In this document: positions 1 to 64,000 of the stretch, one piece after another
Position numbering within the stretch: the first letter of the stretch is position 1
Layout of the letters: every line of letters starts with the position of its first letter
Assembly (NCBI GenBank): GCA_024641335.1
Contig: JAHEDG010000001.1
Span: 46,910 to 110,909, forward strand
Direction of reading: 5' to 3'
Origin: Candidatus Zixiibacteriota bacterium
GTDB lineage: Bacteria; Zixibacteria; MSB-5A5; UBA10806
DNA: 64,000 nucleotides
Translations under genes and position numbers: made by a program
Notes under the pieces: model-generated
What the model was told of the DNA's origin: nothing
The model's database searches: none
Seen by the model: the letters and a program-made list of their open reading frames with translations, nothing else

Positions 1-1
1 G

Positions 2-967
2 TTGAAAACCCATATTGTTTCGGTAAAATATAATGTCGCCGAGGAAATGCAGCAGGCGGTCAAGGGTCTGTTGAGTTCGCGGGGCACAGTGGATATCGAC
101 AAAAGAACCAACTCATTGGTTATCAGGGACTTGCCTGATGTCCTGGACAGGGTCGACGAGTTGATAGTGGTGTTGGATCAGGAAACCCGTCAGATAAAAA
201 TATCGGCGCAGCTGCTCGAAGTCGAAAGCGGTTTCATCAGAGAACTGGGAGTCGATTGGAGAGTAGTGAATTTCAATCGGGTTAATGAGACCGATGTGGA
301 TCCTGCCAGCGGCGACTATCTGACCAAACCTCTTTACCCGACTAATCCGGATCGTCAGAACTTCTCCGAGGAAGAGCTTCGTCAAGCCGGCACTAAGCAG
401 ATGGCCAATGATAAGTTAGCTCAGTTTTCCTTCGCTCGTATGCAGGGTGATTACAGCATCGGGGCGATTCTGGCGACCATTGAATCGAGCAATAAGGGCA
501 AAATAATAGCCCATCCCGAGGTTACCACACTGGATAATGTCGAGGCTTATATCCAGATGGGTCAGAAGATTCCGATCAAGCAGTTTGATCCGTCGGGCAA
601 CACTATCATTACTTTTTATGATGTTGGCACGAAACTAAGAGTTACGCCGCATGTCACATCGGAAAACAGGGTACTGCTTCATCTTATACCGGAACGCAGT
701 TCTTATCAGTTCGATCCCAACGGGGTGATCATCAACAGCCAGAACGCCGAAACCAACGTGGTTGTCGAGAACGGTGAAACCGCGGTCATCGGCGGGCTGA
801 CTAATCAGGAAGTTAAGACTCTGAGAACAGGTCTTCCGATTTTGAAGGATATTCCGATTTTGGGTCTTCTTTTCGGCTACGAGAAGAAGGAAGTGGTAAC
901 CAGAGACCTGGTTATCTTCGTTACCCCGACCATAGTGGAAATGCCCGTTCAAGCCTTTACCGAGTAA
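2..967 (+). CDS. pilQ: Type IV pilus / type II secretion secretin, C-terminal part (5' end truncated by window edge)
   Basis: ORF runs from window start. Secretin C-domain motifs are present: 'VTTLDNVEAYIQMGQKIPI', 'ETAVIGGL', 'GLPILKDIPILGLLFG...VIFVTPTIV'. These are typical of GspD/PilQ secretins. Confidence 0.8.
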   Translation: MKTHIVSVKYNVAEEMQQAVKGLLSSRGTVDIDKRTNSLVIRDLPDVLDRVDELIVVLDQETRQIKISAQLLEVESGFIRELGVDWRVVNFNRVNETDVDPASGDYLTKPLYPTNPDRQNFSEEELRQAGTKQMANDKLAQFSFARMQGDYSIGAILATIESSNKGKIIAHPEVTTLDNVEAYIQMGQKIPIKQFDPSGNTIITFYDVGTKLRVTPHVTSENRVLLHLIPERSSYQFDPNGVIINSQNAETNVVVENGETAVIGGLTNQEVKTLRTGLPILKDIPILGLLFGYEKKEVVTRDLVIFVTPTIVEMPVQAFTE

Positions 968-990
968 TCAATTCTTTTTATGAGCCAGAC

Positions 991-1021
991 GGCCCCGATA
1001 GCGATCGGGGCCTTTTTTTTG
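991..1021 (+). terminator. Rho-independent terminator after the secretin gene
   Basis: GC hairpin GGCCCCGAT-agcg-ATCGGGGCC immediately followed by an 8-9 nt T-run. Confidence 0.8.
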
Positions 1022-1106
1022 TTATTAAGCCTGTATAATTGTTTACCGGCATCGGGCGGAGATATCAAGGTCGAGGAAGTATATTCCGCCTTGCCATAAA
1101 TGTCGA

Positions 1107-2894
1107 TTGCTCTTATATTCATGGCCTATGTTCAAAGACGGGAGGAATATGCATTCAAACCGTTTCCAAAATAAAAGTCTGATCGATATTCTCAAGCAAA
1201 GCAAAGACTTGTATGGCGATAAGCCATGCATGAGGAGATTCGACGGGGAGAAATTCGTCGATTTGAGTTTCCGGCAGTTTGAGAATAAGGCGCTTAATAT
1301 AGCTAGAGGCCTGTTGTCCCTGGGATTGAATCCGGAGGACCGGGTCGCTCTGCTCTCGGAGAACCGTCCCGAATGGGGAGCGTCATATTTAGGGACATTG
1401 GCCGCCGGTTGTGTTAATGTGCCTCTTGACGCGCTATTGAAGGTTTCCGGCTGGAGCCATATCATCAGGGATTCCGGCGCTGCCGTTTTGATCGTCTCGC
1501 GAAATTTCCTTCCCGAACTCGAACAGATCTTCGGAGATCTTCCGAATTTGAAATATATTATCTGCATGGACAAGCCGTTGTCCGGATCTATCGCTGTGTC
1601 GCTCAGTGAGTTAGAGGAAAAAGGCGGGCAGTTTTCGGAGGCCTTGCCAACAATAGAATCGTCCGATATTGCGGCCATTCTCTATACCTCCGGTACTACC
1701 GGCCAGGCCAAAGGGGTGATGCTGACTCACCAGAATATAGCCACCGATATCGAGGGGGTTCTGCAGAAGATCCAGATAAAAGAGAATGATAATTTCATAT
1801 CTGTACTGCCTATTCACCATACCTTCGAGTGCACCTGCGGATTTCTTACTCCGCTGGCCGGCGGGGCTTGCATTACTTATGCCCGTGGTTTGGCATCGAA
1901 GCTGATTATCGAGGATATCAAGAACAATTCGGCGACTATCATTTTGGGAGTTCCGCTGCTCTACGAAAAAATGTACGCCGGTCTGATGAAGGCGATCTCC
2001 AAGAAACCTCCTTTGACCAGACTGATATTCAAGGCTACATATGGTTTGAGCGGGATAATGCTGGGTCTTTTAAAAACCGAATCAGGCAAAGTGATTTTCA
2101 AGGGTTTGCGGGAAAAGGCCGGGCTGTCGACGTTGAGGTTGATGGTATCCGGCGGCGCTCCCATGCCTCCGGAAATCGCCAGGGCTTTTAATCAGCTCGG
2201 ATTCGCGTTTATTCAGGGGTATGGCTTGACCGAATCATCACCGGTGCTGACATTAAATCCGATCGAGAAGCGTAAGGACGCTTCTATCGGCATACCGATA
2301 CCAGGCGCCGAGTTGAAGATAGTCGACACCGATAGTCGGGGGATCGGCCATATAATCGCCAGGGGCCCGATGATTATGAGGGGATACTACAAGAATCAGG
2401 AGGCTACCGACGAGGTTCTAAAGCAAGGCTGGCTCTATACCGGCGATTCCGGATGGGTGGATAACGACGGATATTATTATATTGCCGGCCGGCTGAAAAA
2501 TGTGATCGTAACCCAGGCCGGCAAGAATGTTTATCCGGAGGAGATCGAGTCGGAGTTGAATAAATCGCCTTATATTCTGGAATCTCTGGTTATGGGCCGT
2601 TCTCTTCGTGGCCAGCGAGGCGAGGAGATTCAGGCCATAGTGGTTCCCGATTATGAATTTATCGACGCCGCCGCGGCTGAAAGAGGACAGGAGTTTACGG
2701 TCGAGGAAATAGAGCGGACAATCAAGCAGGAAGTAGCCCGATACAGCTCGTCCCTGGCCGAATACAAAAAAGTCAAATATGTACAGCTGCGCGAGGAGGA
2801 GTTTGAGAAAACCTCCACCAAGAAAATCAAGAGATATCTGTTCGGGCATAAAGCCGAGCCCATAAATCTTAAAAACGATAGCGGGAAGAAATGA
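1107..2894 (+). CDS. AMP-dependent synthetase/ligase (long-chain fatty acid--CoA ligase-like)
   Basis: AMP-binding signature 'YTSGTTGQAKGVMLTH', 'GYGLTE', 'YTGDSGWVDNDGYYYIAGRLK'. The track start is TTG at 1107. ATG at 1128 or 1149 (after GGGAGG) is a possible true start. Confidence 0.85.
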   Translation: MLLYSWPMFKDGRNMHSNRFQNKSLIDILKQSKDLYGDKPCMRRFDGEKFVDLSFRQFENKALNIARGLLSLGLNPEDRVALLSENRPEWGASYLGTLAAGCVNVPLDALLKVSGWSHIIRDSGAAVLIVSRNFLPELEQIFGDLPNLKYIICMDKPLSGSIAVSLSELEEKGGQFSEALPTIESSDIAAILYTSGTTGQAKGVMLTHQNIATDIEGVLQKIQIKENDNFISVLPIHHTFECTCGFLTPLAGGACITYARGLASKLIIEDIKNNSATIILGVPLLYEKMYAGLMKAISKKPPLTRLIFKATYGLSGIMLGLLKTESGKVIFKGLREKAGLSTLRLMVSGGAPMPPEIARAFNQLGFAFIQGYGLTESSPVLTLNPIEKRKDASIGIPIPGAELKIVDTDSRGIGHIIARGPMIMRGYYKNQEATDEVLKQGWLYTGDSGWVDNDGYYYIAGRLKNVIVTQAGKNVYPEEIESELNKSPYILESLVMGRSLRGQRGEEIQAIVVPDYEFIDAAAAERGQEFTVEEIERTIKQEVARYSSSLAEYKKVKYVQLREEEFEKTSTKKIKRYLFGHKAEPINLKNDSGKK

Positions 2895-3970
2895 TATACG
2901 GAGTAATTCTCGCCGGCGGCCGCGGGGAAAGATTCTGGCCGCTTTCACGGTATGAGCATCCGAAACAGCTTTTAAAACTGACATCCTCGAAAACCATGAT
3001 AGAGGAAACAATCGATAGGTTGGAAGGATTTATTCCGGGTGAGCGAATCATGGTCGTGACCGGGGATCATCTGAAGGATAAGATACTTCAGGCGGCCGGA
3101 TCGCTGACCGAAGATAATCTTCTTTTAGAACCTGAGGGAAAAAATACCTGTCTGGCAATAGGTCTGGCGGCCATGCATATAATGGCCAGGGATCCCGACG
3201 GTATCATGGTGATATTATCGTCGGATCATATGATCAAGCCGCGCGAACGTCTGGTATCGCTTCTCAAGGCGGGAGCGGAAGTCGCCGGTGAAGATAATCA
3301 TTTGATCACCATAGGCGTGGTGCCGACCAGGGCGGAGACCGCTTACGGCTATGTAGAGCTGGATGAACAGTATACTCAAAAGGACGGCGTCAATTTCTTT
3401 TACGTAAAGAAATTCAAGGAAAAGCCGAATCCGACGGCGGCGCAGGAGTATTATCTCGATCGCCGCCATCTCTGGAATTCCGGCATGTTCATCTGGAAAG
3501 CCGAGGTTATTCTCAATGCTATTCAGGCGCATGTACCGGAAATTTACAAGTGTCTCGAGGAATATAAGGAGAGTATCGGATCGGATCGCGAGAAGACGGC
3601 CAGGAACAAACTATATTGCGATTGTTCCAATATATCCATCGATTTCGCGGTTCTTGAAAAAGCCTCTAACGTGCTGACCATGAAGGGGGATATCAAATGG
3701 GATGATGTCGGCTCATGGTTGGCCATCGAACGGATCCATGAACGGGACAGAAACAATAACGCCTCGATAGGGGATATTATTCTGGAGGACTCTTACGAAA
3801 ATATCGTGGTTAATGACGCCCATGGTGTGATAGTCGGGCTGGGCGTTTCGGATCTGGTGATCGTGCGGACCGGGGAGATTGTTATGGTAGCGCACAAGAC
3901 CAGAGTCGGGGAGATCAAGAACCTCTTAAACAATTTTGCCAAAGATGAGAATTATGAAAAATACTTATAG
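2891..3970 (+). CDS. manC: Mannose-1-phosphate guanylyltransferase (GDP-mannose pyrophosphorylase)
   Basis: N-terminal 'GVILAGGRGERFWPLSR...PKQ' nucleotidyltransferase motif. Length and overall similarity match ManC/CpsB without an isomerase domain. ATGA overlap with the upstream gene. Confidence 0.85.
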   Translation: MIYGVILAGGRGERFWPLSRYEHPKQLLKLTSSKTMIEETIDRLEGFIPGERIMVVTGDHLKDKILQAAGSLTEDNLLLEPEGKNTCLAIGLAAMHIMARDPDGIMVILSSDHMIKPRERLVSLLKAGAEVAGEDNHLITIGVVPTRAETAYGYVELDEQYTQKDGVNFFYVKKFKEKPNPTAAQEYYLDRRHLWNSGMFIWKAEVILNAIQAHVPEIYKCLEEYKESIGSDREKTARNKLYCDCSNISIDFAVLEKASNVLTMKGDIKWDDVGSWLAIERIHERDRNNNASIGDIILEDSYENIVVNDAHGVIVGLGVSDLVIVRTGEIVMVAHKTRVGEIKNLLNNFAKDENYEKYL

Positions 3971-4442
3971 GTTGGTCATGGTAATCCTGACGATTTCGGC
4001 GGCGGTTTTGTCATGCAATCGTTATACCGCTCCCAATTCTCGTCAGGCCATAGAGGATCGGCGCACCACCAGGGAAGCCCGTTACAACCTGACAGGTTTT
4101 CCCGGCGATCAGGATGTTATTACCGCCGATGTGCCGGCTTCCGATGATACGGTTAAGGCTCAATCGGATCAACTGACCTTTCCGGAATTTGTCAAGGATA
4201 GTGAGTTGAGCGAGACCGTCTTTTCGGTCCAGGTGTACGCGTCAAAATCGAGCGAAGAGGCCTCCGAATTCGAGGCGGATACCTCGCCGTTATTCGATGA
4301 GATAGTGCGCACTGATTACCGGGCGCCTTATTATAAGGTTAGGATCGGAGCCTGCACCACACTGGAAGAAGGGGAAGCCCTGTTGGAGAAGGTCAAAGGA
4401 ATGGGATTCAAGAGGGCCTGGCTGGTCAGAGTCAGTCAGTGA
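3936..4442 (+). CDS. SPOR-domain lipoprotein (peptidoglycan-binding)
   Basis: Signal peptide with lipobox-like 'AVLSC'. C-terminal SPOR-like region 'VQVYASKS...YYKVRIGACTTLEEGEALLEKVKGMGFKRAWLV'. Start could be any of the three Met at 3936-3954. Confidence 0.6.
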   Translation: MPKMRIMKNTYRLVMVILTISAAVLSCNRYTAPNSRQAIEDRRTTREARYNLTGFPGDQDVITADVPASDDTVKAQSDQLTFPEFVKDSELSETVFSVQVYASKSSEEASEFEADTSPLFDEIVRTDYRAPYYKVRIGACTTLEEGEALLEKVKGMGFKRAWLVRVSQ

Positions 4443-4466
4443 TATTACCCGGGAAGGAAATCAGTT

Positions 4467-5072
4467 TTGAGTCATGATGACGAAATAAAAAAATGCGCCG
4501 AAGCGATCCGTAATGGACAAGTCGTTCTTTTTCCCACGGATACGGTAGTGGGATTAGGCTGCAGATTCGATTCCGAGGAAGCCATAGAGAGGATTCGCGC
4601 GATCAAGGGAATCAAGGAAACGTCGCCAATGGCGGTGCTGATCTCATCGGCGGCCCAACTCGAAGATTTGAAAATGCGAAAAAGCCTTTATTTCAACATT
4701 CTCTCGAAAAAACTCTGGCCGGGAGGATTGACCCTGGTGATTACGTCCGAGAATCATTATCCCTGCAGCGGGGCCGGAAATACTCTGGGATTGAGAATGC
4801 CGGGTTCGGATCTGGTGCGTAAAATAATAGAGTTAGCCGGTGTGCCGATATCGGCGACGAGCGCCAATCTTCACGGGAAATCCGCGCCTCGACTTATGGC
4901 CGACGTGGACAGGAAAATTCTCGATGCCGCCGATTGCGTGTTCGATCTGGAGATCAAATCGGTCGGTCTTCCGTCGACCGTGGTGAAGATCGAGGCGGGG
5001 CAGATCAGGATCATGCGTGAAGGGGCGGTTCCGGCCGGCGATATCATGGAAGCCGTCGCGGAGGATGATTGA
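4467..5072 (+). CDS. tsaC: L-threonylcarbamoyladenylate synthase (YrdC/TsaC family)
   Basis: YrdC domain motifs 'VVLFPTDTVVGLGC', 'LTLVITSEN', 'PSTVVKIE'. Size about 200 aa. Confidence 0.75.
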   Translation: MSHDDEIKKCAEAIRNGQVVLFPTDTVVGLGCRFDSEEAIERIRAIKGIKETSPMAVLISSAAQLEDLKMRKSLYFNILSKKLWPGGLTLVITSENHYPCSGAGNTLGLRMPGSDLVRKIIELAGVPISATSANLHGKSAPRLMADVDRKILDAADCVFDLEIKSVGLPSTVVKIEAGQIRIMREGAVPAGDIMEAVAEDD

Positions 5073-5563
5073 GCGATAAACACTTCAAAGTGCTTTTTGT
5101 CTGTACCGGCAATACCTGCCGATCTCCCATGGCCGAGGGGATATTAAAATCGATTTTGAAGGCCAAGGGAATAGATAATATCCTGGTATCGTCAGCCGGG
5201 ACCGGCGGCCTGGATCGTTTCCCGGCAAGTACGTTCGCGGTCGAGGCGACCAAGCACTGGGATGTCGATATCACCGGGCATTATTCGAGGCGACTGGAGC
5301 CGGCGATGGCCAGAGAAGCAGATTTGATTCTGGCTATGGCTCCGGAGCATGTCGAGTATATTCTGGAAAAAGCGCCGGAAGTTAGAAAAAAGACCTACCT
5401 GTTAAAAGGTTATCCCCGGCCGTATTCGCCGCTTCAGGAAAGGGTCAATGATCCGATGGGCGGGCCGCTGGAATATTACAACCAGATATACCTCGAACTG
5501 GACGAAATCCTTCGCCGTATCGATGGCGATATCATAAAAATGGCCGAATCCTCCGGAAGCTGA
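5069..5563 (+). CDS. Low-molecular-weight protein-tyrosine phosphatase
   Basis: Active-site P-loop 'VCTGNTCRSPMAEG' (CX5R) and the DP motif of LMW-PTPs. 164 aa. Confidence 0.85.
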   Translation: MSDKHFKVLFVCTGNTCRSPMAEGILKSILKAKGIDNILVSSAGTGGLDRFPASTFAVEATKHWDVDITGHYSRRLEPAMAREADLILAMAPEHVEYILEKAPEVRKKTYLLKGYPRPYSPLQERVNDPMGGPLEYYNQIYLELDEILRRIDGDIIKMAESSGS

Positions 5564-5567
5564 TCGT

Positions 5568-6488
5568 ATGATTAGAACCGTAATATCGGCATTCATATTG
5601 ATTTGGTGTATATATACTTTTTCGACTGCCCAGGAAATTACTATCGCTCCGGATACTCTTTTATCCGACAGCTTATCGGTCGAGGGCAGTTCGGAAGATC
5701 CGTTAACGGAAGCCGCTCCATTGGATAACGCTCCCAAGACTCCTGTTTCAAAAAATTATATCAAAGCTTCGGCTGATTCGTCCTGGTGGTACAGAAAGAT
5801 AGAGAATAAGGCGTTCGGGGTTGGGGAAAGTCTGGAGTTCTCGGTAAAATACGGATCGATTCCCGCGGGGACAGCCGTTATACAGATTCCCGAGTTGGTC
5901 GAATATGAGAGCCGTCTTTGCTATAAAGTAGTTTCCACGGCTCACAGTAATGATGTCATTTCGGTATTCTACAGGGTTCGAGATACAGTTGAAACTGTTA
6001 TCGATTATAATGGTATTTTCCCCCGGAAATTCCGCAAGCATCTTAAAGAGGGGGGATACGAGATAGATCGAACGACTTATTTCGATCAAAGACGTCACCT
6101 GGCCATAACCGGAAATGATACTATCCCGACCTACGCGTTTGTTCAGGACGCTTTCTCGAGTCTTTATTATGCCCGGACGCAGGAGCTGATACCGGGTAAA
6201 GCGGTAATGATAGATAACCATACCGACCGAAAGAACTTTCCATTGAAGCTGGAAGTTTATAAAAAAGAACGCATAAAAGTTCCTGCCGGAGAGTTCGATT
6301 GTATTGTAGTCGAGCCGGTGATGCGGGCCGAGGGTATTTTCAAAGCCAAAGGGCGGATCTGGATCTGGCTTACCGACGATCAGTACAGAATACCTGTTAT
6401 GATGAAAACCGAGGTTTTCATCCTCGGCTCGGTGACCGCCAAACTCAAGAGCTATACGCTCGGTCAGACAGAGGAAACGGTTGAGTAA
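5568..6488 (+). CDS. Secreted hypothetical protein (possibly DUF3108-like)
   Basis: N-terminal signal peptide. No catalytic motifs recognised. Weak resemblance to the DUF3108 lipocalin-like family. Confidence 0.4.
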   Translation: MIRTVISAFILIWCIYTFSTAQEITIAPDTLLSDSLSVEGSSEDPLTEAAPLDNAPKTPVSKNYIKASADSSWWYRKIENKAFGVGESLEFSVKYGSIPAGTAVIQIPELVEYESRLCYKVVSTAHSNDVISVFYRVRDTVETVIDYNGIFPRKFRKHLKEGGYEIDRTTYFDQRRHLAITGNDTIPTYAFVQDAFSSLYYARTQELIPGKAVMIDNHTDRKNFPLKLEVYKKERIKVPAGEFDCIVVEPVMRAEGIFKAKGRIWIWLTDDQYRIPVMMKTEVFILGSVTAKLKSYTLGQTEETVE

Positions 6489-7443
6489 ATTCAAGAAAAT
6501 AGATCTATCCCGTATCAGAACAATAAAGGTCGAAGATCGCCAGACTAAATCCGAAAGTTCGAGATTTGCCAGGCCGGTCGATCCCGACATGACATTGGAA
6601 GAATTATTCCGGTCTTTGCCGTCATTATTGAAAGCCTCGGACCTTTTGGAATTCGCGGGAAAAATAGCCGCGGCAAAATCGGAAAGCCGGGGTATGGTCT
6701 GGATGATGGGGGCGCATCCACTCAAGGTCGGGCTTTCGCCAGTCATCATCGATCTTGTTCAGAATGGGTTTATCACTCATCTGGCGATTAATGGCGCCGG
6801 TGTTATACACGATCTGGAGATCGCTTTCTTCGGCAAAACATCGGAGGATGTAGCCGATGGACTGGCCGACGGCAGTTTCGGGATGGTCGAGGAGACTCCG
6901 GCTTTGATATTCGAAGCGGCCGGACAGGCGGTTCGGGATGGTCTTGGATTTGGCGAGGGTATCGGGAAATTTATCAGCGATCAGGCTCCGTCATTTGCCA
7001 GGTATTCGGTTATCGCGGCTTGCTATAATTCGGATGTTCCGGTGTCAGTTCATGCCGCCATCGGCACCGATACGATATCACAGCATCCCGGATTCGACGG
7101 CGGGACAATCGGGAAGCTATCGTATGATGATTTTCTTATACTGGCCGAATCGTTATCCGGGCTGACCGGAGGAGCGGTGGTCAATCTCGGATCGGCGGTG
7201 ATTTTGCCTGAAGTATTTCTCAAAGCGTTGACAGCTGCCCGGAACATTTACGGCAGGATAGATAATTTCGCCGCGGCGAATTTCGATATGATCCAGCATT
7301 ACAGGCCGAATGTTAATGTTGTCACCAGGCCGGTTATGGAATCGGGCCGGGGGTACAGCTTCACCGGTCATCATGAAATAATGCTGCCGATTCTGGCCGC
7401 CGCGATCAAGTACAAGTTCAATGAAATCGAGAAGAGGTCTTAG
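6481..7443 (+). CDS. Hypothetical protein, possibly deoxyhypusine synthase-like fold
   Basis: 'GAHPLKVGL...INGAGVIHDLE' resembles the nucleotide-binding core of DHS-like proteins. Low certainty. Confidence 0.3.
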   Translation: MSKFKKIDLSRIRTIKVEDRQTKSESSRFARPVDPDMTLEELFRSLPSLLKASDLLEFAGKIAAAKSESRGMVWMMGAHPLKVGLSPVIIDLVQNGFITHLAINGAGVIHDLEIAFFGKTSEDVADGLADGSFGMVEETPALIFEAAGQAVRDGLGFGEGIGKFISDQAPSFARYSVIAACYNSDVPVSVHAAIGTDTISQHPGFDGGTIGKLSYDDFLILAESLSGLTGGAVVNLGSAVILPEVFLKALTAARNIYGRIDNFAAANFDMIQHYRPNVNVVTRPVMESGRGYSFTGHHEIMLPILAAAIKYKFNEIEKRS

Positions 7444-7444
7444 A

Positions 7445-8974
7445 ATGTCTCAATTGGTAGAATGCGTTCCTAATTTTTCCGAGGGTAGAGATCCGGCAGT
7501 AATAGCGGCTATAGTGGCCGAGATAGAGAAAGTGGATGGAGTTCAGCTCCTCGACCAGGAAATGGATAAAGATCACAACCGCGCGGTGGTTACTATGGTC
7601 GGAGAGGCGGAGTCGGTATTGGAGGCCGCCTTCCGGGTTATCGCCAGGGCCTCCGAGTTGATCGATATGGAAAAACATAAAGGGGAGCATCCCCGCATGG
7701 GAGCTACCGATGTCTGCCCTTTCATACCGATATCGGGAATTACCATGGAAGAATGTATCAGCCTGGCCAAAAGGCTGGGAGAACGGGTCGGCAATGAGCT
7801 TCAGATACCGGTTTATCTATATGAATCCGCGGCAATTAAGCCCGAACGGGAGAACCTGGCCGATGTTCGCAAGGGGGAATACGAGGGTATAAGGGATTCC
7901 ATTGGTACCGATCCGAAAAGAAAACCCGATTTCGGGCCGTCGAAAACTCATCCCAAAGCCGGGGCTATTGCCATAGGGGCCCGGAATTACCTGATCGCGT
8001 TCAATGTTTATCTCGGTTCGCAAAATCTGCAGATCGCCAAGAATATCGCCAACGCTATCAGGCACGCGCAGGGAGGCTATCGCTATGTTAAGGCGATGGG
8101 CTTCGAAATCAAGGAACGTCAGCAGGTGCAGATTTCCATGAACCTGGTTAATTATGAAAAAACCCCTATTTTCAGAGTGTATGAGACCATAAAATCAGAA
8201 GCCGCCAGGTACGGTGTGCCGGTCGTCGGATCGGAGATTATAGGCCTGACCCCTCTGAAAGCGATTACCAGAACCGCCGATTTTTATCTCGGTCTTGAGA
8301 ATTTCAAGATGAACCAGGTGCTGGAGTACAAACTCAAATCGCGAAAGGTCGAGTCTAAAGAGGGGATGAGGGGTTTTCTCAACCTGGTAGCGGAAAAAAG
8401 CGCCACTCCAGGCGGGGGATCGGTTTCCGCTCTGGGTGGATCCTTAGCGGCCGCTTTGGGAGCGATGGTCTGCAGATTAACTATCGGCAAGAAGAAATAC
8501 GCCGACGTTTCCGATGAGCTGTCGGGAATATTAACAAGGGTAAGCGCTCTTCAAAGCGAACTTACGTTTCTGATAGAAAAAGACTCTCAGGCCTTCGATC
8601 GGGTTATGGACGCGATGAAGATGCCGAAATACACGGAGCACGAAATCGAACAGCGGGATCTGAAATTAGCCGAGGCCACGTTAGAGGCTTCGTCTGTTCC
8701 TCTCGAGGTCATGGAAAAAGCGGTATCGGTATTGGAGATGCTTCCGGATATTGCCGAGAAAGGAAACGTCAATTCCATTTCCGATGTCGGTGTAGCCAAC
8801 CTTATGGCTCTATCCGCTGTAAAAGGCGCTTATATGAATGTCCGTATCAACCTGCCCGGATTGCCGGATAAAGGGAATCGCCGGGAGCTGGCTGAAAAGG
8901 CCGCGGCGGTGTTGAAAAAAGCGGGTGATTTTTTTGATAAAACCGAGAAAATAGTGGATAAGAAGTTAGGATGA
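7445..8974 (+). CDS. ftcD: Bifunctional glutamate formimidoyltransferase / formimidoyltetrahydrofolate cyclodeaminase (FtcD-like fusion)
   Basis: N-terminal 'LVECVPNFSEGRD' is the hallmark start of formiminotransferases. The C-terminal 'ATPGGGSVSALGGSLAAALGAMV' is the cyclodeaminase signature. The track ORF starts at 7421, but MSQLVEC at 7445 is the likely start. Confidence 0.85.
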   Translation: MSQLVECVPNFSEGRDPAVIAAIVAEIEKVDGVQLLDQEMDKDHNRAVVTMVGEAESVLEAAFRVIARASELIDMEKHKGEHPRMGATDVCPFIPISGITMEECISLAKRLGERVGNELQIPVYLYESAAIKPERENLADVRKGEYEGIRDSIGTDPKRKPDFGPSKTHPKAGAIAIGARNYLIAFNVYLGSQNLQIAKNIANAIRHAQGGYRYVKAMGFEIKERQQVQISMNLVNYEKTPIFRVYETIKSEAARYGVPVVGSEIIGLTPLKAITRTADFYLGLENFKMNQVLEYKLKSRKVESKEGMRGFLNLVAEKSATPGGGSVSALGGSLAAALGAMVCRLTIGKKKYADVSDELSGILTRVSALQSELTFLIEKDSQAFDRVMDAMKMPKYTEHEIEQRDLKLAEATLEASSVPLEVMEKAVSVLEMLPDIAEKGNVNSISDVGVANLMALSAVKGAYMNVRINLPGLPDKGNRRELAEKAAAVLKKAGDFFDKTEKIVDKKLG

Positions 8975-9798
8975 AAAGAGAGTATATCGATCTGCATGTT
9001 CATACCAACGCCTCCGACGGTATTTTCACTCCGGCCGAGGTGATTCAACGGGCCATAGAAAAAAATCTGCGGGCTTTGGCTATTACCGATCATGATACTA
9101 TCGACGGCTATGTCGAGGCCGCGAAGTGCGCGGAGGATGACGAATTGGAGGTCATTCCGGGTGTCGAGCTTTCCTGCCACTATAACGGTTCCGATGTTCA
9201 TATTCTCGGCTATTATATCGATTACGAGGTTCCGGAGTTCGTCAAGAAGATCCTCAAGTTCAGGAATGAGAGGTATGAACGGGGAGAATCCATGGTGGAC
9301 AGACTGAATGAACTGGGCATTAATCTTTCTATGGAGACGGTACGTACTATCGCCGGCAAGAGCCCGTTGGGACGGCCGCATCTGGCCGACGCTTTATTAA
9401 AAGAGGAATTCGTTCAGACATACGATGAGGCTTTCGCCAGGTATCTGGGATACCACGCTCCGGCGTATGTGCCTAAGAAAGTACTGACTCCCGAGCATGG
9501 TATCGATCTGATTCATTTGACCAGGGGGGTGGCTATACTGGCTCATCCCGGAACGTTGAAACATGACGAATATATACCGGACCTGGTGGAGATGGGTCTC
9601 GACGGTATCGAGGCGTATCATTCGCAGCACGGTAAAAGCGATCAAATGCGATATAAGAATATGGCCAAAAAATACGGAGTCATATATACAGGCGGCTCCG
9701 ATTGCCACGGACCTCGCAAAGGAAAAGTATTGATGGGCAACCAGCGGGTTCCCTATAAGGTCCTGGAGGATTTGAAGCGGATCAAGGAGAGTAAATAG
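8971..9798 (+). CDS. PHP-domain phosphoesterase (TrpH/YciV-like)
   Basis: 'IDLHVHTNASDG...ALAITDHDT' PHP motif I/II. 275 aa. Confidence 0.8.
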   Translation: MKREYIDLHVHTNASDGIFTPAEVIQRAIEKNLRALAITDHDTIDGYVEAAKCAEDDELEVIPGVELSCHYNGSDVHILGYYIDYEVPEFVKKILKFRNERYERGESMVDRLNELGINLSMETVRTIAGKSPLGRPHLADALLKEEFVQTYDEAFARYLGYHAPAYVPKKVLTPEHGIDLIHLTRGVAILAHPGTLKHDEYIPDLVEMGLDGIEAYHSQHGKSDQMRYKNMAKKYGVIYTGGSDCHGPRKGKVLMGNQRVPYKVLEDLKRIKESK

Positions 9799-11651
9799 TG
9801 CGAAAACTGGTTTTGCCGATTATCCTGACGCTATTGGCGGCAGGAAACGTCCCGGCTGATAATCAATCCGAATCGGTTTTATTTTTACGGGAGCAGATGG
9901 CGATATTAAAGGGGAACGCGCCCGAAATACCGTCCCCCACAGGAACTAATGTTCGATTATGCGGGACGCCTATAACCGTGGCCGGATATTCATTGAGAAA
10001 GCAGGGTGTTCCGCTTCCGGCTGACGCTATGGTTTTGCGTCCGACATTTCTACCGGATACTCTCGGCGGTGAACATATTCTGGTTCATTACGTTTCCAGC
10101 GGCGCCCATGCGCCGTATGAAGTTTCGGTCGACACTCTTCCGGCGGATGGGGCGCCCGATTATATCAACCGTGTTCTGGAGATATTCGAGCATTGCTGGG
10201 ATTTTGAAACCGGGCCGGTATCGCTGAATTATCTCGGATTCAATGCTCCGCCATCGGATGCCGGGTTGGGAGGCGACAACAGGTATGATGTATATGTCAT
10301 GGCCTTGGACCCCGGTTTTTTCGGATTCACCAGCCCGGACGATGACACTACCGGATATCAGGTTTCCAGTTTTATAACGCTCGAAAACGATTTCGCGGGC
10401 ACCGGGTATCAGAATAATCCGCTGGATGCCGCTAAGGTAACCGCCGCCCATGAATTTTTCCACGCTATTCAGTTCGGGTATGACGCTTTAGAATTTGATT
10501 TCGACGATCCCGGTATCCCGGCCACATATAAACCCTGGTGGCTGGAGGCATCGGCTACCTGGATGGAAGACCAGGTATATGATGATATAAACGACTATAT
10601 CAACTACCTTCCTTTTTTCTACGGTTATCCCTGGATGGGGCTGGGTTCTTTCTCTTATAGCTACGGCAATCCCAGGGCTTATCACCCCTACGCTTCGTGT
10701 GTCTGGCCTATTTATCTTACCGAGAAGTACGGCTCGGGCATAGTGAAGGAAATATGGCAGGGATGCGCGTCCGTTCCGGGATATAATACTTTACTCGTGA
10801 CCGAAGGCCTGTTGCAGAGCCGCGGATCATCATTGTCCGAAGCTTATCTCGAGTTCTCTGTCTGGAACTATCATACCGGCCAGCGTGCCGATACCTCGGT
10901 TTATTTCAGCGAAGGGGCATTATTCCCCGATTCCATAAATATAACCGGTTTTATCGGCGATCTGACATCGACTCCCGTATTATTCGGAGGTCTTCCCAAT
11001 CCTCCGGAGCATTTGGGAGCGAATTATATCGTAATTCGGGCGGGACAAGATATCGGTGGAATAGCGGTCAGATTTGACGGAACCGACGTGGTCAACGCCG
11101 GATGGTTCGCGGCCATTGTCGGATACAGGCAGGGGGACAGCCAATGGCAGGATATGTTCCTTGTTCCCAATACCGGCGACGGGGCCGAGCAATGGCCCGA
11201 CTGGAACCTTTATGATGAGATCGTGATCATCCCGACCGTTTCAGGCTATTTCCCCTTTTACAATTCATATACCTACCACGGCGAAGTCAATTACGATCCG
11301 AGCATCGTGACCAACGGAGGCACTTCGCCGGAATTCAAGATAACCAAAGCTTATCCTTCTCCTTTCGTAATCGGGAGCGGTTCATCGGAGGTCACCATAC
11401 CGTATTCTCTGGACCGGCGATATACCAAAACCGAACTCGGGTTTTTAATATATAATTCCTACGGCGAATTGGTCAGGGAGCTGCCTAAAACGGATATTCC
11501 CTCTACCAGCCCCGGCCCGCACTCAATCGGAATTATCTGGGACGGCAGGAATGATGATGGTCAATACGCGGCCTCGGGGATTTATATCTTATATATGGAA
11601 GGGGACGGGAAATCCACGTCATTCAAAATCGCGGTAGTTAACAACAGGTAA
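9798..11651 (+). CDS. Secreted zinc metallopeptidase (HExxH) with T9SS-type C-terminal sorting domain
   Basis: GTG start with signal peptide. 'AAHEFFHAIQFGY' HExxH motif. The last ~100 aa match the Por/T9SS CTD pattern ('YPSPF...GELV...WDGRNDDG...SGIYI...FKIAVV'). Confidence 0.65.
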   Translation: MRKLVLPIILTLLAAGNVPADNQSESVLFLREQMAILKGNAPEIPSPTGTNVRLCGTPITVAGYSLRKQGVPLPADAMVLRPTFLPDTLGGEHILVHYVSSGAHAPYEVSVDTLPADGAPDYINRVLEIFEHCWDFETGPVSLNYLGFNAPPSDAGLGGDNRYDVYVMALDPGFFGFTSPDDDTTGYQVSSFITLENDFAGTGYQNNPLDAAKVTAAHEFFHAIQFGYDALEFDFDDPGIPATYKPWWLEASATWMEDQVYDDINDYINYLPFFYGYPWMGLGSFSYSYGNPRAYHPYASCVWPIYLTEKYGSGIVKEIWQGCASVPGYNTLLVTEGLLQSRGSSLSEAYLEFSVWNYHTGQRADTSVYFSEGALFPDSINITGFIGDLTSTPVLFGGLPNPPEHLGANYIVIRAGQDIGGIAVRFDGTDVVNAGWFAAIVGYRQGDSQWQDMFLVPNTGDGAEQWPDWNLYDEIVIIPTVSGYFPFYNSYTYHGEVNYDPSIVTNGGTSPEFKITKAYPSPFVIGSGSSEVTIPYSLDRRYTKTELGFLIYNSYGELVRELPKTDIPSTSPGPHSIGIIWDGRNDDGQYAASGIYILYMEGDGKSTSFKIAVVNNR

Positions 11652-11669
11652 AATGAAAGCCGAGGATGC

Positions 11670-12212
11670 ATGTCCGGAGTATCCGGTATCGCCAGGATTG
11701 GAGTTTTCGCGGCGTTGGCCTTCGGGTTGAACTCTCCGTTTTTGGCTGTTCCCAACGTGGAGGTTTTCAGCCTGACGATCTTCCTGTCCGGTTTGTTTAT
11801 GGGCAAAGCCAGCGGGACGGCAGTGGCGTTTGTGGCCGGGATTATTTTTGTTTTTTTCAACCCCAACGGTCCGCAGCCGATTCCTCTGGTCGGTTTTGTT
11901 CAGATATTCGGTTTTATGGTATTCGGATTTTCAGGAGGGTTGGCTCGGCCGATCCTATTGAACGTGAATGAAGCTGTTCGGGCGATCTGGCTAATGACTC
12001 TTTTGGGAATCGTTTTGACCCTGTGTTATGATCTTTTGACCAATCTGGCTTTCGCCTATCTCTTCGGACCTTTCTGGCCGGCGTTAATCGGAGGACTTGG
12101 GTTTAGCCTGGTGCATATAATCTGCAACGCCGTAATTTTTGGGCTGACTGGAGCAGTCGTTAACAGAATTTGGAAAAGAATAGAATTCGTAATGCCGCCG
12201 CTGGCGGGCTGA
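11670..12212 (+). CDS. Small polytopic membrane protein (ECF-transporter S-component-like)
   Basis: About 5-6 predicted TM helices and no soluble domain. Function not assignable. Confidence 0.4.
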   Translation: MSGVSGIARIGVFAALAFGLNSPFLAVPNVEVFSLTIFLSGLFMGKASGTAVAFVAGIIFVFFNPNGPQPIPLVGFVQIFGFMVFGFSGGLARPILLNVNEAVRAIWLMTLLGIVLTLCYDLLTNLAFAYLFGPFWPALIGGLGFSLVHIICNAVIFGLTGAVVNRIWKRIEFVMPPLAG

Positions 12213-14161
12213 TATTTCTGATCGTTTTAGTATCAGCGATTTACGGACAGGATACGCCCGGCGATACGTCGTGGGCGCCCGACCTGGCCGCCGAGGATAC
12301 GCTCGATATTCCGATTCCCGCGGTGGAAGATTCTATCGATATCAATCTGGACCGTCGCAAAACCAAGCATCCGATCGGGAAAACAGGGGCGGTAAAATCA
12401 TCCGATACGAAAGCCGATTTGGAAACAGCGGCTGTTGAAACCGATACTGTCGAATACAAACCGACTCCATATGATTTGAGGTTGTATATCGCTAAAGGTG
12501 TCGGCGATGATCTTAAAAACCGGCCGGATATTTTTATGGAGAGTCCAGGCACTGTCGGCTCTCCAAAAATACCGGTGGAGTATCTGAATACGGCCGGCCG
12601 CGAGATTACTCTCAACGGTTTGCCTTTTATCTACAACGGTATCTATCGTCCGTATATTATCGGCTCCGATCTCGAGGTTCTTCCCTGGGAGATATTCACC
12701 GGATCCGATTCCGGAGGGATGCCGTCGGCAACCGGAAAGCTCGATATATCATTGGGAGCGCCGCCGGTAGTTCAGAACAGATCCGACGTGGAGCTTGCCA
12801 GAGGGCCGTATAGATACAACGGCTCGAGATGGCGATATTATTTACCGCTGGGCCAGACCGCCCGAGCGTATTTCACGGTCGGTTTTAAAAGATCCGACGG
12901 TTATTTTCGTAATTCCGATTATGACGGTTATCATGTGACCGGCGGTCTTTCAGGATCGGTACCCGGCGGGCAGATCGATATCGACTTATGGAAACACAGG
13001 GCGAAATCGGGTCTGCAATCGTTTGACGATTTGCTGGAACAAGTGTCGAGACAGAGCAGGGGGATCAACCGGGCGGAAATCCGTTATAAAACCGATTTTA
13101 TCCCGAGTTTCGAACTAAGGGCTGTAGGGCTGTATCAAAGATCCGCTCAAACCATAACCGGATATTCCGGAGAGAATAAGAGCAAAAACGATATCGGCGG
13201 TGGAGAGATCTCCATCAGTGATTCTCTTTTATCGATGGGCATCGACCTGGGAATGACATATTATAATCTTCGCCTGTATGGAACATCAGGGTCGGTTCCA
13301 TCGACCGATCTGTTCGGTTTTTTTGGGCGGGCCTATGGCGATTTTCTGGGATTTCAATATGAAATGAATACGCGATATGAGGGCAACGATATCGACGGTT
13401 CGGCTCTGCTGCCGGATATTACCTTATCGTATGATCTTAATTCCCATTTCGCTCCTTTTGCCGCTTTTCAAATGGAACGGCGTATGCCCGATCTGTACCT
13501 GTTGAGTTTTCATGACTCCGTTTCGGATCTTGGTTACCCGGGCGTGCTGAATTCATATCGTTTTGAACCCGACCCGGATCTCAAATCGCCGGTTACATCG
13601 CGCGGAACGTTTGGTTTTCGAGCTGATATTGATCATCTGGAATCGGCTGTCTGTATCTCGCTGAAAAAAATAAAGGATCAGATATATTTGACTTACTCAA
13701 GCGACACGTCGGGGAATATCACTGTCTCTCCGGACAATTATGATGATGAATTTCTGGAGATAGCTTCCCGTCTGCAGGCCGACGCCGGGCCGTTCACCGC
13801 GGAGATATCCGGCTCATACAGGCAGTGGCAGGAAAGATATTTCGACGACGGTCTGGAAAAGGGGCCAGCCGCGACAGGATTCGGCAGGCTATCGTTTAAA
13901 AGACAGTTCTTTATCAGGGATCTCTACTTAGGCGGATCTTTGGAGCTGCGGGCTTCGTCCAGAAGGGACTACAGATCTATCAGAGTGGCTCTGACTGACG
14001 GTTTCGCCGCTTTCGCCGGACGACTGGAATTTCAATACAAGGATTTTATTTTCTGGCTTAACGACGAGAATCTGAGCAATCAGCTTTATTACACTCTGGC
14101 GCCGTATCCGGAAGCTCCCCGGACGGTTTGGTGGGGTTTCAGGTGGAATTTTTTTAATTGA
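12170..14161 (+). CDS. Putative outer-membrane beta-barrel protein
   Basis: Signal peptide 'LIFLIVLVSAIYG'. Alternating beta-strand-like composition rich in Y/G/S. Aromatic C-terminus '...WWGFRWNFFN' typical of OMPs. Confidence 0.45.
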   Translation: MEKNRIRNAAAGGLIFLIVLVSAIYGQDTPGDTSWAPDLAAEDTLDIPIPAVEDSIDINLDRRKTKHPIGKTGAVKSSDTKADLETAAVETDTVEYKPTPYDLRLYIAKGVGDDLKNRPDIFMESPGTVGSPKIPVEYLNTAGREITLNGLPFIYNGIYRPYIIGSDLEVLPWEIFTGSDSGGMPSATGKLDISLGAPPVVQNRSDVELARGPYRYNGSRWRYYLPLGQTARAYFTVGFKRSDGYFRNSDYDGYHVTGGLSGSVPGGQIDIDLWKHRAKSGLQSFDDLLEQVSRQSRGINRAEIRYKTDFIPSFELRAVGLYQRSAQTITGYSGENKSKNDIGGGEISISDSLLSMGIDLGMTYYNLRLYGTSGSVPSTDLFGFFGRAYGDFLGFQYEMNTRYEGNDIDGSALLPDITLSYDLNSHFAPFAAFQMERRMPDLYLLSFHDSVSDLGYPGVLNSYRFEPDPDLKSPVTSRGTFGFRADIDHLESAVCISLKKIKDQIYLTYSSDTSGNITVSPDNYDDEFLEIASRLQADAGPFTAEISGSYRQWQERYFDDGLEKGPAATGFGRLSFKRQFFIRDLYLGGSLELRASSRRDYRSIRVALTDGFAAFAGRLEFQYKDFIFWLNDENLSNQLYYTLAPYPEAPRTVWWGFRWNFFN

Positions 14162-14240
14162 AGCCGTGAAAGGTCTTTATATCTTTCCCGATGGATGTTA
14201 AGTTACGATAATTAAACCTGTTTTGCGGAGAGAATCGATT

Positions 14241-14786
14241 ATGACACGCGATCAGGCGTTGCAATGGGTGAACTCGGAGATAGGAAATCCCAACCTGGTG
14301 AAACATATATTAGCGGTCGAGGCCGGATGCCGACGATTGGCCAGGCATTTTGGCGAGGACGAGGATTACTGGGGAATGGTCGGCTTGCTGCACGATATCG
14401 ATTATCAGAAGACGGTCAATGATCCCGCTTTGCATACCAATATGGCGGCGGATTGGCTGAAAGAGAAAGGGTTCGATGAGCTTTTTATATACGCGGTCAA
14501 GGCCCATGCCGAGCATGTCGAACCTAAATCTAAACTGGATTGGACCCTATACACGGTCGATCCCACAACCGGGCTGATCGTGGCGGCGGCCCTGATGCAT
14601 CCTTCGCGATCGCTGGCCGGACTGGATACCCGGTTTTTGCTGAAGCGATTCAAGGAAAAACGTTTTGCCGCCGGGGCCCGAAGGGAAACTATCGCCGCCT
14701 GTTCCAATTTAGGATTGACCCTGGAGGAATTCCTCGGCCTGGTATTGGACGGGATGAGCGAGATATCTGATGATCTCGGCCTATAG
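14241..14786 (+). CDS. HD-domain phosphohydrolase
   Basis: 'HILAVEAG...LLHDIDY' H...HD motif. RBS GGAGAG 8 nt before the ATG at 14241. The track ORF begins at an upstream TTG at 14223. Confidence 0.7.
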   Translation: MTRDQALQWVNSEIGNPNLVKHILAVEAGCRRLARHFGEDEDYWGMVGLLHDIDYQKTVNDPALHTNMAADWLKEKGFDELFIYAVKAHAEHVEPKSKLDWTLYTVDPTTGLIVAAALMHPSRSLAGLDTRFLLKRFKEKRFAAGARRETIAACSNLGLTLEEFLGLVLDGMSEISDDLGL

Positions 14787-15117
14787 AATCGTTACGGTAT
14801 TTTCGCTTATCATGACGCTGAATGTCACCGCCTGGTGCGGATCGGGCGGAGATGATAACTGGTTTGGCCGGGATAAATTCGAGCATTTCACCATATCCGC
14901 GTTTTACGCCGGCGGGACTACGATAATAGCCAACCGTCATTTCGGACTGGAGCGGACCGGCTCAGTGGAAATAGGGATAGGTTTTTCATTTTCATTGGGA
15001 ACGGCCAAAGAGATTATCGACTCTAAAAATTCGGCCGCCACTTCGAGTTTTAGAGACCTGATCTGGGATATAGCCGGAGCGCTTGCCGGGGCGATTATCG
15101 CGGGTTCCGCGTTATGA
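14770..15117 (+). CDS. Small secreted/membrane hypothetical protein with glycine-zipper C-terminus
   Basis: Signal-peptide-like N-terminus. C-terminal 'AGALAGAIIAGSAL' glycine zipper. Confidence 0.4.
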   Translation: MISAYRIVTVFSLIMTLNVTAWCGSGGDDNWFGRDKFEHFTISAFYAGGTTIIANRHFGLERTGSVEIGIGFSFSLGTAKEIIDSKNSAATSSFRDLIWDIAGALAGAIIAGSAL

Positions 15118-16349
15118 AATATTATAAATCGAGAGTCTTCACCTGGTCTCTTTACGATTTCGCCAATACGATTTTCTCCATGAACGTGGTCAGTCTATAT
15201 TTCCCGTTGATGATAAAAAACAATTATGGCGGGGCCGATATAAATCTTTCGTTGGCCAGATCATCGGCCATGATCGCAGTGGCCCTGATAATGCCCCTGG
15301 CCGGCCTGGTGTCCGATAAATTCGGACGGCGGATGGGACCGGCTATTTTCTTCACTATCGTTTGCTGTCTGGCGACATTCAATCTCGGGCAGGGCGGATC
15401 GATGTTTTATCAGCTGATGATCTTCGCTGTGGCAGTATTTAGTTTCCAGGGGGCCCTGGTCTTCTATAACGCGGTATTGCCTCAGATCTCCGGGCCTGGG
15501 AAAATGGGACGAGTTTCAGGCTACGGTGTGGCGCTCGGATATATCGGGACTATTTTCGGATTGATTGTGGTCGGCTCGCTGGTCGGGCAGCGCTGTTATT
15601 CCCAGGTATTTCCGCTGACGGCGGTATTGTTTTTTGTTTTCGCTCTGCCATTTATGATCTCCATCCGGGATGACGCTCCCCGCCCCCTGAAAGGGATCGG
15701 AAAAAGCGCTATCGACTCGATCAGGAATATCGCCGACGTTTACCGTGACGCCCGTTCCCGTCCGGGCATCTTGAGATTCCTCCTGGGACGGTTTTTCATA
15801 GTCGAAGCTTTGGAGACGATCATCTTCTTTATGGCTGTCTATTTAAAAGAGGCTATCGGGTTTTCGGATAACAGGGCGGTATATGGAAATCTCAACGAAA
15901 TAACTCTGTTTTTGATAGTAGTCACTGTATTCACCGCGGCCGGATCGCTGGTCTGGGGATTTATCACCGAAAAGCTGGGGCCTCGCAATTCGCTTCTCTG
16001 GACAGTCGCGCTATGGATAGTTACCCTGGGGTGCATAATTTTCTTTTCGGATAAAACCCTGTTTATAATATTCGGGTCCATGGCCGGGATATCCTTAGGG
16101 GGAGTCTGGACGGCGGAGAGGCCTCTGCTGGTTAATCTGGTCAATGACAATAAAAAGCTGGCAGGTTATTTCGGATTGTTCGCGCTATCGGGACGGATGG
16201 CGGCGGTGATCGGCCCGATCATCTGGGGAATGATAGTATTGATATTCGATTCGATGGGCCCGATTAAGTACCGTTTCGCGGTAGCCTCGGTTTTAGTCAT
16301 GATGATAACCGGGCTGATAGTTTTGAGGAAGGTGCCGGATGCCAGATAA
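15114..16349 (+). CDS. MFS transporter, UMF1/Atg22-like family
   Basis: 'SLYDFANTIFS' N-terminal motif typical of the UMF1 family. 12 predicted TM segments. Confidence 0.75.
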   Translation: MKYYKSRVFTWSLYDFANTIFSMNVVSLYFPLMIKNNYGGADINLSLARSSAMIAVALIMPLAGLVSDKFGRRMGPAIFFTIVCCLATFNLGQGGSMFYQLMIFAVAVFSFQGALVFYNAVLPQISGPGKMGRVSGYGVALGYIGTIFGLIVVGSLVGQRCYSQVFPLTAVLFFVFALPFMISIRDDAPRPLKGIGKSAIDSIRNIADVYRDARSRPGILRFLLGRFFIVEALETIIFFMAVYLKEAIGFSDNRAVYGNLNEITLFLIVVTVFTAAGSLVWGFITEKLGPRNSLLWTVALWIVTLGCIIFFSDKTLFIIFGSMAGISLGGVWTAERPLLVNLVNDNKKLAGYFGLFALSGRMAAVIGPIIWGMIVLIFDSMGPIKYRFAVASVLVMMITGLIVLRKVPDAR

Positions 16350-17388
16350 TATCTACACTCAGATCGTCGGGGTCGTTCATGTTCACTCCATTTATTCCGA
16401 CGGCTCCAAGACTATCGAAGAGATCGCCCGTATTGGAGAGGGGGCCGGTCTGGATTTTCTGATGTTCACCGATCATAATACGTTAAAACCGCTGCGCGAC
16501 GGTCATCAGCGTTATCATGGCAAGACTGCGGTGATAGTAGGTTACGAGATAGAGGATGAAAACGACGAGAACCATTACCTGGCCTTCGGTCTCGATAATG
16601 TTCTCGAACGGGGCTTGAAAGCAGCCGAATATGTCGAGCGGGTCAGGCAGAACGGCGGTCTGGGAATCATAGCCCATCCCGATGAAGTGCGGAGCGCTTT
16701 CCCGCAATACCCGTCATACCCCTGGACCGAATGGGACACAGACGGATTTGACGCTATGGAGATCTGGAATCATATGTCCGCCTGGATGGAGTCTTTAAAG
16801 CCGATCAATATGCTCAAAATGGCCATCATGCCGCGAAGAAGCCTCCGGGGGCCGACACAGCGGGCGTTAGCCAAATGGGATGAAATCTCGGCCGGACGAC
16901 GGGTGGCCGGAGTAGGTTCGGCCGATGTCCATGCCCACGCTTACAGGAAAGGGCTGATCAAGCTGACCATATTTCCGTACAAGGTCCAGTTCCGCTCGAT
17001 CAGGACGCACCTCCTGCTCGACAGACCGCTTTCCGATGATATCATCGAAGCCCGGGATCAGATCTTCGAGGCAATCAGAAAATGCCGGGTATTCGTCTCC
17101 AATTTCAGGTGGGGAGACGCCAGAGGGTTCGAATTTTACGCCCGGGATAAAGATCGAATCTATCCTATGGGCGCTGAGGTGAGTCTTTCAAATGATCTCG
17201 TCTTGAACATGATCTCGCCGAAAACATCCGAAATAAGACTGATCAAAGATGGCCAACCGGTAATGTCCCAGACCGGAAACTGTTTTGAGATGGCAGTGCA
17301 AATTCCTGGTATATATAGAGTTGAGCTGTTCCTTAGAAAGAGAGGCTGGATATATTCGAATCATATTCGGGTTGGCCCAAAAAAATAA
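16339..17388 (+). CDS. PHP-domain metal-dependent phosphoesterase
   Basis: 'VHVHSIYSDGS...FLMFTDHN' PHP motifs. 349 aa. Confidence 0.7.
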   Translation: MPDNIYTQIVGVVHVHSIYSDGSKTIEEIARIGEGAGLDFLMFTDHNTLKPLRDGHQRYHGKTAVIVGYEIEDENDENHYLAFGLDNVLERGLKAAEYVERVRQNGGLGIIAHPDEVRSAFPQYPSYPWTEWDTDGFDAMEIWNHMSAWMESLKPINMLKMAIMPRRSLRGPTQRALAKWDEISAGRRVAGVGSADVHAHAYRKGLIKLTIFPYKVQFRSIRTHLLLDRPLSDDIIEARDQIFEAIRKCRVFVSNFRWGDARGFEFYARDKDRIYPMGAEVSLSNDLVLNMISPKTSEIRLIKDGQPVMSQTGNCFEMAVQIPGIYRVELFLRKRGWIYSNHIRVGPKK

Positions 17389-17627
17389 GGGTGAAACAAC
17401 CTGGATAGAGGGGGGCTGGAACTACCCAGATTATCGTCTCACCCTTAAAACACAGTATAAATAAGGTAGAATCGGTTTGTTGTCAAGAATTTTCCCCTTC
17501 TCCCGGAATTCGAAAATAATATTCGCTTTTATAAAGCCGAAACGGATGTCGGGCATGATAGCTATAAAAATTGAAAATTCCCTCGGTTTCCATGCGGAAT
17601 ATGGGAAAATATATTAGCGGTATTTAG

Positions 17628-17843
17628 TTAACCGATAAAATTGGAGACAGGAGGTAGATCATCGCTTTTGTTTTTATTTTGTTTATGATGCGACAATTGG
17701 GGGGTCAGTATGTTTTTCGAACGCATTTGAGCCTCGGCCGCCGCTACCATATCCCCGGTGATTCCGCGGGTTTTATCTTTGGCGGTTCGGTCGATCTCAT
17801 GGGTTTCTGGCATTAACGATTTGGCACTCGGAATTTCTTTCAT
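17628..17843 (-). CDS. Small hypothetical protein (71 aa) with consensus Shine-Dalgarno
   Basis: On the minus strand, AGGAGG lies 7 nt upstream of ATG (the + strand shows 'catattttccctcct'). Sits in a 526-bp intergenic gap. No recognisable domain. Confidence 0.45.
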   Translation of the reverse strand: MKEIPSAKSLMPETHEIDRTAKDKTRGITGDMVAAAEAQMRSKNILTPQLSHHKQNKNKSDDLPPVSNFIG

Positions 17844-17902
17844 ATTTTCCCTCCTGATTATATATCGGCATAATAAGCCCAAAATCTTAGTGTTTTATGT
17901 AG

Positions 17903-17931
17903 TTGACATAATATTTGGCCGGTTCTAATAT
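17903..17931 (+). promoter_or_regulatory. Candidate sigma-70 promoter (TTGACA-N17-TAATAT) for the sensor kinase gene
   Basis: Near-consensus -35 and -10 hexamers with a 17-nt spacer. They end about 8 nt before the ATG at 17939, implying a leaderless or very short-leader mRNA. Confidence 0.5.
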
Positions 17932-17938
17932 TCAATTA

Positions 17939-19948
17939 ATGAGACAGGATAAATGGAACAGACCATTTCCTTTTTTCGGCCTGAAATTACGTCATGCCGT
18001 AGCCCTTCTGGTGTGCCTGGGGCTGATTTTGGTTCTGGCCGGGTATTTTTCAGTAAATGTAGGGCAAAAAGCTGCATTCAAAGCGGTAACCGCCCAGGGA
18101 CGAGCCCTGACCGAATCGCTGTTATCGTCGGCCCAGATAATTATCGAGGCGGACGATGAATTTACAGCCGAGGGTATTGATCGGCTATCAGCGGGGATCG
18201 CCGGATTTACCAGACGGATAAAAAGCCCGACCCAGGGTAATCTCGACAGCCTCAGGCAGATGGTTCAGGCGGAGAAAATATATTATATGCGAAAGCAGGA
18301 GATGATCGCGGTATCGTCCGGCAAGAGTGTATTCCCCTGGGATGATATCAAATCCTGGCTCGATTCGCTGGAGATCGATCCGGAGACCGAGATCATTTAT
18401 GAATTTCGGCAGGATGATACCGATCGGTATCTGTGGGCCTATTTCCCTTATGATAAAGAAAAAGGTATCTTCCTGGTCGCCCGGTGGCTTTACGGCCAAT
18501 ACGGCAATAGCAATCTGGGGTTATCGTATCTTCTGAATCAGGTGGCCAGAGAATCCGGAGTAGAATATATCATGCTCCAGAATCTCGACGGGATTATATT
18601 CGCGTCGAAAAAAGTTGCCAGTATGCCTCGTATAAGCGACGATCCTTTTTTGGGAGAAGCGCTCAAAAGCGATACCACCTGCAGCAGGCTCATTATTTTT
18701 CAAGACAGGGAAATACTGGAAACCACCAGGCGGTTCGAATCCAGAGAATTCGAGGGGCTTTTCCGGGTAGGGCTGTCGATGTTTGGATATCGGGAGATAA
18801 CCGATGGCATGAAAAGTCAGGTATGGCTGATGGTGGCGGCCCTGATAATGTTAGGGATGTTGGCTTTCGGGGTGGTTGTGGGATTTCAGAATTTCGATCT
18901 GCTAAAAGCCGGCCTGGATAAGGCCGATATCATATCCCGCAATCTGCTCGATTCGATTCCCGGGCCGGTGATCGCGGTCGACAGAAACCTGATCATTACC
19001 GATATCAACTCCGCCGCCAGATCGAGTTTCGGGTTGCAATCGCTGCGGGCGGGAACGGATTACCGCGGGGCGTTCAGGGATGATCCGTTCAGATTCGATC
19101 CGGTGGTGCGAAATATGAGAATCGCCGGTTTCGAGGGGAGAGTGACCGACTCCGGAAATCGTTATTTTATTACATCCACCCCTTTGATCGGCTCCGACGG
19201 TGAATTGATAGGGGCTATCGCCATCGCCCAGGATATCACCGATACCCGCCGTCTGGAAGAAATAGCCGAATCACGCCGCCGTCTCTCGGAACTCGGCGCG
19301 CTGGCCGCTTCGATGGCTCACGAGATAAGGAATCCTCTTAACGCCATCGGCATAACTATTCAAAGGATGAAAAACGAGATCAGGCCGAAAGAAAATTCAG
19401 ACGAGTATGACCGTTTCATCGACGGCTTGAAAATGGAAATCAGCCGGCTCAACTCGATTATAGAGAAATTTCTGGCTGTCGCTCGGTCAGTTCGTCCGGA
19501 GATAGCTGATGTTGATATAGAAGATCTGATTTCCCGCGCGGTGGATCTTTTCCGGACGCAGGCCGAGGCCAGGAAAATCGTTATCGACTGGAAAGCCGGG
19601 TCGTCCGATACAATAATACAAGGCGACAAGGACGGCCTGACACAGGCGCTGATCAATATTATAAAGAATAGTATCGAGGCGTTGCAGAGAGAAGGCCGAA
19701 TAGAGATAGGGGTCGCCCGGAAAAATGATAAGATCATCATATCGATCTCGGATAACGGTCCCGGTATGGAGGATACAGGTTCGGCATTGAAACCGTTTCA
19801 CACGACCAAAAAAGATGGCACCGGGCTGGGGCTTTCCACCGCCTCAAAGATTCTCACTGATCACGGCGGGGAATTGGCCATCGAATCCGCTCCGGGCAGA
19901 GGATGCCGGGTAGATATGATTATTCCGTTAAAACGAGGTTCCCAATGA
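17939..19948 (+). CDS. Sensor histidine kinase (TM + PAS + HisKA + HATPase), NtrB/AtoS-like
   Basis: H-box 'AHEIRNPLNAI'. ATP-binding N, G1 and G2 boxes ('NIIKNSIEA', 'DNGPGM', 'GTGLGLS'). An internal PAS-like region is present. The track ORF starts at 17915 inside the putative promoter, so the Met at 17939 is preferred. Confidence 0.85.
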   Translation: MRQDKWNRPFPFFGLKLRHAVALLVCLGLILVLAGYFSVNVGQKAAFKAVTAQGRALTESLLSSAQIIIEADDEFTAEGIDRLSAGIAGFTRRIKSPTQGNLDSLRQMVQAEKIYYMRKQEMIAVSSGKSVFPWDDIKSWLDSLEIDPETEIIYEFRQDDTDRYLWAYFPYDKEKGIFLVARWLYGQYGNSNLGLSYLLNQVARESGVEYIMLQNLDGIIFASKKVASMPRISDDPFLGEALKSDTTCSRLIIFQDREILETTRRFESREFEGLFRVGLSMFGYREITDGMKSQVWLMVAALIMLGMLAFGVVVGFQNFDLLKAGLDKADIISRNLLDSIPGPVIAVDRNLIITDINSAARSSFGLQSLRAGTDYRGAFRDDPFRFDPVVRNMRIAGFEGRVTDSGNRYFITSTPLIGSDGELIGAIAIAQDITDTRRLEEIAESRRRLSELGALAASMAHEIRNPLNAIGITIQRMKNEIRPKENSDEYDRFIDGLKMEISRLNSIIEKFLAVARSVRPEIADVDIEDLISRAVDLFRTQAEARKIVIDWKAGSSDTIIQGDKDGLTQALINIIKNSIEALQREGRIEIGVARKNDKIIISISDNGPGMEDTGSALKPFHTTKKDGTGLGLSTASKILTDHGGELAIESAPGRGCRVDMIIPLKRGSQ

Positions 19949-21294
19949 GACTATTGGTGATCGATGATGAAGCCCATCAGCGCGAATTGCTTTCCGATTA
20001 TCTGAAAAAAAACGGACATCAGGTAGCTGTCGCCGGTGACGGGGAGGAAGCGATCGAGCTTCTCAAGTCCGAAGGGGCCGAGGCCGCCCTGGTCGATATG
20101 CGGATGCCGAAAATGGATGGTCTGGCATTTATCCGGGCGGGTCTCGATCTGTATCCAGACCTGGCCATAGTGGTCATGACCGCTTATGGCACAGTGGAAT
20201 CGGCGGTCGAGGCCATGAAAGCCGGGGCCTTCGATTATATGCTCAAACCGATTGATCTGGATCATCTGCAGGTTATCCTGACCAGAATTAAAAATAATCA
20301 TCGGCTGGTTATGGAAAACCGTTACCTGAAACGAAAACTTCAGGAAGCTGATGGTCATCAGAAGATTATAGGCGGTTCCGAGGCTATCAGAAAGGTCCTG
20401 GCGGAGGTTTCCAGAATAGCGCAATCTGACGCCACGATTCTGATACGGGGTGAATCGGGTACCGGCAAGGAACTGGTCGCCAACGCTATCCACGCCGCTT
20501 CACCCAGATCCTCCGGACCGTTTTTGGCGGTCAATTGTGCCTCACTGCCGGAAACGCTGCTCGAATCGGAGCTTTTCGGTCATGAGAAGGGGGCCTTCAC
20601 CGGAGCGACCGCCAGGCATCTGGGACGGTTCGAGCTGGCCGATAGAGGGACTATTTTCCTCGATGAGATCGGCGATATCTCTCCGGCCACCCAGGTTAAG
20701 CTTCTGCGGGTATTGGAATCGAGGACTATTCAGAGGATCGGCCAGGGGAAGGATATTGCCGTTGATATCAGGATTGTCTCGGCCACCAACCAGGATCTCG
20801 ATGCCAGGGTCAGGGAAGGTGTTTTTCGGGAGGATCTGTTTTACCGATTGAATGTCATTCCACTGTTCATTCCACCCCTGCGCGAGCGACGCCAGGATAT
20901 ATTACCGCTTTTGGAATTTTTTATCGAAAAATACAACAGGAAAAACAACAAAGCGATCAGGGGAATCACCCCGAAAGCCAAGGACGCTTTGCTCAATTAT
21001 TCGTGGCCGGGCAATGTCCGCGAGTTGGAGAATTTAATCGAAAGGGCGATTGTCCTTTCCACCGGAGAGGTTATAGATCTTGACGATATCGAGTCAGGTG
21101 TCGGGCGTCAGGCTACGGAGAAAGAGATCCTTTTCGCCGATGATCTGGATCTGTCCGGTCTGGAAAAAAAGGCTATAGTCGAGGCTTTGAAAAGAACCAA
21201 CGGAAGTCTGACCCAGGCCGCTGATCTTTTGGGAATTCACAGAAACTCGATCAGGTTGAAAATCAATAAATACGGGATAGATCATAAGAATTGA
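19945..21294 (+). CDS. Sigma-54-dependent response regulator (NtrC family: REC + AAA+ + Fis-type HTH)
   Basis: Receiver 'LLVIDDE...VDMRMP'. Walker A 'GESGTGKE'. GAFTGA loop 'ESELFGHEKGAFTGA'. C-terminal HTH. ATGA start/stop overlap with the kinase gene. Confidence 0.9.
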   Translation: MRLLVIDDEAHQRELLSDYLKKNGHQVAVAGDGEEAIELLKSEGAEAALVDMRMPKMDGLAFIRAGLDLYPDLAIVVMTAYGTVESAVEAMKAGAFDYMLKPIDLDHLQVILTRIKNNHRLVMENRYLKRKLQEADGHQKIIGGSEAIRKVLAEVSRIAQSDATILIRGESGTGKELVANAIHAASPRSSGPFLAVNCASLPETLLESELFGHEKGAFTGATARHLGRFELADRGTIFLDEIGDISPATQVKLLRVLESRTIQRIGQGKDIAVDIRIVSATNQDLDARVREGVFREDLFYRLNVIPLFIPPLRERRQDILPLLEFFIEKYNRKNNKAIRGITPKAKDALLNYSWPGNVRELENLIERAIVLSTGEVIDLDDIESGVGRQATEKEILFADDLDLSGLEKKAIVEALKRTNGSLTQAADLLGIHRNSIRLKINKYGIDHKN

Positions 21295-21403
21295 TGCACA
21301 ATACTATTTCGCGCGCGAACAATATTTGTGCGTGGCTTGATTCCGAATTTTGGCCGATATTTATAACGTATTGAGGTTCATCAGGTTAATTGATAGCCAT
21401 GAT

Positions 21404-21418
21404 TGGCACGGAAATTGT
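21404..21418 (+). promoter_or_regulatory. Candidate sigma-54 (-24/-12) promoter: TGGCACG-N4-TTGT
   Basis: Perfect -24 element TGGCAC. The -12 element is TTGT (consensus TTGC) at the correct spacing, about 40 nt upstream of the 21457 start and directly downstream of the NtrC-type activator gene. Confidence 0.45.
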
Positions 21419-21456
21419 ATTAATAATTGACGGGAAATATGAGAATGGAGGACAAA

Positions 21457-22326
21457 ATGACGAGCAATCGCGAAACGACAAGGATGAAGTCACTGTTGGT
21501 ATTAGTTGTTTCCCTTATGCTTTTGGCCATTGCCTGCGATGTTAGAGAGACTGTTTATGTAGATGGTCAGGATATCACTCCTCCGCCGGTTCCGTCGGGC
21601 GTAAGATCGATCACCGGAGACGGAGTGGTCTGGGTGCATTGGAATGAGATAACAGGGGTTGACGATCTCGAGGGTTTCAAGATTTTTCGCAGTATAGATA
21701 ATAATATTTTTAACCGAATCGCCACGGTTTCGGCCGCGGTCAGCAGCTATGCCGATTATAATGTAATCAACGGCCAGACTTATTTTTACGGAGTCAGCTC
21801 TTTTGATTTTGACGGGAACGAATCCAACGAATCATTCGATTACGTGATCGTATTCGACACGCCCCGTCCCGAAGGTATCGCGACCATTTTCAATTCCGCC
21901 GACCCGGGTTATACCGATATCTCCGGCTTTGATTTTTCATCGGAGACCAGGGTGCTTTGGAGCAGTCCGGACTGCGATATTAACTTGGAATACGATGATA
22001 CTCCGGGCATAACCTCGTTTTATATCTGGCTCGGGCCGCACGGCCTGGCGATTCAGGATATGGGTTATACCAGCGGTTTCGACGATATCTCTTATGCTCC
22101 CCCGGCCGGCTGGTCCGGGATGGAATACGTAGAGGCTATCGAGGGTCATACCTATGTGCTCCTGACCATGGATAATCACTACGCGAAGGTTCGTATTTCC
22201 AGTTTCAGCGGTGTTCCCGCTTACAGCATGACCTTCGAATGGGGCTACCAGACAGATACCGGCAATCGTGAACTCAAGATCGATCCCTCTACTCTGGGTA
22301 TCGATATAAGCGAGGCTGGGCAGTAG
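21457..22326 (+). CDS. Lipoprotein with fibronectin type III-like domain
   Basis: GGAGG RBS before the ATG at 21457. Lipobox 'LLAIAC'. FN3-like 'VHWNEITGVDDLEGFKIFRS...YADYNVINGQTYFYGVSSFDFDGNES'. Confidence 0.55.
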   Translation: MTSNRETTRMKSLLVLVVSLMLLAIACDVRETVYVDGQDITPPPVPSGVRSITGDGVVWVHWNEITGVDDLEGFKIFRSIDNNIFNRIATVSAAVSSYADYNVINGQTYFYGVSSFDFDGNESNESFDYVIVFDTPRPEGIATIFNSADPGYTDISGFDFSSETRVLWSSPDCDINLEYDDTPGITSFYIWLGPHGLAIQDMGYTSGFDDISYAPPAGWSGMEYVEAIEGHTYVLLTMDNHYAKVRISSFSGVPAYSMTFEWGYQTDTGNRELKIDPSTLGIDISEAGQ

Positions 22327-22421
22327 CGATGAGGAATATTTTGCAAAGATACCGAGATGGTATCCCGGACGGCCGGACGCTTGAGTCCGCTGTCCGTACC
22401 GATAGAAAGGCGGTGATCGCG

Positions 22422-23900
22422 ATGAAATGGAAAAGTATGGCAATAGCCGCGATCCTGACGGCCGGAATGGCTGTCGGAGCCGGGGCTGGAGAATACTGGG
22501 GAAGACATGGAAACGGACCTGATATAGAGGTCTGGACCAACAAGGGAGATAATTCCACCTATTATTTCGGCGAGGATGTGGCGGTATATTTCCAGGCCGA
22601 GGACGATTGCTATGTCGTGGTTTACGATATCGATCCGTCGGGCGAGGTAACTGTGCTGTTTCCTTCCAATTACTTCAGCAGCAGTTATGTTACCGGCGGA
22701 CGGGTTTACCGCGTGCCGGATTATTACGACGATTACACTCTCGAAGTTTCCGGCAGATCCGGCAGGGAATATATTTACGCCGTGGCCAGCTACGACTATA
22801 TCAATCCTCCCGATTTCATGAAATATATCGGGTACGACTACGGCAATGATGACTCTTACAACGAAGATTATTTTGTCATGAAAGTCCGGGGCGAACAAGA
22901 GGATTTTGTCGAATTTGTCAGGCACAGACTGGTCGGCGATTCGTACTCGGTAGCCTTTACCAGGTTCAATGTCGATACCGGCTACCGTCATCACAACCAT
23001 TACCGCTACTGGGATTATGATCCGTACAATGTCGGTTCCGCCTGGATAGGATGCAATTTCCCTGGCGCGGAGATCTGGATCGATGGTGTTTATTTCGGCA
23101 TCGCGCCGGTTCTTATTCCGAGGATATACTTAGGGCGTCACTGGGTCTGGGTATATTACGGCGGGTATCCGTGCTACCAGCAGTATTTTTATGTCTCCGG
23201 GTACAGCAGGTATTATCTGGATATCAAGGTTGACAGGCGCTATCGGGATACCCGTCACCGTCGCTCCTCATTCAGGGACTGGAGATTCAATGAAGAAAGA
23301 TATCGCAATGACGGTGATTTTCTCAAGGATGTTCGGGCGGTCAGGGAGAAGAACGTCCGCCGTCGGGGATTGCCGTCGAATGTTATCCGCGACCTCGACA
23401 AGAAAGGCGCTATACGGGCGAACGCGCCAATCTTGAAACAGGTCCGAGAGAGCGATAGCAGAAGCGACCGTGTCAGGGTGATGGAGAAGAGACAGGCCCG
23501 GGAAGAGGCCGGGAGGAAGATCGACAGGCGGGGAGAAACTGCCGCGCCGTCCAATCCCGAGAGGATAAAAAAAGAGATCAGGCCGGGCGAGAATATGATT
23601 GACAGCCGGGGGATCGAAAGGCAAATTAACCCTGACGAATCCCGGCGGGAGAAAAACGGGAAAACGATAGAAAAGAGACAGTCGGTTCGTGATTCCGATT
23701 CAGGGAAAACGGTTATCAAAGAAAAGAAGAAGGAAACGCCAAAGAGCGAAACCGTAAAAGAGACCAAAATTAGGAGCGGAGAATCGGTCAAATCCGAGGG
23801 GAAATCCTCAAAAGAGCCTTCTGTGAAACGTAACAGGGAATCGAAACAGAAGGTTAAATCTCCGAAGAAATCGTCGTCGGATAAGGATGGGAGACAATGA
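22422..23900 (+). CDS. Secreted DUF4384 + PEGA domain protein with ~230-aa highly charged low-complexity tail
   Basis: Signal peptide 'MKWKSMAIAAILTAGMAVGAGAG'. DUF4384-like 'VAVYFQAEDDCYVVVYDIDPSGEVTVLFP'. PEGA-like 'GAEIWIDGVYFGIAPVLIP...GRHWVWV'. C-terminal R/K/E/D/S-rich region. The track ORF has a 31-aa N-terminal extension that would mask the signal peptide. Confidence 0.6.
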   Translation: MKWKSMAIAAILTAGMAVGAGAGEYWGRHGNGPDIEVWTNKGDNSTYYFGEDVAVYFQAEDDCYVVVYDIDPSGEVTVLFPSNYFSSSYVTGGRVYRVPDYYDDYTLEVSGRSGREYIYAVASYDYINPPDFMKYIGYDYGNDDSYNEDYFVMKVRGEQEDFVEFVRHRLVGDSYSVAFTRFNVDTGYRHHNHYRYWDYDPYNVGSAWIGCNFPGAEIWIDGVYFGIAPVLIPRIYLGRHWVWVYYGGYPCYQQYFYVSGYSRYYLDIKVDRRYRDTRHRRSSFRDWRFNEERYRNDGDFLKDVRAVREKNVRRRGLPSNVIRDLDKKGAIRANAPILKQVRESDSRSDRVRVMEKRQAREEAGRKIDRRGETAAPSNPERIKKEIRPGENMIDSRGIERQINPDESRREKNGKTIEKRQSVRDSDSGKTVIKEKKKETPKSETVKETKIRSGESVKSEGKSSKEPSVKRNRESKQKVKSPKKSSSDKDGRQ

Positions 23901-24262
23901 AGAAGAGAATAGCCATAATAGCCATGATGGTCTTATTGGCTGTATCGTCTCCGGCCTGGGCGGTTAAAAAGGTGGAGAAGAAGAAGAAGCAATCGAGCGG
24001 GCAGGTCAATAACCAGCAGGCCCCGTCGGATACCGCCCGGGATAGAGAAGCAACTCCTCCCGGCAGCCGCCAGGAATCGACCCCTCCTTCACCACCTCCG
24101 CCTACTAGAGAAGAACCGAGGGAGCAGCCAAAAGATCGTTTTATTGACAATAATGGCGACGGAATCAACGACGATATTCAGCAGAAACCGTCGGTCCGGA
24201 TCAGGAAAAAAGAGGAACAGCGGCAGGATCCGGAGAAGCAGAACGATAGAAATTTCAGATAG
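23897..24262 (+). CDS. Small secreted disordered acidic/proline-rich protein
   Basis: Signal peptide 'IAIIAMMVLLAVSSPAWA'. KKKK, PPSPPPP and 'DNNGDGINDD' (Ca-binding-like Asp loop) segments. ATGA overlap with the upstream gene. Confidence 0.5.
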   Translation: MKKRIAIIAMMVLLAVSSPAWAVKKVEKKKKQSSGQVNNQQAPSDTARDREATPPGSRQESTPPSPPPPTREEPREQPKDRFIDNNGDGINDDIQQKPSVRIRKKEEQRQDPEKQNDRNFR

Positions 24263-24287
24263 ACAGCGAAAAGAAATCTAAATTTAA

Positions 24288-24313
24288 AAGCCCCGGAAAT
24301 CCGGGGCTTTTTA
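24288..24313 (+). terminator. Rho-independent terminator
   Basis: AAAGCCCCGG-aaat-CCGGGGCTTTTT hairpin followed by a T-run. Confidence 0.8.
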
Positions 24314-24392
24314 TTATAATAAGGCGAACGGCTCCCGCCGAAGATCATAATGGTTGACAAAGAGGCATAAATTCGGAGATAATGAATATAGT

Positions 24393-25298
24393 ATGCCGAC
24401 GGGATTGTCTCTTGTAATCAGGGTAAAATCGCCTTTGGTGATATCCGAAAAGGGAGAATTGGATATCGATATCCTGCGGACCATGCTGGAAACAGGTTTG
24501 GCGGCGCTATCGGGCCATAATGATTATATCGGATATCTCGGTTCGCTTTTCGGCTTGTCCGATACTGTCGGAATGAAGGTCAACACGCTTGGAGGGCCGG
24601 GTATCTCGACCCATGCCGAAGCGGTTGGTTTGATTTCGGATTTTTTGGGTCAATCCGGTATTCCCCTCAAAAAACAGCTGATTTGGGATCGTCAGGATAG
24701 AGAGCTTTCAGCCGTCGGTTTCAAAGTGACCGCCCGTGGGGACGGTCCCCGTTGTTTCGGCACCGATCATAAAGGGGTAGGATATTCCGATAACCTGGTT
24801 TCCCGAGGCAGAATCGGGGGTCTTTTGAGCAGGATTCTGGAGGAATATTGCGATTCGCTTATTAATCTGCCGGTGTTGAAAGATCACGGCATTGCCGGGA
24901 TAACCTGTTCGATGAAGAATCATTATGGGAGTATTCACAATCCCAACAAATATCACGGCAACGCCTGCGACCCGTATATCTCCGACCTCAACAGTCTGGA
25001 ACAGATAAGGTCCAGGCAGCGTTTGATAATAGTGGACGCCTTGAAAGTTCAGTATCATGGCGGCCCGGCGTACCACCGGCAATGGGCGTCGAATTACGGG
25101 GCCCTGTTATTTGGAATCGATCCGGTGGCGGTTGACACCGTCGGTTACGGGATTATCGAGAATTTAAGGGTATCCGCCGGATTGGAAAAGCTGAAGGGAA
25201 CGAAAAGAGAGCCGAAATATATAAGTAGATCTGAAGAGTACGGACTCGGCAACAGCGATCCGGGAAAAATCGATCTTCGGGAGTTTACCGTAACTTAG
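24393..25298 (+). CDS. DUF362 domain protein
   Basis: 'DTVGMKVNTLGGPGISTH' core typical of DUF362. The track ORF starts at TTG 24354. That TTG is part of a TTGACA-N18-GATAAT promoter-like sequence, so the ATG at 24393 is preferred. Confidence 0.55.
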   Translation: MPTGLSLVIRVKSPLVISEKGELDIDILRTMLETGLAALSGHNDYIGYLGSLFGLSDTVGMKVNTLGGPGISTHAEAVGLISDFLGQSGIPLKKQLIWDRQDRELSAVGFKVTARGDGPRCFGTDHKGVGYSDNLVSRGRIGGLLSRILEEYCDSLINLPVLKDHGIAGITCSMKNHYGSIHNPNKYHGNACDPYISDLNSLEQIRSRQRLIIVDALKVQYHGGPAYHRQWASNYGALLFGIDPVAVDTVGYGIIENLRVSAGLEKLKGTKREPKYISRSEEYGLGNSDPGKIDLREFTVT

Positions 25299-25330
25299 GA
25301 CGATAATTGTTTTTTAAAGGACAGGATTAA

Positions 25331-27013
25331 TTGATGAAGTCAGCCAGATTTGCTATAATATTTTTTATCGTGACGGCCCTTGCCTGCGGCAGGGCGGTGA
25401 AAAAAGAAACCGGTCCCGATTCGGGCGAAAAGGACGCATATTCGTCATACCGGGCTTATGATCATTTTGTCAAGGGAGACCTCTACGAACAGTCGGGGAA
25501 TCTCGACGGCGCCGTGGACGAATATCGCAAAGCGTTGATCTACGACCCGTTTTCGGCCGAAATCAGGCGGACATTGTCGGATGTTTATTTCAATCAGAGG
25601 AAATTCAGCGAAGCGGCGGTGCTTCGCTCGGAGATAAAACAAAAAACAGTTGACGATTATAATTTCATAGGGGATTGCCTGCATTTCAGCCGGGATTTCA
25701 GAGGGGCTCTCGATTTTTACAAGAGATCTCTGGAAATGGACCCCAGACAGTATCTTCCCAGAAAATACTCGGCCGGGCTTTATCAGTATCTGGGCGATAT
25801 GGATGAGGCCGAAAAGCAATATAAAGTCGCCGTGGAACACGCGCCGGATAAGCAGGAAGCCTGGCTCGATCTGGGTACTTTTTATCTCAGGCAGTCCGAT
25901 GACGATCGGGCGTTGGGCGCTTTCGAGGAAGCCTTGAAAGAAGATTCCAGCGATGTTCGCACTATTCTGGAAATCGCTTCCATCAGAATGAACGCCGGGG
26001 ATACGACCCTGGCGGACAGTATGTATATCGATCTGGCCGAGAAAAACTGGGATAATCCGGCTATGCTTCAGTCTATGGTGCCGTTGTTTTTCTCCGTAAA
26101 CGATGACCAGACGGCCCGCAGAATCGGGGCCCGCGTTCTGGAGCTCGAGCCCGGCAATCCCGATGTTCAAAGACAATACGCTTATATCCTTTTCAGCAGC
26201 CAGAAATTTGTCCAGGCCGAATCTCTGATGATCGTGTTGGACCAGAATGGTCATGCCGATTCGGATATCTATTACTATCTGGCCAGAATCAGGCAGTATA
26301 ATGATGATTATCCGGCGGCCGAGGGGTATTTCAATAAGGCGCTGGCTCTCAACGATACCTTGTCGGACGCCTGGATCGGTCTGGCTATGAGCGTCGATTT
26401 GCAGGGTAGATATCAGGAAGCTCTTGTCTTAATGAAGAACGCCCTGGATAAAATCCCGGGGGACTCGACAGTCATTATGTTTTACACTGCTGTTGTACAT
26501 TCCAATAACGAGCGGTTCGAGCTGGCCCGCGACGGATATATCCGCCTGTTGAACTCCAATCCGGATAATATTCAATTCAAATTCAATTTGGGTGCCTCTT
26601 ACGAAAGGCTGGGGCAGTTTGATGACGCGGAAAGAGAATTCAAACAGATTATAAAGAAAACGCCCGATAATCCGCTGGCTTTGAATTATCTCGGATATAT
26701 GTACGCTGATAAGGGGATAAAACTCAATGAGGCCTTAGCGATGATTGAAAAGGCCATATCTTTAGATCCGGACAACGGCGCTTTCCTTGACAGCTATGCC
26801 TGGGCGTTGTATAAACTGAAAAGGTATGATGAGGCTATTGTGCAGATGAACAAGGCGTTGGAGATAGACGATAGCGACGCTATTCTATTCGATCATCAGG
26901 GGGATATCTACGCCGCCTTGAATCAACCGGACAAAGCAAGGGAGAGCTGGGGCAAAGCGCTCGAGCTCGATCCCGATAACCAGGAAATTATCTCGAAATT
27001 GAAACTTAGGTGA
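25331..27013 (+). CDS. TPR-repeat lipoprotein
   Basis: Lipobox 'ALACG'. Multiple 34-aa TPR-like repeats ('AWLDLGTFYLRQSDDDRALGAFEEALK' and similar). Confidence 0.8.
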   Translation: MMKSARFAIIFFIVTALACGRAVKKETGPDSGEKDAYSSYRAYDHFVKGDLYEQSGNLDGAVDEYRKALIYDPFSAEIRRTLSDVYFNQRKFSEAAVLRSEIKQKTVDDYNFIGDCLHFSRDFRGALDFYKRSLEMDPRQYLPRKYSAGLYQYLGDMDEAEKQYKVAVEHAPDKQEAWLDLGTFYLRQSDDDRALGAFEEALKEDSSDVRTILEIASIRMNAGDTTLADSMYIDLAEKNWDNPAMLQSMVPLFFSVNDDQTARRIGARVLELEPGNPDVQRQYAYILFSSQKFVQAESLMIVLDQNGHADSDIYYYLARIRQYNDDYPAAEGYFNKALALNDTLSDAWIGLAMSVDLQGRYQEALVLMKNALDKIPGDSTVIMFYTAVVHSNNERFELARDGYIRLLNSNPDNIQFKFNLGASYERLGQFDDAEREFKQIIKKTPDNPLALNYLGYMYADKGIKLNEALAMIEKAISLDPDNGAFLDSYAWALYKLKRYDEAIVQMNKALEIDDSDAILFDHQGDIYAALNQPDKARESWGKALELDPDNQEIISKLKLR

Positions 27014-28704
27014 GAAGAACCGGTCTCGTTTTTTATTTAGTTTGCTTATCGCTTTCGGTTATTTTGACCTGCGCGGTAAATGATTCTCCGTCGGGAGGAC
27101 CAGCTGATACAACGCCCCCTACGGTAGTCAATGTAGAACCGGAACCCGGCAGCACCGGCATATCCGCCGATATCGTATTCTCCATAGAGTTTTCGAAACC
27201 GATGAGACCTGACGCGGTAGAGAATTCTATTTTCCTTTCCCCTGTTTTCTGGGATTACCCCGAATTCAAATGGTCGGGAAGAAAACTGACCATCAAGCCC
27301 CCGGAAAAACTTAAGGAAAATACCACCTATGTGCTGACTGTCGGTGCGGGCGCCACCGATACCCGCCGTAACAAGATGGGCAAATCGTATAGTTTCCCGT
27401 TTTCCACCGGCGCTATGATCGACAGCGGATCGGTCTGGGGAGGGATATTCTCTCTGGAAAGCAATCGAACATCATACGATATCTGGGCATACAGAATAGA
27501 CAGTTCGACAATCTCCGGTTTTATGGCCCTGATACCCGATTATGGAACACAGGTCGATTCCGCAGGAGGTTTTTCCATCCAGAATATGGCGGCCGGAGAT
27601 TATATCGTGGTGGCTGTCGACGACAAGAATGATGACCTGTTCTGCGATCCATCGTCCGAATCAATGGCCTTGCCGCCGGGGATTGTCTCTGTCGCCGGAA
27701 GCGCCCGGATCGACGGAATAATCTTAAGGCCCGAACGACGGGATACGATTCCGGCTTTTTTCTCCAGGGTGGAACCGCTCAACGACCGGCTTTTGTCAGT
27801 AGAATTTTCTCAGCCGGTAGATGACAGGATGGAATTGGATACCGTGTCTTACTATATTCAGGCTTCCGATTCGTCGGGGTTGGCGATCATGGGAGCTTAT
27901 CTGTCTGAAAGCGGACGTTTGAATATCGAGACCGATTATCAGTCCGCGGAGAGATCTTATCGGCTCAAGCCGAACGGTCTAATCTCCGAATGGGGTGTGC
28001 GGTTCGATACGTCGGGAGGCAGCTTCAAGGGCAATCCCAAGCCCGATTCAGCCGGTCCGAAATTAATATCCACTTTTCCTCCCGGCGGTTCGCGATCTGT
28101 TTACCAGGATACTGTTGTGGAACTGACCTTCTCCGAAAGGATCAATCCCCGCGGTTTTGCCGAATCGGTGTCCATGGTTTCGGATTCTCTGGATACTCTG
28201 CCGTTTATTCCGAAATGGACATCTCCCAATAAAGCGGCTCTATTAGTACCTGGCGGGATTCCCAGGGAGAAGAAAATAGAAGTTCGATTGCGGCCCGAGA
28301 AAATCTTCGATACGGTCGGCAACCGTATGGAAGACAGTGTAGTTACTTTCTCTTTCAAGCTGGCTCCTGTCGATACGGTCGGCTCGGTTTTAGCCAGGAT
28401 AAAATCGATCGGTCGATATCCCGTGATTGGCGAGCTAAAATCGCTTCGTCGGGGAGGGGAAACATATCAGGCCTCCGCTAATTCCGCCGGCCTGGTTCGA
28501 TTCCAAACAGTTATGCCGGGATCTTACAAATTTTATTTCTATGAAGATAAAGACCTTAACGGTAAATGGAGTCCTGGGTCGGTTACTCCTTTCCGGCCGG
28601 CGGATCGTTTTTCATTTCTGCCCGATTCCATTATTGTCAGATCCAGATGGGATACTGAAATAGGTGAAGTGGATTTACCTGTTGTCAACAGCGAAAAATA
28701 TTGA
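27010..28704 (+). CDS. Secreted protein with SbsA-type Ig-like domains
   Basis: Signal peptide. 'PPTVVNVEPEPGSTGISADIVFSIEFSKPM' and 'PKLISTFPPGGSRSVYQDTVVELTFSERI' bacterial Ig-like (Big_5) motifs. Confidence 0.55.
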   Translation: MRRTGLVFYLVCLSLSVILTCAVNDSPSGGPADTTPPTVVNVEPEPGSTGISADIVFSIEFSKPMRPDAVENSIFLSPVFWDYPEFKWSGRKLTIKPPEKLKENTTYVLTVGAGATDTRRNKMGKSYSFPFSTGAMIDSGSVWGGIFSLESNRTSYDIWAYRIDSSTISGFMALIPDYGTQVDSAGGFSIQNMAAGDYIVVAVDDKNDDLFCDPSSESMALPPGIVSVAGSARIDGIILRPERRDTIPAFFSRVEPLNDRLLSVEFSQPVDDRMELDTVSYYIQASDSSGLAIMGAYLSESGRLNIETDYQSAERSYRLKPNGLISEWGVRFDTSGGSFKGNPKPDSAGPKLISTFPPGGSRSVYQDTVVELTFSERINPRGFAESVSMVSDSLDTLPFIPKWTSPNKAALLVPGGIPREKKIEVRLRPEKIFDTVGNRMEDSVVTFSFKLAPVDTVGSVLARIKSIGRYPVIGELKSLRRGGETYQASANSAGLVRFQTVMPGSYKFYFYEDKDLNGKWSPGSVTPFRPADRFSFLPDSIIVRSRWDTEIGEVDLPVVNSEKY

Positions 28705-28734
28705 CTTAATCACCCCATATAGTATTATCAACTG

Positions 28735-31700
28735 ATGCTTCGAAATCTGGTTCGTAAATCGGTCCTGATGGTGGCGTTTTTCTGTGTATTTTGCATAATT
28801 TTTACCGGATTAACAGCCGCCGAATCGAAATCAGTTCATAAGGTTCTGTTTTCTCCTGATAGACCTGTGACCGGATCGTTGCGTATCGAATTCCCGGATA
28901 ACCGGTTAAAACCGTTGTTTGCCTATGCGGCAACTGCCGACGGTCGTTTTCCGGCATCGGCTCCGGTTGTCACCGCCGACGCCATAAACCTGGAATTACC
29001 ATCGGATCGAGGGGCAGTCACAGGCGTAGTTATCCTGGCCGAAAGCGGTTTGCCGGATCCCGATTTTTCGCGCTTGAGAATATTGTCGGGCGGCCGTGCT
29101 CTTAAGGGGTTTTTTAGTTGGTACGATGGTCTGTCGCTGGACGTTTTGAACAGTGTCACTGATAGTCTGGCCCTGGCGGAAGTCGGAGCCTCTGATACTC
29201 ATAAGATAGGATTCACTACTTCATCGCTGGCCTTGAGCGACTCGGCTATAATCTGGGTTACTTTCCCCGGCGGTTTCGATATCTCGGCCATCGGTACGGC
29301 GATCTATTCCGACAATGACCCGGCTAATAACGGCAATGAACCGCAGGTGGCCTCATGGGATAGCGTCGGGCAGACGGTTAAGTTTTTCCTGAATTCCGGA
29401 GCTCAACCGGCTGTGGTCGGTTCGAGAATATCGGTGGTATTTTCGCCGGTGACCAACGATACGGCAGCCGGCAGTTTCACAGTTGTAGCGCTGACCACCG
29501 ACTCTCTTGGCAATATTGAGAACGGCCCCGATGTTTCGGCGCCCTTTAACCTGAACCCGTCAGCTCTGGATCATATTGCCATTTCTCCATCGGCTCCGAT
29601 AAGTATTCCGGCCGATTCATCGGTTCTCTTCGATGTCAGCGGGGCGGATATATACAACAATATTATCGATACGCTGACATTCGCCTACGCCCTGACTGTC
29701 GATTCCTGCGGACAGGTTTCAGACGGGATTTTCACCGCTATCAAAGTGGGGGCCTGCTACCTGACAGCGTCAACAGGCGGCATTACCGATTCATCCGGCT
29801 TGATCACGGTCGTACCGGGGCAGATAGGCAGGTTCGGATTGAGCGGATATCCGGAATCGAGAACGGCCGGCGTCGGTTTTATCAATCCGATCAATGTTAA
29901 GGTATATGACGTTCGCGAGAATATTAAGACCGATTATCTGGGAGAAATGTGGTTTACCAGCTCCGATACTCTGGCCACTCTGCCTTATAATTCGGTTTCG
30001 CGCTACACGTTTACCGTGGGTGACCAGGGGCAGCATAATTTCGCGGGTTCCGGTTTTACTTTGAGAACCGCCGGGAATATGTATATCATGGCTACGAACG
30101 GCCCGGTTACCGATTCCACCGCCTTTATCAGGGTAAACTCGGCGGTGATAGACACTTTTCTCTTCAGTGTCGTAGCATCACAAACCGCCGGATATAGTTT
30201 CAATCTGCAGGTTGTTTCGGCCTATGATCAGTTTAATAATCCGGCATCCGGCCAGGTGATAGTCTCGTTCTCCGGCGGAACAGGCGGGAATTCCCCCGAC
30301 GGCATACCTCCGTCGCTGAATAATATCAATGTTACTTCGGGCAACGGTTCCGCCTTGCAAACCCTGACCAACGCTGTCCCGACTATTCTCGAAGGTTCGG
30401 TTTCCGGAGCGATGAGTATCGGCGATACTATTTTGGTGGCGCCGGGCAATCTGGGACGATTTACATTGGACGGTTATCCCGATTCCACTACCGCGGGAAA
30501 TGTTTTTCCGAATCCCGGAATCGATGCTACGGTCTTTGATATTTTCGGCAATCTCAAAACGAATTTCCTCGATTCGGTTTATTTCGAAAGCTCCGACACG
30601 CTGGCTGTAGTGCCGTATACCGGTTCAGGCAACTCGAAATATAAATTCGTTTCGGCCGATTCCGGTTCGCATATATTTCCCGGAGCTGGATTTATATTAA
30701 AGACATCCAATGAGCAGGATATAAGCATTACCAACGGAACAATCGCGGACACATCCAACAATATCATGGTCTGGCCGGGGCCGATCAATTCATTCATTCT
30801 CTTCGCTCCGATACCGCCGGTAACCGCGGGAACACCATTTCAGGTTACGGTTAACAATTGCCGAGATCAATGGGCTAATCCGACCGGAGGCACGGTTACC
30901 GTGACCGACAGCGTCGGGGGAGGATCATCTCCCAACGGCACGCCTCCGATATTCAATTCCATTCGGGTTGTCAGCGGCGCCGGCAGCGCGTATCAGACGC
31001 TGGTCAATATGGTCACGACGGTTTTATCCGGGGCGTCCGGTTCCATAGTGAGAGTAACCGACAGCGTATACGTCCTGCCGGGATCGTCTCTGGGGGTACT
31101 CGATCTGAATATTACCACTCCTCAAGTCAACGCCACTCCGTTTACCGGCACGGCTGATCTTACAGCTTATGATACCTATGGCAATTTGAAGACCAATTTC
31201 GACGCTTCGTCCGATAATATTACTATCTCCTCATCCGCCGGAGGGGTCATGCAGAACAATCTTTTTGATCAGGCGGGGGATTTTGTCGGCGGCGTAGTCG
31301 ATCTGGTTGCCCGGGGAACTTCATTCAATGGACGAGGAGGGGTGATGACCTTCTCGGCTGCCTCCAATTCAGGGGTAATCGGGATTTCCGACCCGGTGGA
31401 TATGCGGGCTATCTCCTGCGACAGCCTGCTGATTAACGAAGCTATCGTATCCTGGGGCGATACCGCTACCGGTATTGCCTGGGTTACCAACGACGGCGGA
31501 GCGCCGGTTGATATCACCGATATAGATGTATACACCGAATCGGGGACCACGCTCAATCCCGTATCCATAACTCCCGCGCTGCCTCACACGCTCGGTCCCG
31601 GCCTGGATAACGCCTATAATATCGCAATAGAGATTCCGATCGGTTTTACTCCCGGCATATATCCATTAACTGCCGCTGTCGCCGGGGCGTTCGGCATATA

Positions 31701-34683
31701 TCCTGTTTATGACACATTAAGCGGATTCGCCGATACCCTGGAAATCCAGCAGGCGTCGAATATAGGGTATGTCGCCGGATCACTCAACCGCGATACTCTC
31801 TCGACCGGGGAATGGTACTCCTTATCATTTAGAATCAGCAATACCGGCGATGCCGGGTTCGGAGTTCTGGATAGTTCCTTTATATATTTTACCGATACCG
31901 TCCGGGAATTTATGGCCCCGATATCCAGCGGAGTTTATGTTCCTCCGAATACTCCTTCGGGGATCCTGGCTGTTATGGATTCCGCTCTGGTCGATCCTTT
32001 ATTTGGCGAGGGGATTTACCAGGCTCAATTCATTTATTACGGCCGGGAGAACGGTCATTTTATATCCGGCTCGTTCCCGCTCAACGATTCGATCAGAATT
32101 CAGGCAAGCGCGGATATTTCTTATATAACCGGCTCTCTGAATATCGCTTCCCTGGTTCCGGGACAAAACGCTTTGTTTTCCATCCGGGTTCATAACTCCG
32201 GAGCGGCTTCGTTTATTGTGGATCATCAGAACACCAGGTTTTATTTTACCGATTCGGTCAGGGATTATATCGCCTATGCCGATACATCGTCGGGCAACAG
32301 GGTCGATATGATTACCTCTGATACCACCATACATTTTGCCCAGGCGGTGCTGCATTCGCAGTTTTCCTCGGGGATATATCAGCCCGGCATAAATCTGCGA
32401 GGGACCCAGAACGGAATATATAAGAATTTAACCCTTAATTCCTCGCCAGATTCCGTTTTGGTATCTTCCCGCGGGACATTAAGAATCGACACGACTTACA
32501 TAATGACCCGCAACGCTCCCTTCGCCAATATATCCCAACCTTGTTCATTGCTGGTCAGTGTTTCCAACGGCGGGGAGGAGGGAATAGATAATTTCGCCAT
32601 TAATCTTTTTACCGACGGCGGTTCCACAGTTCCCGCGCCGTTTACCGTCGCCCATCTCAACGGTCTGAGCTCGATCGATACGATATTTCAGATCACCTCC
32701 GGGGCGGCGCCTGATTCGAGCGAGATATTCTCAAGCTCCATATCCGGCGGGTCAGGAGAGATTATCGGACTTCCGCCGCCGATCCTTCCGCCGCTCGATA
32801 ATTACGCCCTGCTGGTTATAGAGACACCGGCAGAGCTGGCTCTTTCGCCCATAGATATTGTCTCGCCTCCGGAAGCGATGGACGACACGGTTACTATCGG
32901 GCAGAACCTTATCATTTCGGCTTCGGCAGCCAATCTCGGACAGGCCGATATTACGGGGGTTCAAAGTCTCACTCTCGATCCGGGATCGACAGGGTTCATC
33001 ATTAACGGGCCGGCGTCCCAGACTTTTATTCTCGATCAGGATCTGTTCTGGAATATAACCGCGCCCCCAAACCCGGTCAGCCTGGCCGTATTGACCATAC
33101 GTTTTACGTCATTTCCATTCGATCGCAACGACGGTTCCTCGTCGGTGGGAGCGGATTCGGTTTCCACTCGAACTTTCGAAATTGATACCAGCCCCGCGAT
33201 CAGTCAGAGTCCGGCCGTCACCGCCCCGGCCGGGGCAGTCGACCGGTTAATCTCTACCGATCAGACATTTGCCCTGACTGATACACTTGACCCGCTCGGT
33301 ATCTATTCCGGTCTTTCGGCGCTTATCGAGCTTCCCGCCGGTTTTACCACGCAAGATTCGCTTTTAAAACATCCTTCCGGGAATATTGTTCGCTGGACTT
33401 TAAGAGCTCCGTCAGTTCCGATGGATGATTCTGTGGCTGTGCACAGCTGGCTTTTCGATACCAATACCGGCGATTCAGTCGGGACAGCGGTCGATTATAT
33501 CGTCTTATCGACGGTACGGCGGGCCGATCTGAATATATCATCGAGGATAGCCGGTCCGCAGGCGGCGTTGGACGGCATCCTCGAACCGTCCTCGGAGCTG
33601 TTGTTCTCGGCCAGGGTAGATAATAACGGTACGGCCGCGGCAGGTACAGGCCGATTGCTTTTACATTTAGGCAGCCCCGATATGATCTCTCAGGAGCCGC
33701 TGGTCAGGGATTTCACCCCAGGCGTACCGGTACAATGGACCATTACGGTTCCGGATACCGAAAGCGTGGTTCCGATACCGATCTGGGCCACCATAGATTC
33801 CATACCTGATGACGTGAACAGTAATCTGCCGTCATTCGTATCCAATGATCTTTCCGGTGTCACTGTGACAGTGAAGGAGCTGCTGCCTCAAATGGCTGTT
33901 ATCCCCCGCGCGGCCTATTCGGGATCGGTGGTCAAAGGGCAGGAGTTGGTTTTTCTTTCATTCGCCATACGTGACAGGGACAGGGGAGGTTCCTATTCAG
34001 TGGGAGTGCTCGAATTAAGTTTCGGTTTACATTCCAGCCCGGTGGCGGATATTTACAGTCTTTTCTCCAGCGCGTCTCTAAGCTGGGATGCATCGTTCGT
34101 GGAAGCCGCGACCGGAACACCCGGGTTGATGAGTTTTGTTTTCCCGGATACCATTGTTCTGGGGCCGGGAGAGACCATAGAATTCGATCTTAATATCACA
34201 ATTTCCGACAGCGCCCCGGCCGTGGACTTTTCGCTGGCTCTGGATGGGGAGGATATCTTAGGGGTTGCTTTCGATAACGGCATCCCCACAGCCGGATTGA
34301 TCGGCGTCTCCTCAACCGGAGACCCATTGCTCTGGGAAGGGAATCCCACGGTTATTCTCGATGCCGATTTCTCCTCTTCGGTATCCAGCTATCCCAATCC
34401 GTTTAATCCCGATAACGAGGCGGCCAAAATAGGATATTACCTGGCGGCCGCTTCTGATCTTGAAATTAGAATATTCACCCTGCTCGGCGAACTGGTATGG
34501 ACGAAGAGTATCGGCAAAAGCGACGCTCTTGGCGGAGCGGGTCTGCATACCGGGGATTCGGCATTATTATGGTACGGCAAGAACGATTCCGGATATGAGA
34601 TTAATTCCGGAGTTTATATCTGCATAATAAAAAATATTACTACCGGCGAGGAGGAGAGATTCAAAATCGCGGTCGTAAAATAA
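28735..34683 (+). CDS. Giant (1982 aa) cell-surface protein with repeated Ig-like modules and T9SS-type C-terminal sorting domain
   Basis: Signal peptide. About three repeated modules 'G(Y)P(E/D)S(R/T)TAG...V(Y/F)D(V/I)..N.KT(D/N)(Y/F)L...(F/W)..SSDTLA..PY'. C-terminal 'SYPNPFNP...GELVW...WYGKNDSG...SGVYICII...FKIAVVK' matches the Por secretion tail. Confidence 0.75.
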   Translation: MLRNLVRKSVLMVAFFCVFCIIFTGLTAAESKSVHKVLFSPDRPVTGSLRIEFPDNRLKPLFAYAATADGRFPASAPVVTADAINLELPSDRGAVTGVVILAESGLPDPDFSRLRILSGGRALKGFFSWYDGLSLDVLNSVTDSLALAEVGASDTHKIGFTTSSLALSDSAIIWVTFPGGFDISAIGTAIYSDNDPANNGNEPQVASWDSVGQTVKFFLNSGAQPAVVGSRISVVFSPVTNDTAAGSFTVVALTTDSLGNIENGPDVSAPFNLNPSALDHIAISPSAPISIPADSSVLFDVSGADIYNNIIDTLTFAYALTVDSCGQVSDGIFTAIKVGACYLTASTGGITDSSGLITVVPGQIGRFGLSGYPESRTAGVGFINPINVKVYDVRENIKTDYLGEMWFTSSDTLATLPYNSVSRYTFTVGDQGQHNFAGSGFTLRTAGNMYIMATNGPVTDSTAFIRVNSAVIDTFLFSVVASQTAGYSFNLQVVSAYDQFNNPASGQVIVSFSGGTGGNSPDGIPPSLNNINVTSGNGSALQTLTNAVPTILEGSVSGAMSIGDTILVAPGNLGRFTLDGYPDSTTAGNVFPNPGIDATVFDIFGNLKTNFLDSVYFESSDTLAVVPYTGSGNSKYKFVSADSGSHIFPGAGFILKTSNEQDISITNGTIADTSNNIMVWPGPINSFILFAPIPPVTAGTPFQVTVNNCRDQWANPTGGTVTVTDSVGGGSSPNGTPPIFNSIRVVSGAGSAYQTLVNMVTTVLSGASGSIVRVTDSVYVLPGSSLGVLDLNITTPQVNATPFTGTADLTAYDTYGNLKTNFDASSDNITISSSAGGVMQNNLFDQAGDFVGGVVDLVARGTSFNGRGGVMTFSAASNSGVIGISDPVDMRAISCDSLLINEAIVSWGDTATGIAWVTNDGGAPVDITDIDVYTESGTTLNPVSITPALPHTLGPGLDNAYNIAIEIPIGFTPGIYPLTAAVAGAFGIYPVYDTLSGFADTLEIQQASNIGYVAGSLNRDTLSTGEWYSLSFRISNTGDAGFGVLDSSFIYFTDTVREFMAPISSGVYVPPNTPSGILAVMDSALVDPLFGEGIYQAQFIYYGRENGHFISGSFPLNDSIRIQASADISYITGSLNIASLVPGQNALFSIRVHNSGAASFIVDHQNTRFYFTDSVRDYIAYADTSSGNRVDMITSDTTIHFAQAVLHSQFSSGIYQPGINLRGTQNGIYKNLTLNSSPDSVLVSSRGTLRIDTTYIMTRNAPFANISQPCSLLVSVSNGGEEGIDNFAINLFTDGGSTVPAPFTVAHLNGLSSIDTIFQITSGAAPDSSEIFSSSISGGSGEIIGLPPPILPPLDNYALLVIETPAELALSPIDIVSPPEAMDDTVTIGQNLIISASAANLGQADITGVQSLTLDPGSTGFIINGPASQTFILDQDLFWNITAPPNPVSLAVLTIRFTSFPFDRNDGSSSVGADSVSTRTFEIDTSPAISQSPAVTAPAGAVDRLISTDQTFALTDTLDPLGIYSGLSALIELPAGFTTQDSLLKHPSGNIVRWTLRAPSVPMDDSVAVHSWLFDTNTGDSVGTAVDYIVLSTVRRADLNISSRIAGPQAALDGILEPSSELLFSARVDNNGTAAAGTGRLLLHLGSPDMISQEPLVRDFTPGVPVQWTITVPDTESVVPIPIWATIDSIPDDVNSNLPSFVSNDLSGVTVTVKELLPQMAVIPRAAYSGSVVKGQELVFLSFAIRDRDRGGSYSVGVLELSFGLHSSPVADIYSLFSSASLSWDASFVEAATGTPGLMSFVFPDTIVLGPGETIEFDLNITISDSAPAVDFSLALDGEDILGVAFDNGIPTAGLIGVSSTGDPLLWEGNPTVILDADFSSSVSSYPNPFNPDNEAAKIGYYLAAASDLEIRIFTLLGELVWTKSIGKSDALGGAGLHTGDSALLWYGKNDSGYEINSGVYICIIKNITTGEEERFKIAVVK

Positions 34684-34787
34684 TACCGGCTGCCTTTCTC
34701 CTGGCGGCCGCGGTATTTTCCACAGTCCATTCACAGGGGGATTCGGGCCGGGAATCGCCGTTCTCCTTAGGCGCCGGGGCCAGAGGT

Positions 34788-36515
34788 ATGGGCATGGGGC
34801 ATGCCTATGTTTCCCTGTCGGGCGACGCTTCCGCGCCGTTCTGGAATTCGGCCGCTATCGCCGGAATCGACAGGCCGGAGTTTATGGCTTTCCGAACTAC
34901 CCTGTTTTTGGAAACTAATTACGATTGCCTCGGTTTTTCATATCCTATGGAAAATATCGGCGTTTTTTCGCTCTCCCTGGGGAGAATAGGCGCGGATAAT
35001 ATTCCCCGCAGGGATCAATTCAACAGGCTGATAGATACCTTCTCATCATCCGAGACACAGCTGGGTTTGAGCTATGCCCGCGATATCATTTATGGACTTA
35101 ACGGAGGGATTACAATCAAGGCTGTCTCCAAGGATATCGGCGGCGCGGCGGGAGCCGGGACCGGAGCCGATCTGGGGTTCCAGTTTTCCCCTCCATTCGC
35201 GGAATATATCACCCTGGGGATGGGGTTCAATGATCTGATTCGGCCGGGGATAAAATTGTTGTCGGCCCAGGATAAATACGCCACAGTCTCTCGTTTCGGT
35301 ATAGCTTCATCCAATAAAGTCGGCGATAAATTCCAATTCACCGAAAGCCTGGAGCTTAATTCGTCGGCAGGACGCAAAACCAGGTTTATGATCGGGGCGG
35401 AGATGGCTTATACCGGACAATATTTCCTCCGGGCCGGTTATAATTATGAGCGGATCACATTTGGCGCGGGAATTATTTACAGATTCATTAAACTCGATTA
35501 TGCGTTCGAGAATTACGAATTCCTCGGCGCCAGCCATAAAATATCATTCGGTGTGTCGTTCGGAAAATCAGTCGGTTTGAGCAGGGAAGCTCGTCTGGCC
35601 GGAATGGTGGAAAAGGAAAGAAAGAAGTGGGAGGCGAATCTGGCCGGCAGGCAATCGTTGGCGGCGGATTCGATAGTGATTGTTGCGGATAGTCTTTTAG
35701 TTAACGGGCAATATCAGGAGGCTCTATTCAACTATGAGAAATCCCTGGCCCTGGACAGCGGTTCAGAAAAAGCTCGAGTTATGGTCGACAGCGTAATGAA
35801 CCTGATCATTTTCAATTCTATCAGGAATGTCTCTGACAAGAAGCGCGAAGAGCTTATCGCCGGCCGGGTGCAATCGGCCCTCAATGATCAGAAAGCGGGT
35901 CTTTTCAACGACGCTATTCTGAAATACAATCTTCTAATCGAGATCGATCCCGGCAATAAAGCTCTTACCGATCTTCTGAAAGCGGCCCGTAACGCCCGGA
36001 CAGCGGAAATCACCAGACGAAGAGAACAGGCCCGGACCCGTCAGGAACAAGGCGATCTGACCGGAGCGCTGGCCGAATGGAATCAGGTATTATCGCTCGA
36101 CAGAAACGATGCTATGGCTCGGTCTCAATCCGAGATAGTTTTAAAACAGATGAGAGCCAACGATCTGGTGGCCGCGGCTGTGGCCAGTGTGAATGAGGGT
36201 AATTTCGAACGAGCCGCCGACTATCTTAGCCGGGCGCAGGAATTGAAGCCGGATGACAGATCCATAAGGAACCTGCTTATAGATACCCGTTCGAAATCGG
36301 TTCCCCCGACATCGTTGGAGGATATAAAAGCCAATTCGGAGCATTGGTCGATTTATATCTCGGCGTTGGAAAGTTACCAGGCCAGCGATTATAACAAAGC
36401 GATCGAGACCTGGGAAAGGCTCAGAGATTTCTATCCCAATAATCCCGATCTTGAGAAAAATATCAGCCAGGCCAGGCAACGGTTATCCGCTCAAGGCGGA
36501 AACTCCCGAGATTAA
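34788..36515 (+). CDS. PorV/LptO-like outer-membrane beta-barrel fused to C-terminal TPR-like helical domain (true start probably upstream, non-canonical)
   Basis: 'GMGHAYVSLSGDASAPFWNSAAIAG' resembles the N-terminal motif of PorV/UPF0164-type OMPs. The beta-barrel half ends at 'LDYAFENYEFLGASHKISFGVSFG'. A second half of about 300 aa has TPR-like helical repeats. An in-frame signal peptide lies upstream with no ATG/GTG/TTG (see findings). Confidence 0.5.
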   Translation: MGMGHAYVSLSGDASAPFWNSAAIAGIDRPEFMAFRTTLFLETNYDCLGFSYPMENIGVFSLSLGRIGADNIPRRDQFNRLIDTFSSSETQLGLSYARDIIYGLNGGITIKAVSKDIGGAAGAGTGADLGFQFSPPFAEYITLGMGFNDLIRPGIKLLSAQDKYATVSRFGIASSNKVGDKFQFTESLELNSSAGRKTRFMIGAEMAYTGQYFLRAGYNYERITFGAGIIYRFIKLDYAFENYEFLGASHKISFGVSFGKSVGLSREARLAGMVEKERKKWEANLAGRQSLAADSIVIVADSLLVNGQYQEALFNYEKSLALDSGSEKARVMVDSVMNLIIFNSIRNVSDKKREELIAGRVQSALNDQKAGLFNDAILKYNLLIEIDPGNKALTDLLKAARNARTAEITRRREQARTRQEQGDLTGALAEWNQVLSLDRNDAMARSQSEIVLKQMRANDLVAAAVASVNEGNFERAADYLSRAQELKPDDRSIRNLLIDTRSKSVPPTSLEDIKANSEHWSIYISALESYQASDYNKAIETWERLRDFYPNNPDLEKNISQARQRLSAQGGNSRD

Positions 36516-36602
36516 ACTTTACATGCTCCCGGCTTATTCCTAATATTAACGGCGGAGGTTTATTGTAGAAGTATGGCCAGAAAGCCGATAAAAGAGGTTT
36601 TC

Positions 36603-39488
36603 ATGAGCTTTCCCGCAGACGAGGGACAGCTCGAGGATATCCGAAGCAGCATACGCAATGTCCTGACGGAATCCGATCTTTCCAGCAAGGATATCAACGG
36701 CGTACTCCTTGCTATTGAGGAAGTCTGTACCAATGTCATCAGGCACGCTTATCTCTATGGCCCCGGAACTATCAGGATAAAAGTAAAACTGTACCATGGG
36801 CGGGTCTCTTTCTCCATATTCGATAAAGGCCGCAAATTCGATTACGATCATTCCGAAACCCCTGATCTGAACCGCTATATCAAAACCGGCCGCAAAGGCG
36901 GCCTGGGGTTATATCTGATCCGCAAGATGATGGATTCTGTGGAGTATTATTCCCGCGATGGCGAAAACGAACTGCGTATGGAAAAACAGGCCGACAAACA
37001 ACCGTCGAGAACTATCAGGGCTCCGGGCGTTTCCATCAGGGTGAAATTTTCTCTATGGGCGTCGCTGGTCGTCTTCGCCATCGTTACCAGCGTATTTATC
37101 TACATAGATAAGAGAACCGCCGAAGGAGCCACGGCCAGATTCTTCAAAGGCGCCTCCGATGTCATGGATTCATTTGTTTCCGATATCGGCGATAAGATCA
37201 TCTTCAAGGATGTAGATCTCTCCAAATCTGCCGAAGCCTGGCTGAAAGCCAATGAAAGTTTCACTTACCTGGTAGTAACCGATACTTCCGCGACTATAAT
37301 CGCCGATCCTAATAATCCCCGGAAGTTTCTCTCCAGATATGAGCCTATCCCCGAAAGCTACTATAACAACGACATAGCGGTTCAGGATTCATCGGGTATA
37401 AAAGCGTTCCATTACAAGAACACGGTGAAGCTCAACAACAATATCGTCGGATACGCCTATTTCGGAATTCTGGAATCTCCTCTGTTGGTGGAAATCGCCA
37501 ACGCCCGGCGGGGGTTATTTATAATCGCCATATTCGGTTTGATTGCCGGTTTCGTGGCGGTCTTCATGCTATCCAATTATTTTGTGAAACCGATTCAGAA
37601 GCTTACCGAAGGGGTGCTGAGAATAGGCGACGGCAATCTCGACCAGACCCTGCCGGTGGAGGGCGCCGATGAGTTTGCCGAGATAGCTATGGCATTCAAT
37701 GAGATTACCAACAAGTTCAAAAAATCGCAGGTAAACCTGGTCGAACAGGAACGTCTGCAAAAGGAAATGCAGGTGGCCCAGGAAATCCAGCATGCCCTTT
37801 TGCCTCGCAAATTTCCGGATGTCGAAGGGTACGATATCTCCACTATCTACCGGGCGGCCAAGGACGTGGGCGGAGATTATTTCGATTTCGTCAGGATCGA
37901 CGAGCATTCCATGGGGATAATCGTGGCCGACGTTTCCGGTAAAGGTGTTCCCGGGTCTCTGGTTATGACCATGATTCGAACGGCCCTGCGTTTGGAGTCG
38001 AGAGAAAACTATTCTCCCACATCCATCCTGAGCAAGGTTAACAAGTTCGTGGCCGACGATGTCAAGAAGGGAATGTTCATTACCATTTTCTTTATCACTC
38101 TGGATTCCCGAAAACGAACTATCTCTTACGCTTCCGCTGGTCATAATCCCATGATTCTATTCAGGAAAGATACCAATTCCTGCTATTTCCTCAATACCCG
38201 CGGAATGCCGCTGGGGATAAGCCTGCCGGACGATATCGCCTTTGAGGATTCTCTCCAGCATGACAGTGTCAAGCTGAAGAAAGACGATATGCTGGTGATC
38301 TACACCGATGGTATTACCGAGGCGATGAATAATTCCGGTCAGCAGTACGGCAACGACCGTCTGATCGAATTCATAAAAGCCAATTCCGAACTTCATCCTG
38401 AAGAGTTCACCAAAAAATTAGATGCCGATATCAACCGGTTTACTGCCGGAGCGCCGCAAAACGATGATATCACCCTGGTTGTGATTAAGGAAAAGATCAT
38501 GCTCGACGAGATAGTTTTCCAGCAGAGAAAACGTTTGATCGAGATGGTCGAATATGAGGGTATTTCAGCCGAGGATGCCTGCAAGGAGGCCGGGGTTTCC
38601 ATTTCGACCTATTATAAATACCGCCGCCGCTGGCAGAGGCTGGGTGACGCGGGATTACTGGATAAGAAGCTCAGGGCCGATTCCGGCATGAAGCAGATTC
38701 CCTATGAGGCTCGCAAGGAGATCCTCAATATAGTCAGAACTCACCCGGAATTCGGGGCCAAGAGAATAATCGATGAGGCTCGGAAAAACGGGATAGCTGA
38801 TCTGGATATGCGCGGTTTAAGCGAAGAGCTGACTCGCATGAGACTCAACACCAAAAAACTCCGTCTGGAATATGTGGAGAGAATGGGAGCTATGTCTCCC
38901 GATATGAGAGCGGAACTCGATAAGGAGATACTCAAGGATAAGGAGAAGAAAGAGCAGATCGACCGCGACGCCTATCTCGAGCAGATCAAGAAAAGCATCA
39001 GCGATAAGGCCCTGGAGGTTCCGCAGGGCTCCGATGAGGAACTCGAAAAGCTCAAGAGCCTGGAAACTGCTTTAGGAGATACGGGACTGTACAGCGATAT
39101 AGCCTCCGAACTGGGCAAACTCGGAGGAGGAAAAGATATCGCCGGTCTTTTCGAAAAGATGATACTGAAAATGGCCGAAGCTAAAGTGGATGAGGCTGAA
39201 ACCAGGGGAAATCCGGCCGAAGAAACAAATGATCAGGCGGCCGATCTGAACGTCTCAGAGTCGAAGGATAGCTTCCCGTCTCCTGAAGAGCCGAAAGAAA
39301 CAGGCGATTCCGAAGACAATGCCGGAAAACAGCCCGAGTTGGCGCCACAAACCCTGCCGGAATCGGACGCCACGCCTATCGACGTGGTCGACGCTGCTTC
39401 AGAGAATGACAATGCCGGCGAAGAAGAAGAACAGTTGGATTGGGACAATTACAGCAAAAAGCTTCAGGAAAAATTCGATAAAAAATGA
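36603..39488 (+). CDS. Multidomain membrane signalling protein: RsbW-like anti-sigma Ser/Thr kinase (HATPase) + TM + periplasmic sensor + TM + HAMP + PP2C/SpoIIE phosphatase + transposase-like HTH + acidic tail
   Basis: N-terminal 'LLAIEEVCTNVIRHAY...GGLGLYLIRKMMD' (HATPase_c_2). Two TM segments flank a ~130-aa loop. HAMP 'IQKLTEGVLRIGDGNLDQTL'. PP2C 'GGDYFDFVRIDEHSMGIIVADVSGKGVPGSLVMT...DMLVIYTDGITEA'. HTH 'GISAEDACKEAGVSISTYYKYRRRWQRLGDAGLLDKK...HPEFGAKRIIDE'. Start at 36603 (AAAGAGG RBS) is preferred over the track start 36573. Confidence 0.7.
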   Translation: MSFPADEGQLEDIRSSIRNVLTESDLSSKDINGVLLAIEEVCTNVIRHAYLYGPGTIRIKVKLYHGRVSFSIFDKGRKFDYDHSETPDLNRYIKTGRKGGLGLYLIRKMMDSVEYYSRDGENELRMEKQADKQPSRTIRAPGVSIRVKFSLWASLVVFAIVTSVFIYIDKRTAEGATARFFKGASDVMDSFVSDIGDKIIFKDVDLSKSAEAWLKANESFTYLVVTDTSATIIADPNNPRKFLSRYEPIPESYYNNDIAVQDSSGIKAFHYKNTVKLNNNIVGYAYFGILESPLLVEIANARRGLFIIAIFGLIAGFVAVFMLSNYFVKPIQKLTEGVLRIGDGNLDQTLPVEGADEFAEIAMAFNEITNKFKKSQVNLVEQERLQKEMQVAQEIQHALLPRKFPDVEGYDISTIYRAAKDVGGDYFDFVRIDEHSMGIIVADVSGKGVPGSLVMTMIRTALRLESRENYSPTSILSKVNKFVADDVKKGMFITIFFITLDSRKRTISYASAGHNPMILFRKDTNSCYFLNTRGMPLGISLPDDIAFEDSLQHDSVKLKKDDMLVIYTDGITEAMNNSGQQYGNDRLIEFIKANSELHPEEFTKKLDADINRFTAGAPQNDDITLVVIKEKIMLDEIVFQQRKRLIEMVEYEGISAEDACKEAGVSISTYYKYRRRWQRLGDAGLLDKKLRADSGMKQIPYEARKEILNIVRTHPEFGAKRIIDEARKNGIADLDMRGLSEELTRMRLNTKKLRLEYVERMGAMSPDMRAELDKEILKDKEKKEQIDRDAYLEQIKKSISDKALEVPQGSDEELEKLKSLETALGDTGLYSDIASELGKLGGGKDIAGLFEKMILKMAEAKVDEAETRGNPAEETNDQAADLNVSESKDSFPSPEEPKETGDSEDNAGKQPELAPQTLPESDATPIDVVDAASENDNAGEEEEQLDWDNYSKKLQEKFDKK

Positions 39489-40228
39489 TAAAACTGGCAA
39501 TTCTGACTTCCAAAGGCGGTACCGGCAAGACAACGACCGCTATTAACCTCGGACATGGTCTGGCTTTATCGGGAAAACGGGTATTGCTTGTGGACTGCGA
39601 TCCCCAGGGATCGGCGTCCTCCGCTTTCAATGTCAATTCCGATAAAGGGCTGGTCGATCTGATGATGAATAACACGGCGGATATCTTTAAGGTCCGGCCG
39701 AATTTCTATCTTTTGCCATCCGGCCGCAAGAGGCTGGCCGATCTGGAGATGAAAATAGCCGCCATGCCGGATCGGAATAATATCCTCAGCAGGTCTCTTT
39801 CCCGGCTTTCGGGGTGCGATTATGTAATTTTAGATTGCTCTCCGTCGATAAATGTCATAAATTTAAACGCCTTAGAATATGCCGATTACTTATTGATCCC
39901 TTCTTCGCTGGATTACTTTTCGCTGGAAGGGGTCAAGACGACGATGGAGATAAAGAGAGAAATGAGCGCTGGCAGGAACGGATCCCTTGAGATTGTCGGA
40001 GTATTGCCGACATTTTATGATAGGAGGACGACTATTTCCAGACTGGCCCTGGAGAATCTCAGGGATAATTACGGTGATATGGTGCTAACCACGGAAATTA
40101 GAAACAATGCTCAGATAAAAAAGTCTCAATGGCATCGGAAAACAATATTCGAGTACGCCCCTTACTCCTACGGCGCATACGATTATTTTAACCTGTCAAA
40201 GGAGATTTTGGAAAGGCTGGGGGATTAA
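39485..40228 (+). CDS. ParA/MinD-family P-loop ATPase
   Basis: Deviant Walker A 'KGGTGKTT'. 'LLVDCDPQGSAS' and 'VILDCSP' motifs. ATGA overlap with the upstream gene. Confidence 0.85.
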   Translation: MIKLAILTSKGGTGKTTTAINLGHGLALSGKRVLLVDCDPQGSASSAFNVNSDKGLVDLMMNNTADIFKVRPNFYLLPSGRKRLADLEMKIAAMPDRNNILSRSLSRLSGCDYVILDCSPSINVINLNALEYADYLLIPSSLDYFSLEGVKTTMEIKREMSAGRNGSLEIVGVLPTFYDRRTTISRLALENLRDNYGDMVLTTEIRNNAQIKKSQWHRKTIFEYAPYSYGAYDYFNLSKEILERLGD

Positions 40229-40234
40229 AAAGCT

Positions 40235-40954
40235 ATGAGCGATATCAAGATATCTCTGGACAGTTCCGCTTCGGAAGGAGCTATCTCGGTAGTCAGGGTG
40301 GACGGGGTTATCGATACCATGACCGCCCCGGAGTTGGAAAAAGTCATGAACTCCCTGCTGGAGCAACGGAAATATAATATCATTGTCGATCTGGGAGGGG
40401 TTGACTATATCTCCTCGGCCGGTTGGGGTATATTTATTTCCAATATCCGGGAGATCAGGCAAAATGCCGGGGATATTAAGTTGGCCAGGATGATCCCCAA
40501 TGTCTATGAGATATTCGAGCTTCTGGAATTCGATTCTATTCTCAGAGCGTTCGATACGCTGGAGAAGGCCAAAAATGACTACGATGCGGCCGGAGGTAAA
40601 ATACCAGTCTCCACAGCGGTGGCTGCCGGACAAATCTCGGGCCAGGCTTCGCCCGAATCCAAACCCGCTGATCCGGCCGTTCCGCTGACCCCCATAGACG
40701 ATGGGAGTCCGAAGGAGTTTTCCGGTTCCAAGCCTCAAATGGCTCCGTCGTCGCCCGGAATTCACGCGGTGGTTCTCGAGCTGGTCAATAAGGACCCGTT
40801 TTTCAGCATCTCCGAAATAAAGAATGAGGTCAACAGAAGACAGCCGCAGCATAAGGCCGGGTGGTGGAAGATATGGTCGATTCTCAAGGAACATAAACTC
40901 CTTAGCAAGAAAAGCCGATATCGCAGAGCGAGGACCCAATCCGGGGATAAGTAA
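40235..40954 (+). CDS. STAS-domain anti-sigma-factor antagonist (SpoIIAA/RsbV-like) with ~120-aa C-terminal extension
   Basis: STAS core 'ISVVRVDGVIDTMTAPELEKVM...IIVDLGGVDYISSAGWGIF' with the conserved phosphorylatable Ser in 'YISSAG'. Pro/Ser-rich linker followed by a basic C-terminal segment. Confidence 0.75.
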   Translation: MSDIKISLDSSASEGAISVVRVDGVIDTMTAPELEKVMNSLLEQRKYNIIVDLGGVDYISSAGWGIFISNIREIRQNAGDIKLARMIPNVYEIFELLEFDSILRAFDTLEKAKNDYDAAGGKIPVSTAVAAGQISGQASPESKPADPAVPLTPIDDGSPKEFSGSKPQMAPSSPGIHAVVLELVNKDPFFSISEIKNEVNRRQPQHKAGWWKIWSILKEHKLLSKKSRYRRARTQSGDK

Positions 40955-42777
40955 TGAGTAATTCCCCCCTGTCCAAGGCTTATATAGCCCTGTTTATTAT
41001 ATTAGGCGCGGTATTGCCCGCGGTCATTTATTTTGCCCCGTCTTTTTCGATTGCCGCCGGATTGGGGGCAGGGATATTGATTGTCATGGTTTCGATATCG
41101 TTAAGCCTGCTGAAAACAGTCCGGGAATCGGCGCTTGTCAGCAGTTTGTATGACCACGAACGCGCTCGGGAATGGTCGCTGGCCCCGAAGCTTTTATCCG
41201 AGATTGCCGCTGATAACGGCCAGAATAAGCGGCTGGATTTAAAGATCGCGGAATTGCTGAAAGATAAGTTTCAGTTTGCGAATTTCGCCATATTCTTCAG
41301 GGAGGGGCAGAAGTATGAACCCTGGGTTTACTCCGGCATATCTTCCCGCCGCCTCGGTTCTCCCAAGGCCTTTCTTTTAAGGCAGTATTTCAGAGGAATT
41401 AAGGAAAACGGCTCGGTTTCGACCGACGAGAGAATCCTGAGGCTGCTGTTTAAAAACCACTCCGATGACGATTTTGAATTTTCCTATTCCTTCGTCTATC
41501 AATGGGATCGCTCCCGGTCAATTATTCTGGTTGCCGGAAAGCCGGCGGATCTTATGGCCGACGCTTTGAAAAGCCCTGACTTTAACAGGACTTTATGGCC
41601 GTTTCTGGATTCCCAGCTGCGTCAGGGGATGTATCACGAAAAAATCCAATCGGAGCTCAAACGGCAGAGAAACGGCTATTCCCAAACGAAACGGGAGAAC
41701 GCCGATCTCAATAAAGAACTTAATAACAGGCTTTTGAATTTAAATTCATTTGTAAAAATATCCGGCGACCTATATTCTATTTTCAATGAGGATCAATTGT
41801 TCGCCACGCTGAAGGAAGTTGTCAAAGGCCAGCTGGGAGCCGATAAAACCGGGATTCTACATCCCACCGGCGAGGGTCATTTTGCTCTGGACGACGGTGA
41901 CATACAGCCCGAATTGAAATTAATATTGGATTCCGAATCGGAATTTTTCAGTTTGCTGGCTAAAAATCCCAAGCCGGTGCTTTTGCCTCTGGCTGCTTCA
42001 GGACTCAAGAAGGACGAGCCGTTTATCAGCGCGGCGTTGGGAAATGGTTACCAGGCCGCCTGTTCCATCAGGGTGGGAGACAAGCAGGGAGCGGTTCTTT
42101 TGGTCGGGTCGAAGAACGACAAAACTCCTTATTCTCAGTTCGCCCTCGATTCCCTTTCCATTATCACCAATATCGCCTCGCTGGCCCTGGAGAATATCAG
42201 GCAATATTCCACTATAGAGAAACTCTCTTATACCGACAGCATGACCGGGATCTACAACTACCGTTATTTTTATAAACGACTCAGCGAGGAAATTCTCAGA
42301 TCCAAAAGGTATGACCGTGAACTTTCGCTGGTGATTCTGGACATAGACAATTTCAAGATATTCAACGATAACTACGGCCATCAAACCGGCGATTTGATCT
42401 TAAAGCAGATATCGCGTCTGATCATGGAGACCATACGATCCATCGACGTGGTCAGCAGGTACGGCGGGGAGGAATTCTGTATAATAATGCCCGATACCGG
42501 CGAGGATAACTGCAATATTTTTATCGAGAGATTGAGAAATGAGATCGCTAATTTCAAATTCAAGTCCGAATCTGTCGATGTCAAAACGCCGGTTACGGTC
42601 TCGGTCGGAGGGGCGATATTTCCAGGGCACGCCGAAACTCCGGACAGAATTATCTATTGCGCCGACATGGCCCTTTTGAAAGCCAAATCGATGGGGCGTA
42701 ATAAAGCCATAATGTTTCAACCGGGGCTTTTGGAACAGGAGAAATCCTCAATTGGGAGGTTCGATGATAACTTATAG
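40954..42777 (+). CDS. Membrane-anchored GGDEF diguanylate cyclase with N-terminal sensory region
   Basis: Two N-terminal TM helices and a ~380-aa cytoplasmic region. GGDEF domain with active site 'RYGGEEF' and I-site 'RSID' five residues upstream. Confidence 0.85.
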   Translation: MSNSPLSKAYIALFIILGAVLPAVIYFAPSFSIAAGLGAGILIVMVSISLSLLKTVRESALVSSLYDHERAREWSLAPKLLSEIAADNGQNKRLDLKIAELLKDKFQFANFAIFFREGQKYEPWVYSGISSRRLGSPKAFLLRQYFRGIKENGSVSTDERILRLLFKNHSDDDFEFSYSFVYQWDRSRSIILVAGKPADLMADALKSPDFNRTLWPFLDSQLRQGMYHEKIQSELKRQRNGYSQTKRENADLNKELNNRLLNLNSFVKISGDLYSIFNEDQLFATLKEVVKGQLGADKTGILHPTGEGHFALDDGDIQPELKLILDSESEFFSLLAKNPKPVLLPLAASGLKKDEPFISAALGNGYQAACSIRVGDKQGAVLLVGSKNDKTPYSQFALDSLSIITNIASLALENIRQYSTIEKLSYTDSMTGIYNYRYFYKRLSEEILRSKRYDRELSLVILDIDNFKIFNDNYGHQTGDLILKQISRLIMETIRSIDVVSRYGGEEFCIIMPDTGEDNCNIFIERLRNEIANFKFKSESVDVKTPVTVSVGGAIFPGHAETPDRIIYCADMALLKAKSMGRNKAIMFQPGLLEQEKSSIGRFDDNL

Positions 42778-43771
42778 CGATAAATCGAATGGCCGCGGTT
42801 TGAGCGCCCGGACGATTATGGGTCTGTTTATGCTGATCTGCTTTATGGCCAGCCCGATTTCACTGCTTCGGGCCCAGACAAGTGATCAGTCTTATATCAT
42901 CGGAGTCGGCGATATCCTGACTATATCGTTCTGGCAGGAGCCAGAACTCAATACGGCGGCCAGGGTCGGGGAAGACGGGATGATTACCCTGCCGGTAATT
43001 GGCGATATCAAGGCCGGAGGACTTTCCACCTCGAGATTGTCGAAAAATATAGTGGAGCAGATGACATTTTACCATACTCCCATTTCTCAAGCTACGGTAG
43101 TGGTAACCGAGTATCATTCCAGGTACGTGGTGGTGACCGGAGAGATCACCAACCCGGCCACTCAAAGCTATGAAAAAATCCCGGATCTCTGGAGAGTGAT
43201 TCTCGATGCCGGAGGACCTACCAGCATGGCCGATCTATCCCATGTAACCATAATCCGGAAAGTCGGCGATAAATCCGAGGTTCTCAATGTCAATATGTAC
43301 GATATAATCAGGAGCGGCGATCTCGGCCGGGCTCCTGAACTTAAGCCGGGAGACCTGGTTAATGTCCCGACCTCATCCCTGGGCGTAGCTTTCGATCTCG
43401 GCAAGGGTTCTAAATTCGAAGGCAAGAATATTTATTATGTCCTCGGTAATGTTTTAACGCCCGGCGTGCGGAACCTCGAAGATGGAATGGACGTATTAGA
43501 TGCCATAACCGCGGCCGGAGGGTATACGCCCGAGGCAGATTTGAAAAATGTCAGGGTGATTGTAAAGGGCACGACTTATTCCAGCATCGTGAAATTGGAT
43601 ATGGAAAAATATATCGAGCAGGGTTCGCCGGCCAGATTAGTTCTCGGCCCGGAGGATACGGTAGTTATCCCGGCCAGGAGATCAAACGCTTTTTCAGGCG
43701 CCTTGAACGCGGCCATACAGATTATCCCGTTGATAACGGCCTTAGGGACTTTGGTCCTTTTATCGAGATAG
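42764..43771 (+). CDS. wza: Polysaccharide export outer-membrane protein (Wza-like; Poly_export + SLBB)
   Basis: 'YIIGVGDILTISFWQEPELNTAARVGEDGMITLPVIGDIKAGGLS' Poly_export motif. Repeated SLBB-like segments. GGGAGG RBS before the ATG at 42764. Confidence 0.8.
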   Translation: MITYSDKSNGRGLSARTIMGLFMLICFMASPISLLRAQTSDQSYIIGVGDILTISFWQEPELNTAARVGEDGMITLPVIGDIKAGGLSTSRLSKNIVEQMTFYHTPISQATVVVTEYHSRYVVVTGEITNPATQSYEKIPDLWRVILDAGGPTSMADLSHVTIIRKVGDKSEVLNVNMYDIIRSGDLGRAPELKPGDLVNVPTSSLGVAFDLGKGSKFEGKNIYYVLGNVLTPGVRNLEDGMDVLDAITAAGGYTPEADLKNVRVIVKGTTYSSIVKLDMEKYIEQGSPARLVLGPEDTVVIPARRSNAFSGALNAAIQIIPLITALGTLVLLSR

Positions 43772-43777
43772 GAATAT

Positions 43778-45361
43778 TTGAGCAACTCCGAAAAACAGGT
43801 TGATATCAGGGAATACTGGGGAGTAATCGTCAGGCGCAAAGCCGTACTTATTTTGCCCTTGATTATTGTCCCGCTGATCGCGCTGGCCGCCAGTTATTTT
43901 CTCGCGCCGGTATATATGTCGTCGGTCAGTATTATGCTCGGGGAATCACGGATTCTGCCCCCATCGGTGGAACGTCAACTCGAAGGACAGCCGTCTTATT
44001 CGAGAATCTCCAATCTGGAAAGGCAGAGGTCATACCAGAACCAGATAACTTCCACCAAATACCTGCGGCGGCTTATAGCCGTACTTGATATCCCCATAAA
44101 CGACCAGATCAGGCAGGTAGCGGCTCAAACCAAAGCCCTATACCCTGAAATCTCCGAGAACGAACTGGCCGAGACTATCCTGGCCAACGGTCTCGGGAAA
44201 AATGTAGTAGTCGAGCTCAGCGCCCACGATCTGCTTCAGATCTCATTCGAGGCTTCCGACCCGGTTTCGGCTCAGAAGAGAGCCAAGGCCCTGGCTGATA
44301 TCTTTATCGAGGAGAGCCTGGCTAACGAACTGGCCGGGATCAGATCGAATATCACTTTCTCGGAAGAACAACTGGCATTTTATCGGGATAAACTGAAAAC
44401 CGCCGAGGAGAAACTGACCAATTTCCGTCAGCAGCTTTTGGTCAGCGGGGTGGCGGAAGATACCAGCGGATACAGTCTGCTGCAGATAGTTTCTGCGGCC
44501 GAGGCTCTGGATCTGGAGATCTCTGTTCAGGAGAGTAAACTGCTCGATTTGCGGGCGAAGATGATTTCGGATAAGGTCGATGTCGGCAAGCTGAATATCC
44601 CCAATGAGCTGCAGGCGGCCAAAGATCAACTTTTGAAAACTATAAGCAAGCTGACCGATCTTATAACCAAACACAGCTGGCGCGATCCCAAGGTCCTGAA
44701 TCTCAATGAGGAAGCCAGAATCATGCTGGCCGATCTCAATACCAGAATCAAGGGGGACGTGAACCGCAGATACGCCGATCGTTCGGAATCGATCAGGGAT
44801 AATATCGCCGCTTATCTGATCGGGCAGTTGAATCTCGATTTCAACCGGGAAAAAAGGATTACTCTGGATAAAAGCATCGGACGGATAAAATCCCAGCTTT
44901 CGAAAAATCCGGATTCAGAAATTACCATGGAGCGGCTGCGCAGCGAAATCGATAATTACAAAACCCTTTATGATCTTTTCGTGCAGCATTCCCAGTACGC
45001 CGCCATAGATCAATCGGCCAAGAAAGTTGAGGCCGAAGCCAAGTATATTATTATAAAGCCGGCGTCTCTTCCGCTGATCCCTGAGTTCCCCAATAAAATC
45101 AAGCTTCTGCTAATGGGTTTTGTACTCGGTTTGATATTGGGGGGAGGAGTGATCCTTCTTTTGGAGATCATCGACAGCTCGTTTAAGAAAGTAGAGGATG
45201 TCGAGGAATATCTGAAGCTAAGGGTGGTCGGAACTATCCCGAAAATCGCTCTGCCTTACGGTTCAGGGTTTAAAAAGAAAATACCTGTTTTGATCGGCGC
45301 CGGTATAAGTTTTATTTTGGTGCTTTTGATCATATTTTTAAATTTTAGGAAGAACGGTTAA
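43778..45361 (+). CDS. Polysaccharide co-polymerase (Wzz/Wzc-like chain-length determinant, no kinase domain)
   Basis: N-terminal TM, long coiled-coil periplasmic region, and a C-terminal TM with 'PASLPLIPEFPNKIKLLLMGFVLGLILGGG' (GNVR-like). Confidence 0.75.
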   Translation: MSNSEKQVDIREYWGVIVRRKAVLILPLIIVPLIALAASYFLAPVYMSSVSIMLGESRILPPSVERQLEGQPSYSRISNLERQRSYQNQITSTKYLRRLIAVLDIPINDQIRQVAAQTKALYPEISENELAETILANGLGKNVVVELSAHDLLQISFEASDPVSAQKRAKALADIFIEESLANELAGIRSNITFSEEQLAFYRDKLKTAEEKLTNFRQQLLVSGVAEDTSGYSLLQIVSAAEALDLEISVQESKLLDLRAKMISDKVDVGKLNIPNELQAAKDQLLKTISKLTDLITKHSWRDPKVLNLNEEARIMLADLNTRIKGDVNRRYADRSESIRDNIAAYLIGQLNLDFNREKRITLDKSIGRIKSQLSKNPDSEITMERLRSEIDNYKTLYDLFVQHSQYAAIDQSAKKVEAEAKYIIIKPASLPLIPEFPNKIKLLLMGFVLGLILGGGVILLLEIIDSSFKKVEDVEEYLKLRVVGTIPKIALPYGSGFKKKIPVLIGAGISFILVLLIIFLNFRKNG

Positions 45362-45364
45362 TTT

Positions 45365-46483
45365 ATGTCCGGCACAGGTTACTCCGATAAAATAAAACAT
45401 CTCGACCGGGAGTATCTCGTTCAAACTTCAATCAACGGTCAAACCCGGTCTATCAATGTTTCTATTTTCCATTCCGGGCAGCTGATAAGCGGTCGGGTTT
45501 TTCCGCACCCTGATAATCTGGACGATCAGGGTCTGGCTGAATACACCCTGGAAATTCACAGACAATATCGCGCTGATTTCGCTTCGCTACTCGGCCTGAT
45601 CGAAAAAATGAAAGAATCTGACCGCCCGGATATCATAGGCAAAATAGGTATGACACTTTATTCTCGGAAACTCTATAACGAGGGACTGGAATTACTGGCA
45701 TCGGCGGTGGAGAAGCACCCTGAGAATTCCGGGCTGAAAATGATCATGGGGAAATTGCTTTTGGCTACCGGACGGTTCGCGGAGGCTCAGGCAAGCCTCA
45801 AATCTGCGGTGGATCTTTCGCCGGAATATCCCGATTACAGGAATCTTTTGGGCGTTGCCTGCCTCAGATCCGAAAAGCCCGTGGAAGCTATTGCCCAATT
45901 CAAGAAGGCGGTGGAGTTGAATATCTATTTCGACCAGGCTCATTTCAATCTCGGACTGGGGTATATTCTTAACGGCATAGTCAAAGAGGATTTCGAACTG
46001 GCCAGAAATCTCAAGGCAAACAGCATCGAGGCGTTCGGCAAAGCGGCCATGTTTAATCCCCGCCTGATCTGCGACGAGTATAAAAAGGGGCTGGCTCTGC
46101 TGGAAGAAGACAAACTGGAAGAATCATTCGCCATTCTTGCCGATATAGCCGAAAATCCCGATATCGAATCGCCCAAAGAAAGACTGATGGAAATGTACTT
46201 GCGGTATGTTCATGGCGAAAACGGTGTAACGGAAGATGGAATCAAAGATTATATCGAGAAAATTCAAAATCTCCTGAAAGCCAGCCCGGCTTACGCCGAT
46301 TTGCAGAATGAACTGGGTATGGCCTATACCATAATGGGGAAATTCATGAGAGATAAGGCTATCGAACACTTCAAAAAGGCGCTCGATGTCAATCCGCGTT
46401 TTTCCCGCGCCAATAAAAATCTGAGGCTTTCGGAGAACGACTTGAAAGGTTTCGAGGTGCTTCTGGAGGCTATCCTCAAATGA
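45365..46483 (+). CDS. TPR-repeat protein
   Basis: Several TPR-like repeats ('AIAQFKKAVELNIYFDQAHFNLGLGY', 'AIEHFKKALDVNPRFSRANKNL'). Confidence 0.7.
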   Translation: MSGTGYSDKIKHLDREYLVQTSINGQTRSINVSIFHSGQLISGRVFPHPDNLDDQGLAEYTLEIHRQYRADFASLLGLIEKMKESDRPDIIGKIGMTLYSRKLYNEGLELLASAVEKHPENSGLKMIMGKLLLATGRFAEAQASLKSAVDLSPEYPDYRNLLGVACLRSEKPVEAIAQFKKAVELNIYFDQAHFNLGLGYILNGIVKEDFELARNLKANSIEAFGKAAMFNPRLICDEYKKGLALLEEDKLEESFAILADIAENPDIESPKERLMEMYLRYVHGENGVTEDGIKDYIEKIQNLLKASPAYADLQNELGMAYTIMGKFMRDKAIEHFKKALDVNPRFSRANKNLRLSENDLKGFEVLLEAILK

Positions 46484-47187
46484 ATCACATAAAGAACAAA
46501 CCATCCATAATATCGCTCTATGATAAGGAATCGGCGGTAGCCACCGAACTGCGCAGAATAGTCTCGAATCTGAAATCGGTCGGCGAAAACAAAATCCGCA
46601 GTCTGCTGGTGACATCAGCTACTGTGGCTGAGGGCAAATCCATTACCAGCTGTTATCTCGGGATTACCGCCGCCAGCCTGATGCAGGCTAAGGTCGCCGT
46701 GATCGATTTCGATTTACGCAAGCCGAGAATCCACGAATATTTCGGTATTGCTCCCGATGGCGGTTTGGCCGATGTTCTCTCCGGAAAAGCCGGCATCAAG
46801 AATGTTTCCAGGTCTACGGGAATTCCCAATTTATCAGTCATCACCGCGGGAAAAGTCAGCTCTTTGCCGACCGATATTCTGGATAGAGGAGATATCCCGG
46901 CCTTGTTTCAGGAGTTAAAGTTCTATTTCGATTTCATTGTTATCGATTCACCGCCGGTGATCCCGGTTTCCGATCCCCTTCTTTTAGCAGACAATGTCGA
47001 CGGTGTATTGATAGTTATCAGAGCCGGATCCACCCAACGGGAAGTGGTCAACCGAGCCGCCAATCTTTTGCGGAACGCAGGCAGTAATATCGTTGGAGTT
47101 GTCCTCAACGACTATGAAGACGTCCTTCCTTATTATTATAAGGACAGGTATTACGGTTATCATTACTCCGATAAGAAACCAGGATAA
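46480..47187 (+). CDS. Bacterial tyrosine-protein kinase (BY-kinase, CpsD/CapB-like cytoplasmic ATPase)
   Basis: Walker A 'SATVAEGKS', A' 'VAVIDFDLRKP', B 'DFIVIDSPP'. C-terminal tyrosine cluster 'YYYKDRYYGYHY'. Confidence 0.85.
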   Translation: MNHIKNKPSIISLYDKESAVATELRRIVSNLKSVGENKIRSLLVTSATVAEGKSITSCYLGITAASLMQAKVAVIDFDLRKPRIHEYFGIAPDGGLADVLSGKAGIKNVSRSTGIPNLSVITAGKVSSLPTDILDRGDIPALFQELKFYFDFIVIDSPPVIPVSDPLLLADNVDGVLIVIRAGSTQREVVNRAANLLRNAGSNIVGVVLNDYEDVLPYYYKDRYYGYHYSDKKPG

Positions 47188-47706
47188 TCAGATCCGTTAA
47201 ATTATCCGCATGCATTCTTTTTGCAATGTTTTGCATAATGGAATTATATGATCTATGTTTTAGTATTGGCCGCAATTATCGTTTTGGATCTGGGGAGCCT
47301 CCCTGTATTTTTGTGCCACCATAAGGTGTTATAAGATATAAAGATATAAGCGTTAAAATTATCTTGGGCGGTTAGATATATATTCTTTTGTCAAGACAGC
47401 GTTGTGGCAGCGAATTTGCGATTACATTTCCATAATTAAGGTGAAACTAATTTTGGAGAGTAATTTTTGAGATACCAAAGTCCTGTCGCAAATCCACTAG
47501 CCCACTACTGGGAAGAAGAGTTTATAGGGTTTTGGGGTCAATGGCTGAGATTCCGTGCAGGATCTCAACGGTTGCTCTACTATTTTCTCGGTGAGTTGGT
47601 ATTTGCCAATATCTATCTGCTTTTGGAGAGTATTGCCAACCATACCGTTATCTCCGCAGGACATTCGATAATCGTCAGGGTAAAATATAAACTTCACCCA
47701 TCGGTA

Positions 47707-48366
47707 ATGGTCAAAAGGGCTCTTGATATCGCCGGATCGCTGGTCGGTCTGGTTATCAGTCTTCCGTTTTGGCTAATAATACCGGCACTCATCAAACTCG
47801 ACAGCCCCGGGCCGATCTTTTATACGCAGGTTAGGGTAGGACGTAACCGTCGGAGAGCAAGCCGTCGCCATGTGGCCGTGGAAGCTCCTCAGAAGCGCGG
47901 CCGCGGTGATCGTCGTCAGGAATCGGGATTTGGCAAGCCGTTTAGAATAATCAAATTCAGGACTATGAAACTGGATGCCGAAAGTCAATCCGGCCCTGTC
48001 TGGGCTACCAAGAGCGATCCGAGGATTACCAGAATCGGACGTATTCTCAGAAAGACCAGAATAGATGAAATCCCTCAGCTTCTCAATGTGTTGACCGGAG
48101 AGATGAGCATTGTCGGACCTCGCCCGGAGAGGCCGTATTTTGTGGCCAGGCTCGATGGCGTTGTAGAAAATTACCTGGAACGTTTCAATGTCAAGCCGGG
48201 AGTTACCGGTCTGGCGCAGGTCGAGCATAAATATGATGAGAGCATCGATGACGTAAGCCGCAAAACCAGGTATGATCTGCGGTACATCAGAAGCTGGAGC
48301 GTTATCCAGGATATCAAGATCATGCTTAAGACGGTGATTGTTGTTATTAGCGCTCGCGGAATGTAG
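47707..48366 (+). CDS. Polyprenyl-phosphate sugar-1-phosphate transferase (Bac_transf family, small WbaP/EpsL-like) with Arg-rich insertion
   Basis: 'MVKRALDIAGSLVGLV...PGPIFYTQVRVG', 'KFRTM', 'DEIPQLLNVLTGEMSIVGPRPERP'. The track ORF extends to 47467, but family alignment supports the Met at 47707. Confidence 0.8.
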   Translation: MVKRALDIAGSLVGLVISLPFWLIIPALIKLDSPGPIFYTQVRVGRNRRRASRRHVAVEAPQKRGRGDRRQESGFGKPFRIIKFRTMKLDAESQSGPVWATKSDPRITRIGRILRKTRIDEIPQLLNVLTGEMSIVGPRPERPYFVARLDGVVENYLERFNVKPGVTGLAQVEHKYDESIDDVSRKTRYDLRYIRSWSVIQDIKIMLKTVIVVISARGM

Positions 48367-48677
48367 CCAAAAGAAAAATTGGAATATGAACGGGGAGATA
48401 TTATCCCCGTTTTTTGTTTGGGATAAACTGCTTGCGTGAATTGCCGATATTAAGTATGTTTCCATTTTGAAAAGACTTAGGGGGAAGCCGGGCCTTTTAT
48501 GACAGGGTAATTCACGTCTTAAGGCTTCTTTTAGGAGGGAATAATTGAGTTTGATTTCCAAAGTTGGGAGTATAAAGACAATTGACAGATTTATGATCTG
48601 TTTTGTTGGTGGGATCGAGTTAACAATCGCGATTGCCGCGTCCATGAGGGCTAATTCGCTTTTCGGGGGAATTTAAT

Positions 48678-49385
48678 ATGGTTGGAAAAATATCCTTAAT
48701 ACTAATTTCAGGCTTTTTGCTTATTAGTCCGCCGCCGGCTGCGGGTCAGGATGATCAGCAGATTACTATTGTCACCAGCCCTCCGGGAGCAACAGTATTT
48801 CTTTATGGCGAAATGGATCTAATCGCCAACACTCCCGCCAGGCTGCCCTTGAAACTTTCTGGAAGATACCAGGCCAAAATTACCCGTCCCGGATACGAAA
48901 CCTGGAAAGGCGATTTGACCTTTGTGCCGGGAAGCAATAACAATTTCGAAATCAAAATGACCAGGAAAAGCCGTTTAAAGGCGGGTCTTCGTTCTGTATT
49001 CGTGCCCGGTTGGGGGCAGATATATTCCGGCAAGAAGACCGGCGGAATCATGCTGACATCCGGGGCGGCCGTTTCGGCAGTGGCCGTATATTTCACAGAC
49101 AGCAGATATAAAGATAAATTTTCCGATTACAATATCGCTATCATGAACTACACGAACGCGGTTTCTATAGAAGACAGGATCCGTTATAAAACGATCCTCG
49201 ATGATAAACAAAGAACGGCTTACAGGGCTGAAACCGACAGACGGATAGCCATTGCCGCGGCCGGGGCATTATGGGTATTCAATGTTCTGGACGCCGTTTT
49301 GTTTTTCCCCGAGACCGATCTGTTTTATCCTACTGTGGCCTCCATAGATGGCGGCGCGCAGTTGACTTTTACGGTCAGGTTTTAG
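48678..49385 (+). CDS. Secreted PEGA-domain protein
   Basis: Signal peptide. 'SPPGATVFLYGEMDLIANTPARLPLKLSGRYQAKITRPGYETW' PEGA motif. C-terminal hydrophobic segment. Confidence 0.6.
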   Translation: MVGKISLILISGFLLISPPPAAGQDDQQITIVTSPPGATVFLYGEMDLIANTPARLPLKLSGRYQAKITRPGYETWKGDLTFVPGSNNNFEIKMTRKSRLKAGLRSVFVPGWGQIYSGKKTGGIMLTSGAAVSAVAVYFTDSRYKDKFSDYNIAIMNYTNAVSIEDRIRYKTILDDKQRTAYRAETDRRIAIAAAGALWVFNVLDAVLFFPETDLFYPTVASIDGGAQLTFTVRF

Positions 49386-49394
49386 GGGGCGGAT

Positions 49395-51257
49395 ATGAAA
49401 TTAGAAATGTCATCTAATATTCTGGCAGCGGCTCTTGCCGTATTGGTATTGGGACTGGCTTGTTCCCGAGAAATAACCGAACCGGTATCGGCGCCCATCA
49501 GCGGGGATATCCCACCGACCCCACTTCATCTTTCAGCGATTGTCGGGGACGCGACAGTCACTCTTAGTTGGGACATTTCCGACACTGCGGAGATATCCAA
49601 ATACTATATTTATTCAGCCGATTCATCGGCCGGCATCTATACCAAAATAGGACAGACCGTGGCCATGAGCTACACGGTTTCGAACCTCGAAAACGGTATT
49701 GTCGGATATTTCAGCGTTTCGTCTGTCAGCCTGGATGGTTTCGAAGGATATAGATGCGATCCGGTGGAAGCGGTACCCGATCTCTACGGCATAATTATCA
49801 GCGAAGGGTTGGAATTTATCGATACCAGAGACGTTGTTCTGATTTTGACAGCTCCATCACAGACCGGTCTTATGCAGGTATCGTCGGACTCGAGTTTTTC
49901 CGGCTCGCAATGGGAAGTATTCAATACAGGGAGAAACTTCCGGCTTCCGACGGGCGACGGTGTGAAAACAGTTTTCGCTCGATTCCGGGATTCATCCGGC
50001 AGGATGACCATCGGCCATTACAGCGATACTATTATACTCGATACGCAGGCGATTATCGATTCGGTCAGGTTTTCTCCGTCTGGCGCACCCTTCACGCCGG
50101 GCGATAACGTTCATTTCCGCTTATTCGCGGCCGAGACCGACGGTCAGGCCGGAGTTCGGATCGGAAATGGTATCCTGACATTTTTGTTGAACGATAATGG
50201 CGAAAGAGGAGATGTTACCGCCGATGACGGGATCTATGAAGTTGACTATATACTCGATAGTTCACTCGATTTCGAAAATCAGATAGTTTTCGGGACATTT
50301 ACCGATCGCGCCGGCAATGATGCCGGGCCGGTCCAGGCCGGTTCCGGTATTTCGGTTCGACGTTTTCCCGACCCGGTTACCCTTTATGATGTAAATACTC
50401 CCCAGGGGCAATATGATCGTCTGGAGCTGTCGTGGGGACGATCATCCGCGCAGGATTTCGCGCAATACAGAATCTACCGCGGTGTTTCGGCCGGAGTGGA
50501 TTCCAGCGATTACCTGGTCCGTGTACTGTCTTCATCATCCGCCACTACGTTGACCGATACCGGGTTGAGTGAAAGCACCGCTTATTTCTATAAGGTTTAT
50601 GTGGCCGATAACACCGGATTATGGACCGGTTCCAATGAAGCTGACGGTACAACCGGGCTGGATTTGCCTCCCGATCCCGCGAATCTTTACCCGCTGGTGA
50701 TCGAACCCGATCGATATTCGGATATCGCTCTGGAGTGGAGCCGATGTCTCGATACTGATTTCGAATCCTACAGGCTGTTCCGCTGGCAGGAAGATATCGG
50801 TCGGGCCGATAGTGTTATGGTAAATTTCACTACCGATTCGGGACGTTTGACATTCACAGATAATCCGCCGTTTAACACATCGGAAGATACCCTGAATATC
50901 TGGTATATTTTGCGTACTTATGATCGAGGCGGACAGAGTTCCGCGTCGGACAGCATCAGAGCGCATCTAATTGATAATTTGCCTCCGCAGGTTGACGGCG
51001 TGGTAGCGCCATCGGACAGCGCTCTGGTCATTACCTGGACTTCGCCCGATCTTCCCGATTTCGGAAGCTACCGGCTGCTGCGGGATATAGACTCTGATCC
51101 TGCCGGCGCATTGACCGTGTTCGTCACCACTCTGCAGGCAACCGGGTCATACACCGACAGTTCAGCCGTCGAAACTCAAGTATATTTCTACTGGCTCGAT
51201 CTGGCCGACCGGAGAGGCAACAGCTCCAGAACCCTGTTGGGCAGCGGATCCTGGTAG
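49395..51257 (+). CDS. Lipoprotein with multiple fibronectin type III-like domains
   Basis: Lipobox 'LGLACS'. Repeated 'LSW...Y.IYR...YFY.V...D..GNxS'-type FN3 segments. Confidence 0.55.
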   Translation: MKLEMSSNILAAALAVLVLGLACSREITEPVSAPISGDIPPTPLHLSAIVGDATVTLSWDISDTAEISKYYIYSADSSAGIYTKIGQTVAMSYTVSNLENGIVGYFSVSSVSLDGFEGYRCDPVEAVPDLYGIIISEGLEFIDTRDVVLILTAPSQTGLMQVSSDSSFSGSQWEVFNTGRNFRLPTGDGVKTVFARFRDSSGRMTIGHYSDTIILDTQAIIDSVRFSPSGAPFTPGDNVHFRLFAAETDGQAGVRIGNGILTFLLNDNGERGDVTADDGIYEVDYILDSSLDFENQIVFGTFTDRAGNDAGPVQAGSGISVRRFPDPVTLYDVNTPQGQYDRLELSWGRSSAQDFAQYRIYRGVSAGVDSSDYLVRVLSSSSATTLTDTGLSESTAYFYKVYVADNTGLWTGSNEADGTTGLDLPPDPANLYPLVIEPDRYSDIALEWSRCLDTDFESYRLFRWQEDIGRADSVMVNFTTDSGRLTFTDNPPFNTSEDTLNIWYILRTYDRGGQSSASDSIRAHLIDNLPPQVDGVVAPSDSALVITWTSPDLPDFGSYRLLRDIDSDPAGALTVFVTTLQATGSYTDSSAVETQVYFYWLDLADRRGNSSRTLLGSGSW

Positions 51258-51258
51258 T

Positions 51259-52101
51259 ATGAAACTGACCGCCCTGGACAAGATCAATCTTTTTGTCCGT
51301 ATTTACGGCAGGATGTTCGCGGCTGTTTTCAATTTTGCTCCCTGGGCGCCATTTTTAATTCTGGCTTTTTTTCAAGCCTTAGGCCTGTTCGGTCTGATCA
51401 ATTTTCATTTGAGCGGATGGTCAGCGCTGATATCGCCGTTAATATCGCGATTCATTTCCGAGGAGATGATTCATTATCCTCAATATTATCTGGCTCTTCC
51501 GTCTCTTTATTCCAGCTATAGTACTTTTATTCTCGGTCCTACGATTTGGGTGATTCTCTCCGCGGCGGCGGTCCACAAGCTTTCCGGATATCATTCGGGG
51601 GAGAAGATTTCTCTAAAAGAGGCCTTGAGATCCAGCCGACGTTTATATTTCCCGCTTTTGTTGTTCTGGATTATCGAGACCGGGATTGTTTTGGTTGTCA
51701 TGCTGGCCCCATCGGTTGTCCTGGCTCAGGCGGCGGCCACGAGTCCACTTCGTAAACTTGTTTTGAATACCGGTTTGAATTGCGCGGCGTTCGCGGTTTC
51801 TGCCTTTTTTGTCTATACGATCCCCGGAGTGATTATAGGGGGTAAGAAAATATTCTCCGCTATCGCTGGAAGCGCCGGACTTTGCGCCCGAAATTTCTTT
51901 TTGACCTTCTTTATAGTAGCGGTTCCCGGATCGATCGGATTGGTCTTCGATCTGATCTTGACAGAATTTTCAGGCAGGATAGTCACTTTGCTTAATCCCG
52001 AGCTTATATTGTTGATACTTTATATCAGGATCGCCGCCGGGATATTCGTCAATCTCTTTATTTACGGAGCGGCCGTTTTCGTTTATAAAGAACTCGAATA
52101 A
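51259..52101 (+). CDS. Polytopic membrane protein, unknown function
   Basis: About 6-7 hydrophobic helices and no recognised domain. ATGA overlap with the upstream gene. Confidence 0.4.
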   Translation: MKLTALDKINLFVRIYGRMFAAVFNFAPWAPFLILAFFQALGLFGLINFHLSGWSALISPLISRFISEEMIHYPQYYLALPSLYSSYSTFILGPTIWVILSAAAVHKLSGYHSGEKISLKEALRSSRRLYFPLLLFWIIETGIVLVVMLAPSVVLAQAAATSPLRKLVLNTGLNCAAFAVSAFFVYTIPGVIIGGKKIFSAIAGSAGLCARNFFLTFFIVAVPGSIGLVFDLILTEFSGRIVTLLNPELILLILYIRIAAGIFVNLFIYGAAVFVYKELE

Positions 52102-52570
52102 GAGCCGCCAAGATAGAAATTATTCGGGCTAACTTTCGATGCCTAATATCGAGGCGTCATTGAACCACCGGTTGTTCCAGCCATATTGAATAAATAAAAC
52201 AATCAAAAATCTCCATATTTTTCTGAAACAGTTTTGAGCATTTTGCCGGCCGGAATTTTCGCAATTCGCAAAGTGCGATGGATTTTTGGCTTATTCAGCC
52301 GTGCAAATCAAGATCCGCCATAACTCCGGCCGCCCGCGTTCCGGAGGCGTATCCTGTTGATAATATGACTGTTACGGATCAATGTTTTCATGGCCGATCA
52401 GTTTTAAGAGGTTACGGCATGCCGTTTGCCATATTACGGGTCGGAACTTTGAAAACAGAATGAATTTCCGAAGGAATTGCCTCGATATTTCGGGAAATTA
52501 AAGTTGCCGAAATAATATTCGATAAGAAACAGTGAAGAACTAATAACCCAATAAACAGAGAGGTGAGCAA

Positions 52571-52996
52571 ATGTTGAGGAATTTCCATCGTAACAATAAG
52601 GGTTTCACCCTTATCGAGCTGATGATCGTCGTGGTCATTATCGGTATCCTGGCCGCACTGGCCATTCCGCGTTTCATGCGTTCTACCACCAAATCCAAGC
52701 AGTCAGAAGCCAAGCAGCTCTTAAAGCAGGTCTACACCATGCAGAGAGCCTACAGACAGGAATTCAATACTTACACCCTTAACGGTGTAACCGCCAGCGC
52801 CGCCGCTCCGCAGGCTTTCGCTACGATCGGCGTCGATGTAATGGGTTCCGCCAGATACTCATTCGCCATGGTTTCCGACGTAAACACTTTCACTTGCACG
52901 GCTACCGCCGATCTTGACGATGATCCTACAATCGATACCTGGACAATCGATCAGAATGGTACTCTGACCAACACGATCGACGACTCTTCGCTCTAA
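52571..52996 (+). CDS. pilA: Type IV pilin (PilA-like major pilin), copy 1
   Basis: Prepilin leader plus 'G|FTLIELMIVVVIIGILAALAIPRF' N-methylation/hydrophobic segment with Glu at position 5. Confidence 0.85.
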   Translation: MLRNFHRNNKGFTLIELMIVVVIIGILAALAIPRFMRSTTKSKQSEAKQLLKQVYTMQRAYRQEFNTYTLNGVTASAAAPQAFATIGVDVMGSARYSFAMVSDVNTFTCTATADLDDDPTIDTWTIDQNGTLTNTIDDSSL

Positions 52997-53012
52997 CGTA
53001 ACGAATTCGAAC

Positions 53013-53044
53013 GGGGGACGGTATTCCGTCCCCCGATTTTTTTT
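53013..53044 (+). terminator. Rho-independent terminator between the two pilin genes
   Basis: GGGGGACGG-tatt-CCGTCCCCC hairpin followed by T8. Confidence 0.85.
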
Positions 53045-53075
53045 AGCCGGTTTGACCGGATAAATTGGAGGAAAT

Positions 53076-53501
53076 ATGATCATGGCCGGAAAGAAGAGGA
53101 GTTCAGGATTTACCCTGATTGAATTGATGATTGTCGTGGTTATCATAGGCATCCTCGCGGCTCTGGCCATCCCCCGATTCATGATAGCGGCCGCCAAATC
53201 CAAACAATCGGAAGCCAAAGAGCTTCTCAAACAGATTTACTCTATGCAGCGGGCATATTTTATGGAAAACGAGACCTATACCCTTAACGGGGTAACGGCA
53301 TCGGCTGCCGCGCCCGCGGCTTTCGATCAGATTGGAGTGGAAATTATGAACAGCGCCAGATATACGTATTCTATGGTTTCCGACGTTAACACTTTCACAT
53401 GCACAGCTACAGCCGATATTGACGAGGACCCCACAATCGACACCTGGACAATTAATAATAACGGTCTGCTGGTCAATCCTATAGATGACGCTACTATGTA
53501 A
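53076..53501 (+). CDS. pilA: Type IV pilin, copy 2 (paralogue, ~65% identical to copy 1)
   Basis: Same 'GFTLIELMIVVVIIGILAALAIPRF' core. The C-terminal halves are collinear ('TYTLNGVTASAAAP...VSDVNTFTCTATAD...DPTIDTWTI'). Confidence 0.85.
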   Translation: MIMAGKKRSSGFTLIELMIVVVIIGILAALAIPRFMIAAAKSKQSEAKELLKQIYSMQRAYFMENETYTLNGVTASAAAPAAFDQIGVEIMNSARYTYSMVSDVNTFTCTATADIDEDPTIDTWTINNNGLLVNPIDDATM

Positions 53502-53542
53502 TTTTCTCGCGGCTGTTCTCAGCTATTTACTTTTTTTATAGA

Positions 53543-54343
53543 TTGGTTTATAATATGGCGATGCGCGACCCAGTTATTCTCGCCCTTGTTTTTGTTTTCG
53601 GAGCTGTATTCGGGAGTTTTATCAATGTCCTGATATACCGGATTCCGAGGAAAATGTCTCTGCTGAAACCGCCGTCGACCTGCCCGAATTGCCTGACAAA
53701 AATCAGATATTATGACAACATCCCCATATTGTCCTTTATTATTCTCAAAGGCAGATGCCGTCATTGCCGAACTAAAATTTCCAGCCGCTATCCGATGGTG
53801 GAGCTTTCGGCCGGATTGCTTGCGGTCCTGGCTATATTCGTATTCGGAGTGACACCGAAAGGCGGTATTGCCGTTTTTCTTACGTTCATTTTCATAGCCG
53901 TGTTTTTTATCGATCTTGAATTTACCATAATTCCCGATGTTTTCACTCTGCCGGGAACGGTTCTGGGATTTTGTCTGAGTTTTATACCGGGCGGTTTTGT
54001 CAGCTGGAAGCAGTCGTTGATCGGGCTTATTGTGGGCGGAGGAGTATTTCTTCTGGTCGGTCTGCTGGGCGAATTCATATTCAAAAAGGAAGCCCTCGGT
54101 TTCGGCGATGTCAAATTCGCGGCTATGCTGGGGGCGTTTCTGGGATGGCAAAACCTGCTGCTGATCCTGGTATTGGCATCTTTCCTGGGATCAATAGTCG
54201 GGATAACCATGATTTATCTATCCGGCAGGAAAGATAAATCGTCGTATATTCCATTCGGTCCATTTTTAACCATATCGGCCTGGCTGGCGATCTATACGGG
54301 TGATATCATTATCATGGCTTATCGGCGTTTTATAGGTCTTTAG
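53543..54343 (+). CDS. pilD: Prepilin peptidase (A24 family, PilD)
   Basis: Zinc-ribbon 'CPNC...CRHC'. Multiple TM helices. Catalytic Asp context 'FGDVKFAAMLGAFLGW'. Confidence 0.85.
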   Translation: MVYNMAMRDPVILALVFVFGAVFGSFINVLIYRIPRKMSLLKPPSTCPNCLTKIRYYDNIPILSFIILKGRCRHCRTKISSRYPMVELSAGLLAVLAIFVFGVTPKGGIAVFLTFIFIAVFFIDLEFTIIPDVFTLPGTVLGFCLSFIPGGFVSWKQSLIGLIVGGGVFLLVGLLGEFIFKKEALGFGDVKFAAMLGAFLGWQNLLLILVLASFLGSIVGITMIYLSGRKDKSSYIPFGPFLTISAWLAIYTGDIIIMAYRRFIGL

Positions 54344-54388
54344 ATCCTGATCAATTGAACGTCGTCGGTTTTTTGCCGATAATCCATA

Positions 54389-56230
54389 GTGATGGCCAAA
54401 AAATATGATAGATACGAACTGGAGATTATTATCTCGCTGGGATTTCTAATCCTGTTCTTAATCTCCACTAATTTTATCTCTGGTTTTTCTTTCGAACGGG
54501 CCGTCCGCGGTCAATACTCCCAATTCGAGATTTCAATCAATATGGCCGCTAATCTTATAAAGACCGAACTCGAGGATAAAGCTCCCAAATGGACACGCTC
54601 CAGCGCCGCACTCTTCGAGAATTTGCAGGATCTGGCCATACTGACCGACGTCGGGGCTTTGAGTGTCACCGATACCGAGGGGAACGTGGTGGCCGAAATA
54701 AATACCGCCGCCGTTCGCGATTCGGAAAATTCTCTTGTTGTTAAACGTCCTTTAGTGAATTCCGACGGCAAGACCATAGGGTATCTTCTAATTTCGTCCG
54801 TGAATCCCATGGAGAGGGCTTTTCGGCGCTTATCCCGCTGGGATCTGATATTCAGGATCGGCGGTTTGTTGGGCGCTCTTATCATGGGGGGATATTTCCT
54901 GCGGGCGATATTATATCCATACAGACGAATCAAACGGGAAGCTATGGATTTCAATCTGGATATCAAGCCGGAAGGGCGGGAGCAGGGAATCGAATATATA
55001 GTCGATACCTTTAAAGATATAATTCTGGAATTGGAAGAGGGACGAGAGCAGCTCGAAAATATGTATGCCGATTCCGAAAAACGAGCCGATTCACTCGCCA
55101 GGTACAATGAATATATCCTTGGCTCCATCACCTCCGGCGTGGTTATTTGCGATTCCAGCGGCAAAATATCGCGATTCAATCCGTCAGCCGAAAAAATCCT
55201 CCAGTATTTCGAAAAAGACTGCCGCGGCAGGCACTACAAAGAACTTTTCGGCGCGAACCACAAGCTGTCGGTCCTGTTGGACGACGCTCTAATCCTCGGC
55301 ACGGTTCATTCCCGTCTCGAATTCGAGATAAAACGTCCCGATAACGAAAAGTTATGGCTGGGATGTTCATCATCCATGATAAATGACGAGAATGGAGAGG
55401 GGATGGGGGCGGCAATACTGATGATCGATCTGACCGAAATCAGACGTCTTCAGGAAATCTCGTCTTATTCTGAAAAAATGGCCTCGCTTGGTGAAATGTC
55501 CGCCGGGCTGGCCCACGAAATTAGAAATTCCTTCGCGGCAGTAATAGGATTCGCCAATTTAGTGAAAAAATCTCCGGTTCTCGACAAGGGAACCGCCGAT
55601 CTGGTCGATTCATTGAAAAACGAAAGTCTGGCCGCTGAAGCTCTGCTCTCCCGATTCTTAAATTATGCCCGTCCGCTGGAAATTGTACCCGAACCGATAG
55701 ATTTGCGTCAGCTCGCGGAGTCAGCCATCGGCAATCTTTCCTCGATGGATAATATCAGCCTCGAAACCAGGTTTGAAGAGAATCTACCGGATATCACCGG
55801 TGATTTCGCTCTCTTAAAACAGGTATTGTCGAACCTGCTGCTCAACGCTTGTGATGCTGTACAGGGGGGAGGGCATATTATCCTGGAGATCAAAATGAAT
55901 CCCAGAAAAAATCCTCGAGAGAGAAACGAGATGGTGATCTCGGTTTCCGATAACGGAATCGGTATCGATCCGAGCAAAAAAGAGAAGATCTTCGAACCGT
56001 TTTATACTGATAAGGCCAATGGGACCGGTCTTGGTCTTGCTCTGGTCAAGAAGATAGTCATACTGCATAGAGGCAGAATAGAAGTTCACAGCAAACCGGG
56101 AAAGGGCACCAGATTTACTCTCTATTTGCCCCAGGATCACTGTTCCAACGATTCATCCGGGATTAAAACCGCCGCATCAGCGTTGCCGGAAAAAGCTCCG
56201 AGATTAGATACTTCGGATAAATTGAGATGA
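54389..56230 (+). CDS. Sensor histidine kinase (TM + PAS + HisKA + HATPase)
   Basis: H-box 'AHEIRNSFAAV'. ATP-binding N/G boxes ('LLNACDA', 'DNGIGI', 'GTGLGLA'). Confidence 0.85.
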   Translation: MMAKKYDRYELEIIISLGFLILFLISTNFISGFSFERAVRGQYSQFEISINMAANLIKTELEDKAPKWTRSSAALFENLQDLAILTDVGALSVTDTEGNVVAEINTAAVRDSENSLVVKRPLVNSDGKTIGYLLISSVNPMERAFRRLSRWDLIFRIGGLLGALIMGGYFLRAILYPYRRIKREAMDFNLDIKPEGREQGIEYIVDTFKDIILELEEGREQLENMYADSEKRADSLARYNEYILGSITSGVVICDSSGKISRFNPSAEKILQYFEKDCRGRHYKELFGANHKLSVLLDDALILGTVHSRLEFEIKRPDNEKLWLGCSSSMINDENGEGMGAAILMIDLTEIRRLQEISSYSEKMASLGEMSAGLAHEIRNSFAAVIGFANLVKKSPVLDKGTADLVDSLKNESLAAEALLSRFLNYARPLEIVPEPIDLRQLAESAIGNLSSMDNISLETRFEENLPDITGDFALLKQVLSNLLLNACDAVQGGGHIILEIKMNPRKNPRERNEMVISVSDNGIGIDPSKKEKIFEPFYTDKANGTGLGLALVKKIVILHRGRIEVHSKPGKGTRFTLYLPQDHCSNDSSGIKTAASALPEKAPRLDTSDKLR

Positions 56231-56232
56231 AC

Positions 56233-57579
56233 TTACGCGCCGCTCACGGTCATCCGGGCTACCCGGAACGACGGTGATGATATCGGTCCGAGGAATTCCA
56301 GATCATTACCCACCATATCGATATTCTGAAGCATCTCCAGTATATTGGAGGCTACCGTTATTCCCTCGACAGGATAAGTTAATTCTCCGTTTTCGATCCA
56401 AATACCTGACGCTCCCAGCGAATAATCGCCTGTTACCGAGTTGGCTCCGAAACCCATCAGGTTAGTCAGAAAGAGCCCCTCTTTTACAGATCCGATAATA
56501 TCGGCAGGCGCGTGTTCGCCGTTTTCAAGGTAGAAATTGAATGGTCCTATCGAGGGCAGTGATGATGATTCCCTTTGGGCATTACCGGTCGATTCGACTC
56601 CGGATTTGCGGGCGGTGTAGGAATCGTACATATACGATACCAATTCCCCGCGGGAAATTATCTGTCTTTTCGACGTTGCCGCTCCTTCGCCGTCGAACGG
56701 GGCTGAGGCCAGACCTCGTTTCAAAACCCCGTCATCGACTATCGTAATCAGTGACGAGGCGATTTTTTTGCCGAGTTTTCCTGCCAGGTATGACGCTTTT
56801 CTATAGATCAATTTACCGTTCAAAGCCTCGCTCAAGCTGTTTAGCACCGATAGTCCTGAAACATTATCGAAAACAACCGGGACCCGGGCGGTGCGGGGTG
56901 TTCTCGCTCCTAACATCCTGACTGTTCTCTCGGCGGCTCTCTCGGCTATTGTTTCGGGAGCCTGGAGATCGGAGAAATTACGTTTGAACGAGAACCACCA
57001 TCCCCCCTGAAGCTTGTCGTTTTCTCTGGCTACCGGCTGGCAGACCATATAGCAAAATGATGATTTGTACGAGAGATTTCGCCCGAAAGAATTGGCTATG
57101 TAAGTCGTTGTCGAACCGTCGAAGAAACCGGCCCCTTCGGAATTCGATATCCTGGAATCATACTCGAACATAGCCGATTCCATTTTTTGACAGGCCTCGA
57201 TTTTCCATTCGGTGGTAATTTTTTCTATTTGCGGGTCGAACAGATCGAAGTCGGCGGATAGAGGTTCTTCGTCCTGATCGGGCAGTCCGTTGAATTGGTC
57301 TTCGGTAGTCTGGGCCGCTAACCTGACCGCTCCTTCGGCCGCCTGCTCCAATCCGGATTTGGTAAAATTGGAACCGAAAAAGAAGCCGAGTTTTTTATCT
57401 TTGAAAACCCGTAAGCCATACCCTTGAGAAATAGCCTCTTTGATATTTTCCAATTCCCGCATCCTGGTCTTCACTTCGGATTCGCGGCCGCTGGTGATGA
57501 AGACATCGGCCTGGTCCGCTCCTTTATGGATGGCGGCTCTGATTATATCGTTGGCGAACTGCTCCGGATGTATTGTCAT
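56233..57579 (-). CDS. pmbA: TldE/PmbA-family metalloprotease subunit
   Basis: PmbA_TldD family length and similarity. Lacks the HExxxH of TldD. Adjacent to and co-oriented with the TldD gene. Confidence 0.75.
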   Translation of the reverse strand: MTIHPEQFANDIIRAAIHKGADQADVFITSGRESEVKTRMRELENIKEAISQGYGLRVFKDKKLGFFFGSNFTKSGLEQAAEGAVRLAAQTTEDQFNGLPDQDEEPLSADFDLFDPQIEKITTEWKIEACQKMESAMFEYDSRISNSEGAGFFDGSTTTYIANSFGRNLSYKSSFCYMVCQPVARENDKLQGGWWFSFKRNFSDLQAPETIAERAAERTVRMLGARTPRTARVPVVFDNVSGLSVLNSLSEALNGKLIYRKASYLAGKLGKKIASSLITIVDDGVLKRGLASAPFDGEGAATSKRQIISRGELVSYMYDSYTARKSGVESTGNAQRESSSLPSIGPFNFYLENGEHAPADIIGSVKEGLFLTNLMGFGANSVTGDYSLGASGIWIENGELTYPVEGITVASNILEMLQNIDMVGNDLEFLGPISSPSFRVARMTVSGA

Positions 57580-59093
57580 TATGCCCCTCCGGATGTCATC
57601 GATTTTCCCGCGATGGCTGTACCGCCGACAGTAATCTCGGATATCTTACATGTCGGCAGTCCAACTCCCACCGGTACGGATTGATTGTCTTTGCCGCAGG
57701 TTCCGACTCCGGAATCATATTCGAGATCGTTGCCCACCATAACCACCTTTTGCAATACCTCGGGGCCGGAACCTATCAGGTTCGCTCCCTTGACAGGATA
57801 AGTCAATTTGCCGTCTTCGATCATATATCCTTCGGTAACCTGAAATACGAACTGCCCGTTGGAAATATCCACCTGCCCACCCCCGAACGACTTGGCGTAA
57901 AAACCTTTCTTTACCGACGACAATATCTCATCGGGCGTATTATCGCCCGGCAGCATGAATGTATTGGTCATTCGGGGCATCGGATAATGCTGGTATGATT
58001 CGCGACGGCCTGAACCACGGGGAACGGCGTTCATCAGTCCGGCGTTTAGTCTGTCGGTCATATATTCTCTTAGAATCCCGTTTTCTATTAACGTTTTTCT
58101 CTCGGAGCGGCGCCCTTCGTCATCGATATTGATACTTCCCCTCAAATTCGGAATGGTCCCATCGTCGATAACCGTACATAGCTCCGAGGCCACTTTCTGC
58201 CCGATTCTTCCAGAATACAGGGATGTGCCCTTTCGGTTGAAATCGGCTTCCAGGCCGTGCCCAACCGCCTCATGCAAAAGAATTCCGGCCCAGCCGTTGC
58301 CCAGGACTACAGTTTGCGGTCCCGCGGGCGCTTCCCTTGCGTTAAGAAGAACGAGAGATTGTTTTACCGCTTTAACGGCGAAATCTTCGGGCGTGTGATT
58401 TTCAAAATATTCGAATCCGACTCTGCCGCCCCCGCCTTCCCGTCCCGATTGCCGGTTATTTCCTTCCATAGCGTAGGCAGCCACATTAAACCTGGTCATG
58501 ATTCTCTGATCGCCGGCCATTAATCCATCGGAATTAATCACCAGGACTAATTTTACGCCGTCCCAGATGGAGGCTTCGACCTGGTATACGCGGGGATCCT
58601 GATCGAAGGCCGCTTTATTCGCCCGCCAGAGCAAATCGGCCTTTTTGGAAGCCTCGACGCTATCCGGGGGAATTTTCACCGGAGAGATATCCCCCGCTTT
58701 CTCCGGTCTGATATTCACGCCATCTATTTTATTTCGCCGCGACCCTGCGGCTATAAAGGATGCCGTTGCGGCGGCCTTCAGCAGGTCTTTTTTATCGAAG
58801 ATTTCTGTATAAGCATATCCGGTTTTTTCTCCGTGGATCACCCTGATACCGACGCCGTTGGAAACCCCGGATTGGGCTTGCCGTATCTTGTTTTCTTCCA
58901 GAGAGATACCGCCGATAATCGAAAATTCGGCGTATATTTCGGCGAATTCTCCACCTCGCGAGAGGGCCTCGGAAAATACCCTGTCTATGGCGGCGGAGGT
59001 TAAGAGGGATTCGATTATGGAATATCCATCTTTCATGGATTGGGCTATTTTAATCCCGCTGAAGACATCTTTTATCATTTCCGGGTTTGCCAT
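57579..59093 (-). CDS. tldD: TldD-family metalloprotease
   Basis: 'LLHEAVGHGLEADF' HExxxH zinc motif characteristic of TldD. 504 aa. Confidence 0.8.
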   Translation of the reverse strand: MANPEMIKDVFSGIKIAQSMKDGYSIIESLLTSAAIDRVFSEALSRGGEFAEIYAEFSIIGGISLEENKIRQAQSGVSNGVGIRVIHGEKTGYAYTEIFDKKDLLKAAATASFIAAGSRRNKIDGVNIRPEKAGDISPVKIPPDSVEASKKADLLWRANKAAFDQDPRVYQVEASIWDGVKLVLVINSDGLMAGDQRIMTRFNVAAYAMEGNNRQSGREGGGGRVGFEYFENHTPEDFAVKAVKQSLVLLNAREAPAGPQTVVLGNGWAGILLHEAVGHGLEADFNRKGTSLYSGRIGQKVASELCTVIDDGTIPNLRGSINIDDEGRRSERKTLIENGILREYMTDRLNAGLMNAVPRGSGRRESYQHYPMPRMTNTFMLPGDNTPDEILSSVKKGFYAKSFGGGQVDISNGQFVFQVTEGYMIEDGKLTYPVKGANLIGSGPEVLQKVVMVGNDLEYDSGVGTCGKDNQSVPVGVGLPTCKISEITVGGTAIAGKSMTSGGA

Positions 59094-59281
59094 CCTTCCT
59101 GGCTTTATCAGTGTTCCTTTTTTAACCGGTATTCAGTCCCGAAAGTTCGAAATTCATCAATTTAATTACTATGAAAAGCCGGGTAATTCAAGAATTAACA
59201 ATTATGAGAATTTTACCGTTTCATTGAATAGAGCCGCTTAAAGGGCTTGGAAAGCAGGCCGATAGAGTAAGGGAATGGAAC

Positions 59282-60604
59282 TTGGGAAGGAATACTATGT
59301 CTTTGAGAAATAAGATATTCAAAAAACTCGATTCCCTGGAACTGATTGTCTCGCCGCCGGCAATTATCGCCCAGGTGCTGGCTCTAATTGATAAAGATCA
59401 GTCTTCGGCTTCCAAACTTTCCGAAATAATCTTAAAAGACGCCAATTTGACCGCCAGAGTCTTACGGGTGGCCAATTCGTCATTTTACGGATACCGCCAG
59501 CAGGTAACTAATGTCAATCAGGCGATAATGGTCCTCGGACAAAACGTTGTTCGATGCCTGGTTCTATCCATTTCAATTTATAATCAAATCGCTTCCAAAC
59601 AAACCAGGAATGAAAAAGAATTTGCTAATATCTGGCAGCACCTGATCGAAACAGCGGTATCAGCTAAAGGGGCCGCCACCGCGGCAGGGTACAAGGACGA
59701 GGACACCGCCTATGTCGCCGGGCTTCTCCACGATATAGGACGTCTTTTTTTATTTCAGTATTTCAGCAAAGAGACTTTTCAGGTGCGGCGTCTCATGGCC
59801 GACGGTCTGACTATGACCGAAGGAGAACGCAAGATATTGGACACCAATCATCAGGAAGTTGGGGCGTATATTGCCAAACGTTGGGATATGCCCGAAGCTC
59901 TCGTGGAGGCTATCGCTATCCATCATCCCGCGAATGAACGCGATCTTGAGAAAATGTCGGTCTTATCCAGAATTATTGTGCTGGCCGATAATCTTTCTCC
60001 CGCCAATTCCGAATATCCCGAGGATCTGAACGGAGCCGGAATAAAGATCAGCCTGCTGGATTTGGCTGCCCGGTCTCTCGAAATCGATATTGAAAAAATC
60101 CGGAAGATCTATAAACTGCTGCCCAAGGAAGTTTTGAGCAACGCCGAAGGGATGGAATTGAACTTAGGCGACGCTTTCGAATATCTTTCCAGAACCAATG
60201 ATGAGCTCTTCGGGTTATATTTGGAGTTAGCCAAGGTCTTTAGGGAGAGACAGGATTTGAGCAAACAGATCCTTTGGGAGGAAAGACTGGAAGGAACCCA
60301 GGAATCTCTGCGGATAGCCTTAGCGACTCTTTCGCACTATATCAATAACGCCACCATGCAAATCAGCGGGCAATGCGAAGTTGCCCAACTGCTATATGAG
60401 CAGGGTCATAAAGACAAGGTATTTCAGAAAATTCCTGTCCTGACCGAATCGATAAGATCATCGATACGAAAGATATCGGCTGTTTTGGAAGAGCTTTCCG
60501 GGGTGGCCAGCGTGGAGAATATGAATTTCTTCAAGCACTCCAGGGCCATAGATATCGAAGAGGCTCTCAAAAGACGCCTGGAGCCTGAAAAGATCAAAGC
60601 CTGA
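59282..60604 (+). CDS. HDOD-domain signalling protein with C-terminal coiled-coil extension
   Basis: 'LVSPPAIIAQVLALIDKDQSSASKLSEIILKDANLTARVLRVANSSFYG' matches the HDOD N-terminal consensus. 'AGLLHDIG' HD-like motif. Confidence 0.75.
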   Translation: MGRNTMSLRNKIFKKLDSLELIVSPPAIIAQVLALIDKDQSSASKLSEIILKDANLTARVLRVANSSFYGYRQQVTNVNQAIMVLGQNVVRCLVLSISIYNQIASKQTRNEKEFANIWQHLIETAVSAKGAATAAGYKDEDTAYVAGLLHDIGRLFLFQYFSKETFQVRRLMADGLTMTEGERKILDTNHQEVGAYIAKRWDMPEALVEAIAIHHPANERDLEKMSVLSRIIVLADNLSPANSEYPEDLNGAGIKISLLDLAARSLEIDIEKIRKIYKLLPKEVLSNAEGMELNLGDAFEYLSRTNDELFGLYLELAKVFRERQDLSKQILWEERLEGTQESLRIALATLSHYINNATMQISGQCEVAQLLYEQGHKDKVFQKIPVLTESIRSSIRKISAVLEELSGVASVENMNFFKHSRAIDIEEALKRRLEPEKIKA

Positions 60605-60622
60605 TAATAATCAGCGGAAATA

Positions 60623-61195
60623 CTATTTTATAACTATCGTTCCCGGCGTAAAGCGGGGCGTCCACGCATGGACACCGTCAGGAGAGCCGAGATAAGTTTC
60701 TTTCTGCCTCGGATCGATGGTCGATTCGAGGGCATAGACTCCCGGTTTGGCCTTTTTGTTTACGCTGAAATAAATCCAGGCTGCCCTTTCCGGTTTTTTC
60801 GGGGAGAGCAGAGGGGAATTGTCCTTGCCGCCCAAATCGTAAATTCCGGCCATCGAAATAAATCCGGTATCGATTTTACTGTTGGTGAATTTTTCGTCCC
60901 AGCCTGTCAGGGAATTAACAAATACCACCGAATCGGCCTTCATCGCGCCGACATCATATTTTACGGCGATGCAGAAACTGCCAATTCCCTCCCAACGGTC
61001 GTCACCATTGCTCCTGTTATCATCGGTGAGGATACTCATTCCCACCGCGACTTTCCCGCCGGGGGAGGCGTTGACCGAATCCAGAATAACGTAATCGGGA
61101 TTGCCAGTATCTATCCTCTGGTTTTCGGCCCGGCCCGATACCGCGGCGCTCAGGAAAACAGAAATCAGAATGATTGTTGATATCCGCGTCCTCAT
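60623..61195 (-). CDS. Secreted hypothetical protein
   Basis: Signal peptide 'ILISVFLSAAVSGRA'. No recognised domain. Confidence 0.4.
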   Translation of the reverse strand: MRTRISTIILISVFLSAAVSGRAENQRIDTGNPDYVILDSVNASPGGKVAVGMSILTDDNRSNGDDRWEGIGSFCIAVKYDVGAMKADSVVFVNSLTGWDEKFTNSKIDTGFISMAGIYDLGGKDNSPLLSPKKPERAAWIYFSVNKKAKPGVYALESTIDPRQKETYLGSPDGVHAWTPRFTPGTIVIK

Positions 61196-61962
61196 TATTT
61201 CTCCACCGTTTTCCCGCTTATCGGGATGCTGAAACGAGAATCGGGGTTTCCATCGGCCGCGATTGTCACCGAGGCCACAAATGATCCGGGTTGTATATGA
61301 CCCAGATATTCGAGAACTAATTCGGCCGATTTTCCGGGTTTCAATGATGCTTTCGAAAGGGAAGTTTTGACTATTTTATCCGACGGTTGGGACAGAATTT
61401 TAAGGTCGGCTGTCTCCGTACCGGTATTAGTGATCTTCACCTTAACCGTTGATTTCCCGCCTTCGTCGATCGCCCCGAAATCGACTATCGCCGGTTCCGC
61501 CATCAAGGTTAAGAGGGGATTATTTATATTGGCATTAAAAGAAATTTTGAAATAGGGATTGATCGGATCGTCGCAATTGATATTGATATATTTTCTCACC
61601 AGACCCTGCAGTTTTTTAGTATTCAGCGATACCGAGAGATTAGTCGATTCTCCCGGAGCGATTCTATCGGAACTCAAAGGTGCGGTGGTACAACCGCAGG
61701 TCGGCTTGACCTTGGTGATAACCAGCGTATCTGTTCCTGTATTTCTAAAGATGAAATCATGGGTCACAACGCTTCCTTTGGGTATCGATCCGAAATCCCA
61801 GAAGTCCTCGTCTACTTTTATCCTGGCTTTGGATGCCGGATCGACCTTGATTATCGCCGGGGAGTCCTCATCATCGGTTTGAGCCGCGAGCGACGGAGCT
61901 AAAACCAAAAAAATCATCATGGCGATTGAAAAAGCGGACAGAGCGAATTTCAGGTATCTCAT
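61195..61962 (-). CDS. DUF1573 domain protein (two tandem DUF1573 repeats)
   Basis: Two copies of the 'FDFG.I..G......F...NTG...L.I.......CGCT' pattern ('VKPTCGCTTA'). Signal peptide. Start at the Met with AGGAG RBS at 61962. The track start is 62004. Confidence 0.7.
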   Translation of the reverse strand: MRYLKFALSAFSIAMMIFLVLAPSLAAQTDDEDSPAIIKVDPASKARIKVDEDFWDFGSIPKGSVVTHDFIFRNTGTDTLVITKVKPTCGCTTAPLSSDRIAPGESTNLSVSLNTKKLQGLVRKYININCDDPINPYFKISFNANINNPLLTLMAEPAIVDFGAIDEGGKSTVKVKITNTGTETADLKILSQPSDKIVKTSLSKASLKPGKSAELVLEYLGHIQPGSFVASVTIAADGNPDSRFSIPISGKTVEK

Positions 61963-62014
61963 TGCTACTTCTCCTTTTTGGGTCAAGGTACGCGGGCTCG
62001 ACAAAATGTCAAGT

Positions 62015-62977
62015 TTATTCCAGAAACCCCAGATTTTTCATCCAGCTATCATTATATATTTTGGATAAGTAGCGGTTGCCGGAATCTGCCATGATAACCA
62101 CCGGACAGCTTATTCCCGGATCATCTTTAAGTAATTGGTCGGCCGCCGCTATAACAGCCCCTGATGATCCGCCGCTAAATATCCCTTCGGTTCCGGCTAT
62201 TTTTCTCGAAGTCGAAAAAGCCTGCCGGTCGCTTATGGTTACGAAACGGTCTATAATATTGAAATCGAGCGCTTCCACCAGTTTGTCTCCCCCGATCCCC
62301 TCTATCTCATAATGCTCCGCCGCGGGCAGTTTTCCGGTTTCGAAATAGGGGCCGAATACCGAGCCTTCTGAATCGACGGCGACAATTTTTACTGTCGGTT
62401 TTTTTTCTTTTAGATACCGGGCCACTCCGGAAATAGTGCCGCCGGTTCCGGCTCCGGCTATCAGGCAGTCAATTTCACCGTCGGTTTGTTTCCATATCTC
62501 GGGGCCGGTAGTATCGTAATGGCAGCGGATATTGGCCGGATTATTGTACTGATCCAGGTAGATCGAATCGGGTATCATACCGGCCAATTTTTCGGCGGTT
62601 TTATAGCTGGAGCGCGGATCATCGGCTTGAACGGTATGAGGAGTCAGGATCAATTCGGCTCCGTAGGACCGCATCATATCCTGTTTCTCCTTAGAATTTT
62701 TATCGCTCATGACAATAACCGCTCGGTAGTTTTTCACAGCGCATATCCAGGCCACAGATATGCCGGTGTTGCCCGATGTCACCTCGATGACCGTGCCGCC
62801 GTGCTTCAATCTGCCGTCCCGTTCCGCCGCTTCGATGAGCGATATGGCCAACCGATCCTTGACAGATCCGCCGGGATTGAACATTTCGGCTTTGGCCAGG
62901 ATTGTTTTTCCGGGAATGACCTTTTCCAGCGGCAATAACGGCGTATTGCCGATATGGCTGATCAAATTCGCGTTCAT
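62015..62977 (-). CDS. Cysteine synthase family PLP enzyme (CysK/CysM-like)
   Basis: 'IGNTPLLPL', PLP-lysine context 'NPGGSVKDRLA', and 'TSGNTGISVAWICA' glycine-rich PLP phosphate loop. The track start is 63001, but the Met at 62977 matches the family N-terminus. Confidence 0.8.
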   Translation of the reverse strand: MNANLISHIGNTPLLPLEKVIPGKTILAKAEMFNPGGSVKDRLAISLIEAAERDGRLKHGGTVIEVTSGNTGISVAWICAVKNYRAVIVMSDKNSKEKQDMMRSYGAELILTPHTVQADDPRSSYKTAEKLAGMIPDSIYLDQYNNPANIRCHYDTTGPEIWKQTDGEIDCLIAGAGTGGTISGVARYLKEKKPTVKIVAVDSEGSVFGPYFETGKLPAAEHYEIEGIGGDKLVEALDFNIIDRFVTISDRQAFSTSRKIAGTEGIFSGGSSGAVIAAADQLLKDDPGISCPVVIMADSGNRYLSKIYNDSWMKNLGFLE

Positions 62978-63131
62978 TTTCAAAGTTTGCCGAATCAGCA
63001 TGTCATTTTATACCGTATTTTACAGCTAAAGTTCAAGTATTTTTTAGTCTCGAAAATGAAAATGCCCGACGAAAATCAGCTGTTTATCGGCCGCCTGGCG
63101 GGCACAGTTGACAATAAAGCCAAAAAACATA

Positions 63132-63158
63132 TTGATATTCGGCCTCTGGCGGTATAAT
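63132..63158 (+). promoter_or_regulatory. Candidate sigma-70 promoter for purD (TTGATA-N15-TATAAT)
   Basis: Consensus -10 TATAAT 27 nt upstream of the purD ATG. The spacer is short at 15 nt, so confidence is moderate. Lies in the divergent intergenic region with the cysK-like gene. Confidence 0.4.
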
Positions 63159-63184
63159 ATTGCTTAACTAAATTTGGGAGGAGT

Positions 63185-64000
63185 ATGAAAATCCTTGTAG
63201 TGGGAAAAGGCGGCCGCGAGCACGCCCTGGTATGGAAATTGTCCCAATCCAAAAGGGTCGATAAAATCTATGTGGCCCCGGGCAATGCCGGAATCTCCAG
63301 GCTCGCGGAAGTTGTCAATATAGAGGTGGATCAATTGGACGCCCTTGCTGATTTTGCCGAAAAAAACAAAATCGGTCTTACGGTGGTCGGGCCGGAGCTT
63401 CCCCTGACTATGGGTATTGTTGATGTTTTCGAGGAGAGGGGGCTGAAGATATTCGGCCCTAACAAAGAAGCGGCCGAAATAGAGGGATCTAAATCGTTCG
63501 CCAAGAATTTCATGCACAAATACCATATCCCAACAGCCCGTTTCAAAGTCTTCGAAAACCATTTTGAAGCTTTGGATTTTGTCCAATCGGCCAGTTATCC
63601 TCTGGTAATAAAAGCGGACGGTCTGGCGGCGGGCAAGGGAGCCGTGGTGGTTAATAATCCGCGGGAAGCCAAGATTACGGTCGAGAATATTATGGTGGAC
63701 AGAGTATTCGGCGAGGCCGGCTCGAAATTGGTGATTGAAGAGTTCCTGACCGGCGAGGAGGTTACGGTCATGGCTTTCACCGACGGCGAGCGGATCATTC
63801 CGATGGTCTCGGCCCAGGATCATAAGAGGATTGGAGAAGGGGATACCGGGCTTAATACCGGAGGCATGGGCGCCTATGCCCCGACCACTATTGTCGCGGA
63901 GCGGATGCTCAAGCAGATAACCGAAGAGATTCTGGAGCCGACCATAAGAGGACTGGCCGAACAGGGCAGGGTTTACACCGGTGTTTTGTATACCGGTTTG
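63185..64000 (+). CDS. purD: Phosphoribosylamine--glycine ligase (3' end beyond window)
   Basis: 'MKILVVGKGGREHALVWKL...VAPGNAG' PurD N-terminus. ATP-grasp 'VIKADGLAAGKGAVVV'. GGAGG RBS 5 nt upstream. Absent from the ORF track because no stop codon falls in the window. Confidence 0.9.
   Translation, partial: MKILVVGKGGREHALVWKLSQSKRVDKIYVAPGNAGISRLAEVVNIEVDQLDALADFAEKNKIGLTVVGPELPLTMGIVDVFEERGLKIFGPNKEAAEIEGSKSFAKNFMHKYHIPTARFKVFENHFEALDFVQSASYPLVIKADGLAAGKGAVVVNNPREAKITVENIMVDRVFGEAGSKLVIEEFLTGEEVTVMAFTDGERIIPMVSAQDHKRIGEGDTGLNTGGMGAYAPTTIVAERMLKQITEEILEPTIRGLAEQGRVYTGVLYTGL

Follow-up and report, generated by a model that had tools for sequence, protein, structure and literature searches.

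A predicted enhancer-dependent sigma-54 promoter ahead of a conserved three-gene operon for exported proteins

The locus analysed here raises the question of whether a short sequence resembling a sigma-54 promoter, lying between the genes of a kinase-activator pair and three genes for exported proteins (G1, G2 and G3), acts as a promoter, and whether the neighbouring activator would be the protein that fires it. The features concerned are collected in Table 1, with positions counted in the window (the whole 64-kb stretch of DNA that was analysed). Taken together they very probably form an enhancer-dependent sigma-54 unit, of the classic NtrC type, that drives G1-G3.

Table 1. Observed and predicted features of the locus, in the order in which they occur in the window
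Feature	Position	Strand	Remarks
Sigma-70-type promoter of the kinase-activator operon, TTGACA-N17-TAATAT	17903-17931	+	10/12 consensus matches
Sensor histidine kinase	17939-19948	+	ORF open from TTG 17915; two membrane segments, PAS, HisKA, HATPase_c
NtrC-family response regulator / sigma-54 activator	19945-21294	+	Response_reg, Sigma54_activat, AAA_lid_14, HTH_8
Predicted enhancer half-site TGCACAAT (TGCAC)	21295-21302	+	~-132; begins 1 nt past the activator stop codon
Predicted main enhancer dyad GAACA-ATATT-TGTGC (GAACA-N5-TGTGC)	21317-21331	+	centre 21324, ~-106 relative to the predicted start
A/T-rich block ATTTATAAC-N3-TTG ... CAGGTTA	21359-21389	+	conserved in the closest clade only
Sigma-54 -24/-12 element TGGCACGGAAATTGT / TGGCACGGAAATTGTA	21404-21419 (core TGGCAC-N5-TTGT 21404-21418)	+	intergenic
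Predicted transcription start, ~A21430	21429-21431	+	5' UTR ~27 nt
Ribosome-binding site GGAGG	21447-21451	+	5 nt 5' of ATG 21457; invariant in a five-way alignment
G1, acidic FN3 lipoprotein, 289 aa	21457-22326	+	C-terminal beta domain, predicted HmuY-like fold
G2, secreted DUF4384 + Tyr/Trp-rich segment + PEGA protein	22422-23900	+	ORF open from ATG 22329
G3, small secreted highly charged protein, 121 aa	23897-24262	+	motif DRFIDNNGDGINDD, EF-hand-like loop
Intrinsic terminator GCCCCGG-AAAT-CCGGGGC, then TTTTTATT	24286-24318 (hairpin 24286-24311)	+	T run
Next gene's own promoter, TTGACA-18-GATAAT	24354-24383		basis: consensus scan

A near-consensus -24/-12 element had been proposed at 21404-21418 in the preliminary description, and it is present there on the + strand, with TGGCAC, the spacing and TTG all perfect and the -12 reading TTGT in place of the canonical TTGC. 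Its position before the GGAGG/ATG start was also correct, the gap, given earlier as 40 nt, measuring 38 nt from the end of the motif to ATG 21457. Transcription usually begins about 12 nt past a sigma-54 -12 element, and the start was predicted from this 12-nt distance. The last base of the -12 was C in 37, A in 20 and T in 13 of 71 orthologous promoters, so that the deviation is typical of this promoter family. The GC of the -12 has a role at the fork junction (PMC5095919).

Within the window alone the motif is weak evidence and statistically unremarkable, as exact TGGCAC-N5-TTGY was found once in the 64 kb and at least once in 11 of 100 shuffles, and allowing one mismatch gave 3 matches where 3.5 were expected. 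Scanning just the window with a simple weighted consensus gave no discrimination, with many coding-region matches scoring 16-17, equal to the true site. The significance of the promoter comes from its position and its conservation across orthologous loci, and the decision rests solely on the family matrix and the positional analysis.

The comparison set for these analyses comprised 80 orthologous loci from Zixibacteria, WOR-3, TA06, Stahlbacteria, Hydrothermota, Ignavibacteria, Poribacteria and others. Exact TGGCAY-N5-TTGH occurred 69 times in these loci, with 48 of the matches crowded into the 155 nt upstream of the first operon gene, G1 (0.15 expected; this zone is 0.7% of the sequence searched). 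An untrained textbook consensus placed a near-perfect -24/-12 element 0-70 nt upstream of G1 in 24 of the 80 loci (0.05 expected) and, at a looser threshold, an element before G1 in 61 of them. With a family matrix built from the orthologous promoters and the window held out, the window site scored 22.46 bits, a value reached by 0 of 1,725,300 background positions, and no other site in the 64 kb came within 7 bits of it, the second-best having 15.0 bits. At 12 bits or more the matrix found a site in 71 of the 80 loci against 0.59 expected, a count that is partly circular, these same sites having served to train the matrix. Two checks that had been proposed for this element, a scan with a position weight matrix and a test of positional bias, thus came out in its favour, and there is hardly any doubt that the predicted promoter is real.

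The two genes upstream had been described as encoding a PAS kinase and a sigma-54 activator that overlap by ATGA, and the domains, the GAFTGA motif and the overlap of kinase stop and activator start (19945-19948) were all present. Each Pfam domain of the activator scored above its cut-off (Response_reg 92, Sigma54_activat 238 with E 7e-71, AAA_lid_14 97 and HTH_8 47 bits), and its translation has an intact GAFTGA, in ...FGHEKGAFTGATARH..., which is a criterion for functional sigma-54 activators (PMC3162934). A six-frame search of the window and the 80 loci found no open reading frame with an RpoN box; we infer the presence of sigma-54 in the genome from the activator with its intact GAFTGA. 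NCBIfam scores against equivalog cut-offs were AtoC 497/714, NtrC 435/558.6 and ZraR 434/760 for the activator, which belongs to the broad NtrC family and is no equivalog of NtrC, AtoC or ZraR, and AtoS 226/646 and ZraS 148/479 for the kinase, which is AtoS/ZraS-like and an equivalog of neither.

The kinase reading frame is open from TTG 17915, but ATG 17939, which is conserved in loci L001, L003 and L004, is probably the start; the two hexamers of the sigma-70-type promoter are likewise invariant in the window and these three loci. As that promoter ends 8 nt upstream of the conserved ATG, a leaderless or near-leaderless mRNA is suggested. An orthologous activator (47-74% identity) is encoded immediately upstream of G1 in about 19 loci, and the recognition helix LGIHRN[ST][IL]R was common to 19/19 G1-adjacent activators and absent from paralogous activators of the same loci.

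Candidate upstream activator sequences were found inside the region that the preliminary description had indicated, as a conserved dyad and a further half-site. Counted from its centre, the dyad precedes the T of TGGCAC by 80 nt. The GCACAAT of the upstream half-site was invariant in the five-way alignment, and in most of the loci where the activator gene adjoins, a half-site with a TGCA core preceded the main dyad by some 20-21 bp. The consensus dyad GCACA-N5-TGTGC, at 9 or more of 10 positions, was found in 43 of 72 loci (about 0.5 expected), at 47-117 nt upstream of the -24 element, and across loci the half-sites keep their sequence while the spacer varies. The consensus dyad has the geometry of an NtrC site and is a predicted enhancer. 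Distances from enhancer to promoter across lineages showed no single helical phase and fell into at least two. The A/T-rich block between enhancer and promoter may be a DNA-bending site; an IHF site at this block was considered and rejected, as comparison by eye with WATCAANNNNTTR gave no exact match.

A promoter of this kind could be real and yet be fired or helped by an activator encoded elsewhere, with the adjacent pair regulating other targets. Many loci (types C and F) have the same promoter and enhancer and lack an activator gene within 6 kb, and the dyad was also found in WOR-3, TA06, Stahlbacteria and Hydrothermota loci that lack a nearby activator gene, so adjacency is not required; type-D loci (Ignavibacteria/Bacteroidota), moreover, have the -24/-12 element without a recognisable dyad. 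However, the loci that do have a neighbouring activator gene (about 19) all carry the same orthologue, its recognition helix is invariant and none of these loci lacks the dyad, and a search of the 64-kb window found the dyad in a single copy, at 21317-21331. We consider an activator from elsewhere unlikely. The simplest reading would be that one orthologous activator acts on a neighbouring or a distant target, and we infer that in the window the adjacent activator fires the G1 promoter.

The genes that this promoter would serve were largely as first described. G1 was confirmed as an FN3 lipoprotein, having an FN3 domain and a lipobox LAIAC (...LLAIAC-DV) whose Cys27 was invariant across 30 homologues; its pI is 4.05 and its structure model has an N-terminal helix at residues 4-26. 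G2 carries both of the domains claimed for it, above their gathering scores (DUF4384 73.1 bits against 27, PEGA 28.0 against 20.8), and its start moves from 22329 to ATG 22422, most likely the true start because a signal peptide (MKWKSMAIAA) and the homologues begin there. The structure model of G2 is of low confidence (pLDDT 55), with an N-terminal domain that resembles macroglobulin/Ig domains, and the protein ends in a polybasic, Ser-rich, disordered tail of 190 aa. A literature search on DUF4384 found nothing on its function beyond occurrence as an accessory domain. G3 had been called a small acidic secreted protein, and it is small and secreted; the mature protein is net basic (pI 9.6; K+R 22 against D+E 18), the acidic protein of the operon being G1. 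The start of G3 overlaps the stop of G2 as ATGA, and a small gene after G2 with the motif D-x-F-x-D-x-[DN]-x-[DN]-G-[IV]-[DN]-D was seen at 25 loci; G1, G2-type and G3-type genes co-occur in many loci. Minus-strand open reading frames within G1 and G2 (21937-22443, 22245-23000 and 23255-23791) were rejected as spurious, since the + strand genes encode conserved proteins.

The strong terminator that had been placed at the end of the operon was substantiated as a GC-rich hairpin of -19.7 kcal/mol (z -3.6; 0 of 200 shuffles folded as well) followed by a T run. The simple consensus scan overlooked it. Between G1 and G2 the + strand has no terminator-like site; its sole such match, located at 23095 within G2, is a weak one of 5 pairs.

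G1-G3 might instead be transcribed mainly by read-through, making one operon of five genes, or from a housekeeping promoter that has escaped recognition, with TGGCAC-N5-TTGT a chance or vestigial match. The window has no intrinsic terminator between the activator gene and G1, so some read-through from the upstream sigma-70-type promoter may occur; the motif is insignificant in the window alone, the C of its -12 is missing, and the housekeeping promoter consensus is poorly known in these phyla. Against this, the element stands in the same place in 48-71 of the 80 orthologous loci regardless of the upstream gene, and at locus L011, from Zixibacteria RBG-1, a strong terminator lies after the activator gene and before enhancer and promoter, so that there the promoter must act independently. 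A consensus scan of the intergenic region (21295-21456) found no sigma-70-like site, and between the activator stop and the G1 start the clearest conserved blocks, besides the Shine-Dalgarno sequence and ATG, are the dyad and the -24/-12 element, with the A/T-rich block also kept in the closest clade. We therefore hold transcription mainly by these other routes to be highly improbable.

That the inverted repeat at 21296-21331 is an RNA hairpin (a terminator, an attenuator or a stabiliser of the activator mRNA) and not a protein-binding enhancer is barely credible, for although it is an 18-nt imperfect palindrome with 72% complementarity and the region 21285-21345 folds at -15.9 kcal/mol, that fold is unexceptional (z -1.8; 7 of 200 shuffles equal it) and has no U tract, GCACA/TGTGC is kept across loci with no compensatory pairing among the varying bases in between, the dyad persists behind upstream genes that are unrelated or lie on the opposite strand, and its geometry fits the NtrC enhancer (PMC4987338). 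An Rfam scan of the whole window gave 0 RNA families at the gathering score, so the conserved intergenic blocks are not explained by a riboswitch or a known small RNA.

On the preferred reading of a sigma-54 unit driven by its neighbouring activator, the kinase-activator operon would be transcribed from its own sigma-70-type promoter, and the PAS kinase, probably on a membrane or periplasmic signal, would phosphorylate the receiver domain of the activator. The activator would then oligomerise on the dyad and the TGCAC half-site and, through looping of the DNA, reach the sigma-54 RNA polymerase that waits at TGGCAC-N5-TTGT as a closed complex, where contact by the GAFTGA loop and hydrolysis of ATP would open the promoter. 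A single mRNA starting near 21430 would span G1, G2 and G3 and stop at the terminator hairpin. The products are predicted to be exported or lipid-anchored and most likely form a cell-envelope or matrix module, for which the earlier term "surface-remodelling" may be apt.

Judged from sequence comparison, the loci could, tentatively and with the chances somewhat short of even, represent an ancient regulon of several phyla (Zixibacteria, WOR-3, TA06, Stahlbacteria, Hydrothermota, Ignavibacteria and relatives), in which one activator with the LGIHRN[ST][IL]R helix, the GCACA-N5-TGTGC dyad and a -24/-12 promoter often without the -12 C control a three-protein exported module. This would consist of an FN3 lipoprotein with an HmuY-like fold, a second protein, DUF4384-PEGA or Trp/Tyr-rich, whose tail is polybasic, and a small third one bearing an EF-hand-like loop, and might be an undescribed envelope system, for example for haem or metal capture or for matrix or stress protection. 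The module lies directly upstream of hrcA-grpE-dnaK in about ten loci, an adjacency that hints at a link with stress.

Mechanistically this is textbook and would not surprise a specialist. Our literature search turned up no work on sigma-54 in these lineages (among the papers searched, none joins "Zixibacteria" and "sigma-54"), and the locus offers the annotation of uncultured phyla a high-confidence predicted sigma-54 promoter and an enhancer motif, the family matrix and dyad being usable to find further members of the regulon in those genomes. The locus also draws attention to a conserved exported module of three genes whose regulation is predictable and could be tested in a heterologous host. 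An operon for secreted proteins agrees with the view of sigma-54 as chiefly a regulator of the cell exterior (PMC3162934), and the frequent loss of the -12 C within a conserved promoter family provides a small natural data set on what sigma-54 needs at the -12.

Among known systems, the HmuY/Tfo haem-binding lipoproteins of Bacteroidota (HmuY is Pfam PF14064) are resembled by G1 in its predicted fold; G1 gave no Pfam or NCBIfam match, and a sequence profile of its family matched only FN3 in the PDB; G1 differs in its extra FN3 domain, and no hmuR-type TonB-dependent receptor gene is adjacent. AtoS-AtoC/atoDAEB supplied the best-scoring NCBIfam models for both regulatory proteins, below the cut-offs, whereas no genes for acetoacetate or short-chain fatty acids lie near the window locus; the AtoC-like activators, to which AtoC and the window activator both belong, are the largest group and extend across phyla (PMC3162934). 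In ZraS-ZraR/zraP, which serves envelope stress in E. coli and Salmonella, a membrane kinase and a sigma-54 activator likewise adjoin an exported-protein target. ZraP is an exported envelope protein, which makes for a likeness of role, but zraP is divergent whereas the window target lies downstream in the same direction, and the G1-G3 products are unrelated to ZraP. Enteric NtrB-NtrC/glnAp2 is alike in its kinase and REC-AAA+-HTH_8 activator, its -24/-12 promoter and its dyad enhancers some 100-140 bp upstream. The NtrC enhancer, TGCACC(A/T)4TGGTGCA (PMC4987338), shares with the consensus of the window family, GCACA-N5-TGTGC, the 5-bp half-sites and the 5-bp A/T-rich spacer, and differs from it in the innermost base of each half-site. 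In contrast to the cytoplasmic NtrB the window sensor is a membrane PAS kinase, and the predicted targets, behind a -12 that reads TTGT, are secreted envelope proteins and not nitrogen-assimilation genes.

The three secreted-protein genes downstream of the kinase-activator pair (G1, G2 and G3), which a preliminary description had placed behind a near-consensus sigma-54 promoter, are preceded by a gap of 162 nt between the upstream-gene stop (TGA 21292-21294) and the ATG of G1. The -24/-12 element TGGCACGGAAATTGT was found in this gap ahead of the GGAGG and ATG, as described, with TTGT rather than TTGC as its -12 element. Within the window alone the motif was not above chance: exact TGGCAC-N5-TTGY matched once, at least one match was obtained in 11 of 100 shuffles, and allowing one mismatch gave 3 matches against 3.5 expected. 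A simple weighted-consensus scan of the window did not single out the true site, with many coding-region matches scoring equally. As the motif was unremarkable within the window, related loci were compared.

Homologues of G1, which encodes an FN3 lipoprotein, number in the hundreds and, where named, come from Zixibacteria, WOR-3 and similar lineages. Scanning one genome per species gave 380 relatives, and the best 80 of these 380 loci were used (Zixibacteria, WOR-3, TA06, Stahlbacteria, Hydrothermota, Ignavibacteria, Poribacteria, Eisenbacteria, Gemmatimonadota and Bacteroidota). By the textbook consensus only, a near-perfect -24/-12 element lay 0-70 nt 5' of the G1 start in 24 of the 80 loci (0.05 expected), and a looser match in 61. 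Exact TGGCAY-N5-TTGH was matched 69 times in 1.76 Mb (both strands), with 48 matches falling within 155 nt 5' of G1, or 0.7% of the sequence, where 0.15 would be expected. A family matrix built from the orthologous sites, with the window held out, read T-GG-C-A-[C/T]-N5-T-T-G-[C 37/A 20/T 13]; given this mixture at the last position, the absent -12 C is, on the aligned sites, a trait of this predicted promoter family and not a peculiarity of the window copy. The matrix scan proposed in the preliminary description ranked the window site first, at 22.46 bits (reached by 0 of 1,725,300 background positions), with the second-best window site at 15.0 bits. Its alternative of a motif at chance frequency without positional bias described the frequency in the window alone, but across the 80 loci the bias towards the position before G1 was strong.

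Upstream activator sequences, also anticipated in that description, were found as a dyad and an additional half-site. When the activator-G1 spacer of the window was aligned with those of the four closest loci (G1 identity only 49-62%), the conserved blocks were GCACAAT, GAACAA-N-TTTGTGC, an A/T-rich block, TTGGCAYG-N4-TTG and GGAGG-N5-ATG. Of 72 loci, 43 had the dyad GCACA-N5-TGTGC (matching at no fewer than 9 of 10 positions) at 47-117 nt 5' of the -24 element, where approximately 0.5 would be expected, there being only 72 matches among 888,616 positions overall. The dyad occurs even where no activator gene is nearby, in WOR-3, TA06, Stahlbacteria and Hydrothermota loci. It shares its geometry with the enteric NtrC enhancer, TGCACC(A/T)4TGGTGCA (PMC4987338), with one base differing per half-site. 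The dyad was also considered as a terminator; the RNA fold of the region was unremarkable (z -1.8) with no U tract, and across loci the half-sites were kept in sequence while the spacer varied, which argues for a predicted protein-binding site instead. An A/T-rich stretch between this putative enhancer and the -24 element (ATTTATAAC-N3-TTG ... CAGGTTA, 21359-21389, +), conserved solely within the closest clade, is a possible bending site; the exact IHF consensus is absent from it.

Positions of predicted regulatory elements and genes in the window
Feature	Position	Strand	Remarks
Sigma-70-type promoter TTGACA-N17-TAATAT	17903-17931	+	invariant in window and loci L001, L003, L004
Extra TGCAC half-site	21295-21302	+	roughly -132 from predicted start ~21430
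Main dyad, predicted enhancer	21317-21331	+	conserved across loci; roughly -106 from predicted start ~21430
Sigma-54 -24/-12 element	21404-21418	+	TGGCACGGAAATTGT
GGAGG	21447-21451	+	precedes ATG 21457
G1	21457-22326	+	lipobox LAIAC; Cys invariant in 30 homologues
G2	start most likely ATG 22422	+	DUF4384 + PEGA; signal peptide begins at 22422
G3	23897-24262	+	start overlaps G2 stop as ATGA
Terminator hairpin (T run follows)	24286-24311	+	-19.7 kcal/mol; equalled by no shuffle
TTGACA-18-GATAAT (11 of 12)	24354-24383	+	near-consensus, just after operon terminator; heads DUF362 gene 24393-25298

The upstream pair consists of a membrane histidine kinase (PAS, HisKA and HATPase_c domains) and a sigma-54 activator (Response_reg, Sigma54_activat with E 7e-71, AAA_lid_14 and HTH_8), whose coding regions overlap, as first described, by ATGA (19945-19948). 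The activator translation contains GAFTGA, the loop that serves as a criterion for functional sigma-54 activators (PMC3162934). The nearest NCBIfam models were AtoS/AtoC, ZraS/ZraR and NtrC, all scores being under the equivalog cut-offs. The recognition helix LGIHRN[ST][IL]R was common to 19 of 19 activators adjoining G1 orthologues and was lacking in paralogous activators of the same loci. A conserved ATG at 17939 follows the -10 hexamer of the sigma-70-type promoter by just 8 nt, which suggests a leaderless or near-leaderless kinase-activator mRNA, and the kinase probably starts there rather than at TTG 17915. Divergent from the kinase gene, an 84-aa ORF (17628-17882, -) with coding-like conservation in L001, L003 and L004 gave no Pfam match.

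The lipoprotein, the DUF4384-PEGA protein and the strong terminator of the preliminary description were all recovered, while its small acidic third protein proved to be basic (mature pI 9.6). In the lipoprotein, His231 and His241 are conserved. The start of G2 was judged by alignment with 28 homologues and is probably the ATG listed; its product has an N-terminal DUF4384 domain with a macroglobulin/Ig-like fold (low-confidence model), a Tyr/Trp-rich stretch, PEGA and a 190-residue polybasic tail. G3 carries an EF-hand-like loop, D-x-F-x-D-x-[DN]-x-[DN]-G-[IV]-[DN]-D, and a small gene with such a motif comes after G2-type genes in 25 loci. The next transcription unit begins at the near-consensus promoter past the terminator. 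By their recurrence G1, G2 and G3 are a conserved module, probably of the envelope or matrix and possibly ligand-binding or stress-related; an exported module fits the broad control of the cell exterior by sigma-54 (PMC3162934).

The surroundings of the module varied among loci. In about ten (Zixibacteria, Ignavibacteria) hrcA-grpE-dnaK directly follows the G1-G2-small-protein module, some 2.8-3 kb past the G1 start, a possible link to the stress response, and an outer-membrane beta-barrel protein gene lies 5' of the activator gene. Upstream of G1, loci of the WOR-3 type carry a gene for an LEA-like lipoprotein. In ten loci of WOR-3, TA06 and Stahlbacteria, where such a gene also precedes G1, the G2 functions are divided over two genes, one for a protein rich in Trp and Tyr that has a long basic tail, the other for a short DUF4384-PEGA protein, and these loci have the perfect dyad GCACAATTTTTGTGC though no activator gene lies within 6 kb. 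In the Ignavibacteria/Bacteroidota type (L048-L073), G1 has pyrR-pyrB-pyrC on its upstream side and, downstream, the gene of a giant histidine kinase of about 1280 aa; the TGGCAC-N5-TTGA element is retained and no recognisable GCACA-N5-TGTGC dyad was found, which suggests that a different activator acts there.

Two further sites in the window resembled sigma-54 promoters. The second-best matrix match, CGGCATGCCGTTTGCC (52415-52430, +), is intergenic and sits 140 nt ahead of a gene for a type IV pilin (52571-52996; N_methyl and pilin domains); as pilin genes are classic sigma-54 targets, it may be a second such promoter. TGGCAGCGAATTTGCG (47405-47420, +), 47 nt 5' of a gene for a bacterial sugar transferase (47467-48366; Bac_transf, E 3e-63) that seems to belong to an exopolysaccharide cluster, may be a third. 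A second PEGA-domain protein (PEGA and DUF5683; 48678-49385, +) is encoded in the polysaccharide-type cluster.

Beyond the presence and conservation of these elements, we infer that the kinase-activator operon would be transcribed from its sigma-70-type promoter, the kinase would perceive a signal, and the activator, once phosphorylated, would assemble on the dyad and half-site and contact sigma-54 polymerase at the -24/-12 element, opening the promoter for a single mRNA spanning G1 to G3 up to the terminator. Since no terminator follows the activator gene in the window, upstream read-through may add to G1-G3 expression in this organism. In one locus, L011 of Zixibacteria RBG-1, the enhancer and the canonical TGGCACGAGGGTTGC are set off from the activator gene by a strong terminator hairpin, which would make the predicted promoter there independent of upstream transcription. 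The conserved element, its positional bias and the enhancer uphold the original reading, and a functional sigma-54 promoter driven from a conserved enhancer is very probable.

This is a sound, ordinary regulatory prediction tied to a conserved module. We found no literature on the cross-phylum conservation of the activator, enhancer, promoter and module as a set in uncultured lineages, or on the relaxed -12 position, and on the loci compared it is these two that are new; promoter class, enhancer logic and gene layout are textbook. The unit would work like NtrBC-glnAp2, and its likeness to ZraSR-zraP lies in the kind of target; the activator belongs to the NtrC family, yet falls outside every named orthologue group.

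Follow-up and report, generated by a model that had tools for sequence, protein, structure and literature searches.

A probable AUU start codon, conserved inside a gene overlap, for a PorV-like outer-membrane protein of Zixibacteria

Beta-barrel outer-membrane proteins require a signal peptide, and this raises the question of where translation begins in a PorV-like gene located in the window analysed here, a 64,000-nt stretch of DNA from a Candidatus Zixiibacteriota bacterium (Table 1). As called, the open reading frame opens with an ATG at 34788. The closest in-frame stop codon on its 5' side is a TAA at 34602-34604, and a codon scan of the 61 codons in between (34605-34787) found no ATG, GTG or TTG, as the initial annotation had stated. 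The same annotation had read an in-frame signal peptide without a canonical start in this interval, together with an ATT codon behind a strong Shine-Dalgarno (SD) sequence, and the sequence, the ORF list and the translations bear out this description. Conserved, family-matching sequence, GD(A/S)GRESPFSLGAGARG, is found 5' of ATG 34788, alignments to the PorQ and PorV-family profiles reach into the N-terminal extension, and the tblastn matches of orthologues to the extended protein start from residue 1. The called ATG is an internal methionine of the GAGARGMGMG motif, not the start of the gene.

Table 1. Features of the overlapping gene pair (positions in the 64,000-nt window).
Feature	Position	Strand	Description and evidence
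Upstream gene, CARDB-containing	28735..34683	+	1982 aa; ORF list, translation, CARDB match
T9SS type-A sorting-domain-like module (CTD/FlgD-Ig-like), about 100 aa	34381..34680	+	TIGR04183, PorZ/PorU C-terminus alignments
Shine-Dalgarno site AGGAGG	34649..34654	+	Formed by the upstream gene's Glu-Glu codons (GAG GAG); spacer to ATT 4 nt
ATT (AUU), proposed true start codon of the PorV-like/TPR gene	34659..34661	+	Invariant in 24/24 orthologous junctions
Out-of-frame overlap, 25 nt	34659..34683	+	Upstream (R)FKIAVVK-stop corresponds to downstream M-QNRGRK-I
Predicted signal peptide, 25 codons	34659..34733	+	n-region MQNRGRK, h-region IIPAAFLLAAAVF, c-region STVHS; cleavage predicted ahead of Q26
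Corrected CDS (proposed), PorV/PorQ-family outer-membrane protein with C-terminal TPR domain	34659..36515	+	618 codons; translation, NF033709, tblastn
PorV-like beta-barrel domain, about residues 30-301	34746..35561	+	NF033709 at 37-301; AF2 strands 74-300; Foldseek
Annotated ATG (MGMGHAY...)	34788..34790	+	Met within the conserved motif GAGARGMGMG; P0001 and many orthologues called here
PorV-like ORF as called	34788 (ATG) to 36515	+	575 aa, MGMGHAY...
Helical TPR domain at the C-terminus, about residues 305-613	35571..36497	+	Pfam TPR families; AF2 helices 305-613

We consider it highly probable, on comparative grounds, that this gene, which encodes a PorV/PorQ-family protein with a TPR domain, starts at AUU 34659 rather than at ATG 34788. 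The upstream ORF ends in GEEERFKIAVVK, followed by a TAA stop codon at 34681-34683, and its final 25 nt double as the initial 25 nt of the PorV-like gene, whose frame is -1 relative to that of the upstream gene. A purine run, GAGGAGGAGAG, extends from 34648 to 34658, with AGGAGG as its best anti-SD match. The ATT does lie within the last codons of the upstream gene, as previously noted, and its distance from the SD, formerly given as 2-4 nt, is 4 nt when measured from AGGAGG. In the mechanism that we propose, this strong SD (34649-34654), made of two glutamate codons of the upstream gene, would put the 30S subunit on the AUU, which the initiator tRNA would decode as fMet. The product would bear a 25-residue Sec/SPase I signal peptide, whose positively charged n-region, QNRGRK, would be encoded in the nucleotides shared with upstream FKIAVVK and its stop codon, read in the other frame; cleavage after VHS would then yield a mature protein beginning with QGDSGRESPF.

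Within the window, the motif itself is unremarkable. GGAGG-N4-ATT occurs four times, compared with 4.1 occurrences expected by chance, so that an argument for the significance of the SD and ATT from this one sequence was rejected and their significance comes wholly from the comparison of orthologues. SD sequences are in regular use in the genome, with a 5-mer SD found at 25 of 63 long ORFs against a background of 2.8%. The gene infC, sought in the window as an internal control for AUU use, is absent from it.

The comparison comprised 24 distinct junctions (27 loci) from Zixibacteria genomes and metagenomes, with orthologous proteins that are 44-89% identical (median 51%). The ATT is kept in all 24 junctions and is in each case preceded, at a distance of 4-5 nt, by an SD of 5-6 nt, which takes the form of AGGAGG with a 4-nt spacer in 21 junctions and of GGAGG or AGGAG in the other three. 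Canonical codons are missing upstream of the ATT in 19 of the 24 loci and, in ten, from the entire interval between the upstream stop and the signal-peptide cleavage site. Three loci (L007, L047 and L048) have an in-frame stop only three codons before the ATT, with GGA GGA GAA/ACG in between. Four others (L005, L049, L050 and L057) have, 13-54 codons upstream, an in-frame canonical codon that is not conserved; L055 combines such a codon, 30 codons upstream, with an ATG at codon 8. An in-frame ATG 7-9 codons downstream of the ATT is found in L043, L046 and L055; in the first two, it represents a start codon of their own that evolved together with a new n-region. The ATG or TTG at -13 codons in L049, L050 and L057, which serves as the start in the JGI calls P0031, P0032 and P0042, was rejected as a candidate, since it is not conserved: it derives from Tyr-Ile-Cys codons in the upstream gene's C-terminal domain (CTD), is without an SD at two of the three loci, L050 having no more than a weak GGAG, and in other orthologues is separated from the gene by a stop codon. 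Among more distant PorV-like paralogues, the start is always an ATG, located at the upstream stop codon or immediately behind it (ATGA or TAA-ATG).

Translation from the ATT gives (M)QNRGRKIIPAAFLLAAAVFSTVHS, followed after the predicted cleavage site by QGDSGRESPF. Signal peptides were judged by a heuristic scan of the 24 orthologues, using as criteria a positively charged n-region, a hydrophobic h-region 10-15 residues long and small amino acids at -3 and -1, and the sequences conform to those of Sec/SPase I substrates. Counted from the ATT, the predicted signal peptide measures 25 residues in 21 of the 24 loci. One to four Lys or Arg residues are found among the first ten positions, the hydrophobic core has a Kyte-Doolittle value of 2.2-3.2, and a small residue occupies position -1 in every orthologue and position -3 in all except one. 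The AlphaFold2 (AF2) model places a low-confidence helix at residues 4-22. While the signal peptide recognized in the initial annotation thus stands, its 'AxS-Q' cleavage site does not; processing more likely occurs between VHS and Q, with Val at -3 and Ser at -1.

The overlapped gene retains a second record of the start site in its synonymous positions. Third-position entropy in the upstream frame ranges from 0.65 to 1.96 bits at positions -78 to -12 and drops to zero in the SD as well as on the A of the ATT. The glutamate codons of the SD are GAG in 44 of 44 cases (background 47%), and among 12 invariant two-fold-degenerate codon columns, only the SD glutamate shows zero entropy. The Lys/Arg codon that follows ends in A in 24 of 24 cases. 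The overlapped Phe codon is TTC in all 20 cases, and TTT appears to be avoided because it would produce ATT-TAA, and thus a stop codon, in the PorV frame. Similarly, the overlapped Val codon is GTA, which yields Lys7 downstream, in 21 of 22 cases (background 21%), and the sole GTG belongs to L043, a locus with its own downstream ATG. The sequence comparison demonstrates selection on the SD, the ATT and the downstream frame throughout the orthologue clade. With its invariant ATT and SD, conserved frame and frozen synonymous sites, it strongly supports the earlier suggestion of non-canonical AUU initiation. Conservation of the ATT is partly confounded by the amino-acid constraint in the overlapped frame (Lys/Arg, then Phe/Leu). 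The idea that the ATT is locked purely by the overlapped CTD residue is weakened by paralogous CTDs, which have Thr, Leu or Arg there; varied residues are tolerated at this position, and its Phe/Leu may be a consequence rather than a cause of the ATT.

Among other accounts of the junction, termination-reinitiation at codon 8 (ATA 34680-34682, overlapping the upstream TAA) is improbable. It would reduce the conserved ATT and SD to mere Glu-Glu-Lys/Arg-Phe codons of the upstream gene, and it can point to the fact that codon 8 corresponds to the position of the ATG start in the paralogues (ATGA or TAA-ATG) and is itself ATG in L055. ATA is a near-cognate start codon (10.1101/063800), and reinitiation is conceivable at the 14 loci that have ATA at this position. 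However, codon 8 is GTA, which is not a near-cognate, in 8 of the 24 loci, and no SD lies within range. Moreover, a signal peptide counted from codon 8 would be devoid of Lys and Arg in every one of the 24 orthologues, unlike those of all ATG-started relatives, in which Lys or Arg always follows directly after the ATG. Finally, a start at codon 8 leaves unexplained why GAG-GAG, the A of the ATT, TTC (never TTT) and the GTA that encodes Lys7 are frozen. We give very little credence to a programmed -1 frameshift that the SD would stimulate shortly before the giant gene ends and that would fuse the cargo to a PorV-like protein with no separate initiation. SD-like sequences do stimulate frameshifting in prfB and dnaX, and both the -1 relationship of the two frames and the conserved SD would suit such an event. 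Nevertheless, the aligned junctions contain no conserved slippery heptamer (X XXY YYZ), and the sequence AGA/AAA/CGA-TTC/TTA-AAA-ATC permits no tandem -1 re-pairing. RNAalifold found no conserved RNA structure at or downstream of the junction (0 pairs in 21 orthologous sequences), the fold of the junction from the window sequence alone had a z-score of -1.7 and supports no structured element, and an Rfam scan of 34300-35000 returned only sub-threshold chance matches (best, c-di-GMP-I-UAU with 21 bits against 65.9). The fusion product would also have a truncated CTD, and 1970 residues of it would precede a signal peptide of classical n-h-c type, and the new ATG and n-region of L043 and L046 indicate that independent initiation is what is needed.

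It is equally hard to credit that the start was lost, be it through an assembly or sequencing error or in a decaying pseudogene, or that MGMG is the real start of a protein without a signal peptide. Gene callers and the NCBI and JGI annotations do begin many orthologues at MGMG or within the signal peptide. These database calls repeat the same miscall and are no counter-evidence to an upstream start; none of the orthologues carries a separate signal peptide beyond MGMG, and the conserved GDAGRESPFSLGAGARG on the 5' side of MGMG matches the family profiles. With a start at MGMG, moreover, a beta-barrel outer-membrane protein would lack the signal peptide that it needs. Both error and pseudogenization, initially listed as options, are excluded, since this ATT and SD recur in 24 lineages that were assembled independently, and a second assembly of the sequence agrees with it at every position over 3728 bp; in addition, the full-length ORF with its 618-codon architecture is intact and its motifs are conserved. 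The idea of an internal promoter or terminator between the two genes was discarded: the search gave only weak consensus matches, and the hairpin at 34687-34710, which resembles a terminator, lacks conservation.

The label 'PorV-like' holds at the level of the family. The family model NF033709 (PorV/PorQ), one of two models, with NF033710, for PorV of the T9SS (Flavobacterium johnsoniae PorV, PDB 6H3I/8GL6 chain F), matches residues 37-301 with 105.3 bits (cut-off 90). By contrast, the scores for the T9SS equivalog models (NF033710, NF033711 and NF052325) remain below their cut-offs for PorV (32.2 bits vs 250), PorQ (47.2 vs 220) and PorV2 (64.4 vs 325), and the protein is not a PorV or PorQ equivalog. 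The AF2 model (mean pLDDT 83.6) predicts a FadL-like beta-barrel fold resembling solved PorV structures: the top Foldseek matches in the PDB are 8gl6_F and 6h3i_F (PorV), followed by FadL, with a TM-score of 0.63-0.64 to PorV, normalised to the target. Unlike PorV, the protein has a C-terminal TPR domain of about 310 residues, an addition that is also atypical for PorV/PorQ proper. A further parallel with the T9SS component PorV is that its gene lies directly 3' of one whose product has a CTD-like tail; a role in T9SS is putative. The initial description of the upstream product as 'T9SS cargo' needs to be softened: TIGR04183 scores 22.3 bits on its CTD (cut-off 23, E about 1e-4), just below the threshold. 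The domain can be aligned with the C-terminal ends of the models for PorZ and PorU (E 1e-3 to 4e-6), whereas the Pfam families CHU_C, FlgD_ig and Por_Secre_tail (PF18962, 18.3 against 27) all stay sub-threshold.

Several known systems use comparable starts. In Enterococcus faecalis ebpA, the annotated ATG is wrong, an upstream in-frame ATT, proven by mutagenesis, restores the signal peptide of the surface protein, and this ATT attenuates expression relative to ATG (PMC4447247). The PorV-like gene likewise has an annotated ATG downstream of what is probably the true in-frame ATT, which restores a signal peptide, but the support for its start is comparative. For ebpA, a gene from a Gram-positive organism, no overlap with an upstream gene is reported, whereas here the ATT, SD and n-region also serve as coding sequence for the 3' end of the gene before, an arrangement conserved across a deep clade. 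AUU starts are also found in Escherichia coli infC, encoding IF3, and pcnB (10.1101/063800, PMC3592434), and Staphylococcus aureus cvfC1 (AUU), ccpN (AUA) and infC (AUA) have conserved starts with a strong SD (PMC13009471). Conserved AUN starts with a strong or extended SD have been read as a means of attenuation or IF3-sensitive control (10.1101/063800, PMC3592434, PMC13009471). The PorV-like gene shares this combination with infC, pcnB, cvfC1 and ccpN, but it differs in gene class, encoding an outer-membrane protein with no evident autoregulatory logic, and in that its start is located within the upstream ORF, 25 nt from the end, which imposes a dual-coding constraint and possibly coupling. 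Compared with classical ATGA/TAATG coupling, it likewise involves two operon genes on one strand whose stop and start regions overlap; however, the overlap is 25 nt instead of 1-4 nt, with AUU as the start and a strong instead of a weak SD.

By analogy with infC, pcnB and EbpA, the AUU may lower or condition translation. In E. coli, AUU initiation was put at about 0.02-3% of the AUG level in one study (10.1101/063800) and at about one-sixth to one-eighth in another (PMC3592434), so that output could be very low unless boosted. Ribosomes that finish the upstream gene 22 nt downstream of the AUU may contribute to initiation by translational coupling. The persistence of the AUU may partly stem from the overlap, where a change of ATT to ATG would turn the Phe/Leu codon into Cys, Trp or a stop codon. 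It is tempting, though distinctly tentative, to regard the AUU start, rather than as merely tolerated, as the functional element of a device for dosage or coupling that ties the output of the outer-membrane partner to translation of the cargo. Given the intrinsic weakness and IF3 sensitivity of AUU, the outer-membrane protein would then be made mainly by ribosomes that leave the giant CTD gene and are recaptured by the strong SD, with an evolutionary lock by triple dual-coding in which the SD equals Glu-Glu, the AUU Lys/Arg-Phe and the n-region the last strand of the CTD.

To our knowledge, conserved AUU starts outside infC are rare. As judged from the alignments, the start of the PorV-like gene is a new, deeply conserved example of the known phenomenon of AUU initiation, retained across at least 24 species-level lineages. 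Natural controls exist in the ATGA-starting paralogues and in two or three lineages with a re-acquired ATG, making the locus a clean case for the study of start-codon evolution inside gene overlaps. All database entries examined have a doubtful N-terminus, except for those of a few lineages with an in-frame ATG of their own, being either truncated to MGMG or to a point inside the signal peptide or extended to a non-conserved upstream ATG; they include NCBI PGAP calls on complete MAG chromosomes. With such N-termini, localisation predictors would score an outer-membrane beta-barrel protein as cytoplasmic. A literature search combining Zixibacteria and type IX secretion found no description of T9SS-type secretion in this phylum. 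The tight pairing of CTD-containing giant genes with PorV-like genes across the Zixibacteria suggests that they form dedicated cargo-partner modules.

Translation of the PorV-like gene, which encodes an outer-membrane protein with a C-terminal TPR domain, very probably starts at the AUU at 34659, which would be placed by an AGGAGG Shine-Dalgarno (SD) sequence and give rise to a Sec signal peptide cut after VHS. Upstream of the annotated ATG, the reading frame is open as far as a TAA at 34602-34604, and none of the 61 codons from there to that ATG is ATG, GTG or TTG. The sequence thus agrees with the initial annotation, which had described an in-frame extension lacking a canonical start, an ATT behind a strong SD and an overlap with the preceding giant gene. 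Translated from the ATT, the protein reads (M)QNRGRKIIPAAFLLAAAVFSTVHS and continues, after the predicted cleavage site, with QGDSGRESPF...; the corresponding mature N-terminus would yield the semi-tryptic peptide (pyro)QGDSGRESPFSLGAGAR. SD sites are in use in this genome, and a 5-mer SD precedes 25 of 63 long ORFs (background 2.8%). GGAGG-N4-ATT is not enriched in the window, with 4 matches against a chance expectation of 4.1, and a single sequence cannot settle the start.

Features of the PorV-like junction and its surroundings in the window
Feature	Position	Strand	Remarks
Upstream giant ORF	28735..34683	+	1982 aa; C-terminus ...GEEERFKIAVVK, then TAA stop (34681-34683); no recognisable SD at its own ATG (28735)
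Purine run GAGGAGGAGAG	34648-34658	+	directly 5' of the ATT
SD AGGAGG	34649-34654	+	best anti-SD match; spacer to ATT 4 nt
Candidate start ATT	34659-34661	+	PorV-like frame; preceded by purine run
PorV-like gene as called	ATG 34788	+	575 aa, MGMGHAY...
GC-rich hairpin	34687-34710		terminator-like; 8 pairs (7 G-C), then weak T-run; in the signal-peptide coding part, just past the upstream stop; not kept in orthologues (0 consensus pairs)
Gene 3' of PorV-like gene	36573..39488		971 aa; RsbW-like ATPase (HATPase_c_2), HAMP, SpoIIE/PP2C phosphatase, transposase-type HTH_23/28/32
Big_5 protein gene	27010-28704		564 aa; bacterial Ig-like; directly 5' of giant gene
Second module like the giant gene's C-terminus	11349-11642		end of ORF 9798..11651; tblastn E = 3e-6, 32% identity, 104 aa
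ORF following 9798..11651	11670..12212		ATG start behind GAGGA

By its homologues, the window belongs to Candidatus Zixiibacteriota. Scans of GTDB species genomes and JGI metagenomes with start-codon-blind peptide patterns, together with exact-protein look-ups, provided 27 orthologous loci. Their junctions comprise 24 distinct sequences, and the proteins are 44-89% identical (median 51%). Comparing the start positions of orthologues, a check proposed in the initial annotation, placed an ATT in alignment with 34659 in all 24 junctions. It is preceded at a distance of 4 nt by AGGAGG in 21 of them and by GGAGG or AGGAG in the remaining three. The upstream gene invariably ends in ...SGVYICxIKNxxxGEE(E/A/K)(K/R)(F/L)KIA(V/I)(V/I)K, and the overlap always spans 25 nt. 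A canonical in-frame codon is absent between the upstream stop and the ATT in 19 of the 24 loci, and as far as the signal-peptide cleavage site in ten. In three loci (L007, L047, L048), an in-frame stop lies just three codons 5' of the ATT (intervening codons GGA GGA GAA/ACG), making the ATT the first conceivable start. The signal peptides predicted from the ATT comprise 25 residues in 21 of the 24 loci; they all contain one to four K/R within the first ten residues, a hydrophobic core and a small residue at -1, with a small residue at -3 in all but one.

The ATT and the SD are also read as codons of the upstream gene, whose protein sequence, if conserved at this point, could give the false impression of a conserved start; the synonymous sites of the upstream frame separate start-site selection from the constraint on the overlapped gene. 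Third-position entropy in this frame ranges from 0.65 to 1.96 bits over positions -78 to -12 and drops to exactly 0 at three positions, -9 and -6 (GAG GAG) and 0 (first base of the ATT). Measured against 14,794 codons from the same upstream genes, Glu at the two SD codons is encoded by GAG in 44/44 cases (background 47%), and the K/R codon before F/L ends in A in 24/24 (background 65% AAA for Lys, 33% AGA+CGA for Arg). The Phe codon overlapping the ATT is TTC in 20/20 (background 54%), where TTT would put a TAA right behind the ATT in the PorV frame. For the penultimate Val, the codon is GTA, which creates Lys7 of the signal peptide, in 21/22 (background 21%), the lone GTG belonging to L043, a locus with its own acquired downstream ATG. 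Over its last 230 codons, the upstream gene has 12 columns with an invariant two-fold-degenerate residue, and the SD Glu alone lacks synonymous variation. Selection therefore acts directly on the SD, on the A of the ATT and on the frame in which codons 2-7 are read. Many orthologues have an unusual number of Cys in the dual-coded n-region (34662-34679 in the window; QNCCRK, QNRCCK, QNRSCK), and Ile/Val codon changes that are silent in the upstream frame replace a signal-peptide Arg by Cys or Ser.

More distant PorV-like homologues serve as natural controls. All 29 examined (23-37% identity) possess an ATG with a complete signal peptide, and in the 14 paralogues inspected closely this ATG shares bases with, or directly follows, the stop of an upstream gene ending in a T9SS-type sorting-domain-like module (CTD), as ATGA or TAA-ATG. 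Its position corresponds to codon 8 of the ATT clade, counted from the ATT and overlapping the upstream stop. The paralogous Glu codons matching the SD positions are GAA, and where the ATT clade has F/L, the paralogous CTDs carry Thr, Leu or Arg. In a neighbour-joining tree, the ATT clade is monophyletic, with L043 and L046 nested inside; insertions have given both loci an ATG and a K/R n-region of their own (MNAKFR..., MR...). K/R always follow the ATG where one at or after the stop serves as start, and they never follow codon 8 in ATT-only loci. These patterns fit a scenario in which an SD+AUU start further upstream took over from an ancestral ATGA start, with occasional secondary gains of a downstream ATG and never an in-place change from ATT to ATG.

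The alternatives raised by the initial annotation, an assembly or sequencing error or a pseudogenised start, are ruled out, since the same feature recurs in 24 lineages and a second assembly is identical. A frameshift fusing the giant protein to the PorV-like protein can also be rejected, as the aligned junctions contain neither a conserved slippery heptamer nor a conserved RNA structure or Rfam element, and a signal peptide internal to a protein would be biologically senseless. Ribosomes might instead reinitiate at codon 8. However, this codon is ATA in 14 loci, GTA in 8 and ATG in 2, following the choice of upstream stop (TAA, TAG or TGA), and is therefore not a conserved start. Reinitiation there leaves unexplained both the GTA, found in a third of the loci, and the synonymous constraints 5' of codon 8, and it would deprive the n-region of its charges; it is an unlikely alternative to initiation at the AUU.

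Doubtful N-termini are a family-wide problem of database annotation. Of 49 close homologues in the protein database, about 20 have their annotated start at MGMG/MGR (569-575 aa) and most others inside the hydrophobic core (e.g. MAQGD..., MQSASYADGD..., LWSSIAFSEGD...). Three entries reach back to an ATG further upstream and contain ...HRRGGKIQNR..., the counterpart of ...YRRGGEIQNR... in the window. These observations speak for a feature conserved in the DNA and against a defect confined to this locus.

The extended protein (618 codons) passes the NCBIfam PorV/PorQ family model NF033709 (105.3 bits, cut-off 90; residues 37-301) and falls below the equivalog cut-offs for PorV, PorQ and PorV2; the PorQ alignment begins at residue 13, within the N-terminal extension. 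Its AlphaFold2 model (mean pLDDT 83.6) comprises a low-confidence N-terminal helix (4-22), a beta-barrel (74-300) and a helical TPR domain, with repeats from about residue 305 to 613, and its top PDB matches are 8gl6_F and 6h3i_F, both PorV, followed by FadL. Two orthologues, L011 (4001-5605) and L012 (4001-5858; see also protein P0050), have interrupted ORFs of 539 and 478 codons from the ATT instead of the usual ~615, with tblastn matches running past the break; these may be frameshifts, pseudogenes or assembly indels in those MAGs. Several MAGs carrying genes of this family are titled 'uncultured Ignavibacteria/Ignavibacteriales' (L006, L011, L016, L018, L021, L022, L029, L033, L034, L036, L042), and L006 and L011 contain an orthologue with an identical ATT/SD junction; the titles are probably generic or wrong labels from bulk binning.

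The giant upstream protein combines a CARDB domain with a C-terminal module of ~100 aa that resembles T9SS type-A sorting domains, scoring just under the TIGR04183 cut-off (22.3 vs 23 bits). Across Zixibacteria and relatives, PorV-like genes lie directly 3' of genes whose products end in a CTD-like strand, ...K(I/V)AV(V/L)(K/R), with ATGA or TAA-ATG linking the two genes (L014-L022, L024, L027, L030, L031, L035, with junctions ~40 nt before the match start, and window 34381-34790), which suggests that a cargo and its dedicated PorV-like partner form a general gene module. The gene 3' of the PorV-like gene encodes an unusual domain fusion and is syntenic in L043, L044 and L046, where a ParA/CbiA-like gene comes next.

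In E. coli, AUU initiation is far below that at AUG, reaching 0.02-3% in one study (10.1101/063800) and about one-sixth to one-eighth in another (PMC3592434). In infC, pcnB, ebpA, cvfC1 and ccpN, a conserved AUN start combined with an extended SD serves as an attenuator (PMC4447247, PMC13009471). The closest precedent is ebpA of E. faecalis, whose annotated ATG proved wrong and whose upstream ATT similarly restores a signal peptide while attenuating expression (PMC4447247). The PorV-like start differs from the known cases in its depth of conservation, its setting in a CTD-gene/PorV-like-gene pair and its location 25 nt inside the preceding gene, which makes SD, start codon and n-region all dual-coded. 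The literature searched contained no earlier report of this start site and no paper linking Zixibacteria to type IX secretion. By analogy with these attenuators, the AUU probably limits or conditions synthesis of the PorV-like protein, which may depend on ribosomes terminating 22 nt downstream, i.e. on coupling. Alternatively or additionally, the overlap could explain the persistence of the AUU, because any NTG there would turn the overlapped Phe/Leu into Cys, Trp or a stop; given that this position accepts Thr, Leu or Arg in paralogous CTDs, such a lock is plausible but not compelling. The ATT start is a sound annotation correction and a neat example of evolution rather than a new mechanism.

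Follow-up and report, generated by a model that had tools for sequence, protein, structure and literature searches.

In a metagenome-assembled genome of an uncultured Candidatus Zixiibacteriota bacterium, two unrelated exported proteins, a metalloprotease and a giant repetitive protein, end in divergent members of a very large domain family (FlgD_ig / T9SS type A C-terminal domains, or CTDs). [quoted passage not shown] The giant's tail is also genetically and translationally coupled to the gene for an outer-membrane β-barrel of the PorV/PorQ family: the ribosome-binding site of the barrel gene and its apparent ATT start sit within the tail's last 12 codons. All coordinates refer to the 64,000-nucleotide stretch of contig JAHEDG010000001.1 that we analyzed (the window).

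Two exported proteins with similar tails

The two genes and their tails are:

9798-11651, + strand: metalloprotease gene (617 aa; MXAN_6640-family HExxH; signal peptide; C-terminal sorting domain)
11337-11651, + strand: CTD of the metalloprotease, ending in FKIAVVNNR
28735-34683, + strand: gene for the giant repetitive exported protein (1982 aa; signal peptide; C-terminal sorting domain)
34381-34683, + strand: CTD of the giant, ending in GEEERFKIAVVK

Both proteins open with Sec-type signal peptides (MRKLVLPIILTLLAAGNVPA... and MLRNLVRKSVLMVAFFCVFCIIFTGLTAAE..., as read from the translations) and have an Ig-like domain of about 100 amino acids at the extreme C-terminus, which ends in ...FKIAVVNNR in the metalloprotease and in ...FKIAVVK in the giant. 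The peptides that were quoted in the original prediction are indeed the extreme C-termini of the ORFs at 9798-11651 and 28735-34683. The starts that it gave for the tails were 1-2 nt off the codon register (11337 and 34381 are in frame).

The metalloprotease matches NF045524 with 225.5 bits (the cutoff is 140), its translation contains the motif HEFFH, and its orthologues in Zixibacteria are 44-57% identical to it. Outside of its tail, the giant's single Pfam match is to NPCBM_assoc and is below the threshold (19.0 bits, cutoff 24.4). Its orthologues have 1876-2605 amino acids and are found in matching synteny across Zixibacteria.

Aligned over about 100 amino acids, the two tails show 35% identity. 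When we searched a six-frame translation of the window (571 segments) with phmmer, the tails matched only each other (E = 5e-5 and 1e-4), and there was no third copy in the window. The similarity between the two proteins was restricted to the tails in this search.

The tails belong to a very large domain family

The original prediction described the shared domain as a T9SS-type sorting tail. This is supported at the level of the family, by profile matches, the fold of the giant's tail, and NCBI's naming of related proteins, but neither tail reaches the curated cutoffs of TIGR04183 or PF18962. The giant's tail has 22.3 bits for TIGR04183 (cutoff 23), 18.3 bits for PF18962 (cutoff 27), and 18.1 bits for FlgD_ig (cutoff 27). 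For the metalloprotease's tail, the scores are 14.7 bits for TIGR04183 and 13.4 bits for PF18962 (same cutoffs), while FlgD_ig (PF13860) scores 30.7 bits against the tail alone and 26.1 bits in the full protein. The giant's tail does not match TIGR04131 (type B), and CHU_C reaches just 18.9 bits (cutoff 27). The tails also match the CTD ends of the models for PorU and PorZ, with E = 3.8e-6 for the giant's tail and PorZ. Among sequences in the PDB, a profile of the CTDs matched the Ig domain of FlgD (5e-8), the CTD of PorU (1.8e-4), and the CTD of PorZ (2.6e-4).

An AlphaFold 2 model of the giant's tail (pLDDT 78.6) is a compact Ig-like β-sandwich, a fold that is known from the CTD structures of RgpB, PorZ, and PorU. 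When we compared this model to the PDB with Foldseek, the top match was PorZ (5m11, E = 6e-4), and PorU (6za2) had a TMq of 0.66. Furthermore, both tails align with tails that match PF18962, and they share the YPNPF start, WDG.N..G, SGVY, and a final K-h-h-h-h-K strand. The expected motifs of type A CTDs (a PxPF start, GxY in the penultimate strand, and a basic-hydrophobic last strand) are all present in the alignment.

PF18962 itself is carried by paralogues of the metalloprotease and by some of its orthologues. One of the paralogues (P0068) is named [quoted passage not shown] by NCBI, and paralogues with this name occur in complete genomes of Zixibacteria. Proteins from this phylum are already being named as type A cargo, and the tails themselves are routine. 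Like the type A cargo that PorV shuttles in Porphyromonas gingivalis and Flavobacterium johnsoniae, both proteins combine a signal peptide with a C-terminal Ig-like β-sandwich (of about 80-100 amino acids). Metallopeptidases are a common class of such cargo, and over 238,000 TIGR04183 proteins are listed in UniProt (PMC11205867). The tails here differ from those of known type A cargo by having insertions and by scoring just below or well below the curated cutoffs.

Alternatively, the tails might be ordinary structural Ig-like domains without a sorting function, and the proteins might be periplasmic or be exported by another route. FlgD_ig is the only Pfam model that scores above its cutoff, and it does so for just one tail; the best matches in the PDB by sequence are FlgD proteins, which have the same fold. 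The family is huge (435,492 representative clusters at E ≤ 1e-3) and often internal, and the best matches contain 5-15 tandem internal copies of the domain, which means that a sorting role is not proven by the fold itself. FlgD is a flagellar hook cap that is exported from the cytoplasm, while here the domain ends Sec-exported enzymes and adhesin-like giants. Still, both domains form the very end of proteins that begin with signal peptides, the orthologues of both proteins have retained the tail as their extreme C-terminus, and the YPNPF start and the terminal K-h-h-h-h-K strand are as in tails that match PF18962. Given these features, and the genomic association that is described below, we consider a purely structural role to be unlikely.

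A barrel gene appears to start inside the giant's tail

At the end of the giant gene and immediately downstream of it, we found:

34648-34656, + strand: Shine-Dalgarno-like GAGGAGGAG, in the giant's E-E-E codons, which would serve the barrel gene
34659-36515, + strand: gene for a PorV/PorQ-family outer-membrane barrel that is fused to a C-terminal TPR domain (34659 is the proposed ATT start)

The public annotation of the barrel gene has an ATG start at 34788, and the resulting protein lacks a signal peptide. From comparative sequence, we infer that translation begins at the ATT codon at 34659 instead, which makes the barrel gene overlap the last 25 nt of the giant gene. In all 13 of 13 loci from Zixibacteria, the giant is followed by the barrel, the Shine-Dalgarno sequence and the ATT are conserved, and synonymous variation is suppressed. 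(G/C)AGGAGG is invariant in these loci, with zero third-base variation at both codons. In a more distant locus (L017), the barrel's start codon is an ATG that overlaps the giant's stop codon.

The barrel matches NF033709, which represents the PorV/PorQ family, with 96.4 bits (cutoff 90, model positions 16-326). It does not reach the equivalog level for either PorV (NF033710, 26.3 bits, cutoff 250) or PorQ (NF033711, 39.7 bits, cutoff 220), and it has no match to PorP/SprF. A fold search identified it as a 14-stranded outer-membrane β-barrel of the FadL type, closest to PorV. When a profile of the barrel-TPR protein was compared to the sequences in the PDB, TPR matches dominated, and PorV was found only at E = 0.013.

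A conserved variant of the last strand

The original prediction also proposed a CTD variant that is specific to this lineage, from the identical FKIAVV near the ends of both proteins. This was borne out for the last strand only: KIAV[VI] is kept in the orthologues of both the metalloprotease and the giant across Zixibacteria. (Orthologues of the metalloprotease end in ...KIAV[VI]N.., and the preceding F is not conserved in them.) In contrast, the two tails as a whole do not resemble each other (31-35% identity) any more than they resemble generic CTDs from elsewhere (29-47% identity), and canonical tails that end in ...KKLTFLR or ...RKMVLIK are found in the same Zixibacteria genomes as the KIAVV tails. 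Because it is conserved in both orthogroups, KIAVV is a genuine sub-flavour of the tail.

In the giant, the conservation of GEEE-FKIAVVK is due in part to the overlapping start of the barrel gene. Dual coding is not the sole cause of the conservation of FKIAVVK, as orthologues of the metalloprotease keep KIAVV without any overlapping gene.

At the nucleotide level, the same 15-mer (ATTCAAAATCGCGGT) encodes FKIAVV in both genes, and it occurs exactly twice in the window, versus 0.03 occurrences expected by chance. Such an identity might stem from a recent event of gene conversion or recombination that involved both genes, and not from selection for a sorting signal. However, the identity ends at the 15-mer, and the codons on either side differ. 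KIAVV has persisted in both families, in orthologues from many genomes that are 44-57% identical, which indicates that it is old and is maintained at the protein level. The giant's nucleotides are additionally fixed by the overlapping start, and each tail groups with its own orthologues in the alignment. We therefore rejected gene conversion as the source of the shared 15-mer; it is very improbable.

Gene neighborhood and T9SS core genes

The giant and its barrel lie within a conserved neighborhood:

25331-28704, + strand: two conserved upstream genes of the module, encoding a 560-aa TPR protein and a 564-aa Big_5 Ig-like protein
36573-47187, + strand: conserved downstream genes (RsbW-HAMP-PP2C regulator, ParA-like ATPase, STAS protein, GGDEF cyclase, Wza-like exporter, Wzz-like chain-length determinant, TPR protein, tyrosine autokinase)

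The upstream gene order is identical in two complete genomes (CP070813.1 and CP070742.1), and the downstream gene order is unchanged in loci L002 and L003. In a locus from Elusimicrobiota (L019), genes for TPR, giant-CTD, PorV-family, Wza-like, and Wzc proteins are found together.

The original prediction suggested looking for T9SS genes. Within the window and 10 kb on each side (about 84 kb in total), the PorV/PorQ-family gene that adjoins the giant was found, but genes for SprA, PorU, and GldKLMN were not. We found no papers that link Zixibacteria to T9SS or type IX secretion in the literature that we searched. According to a review, bacteria outside of the FCB phyla lack T9SS genes, and Zixibacteria are not among the FCB phyla in which it says that T9SS may be present (PMC11285876). 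A cited paper on Cloacimonadota mentions a CTD just in passing.

Cargo-then-barrel pairs in other bacteria

To find related barrels, an alignment of orthologues was needed, as the barrel-TPR protein alone had no match in the genome contigs. Our pattern search of metagenomes was built on a four-sequence barrel alignment, and the resulting 80 loci hold 374 ORFs of at least 300 amino acids. For 47 of the 68 loci with a PorV/PorQ-like gene, a CTD-terminated ORF ends just upstream of that gene, while the rest of the 80 loci contain only 23 other CTD-terminated ORFs. In other words, CTD-terminated ORFs are about ten-fold enriched immediately upstream of PorV/PorQ-like genes, which also argues against a purely structural role for the tails. 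These are not ordinary porU-porV operons: when we sampled seven of the upstream CTD proteins, none (0/7) had a full-length match to PorU. Giant CTD proteins are encoded directly upstream of PorV/PorQ-like barrels in loci from metagenome-assembled genomes (MAGs) of Cloacimonadota and Elusimicrobiota.

The cargo and the barrel might form a self-contained pair for export or anchoring that needs neither the translocon nor the motor of the T9SS, and its presence in phyla that are not credited with T9SS would then be explained. In favor of this, the same two genes are beside Wza/Wzc genes in the MAG that is labelled as Elusimicrobiota, T9SS genes are absent outside of the FCB phyla according to the review (PMC11285876), and there are zero T9SS core genes in about 84 kb here. 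But the search for core genes covered about 84 kb, and a single MAG contig may have been assigned to the wrong phylum in binning. Also, a 14-stranded FadL-type barrel has no known capacity for passing a folded 200-kDa protein, and barrels of the PorV type are known solely as shuttles that receive cargo from SprA (PMC10202324). So we doubt that the pair acts by itself.

Proposed mechanism

Overall, we somewhat favor the view that both proteins are Sec-exported, T9SS type A-like cargo and that the giant is paired with a cognate PorV/PorQ-like barrel. The last 100 or so residues of each protein would form the type A sorting β-sandwich, in a divergent version that resembles FlgD_ig and has K-I-A-V-V as its last strand. 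Judging only from gene linkage and analogy, the barrel would be the giant's outer-membrane partner and would bind its CTD, with the binding of type A CTDs by PorV, of the uncleaved CTD of PorZ by PorQ, and of type B CTDs by PorP/SprF as the models. The barrel would then shuttle the giant to the cell surface or anchor it there. Because a barrel with an even number of strands has both ends facing the periplasm, its TPR domain should be periplasmic, and it may link the giant-barrel pair to the co-encoded genes for exopolysaccharide export and for c-di-GMP or partner-switching. The metalloprotease lacks a barrel gene of its own and might take the same route, via either the giant's barrel or a general PorV that is encoded elsewhere in the genome. 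Passage through the outer membrane would require a SprA-type translocon (none was seen in about 84 kb).

As in the type A/PorV system, a PorV-family barrel is encoded, but here it adjoins one cargo gene and is fused to TPR repeats, and no translocon, motor, or sortase turned up in about 84 kb. In the PorZ-PorQ and PorU-PorV complexes, cognate barrels of the same PorV/PorQ family hold CTDs that have not been cleaved, and the giant's tail has its best scores with the models and structures of the CTD ends of PorZ and PorU; however, the giant is not homologous to PorZ or PorU beyond the tail. We know of no report of porZ and porQ being adjacent or translationally coupled. For type B cargo such as SprB with SprF, the gene for a large surface protein is directly upstream of the gene for a dedicated barrel, which takes up the protein's C-terminal domain (PMC12618676, PMC9143113); the gene order is alike here, but our tail is type A-like and our barrel is from the PorV/PorQ family. 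Cognate PorP/SprF shuttles are encoded beside type B cargo (PMC12618676), and type B cargo, like PorZ/PorQ, has been proposed to have cognate PorV-like barrels (PMC10202324).

More speculatively, pairs of large CTD proteins and PorV/PorQ-like barrels could be a widespread, modular means of surface display well beyond Bacteroidota, including in phyla without credited T9SS (such as Elusimicrobiota). They would have dedicated barrels for individual type A-like tails, would possibly work without SprA/PorKLMN, and would have variants that are connected either to the export of exopolysaccharides, which is the case here, or to TonB-dependent receptors. We consider this broad proposal to be a long shot.

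What the context adds to otherwise routine tails is a type A-like tail that is hard-wired to its own PorV/PorQ-family barrel, and the cargo-then-barrel pairing recurs in most of the environmental loci that we sampled. The principle of the cognate shuttle, which has been shown for type B cargo with PorP/SprF and has only been hypothesised for PorZ/PorQ, would thus also cover type A-like tails, and phyla other than Bacteroidota. The analysis also flags the mis-annotation of the start codon as systematic in this family of barrel genes. Concrete giant-barrel pairs are now available for testing how CTDs are recognized by barrels.

A C-terminal domain shared by two secreted proteins

The original prediction was that two unrelated secreted proteins share a T9SS sorting tail. 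Both C-termini are present, and both proteins have hydrophobic N-terminal signal peptides:

9798-11651 (+), protease, 617 amino acids, C-terminus ...GDGKSTSFKIAVVNNR; in-frame tail at 11337-11651
28735-34683 (+), giant protein, 1982 amino acids, C-terminus ...TTGEEERFKIAVVK; in-frame tail at 34381-34683

(The tails were correctly located, but the predicted starts were 1-2 nt off frame.) The protease is an HExxH metalloprotease of the MXAN_6640 family (NF045524: 225.5 bits, cutoff 140). Outside its tail, the giant has no recognised domain, and its only match is a sub-threshold one to NPCBM_assoc. A search of all six reading frames of the window with each tail matched just the other one (E = 5e-5 and 1e-4) and revealed no third copy. 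Identity between the tails is 35%. Because the similarity is confined to the last ~75-100 residues, the two proteins are otherwise unrelated.

Scores of the two tails against domain profiles
FlgD_ig, PF13860 (cutoff 27): protease tail 30.7, giant tail 18.1
TIGR04183 (cutoff 23): protease tail 14.7, giant tail 22.3
PF18962 (cutoff 27): protease tail 13.4, giant tail 18.3
CHU_C, PF13585 (cutoff 27): protease tail 13.8, giant tail 18.9

Neither tail reaches the cutoffs of the T9SS profiles named in the original prediction, TIGR04183 and PF18962 (22.3 vs. a cutoff of 23 at best). Both tails do match the PorU and PorZ models, in each case at the model's C-terminal end. A profile built from both tails and their database relatives matched solved structures of FlgD Ig domains (5e-8) and of the C-terminal domains (CTDs) of PorU (1.8e-4) and PorZ (2.6e-4), and it matched the CTDs of RgpB and of F. 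johnsoniae substrates more weakly. AlphaFold predicts a beta-sandwich for the giant's tail (pLDDT 78.6), and the closest PDB structure is PorZ; PorU has a TMq of 0.66 and FlgD is not far behind. In an alignment, both tails share YP(N/S)PF, WDG.N..G, SG(V/I)Y, and a closing K-h-h-h-h-(K/N) strand with PF18962-positive proteins, and insertions set them apart from those proteins. The family is vast (435,492 representative clusters at E <= 1e-3), with many tandem internal copies in the top matches. Both tails thus belong, as divergent members, to the FlgD_ig / type A CTD superfamily. A sorting role should not be assumed from this fold alone.

The KIAVV strand

The predicted identical terminus, FKIAVV, is in both proteins, and the same 15-mer, ATTCAAAATCGCGGT, encodes (F)KIAV in both genes:

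11621-11635, in the protease gene
34659-34673, in the giant's gene

The 15-mer occurs at just these two sites in the window (0.03 expected). Almost all ~610-aa orthologs of the protease end with ...[STG]KIAV[VI]N.., with no overlapping gene there. At the protease's own 15-mer there is no overlapping second gene either; the alternative frame stops after six codons. The 731-aa paralogs of the protease end with ...RKMVLI[KR] and carry PF18962, and NCBI names the one in CP070813.1 "T9SS type A sorting domain-containing protein." Since KIAVV is the conserved last strand in the orthogroups of both the giant and the protease, it is a genuine sub-flavor of the domain; in the giant, the motif is probably also fixed by the overlapping start of the next gene (see below). 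This conservation fits the predicted lineage-specific CTD variant, but members of the protease family do not keep the F, the two tails are no nearer to each other overall than to generic tails (by alignment), and canonical tails coexist with KIAVV. Specifically, an M1-family peptidase on the same contig, ~9 kb left of the window's start (L020, 1-1958), has the canonical type A tail ...YPNPFNGST...TKKLTFLR. It adds a third CTD cargo close to the window and shows that this genome has both kinds of tail.

A probable start of the barrel gene within the giant's tail

Directly downstream of the giant is a PorV/PorQ-family outer-membrane barrel fused to a C-terminal TPR domain (barrel-TPR). Its public annotation starts at an ATG at 34788 (575 aa), which loses the signal peptide. 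The frame is open upstream, where ...QNRGRKIIPAAFLLAAAVFSTVHSQGDSGRESPFSLGAGARGMGMG reads as an ordinary signal peptide and then the family's N-terminal motif. That stretch contains no ATG, GTG, or TTG. The sole candidate start is the ATT at 34659, which follows GAGGAGGAG (34648-34656) by two bases. The giant's codons for GEEERFKIAVVK contain both, so that barrel-TPR would start in the last 25 nt of the giant.

A search with an alignment of orthologs found 16 genomic loci, of which 13 (including the window's own) are of the Zixibacteria type and include upstream DNA. Each of these 13 has a giant that ends with ...G(E/Q)E(E/A/K)(K/R)(F/L)KIA(V/I)(V/I)K, a junction whose DNA reads (G/C)AGGAGG...A ATT (C/A)AA AAT, and another frame that runs on into a signal peptide. 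Across these loci, the two SD codons, the K/R codon that gives the A of ATT, and the next AAA have zero third-base variation, while four-fold sites just upstream vary freely (1.3-1.9 bits). F-to-L replacements in the giant's tail are written TTA, which keeps the ATT. A more distant locus (L017, 30% identity) instead has an ATG that overlaps the giant's stop. Public annotations place the start at the first canonical codon within or after the signal peptide (569-606 aa). From these sequence patterns, we infer that a conserved ATT within the giant's tail is the start codon of the barrel gene and that translation of the two genes is coupled.

A conserved module in Zixibacteria

The giant's sole database record is the Logan assembly of run SRR12825371, and barrel-TPR also has an NCBI record. 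Orthologs of barrel-TPR (46-55% identical) and of the protease (44-57%) are labelled Candidatus Zixiibacteriota or candidate division Zixibacteria, and two of the genomes with orthologs are complete (CP070813.1 and CP070742.1). Gene order is identical in the window and both complete genomes: DUF362, TPR protein, Big_5 protein, giant, barrel-TPR, RsbW-HAMP-PP2C regulator, ParA-like, STAS, GGDEF, Wza-like, Wzz-like, TPR, and tyrosine kinase. In all Zixibacteria loci, the regulator comes right after barrel-TPR, with ParA-like, STAS, and GGDEF genes next:

36573-39488, 971-aa fusion of an RsbW-like kinase, HAMP, a PP2C/SpoIIE phosphatase, and a transposase-type HTH region

Other features of the window are:

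12170-14161, 663-aa ORF, the second gene downstream of the protease, with no Pfam or NCBIfam match; its composition and aromatic-rich C-terminus (...WGFRWNFFN) resemble an outer-membrane beta-barrel
17915-21294, 25331-27013, and 42752-48366, many sub-threshold matches to models of the XrtA/PEP-CTERM system (PrsK-like kinase, sigma-54 regulator, PrsT-like TPR protein, chain-length determinant, tyrosine kinase, EpsB-like transferase); the window yielded no exosortase
61195-62004 (-), 269-aa protein that matches the OS_HP2 family (seleno)protein domain and choice-of-anchor D, a further putative domain of surface proteins

Cargo-barrel pairs are widespread

An Elusimicrobiota-labelled MAG (L019, JBDRQF010000053.1) encodes two TPR proteins, a 1519-aa CTD protein, a PorV_fam barrel (187.9 bits), a Wza-like gene, and Wzc. 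T9SS genes are reported to be absent outside FCB phyla (PMC11285876), and the label may be a binning error. In a Cloacimonadota MAG, a PorV-like barrel follows a 1673-aa CTD protein. Neither giant is similar to the window's outside the tail.

A metagenome scan with a barrel alignment found 80 loci, 68 of them with at least 450 nt upstream. In 47 of the 68, a same-strand ORF ending in a CTD stops between -400 and +90 nt from the barrel match. Among the 374 ORFs of at least 300 aa in all 80 loci, 74 are CTD-terminated, and 51 of those are the barrel's upstream neighbor. When we sampled seven upstream CTD proteins, three passed TIGR04183 and none was PorU, so these pairs are something other than porU-porV operons. 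Directly ahead of the CTD gene, some 15 loci have a TonB-dependent-receptor-like gene. This gives a recurrent triad of a TonB-dependent-receptor-like gene (~900-1000 aa), a large CTD protein, and a PorV/PorQ-like barrel (L045-L048, L053, L060, L062, L065, L073, L089, L096, L098, and others). The logic is reminiscent of SusC/SusD, but with a CTD-anchored partner in place of the lipoprotein.

Proposed function

In known systems, PorV receives type A CTDs, while PorZ is held by PorQ and type B cargo by PorP/SprF (PMC10202324, PMC12618676, PMC11205867). The tail's domain family, the PorV/PorQ type of the barrel, and the conserved coupling of the two genes are established; by analogy to those known pairs, the barrel would bind the tail of the giant at the outer membrane, shuttling or anchoring the giant. 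The TPR domain would be periplasmic, and the protease might take the same pathway. The module may serve a biofilm or exopolysaccharide program under c-di-GMP and partner-switching control.

The original interpretation is thus partly supported. As for a dedicated T9SS or CTD sorting pathway, the type A CTD family and the PorV/PorQ-type barrel agree with it, but there is no T9SS translocon, motor, or sortase within ~84 kb around the locus. Our literature search found no paper linking Zixibacteria with T9SS. The shared tails were correctly identified yet are ordinary for an FCB-group bacterium: both are new members of a known family. What is added here is a type A-like tail that seems to be hard-wired to its own PorV/PorQ-TPR barrel by an ATT start inside the tail. 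This coupling sits within a widespread cargo-barrel pairing and would be a new variant on the known cognate-shuttle theme.
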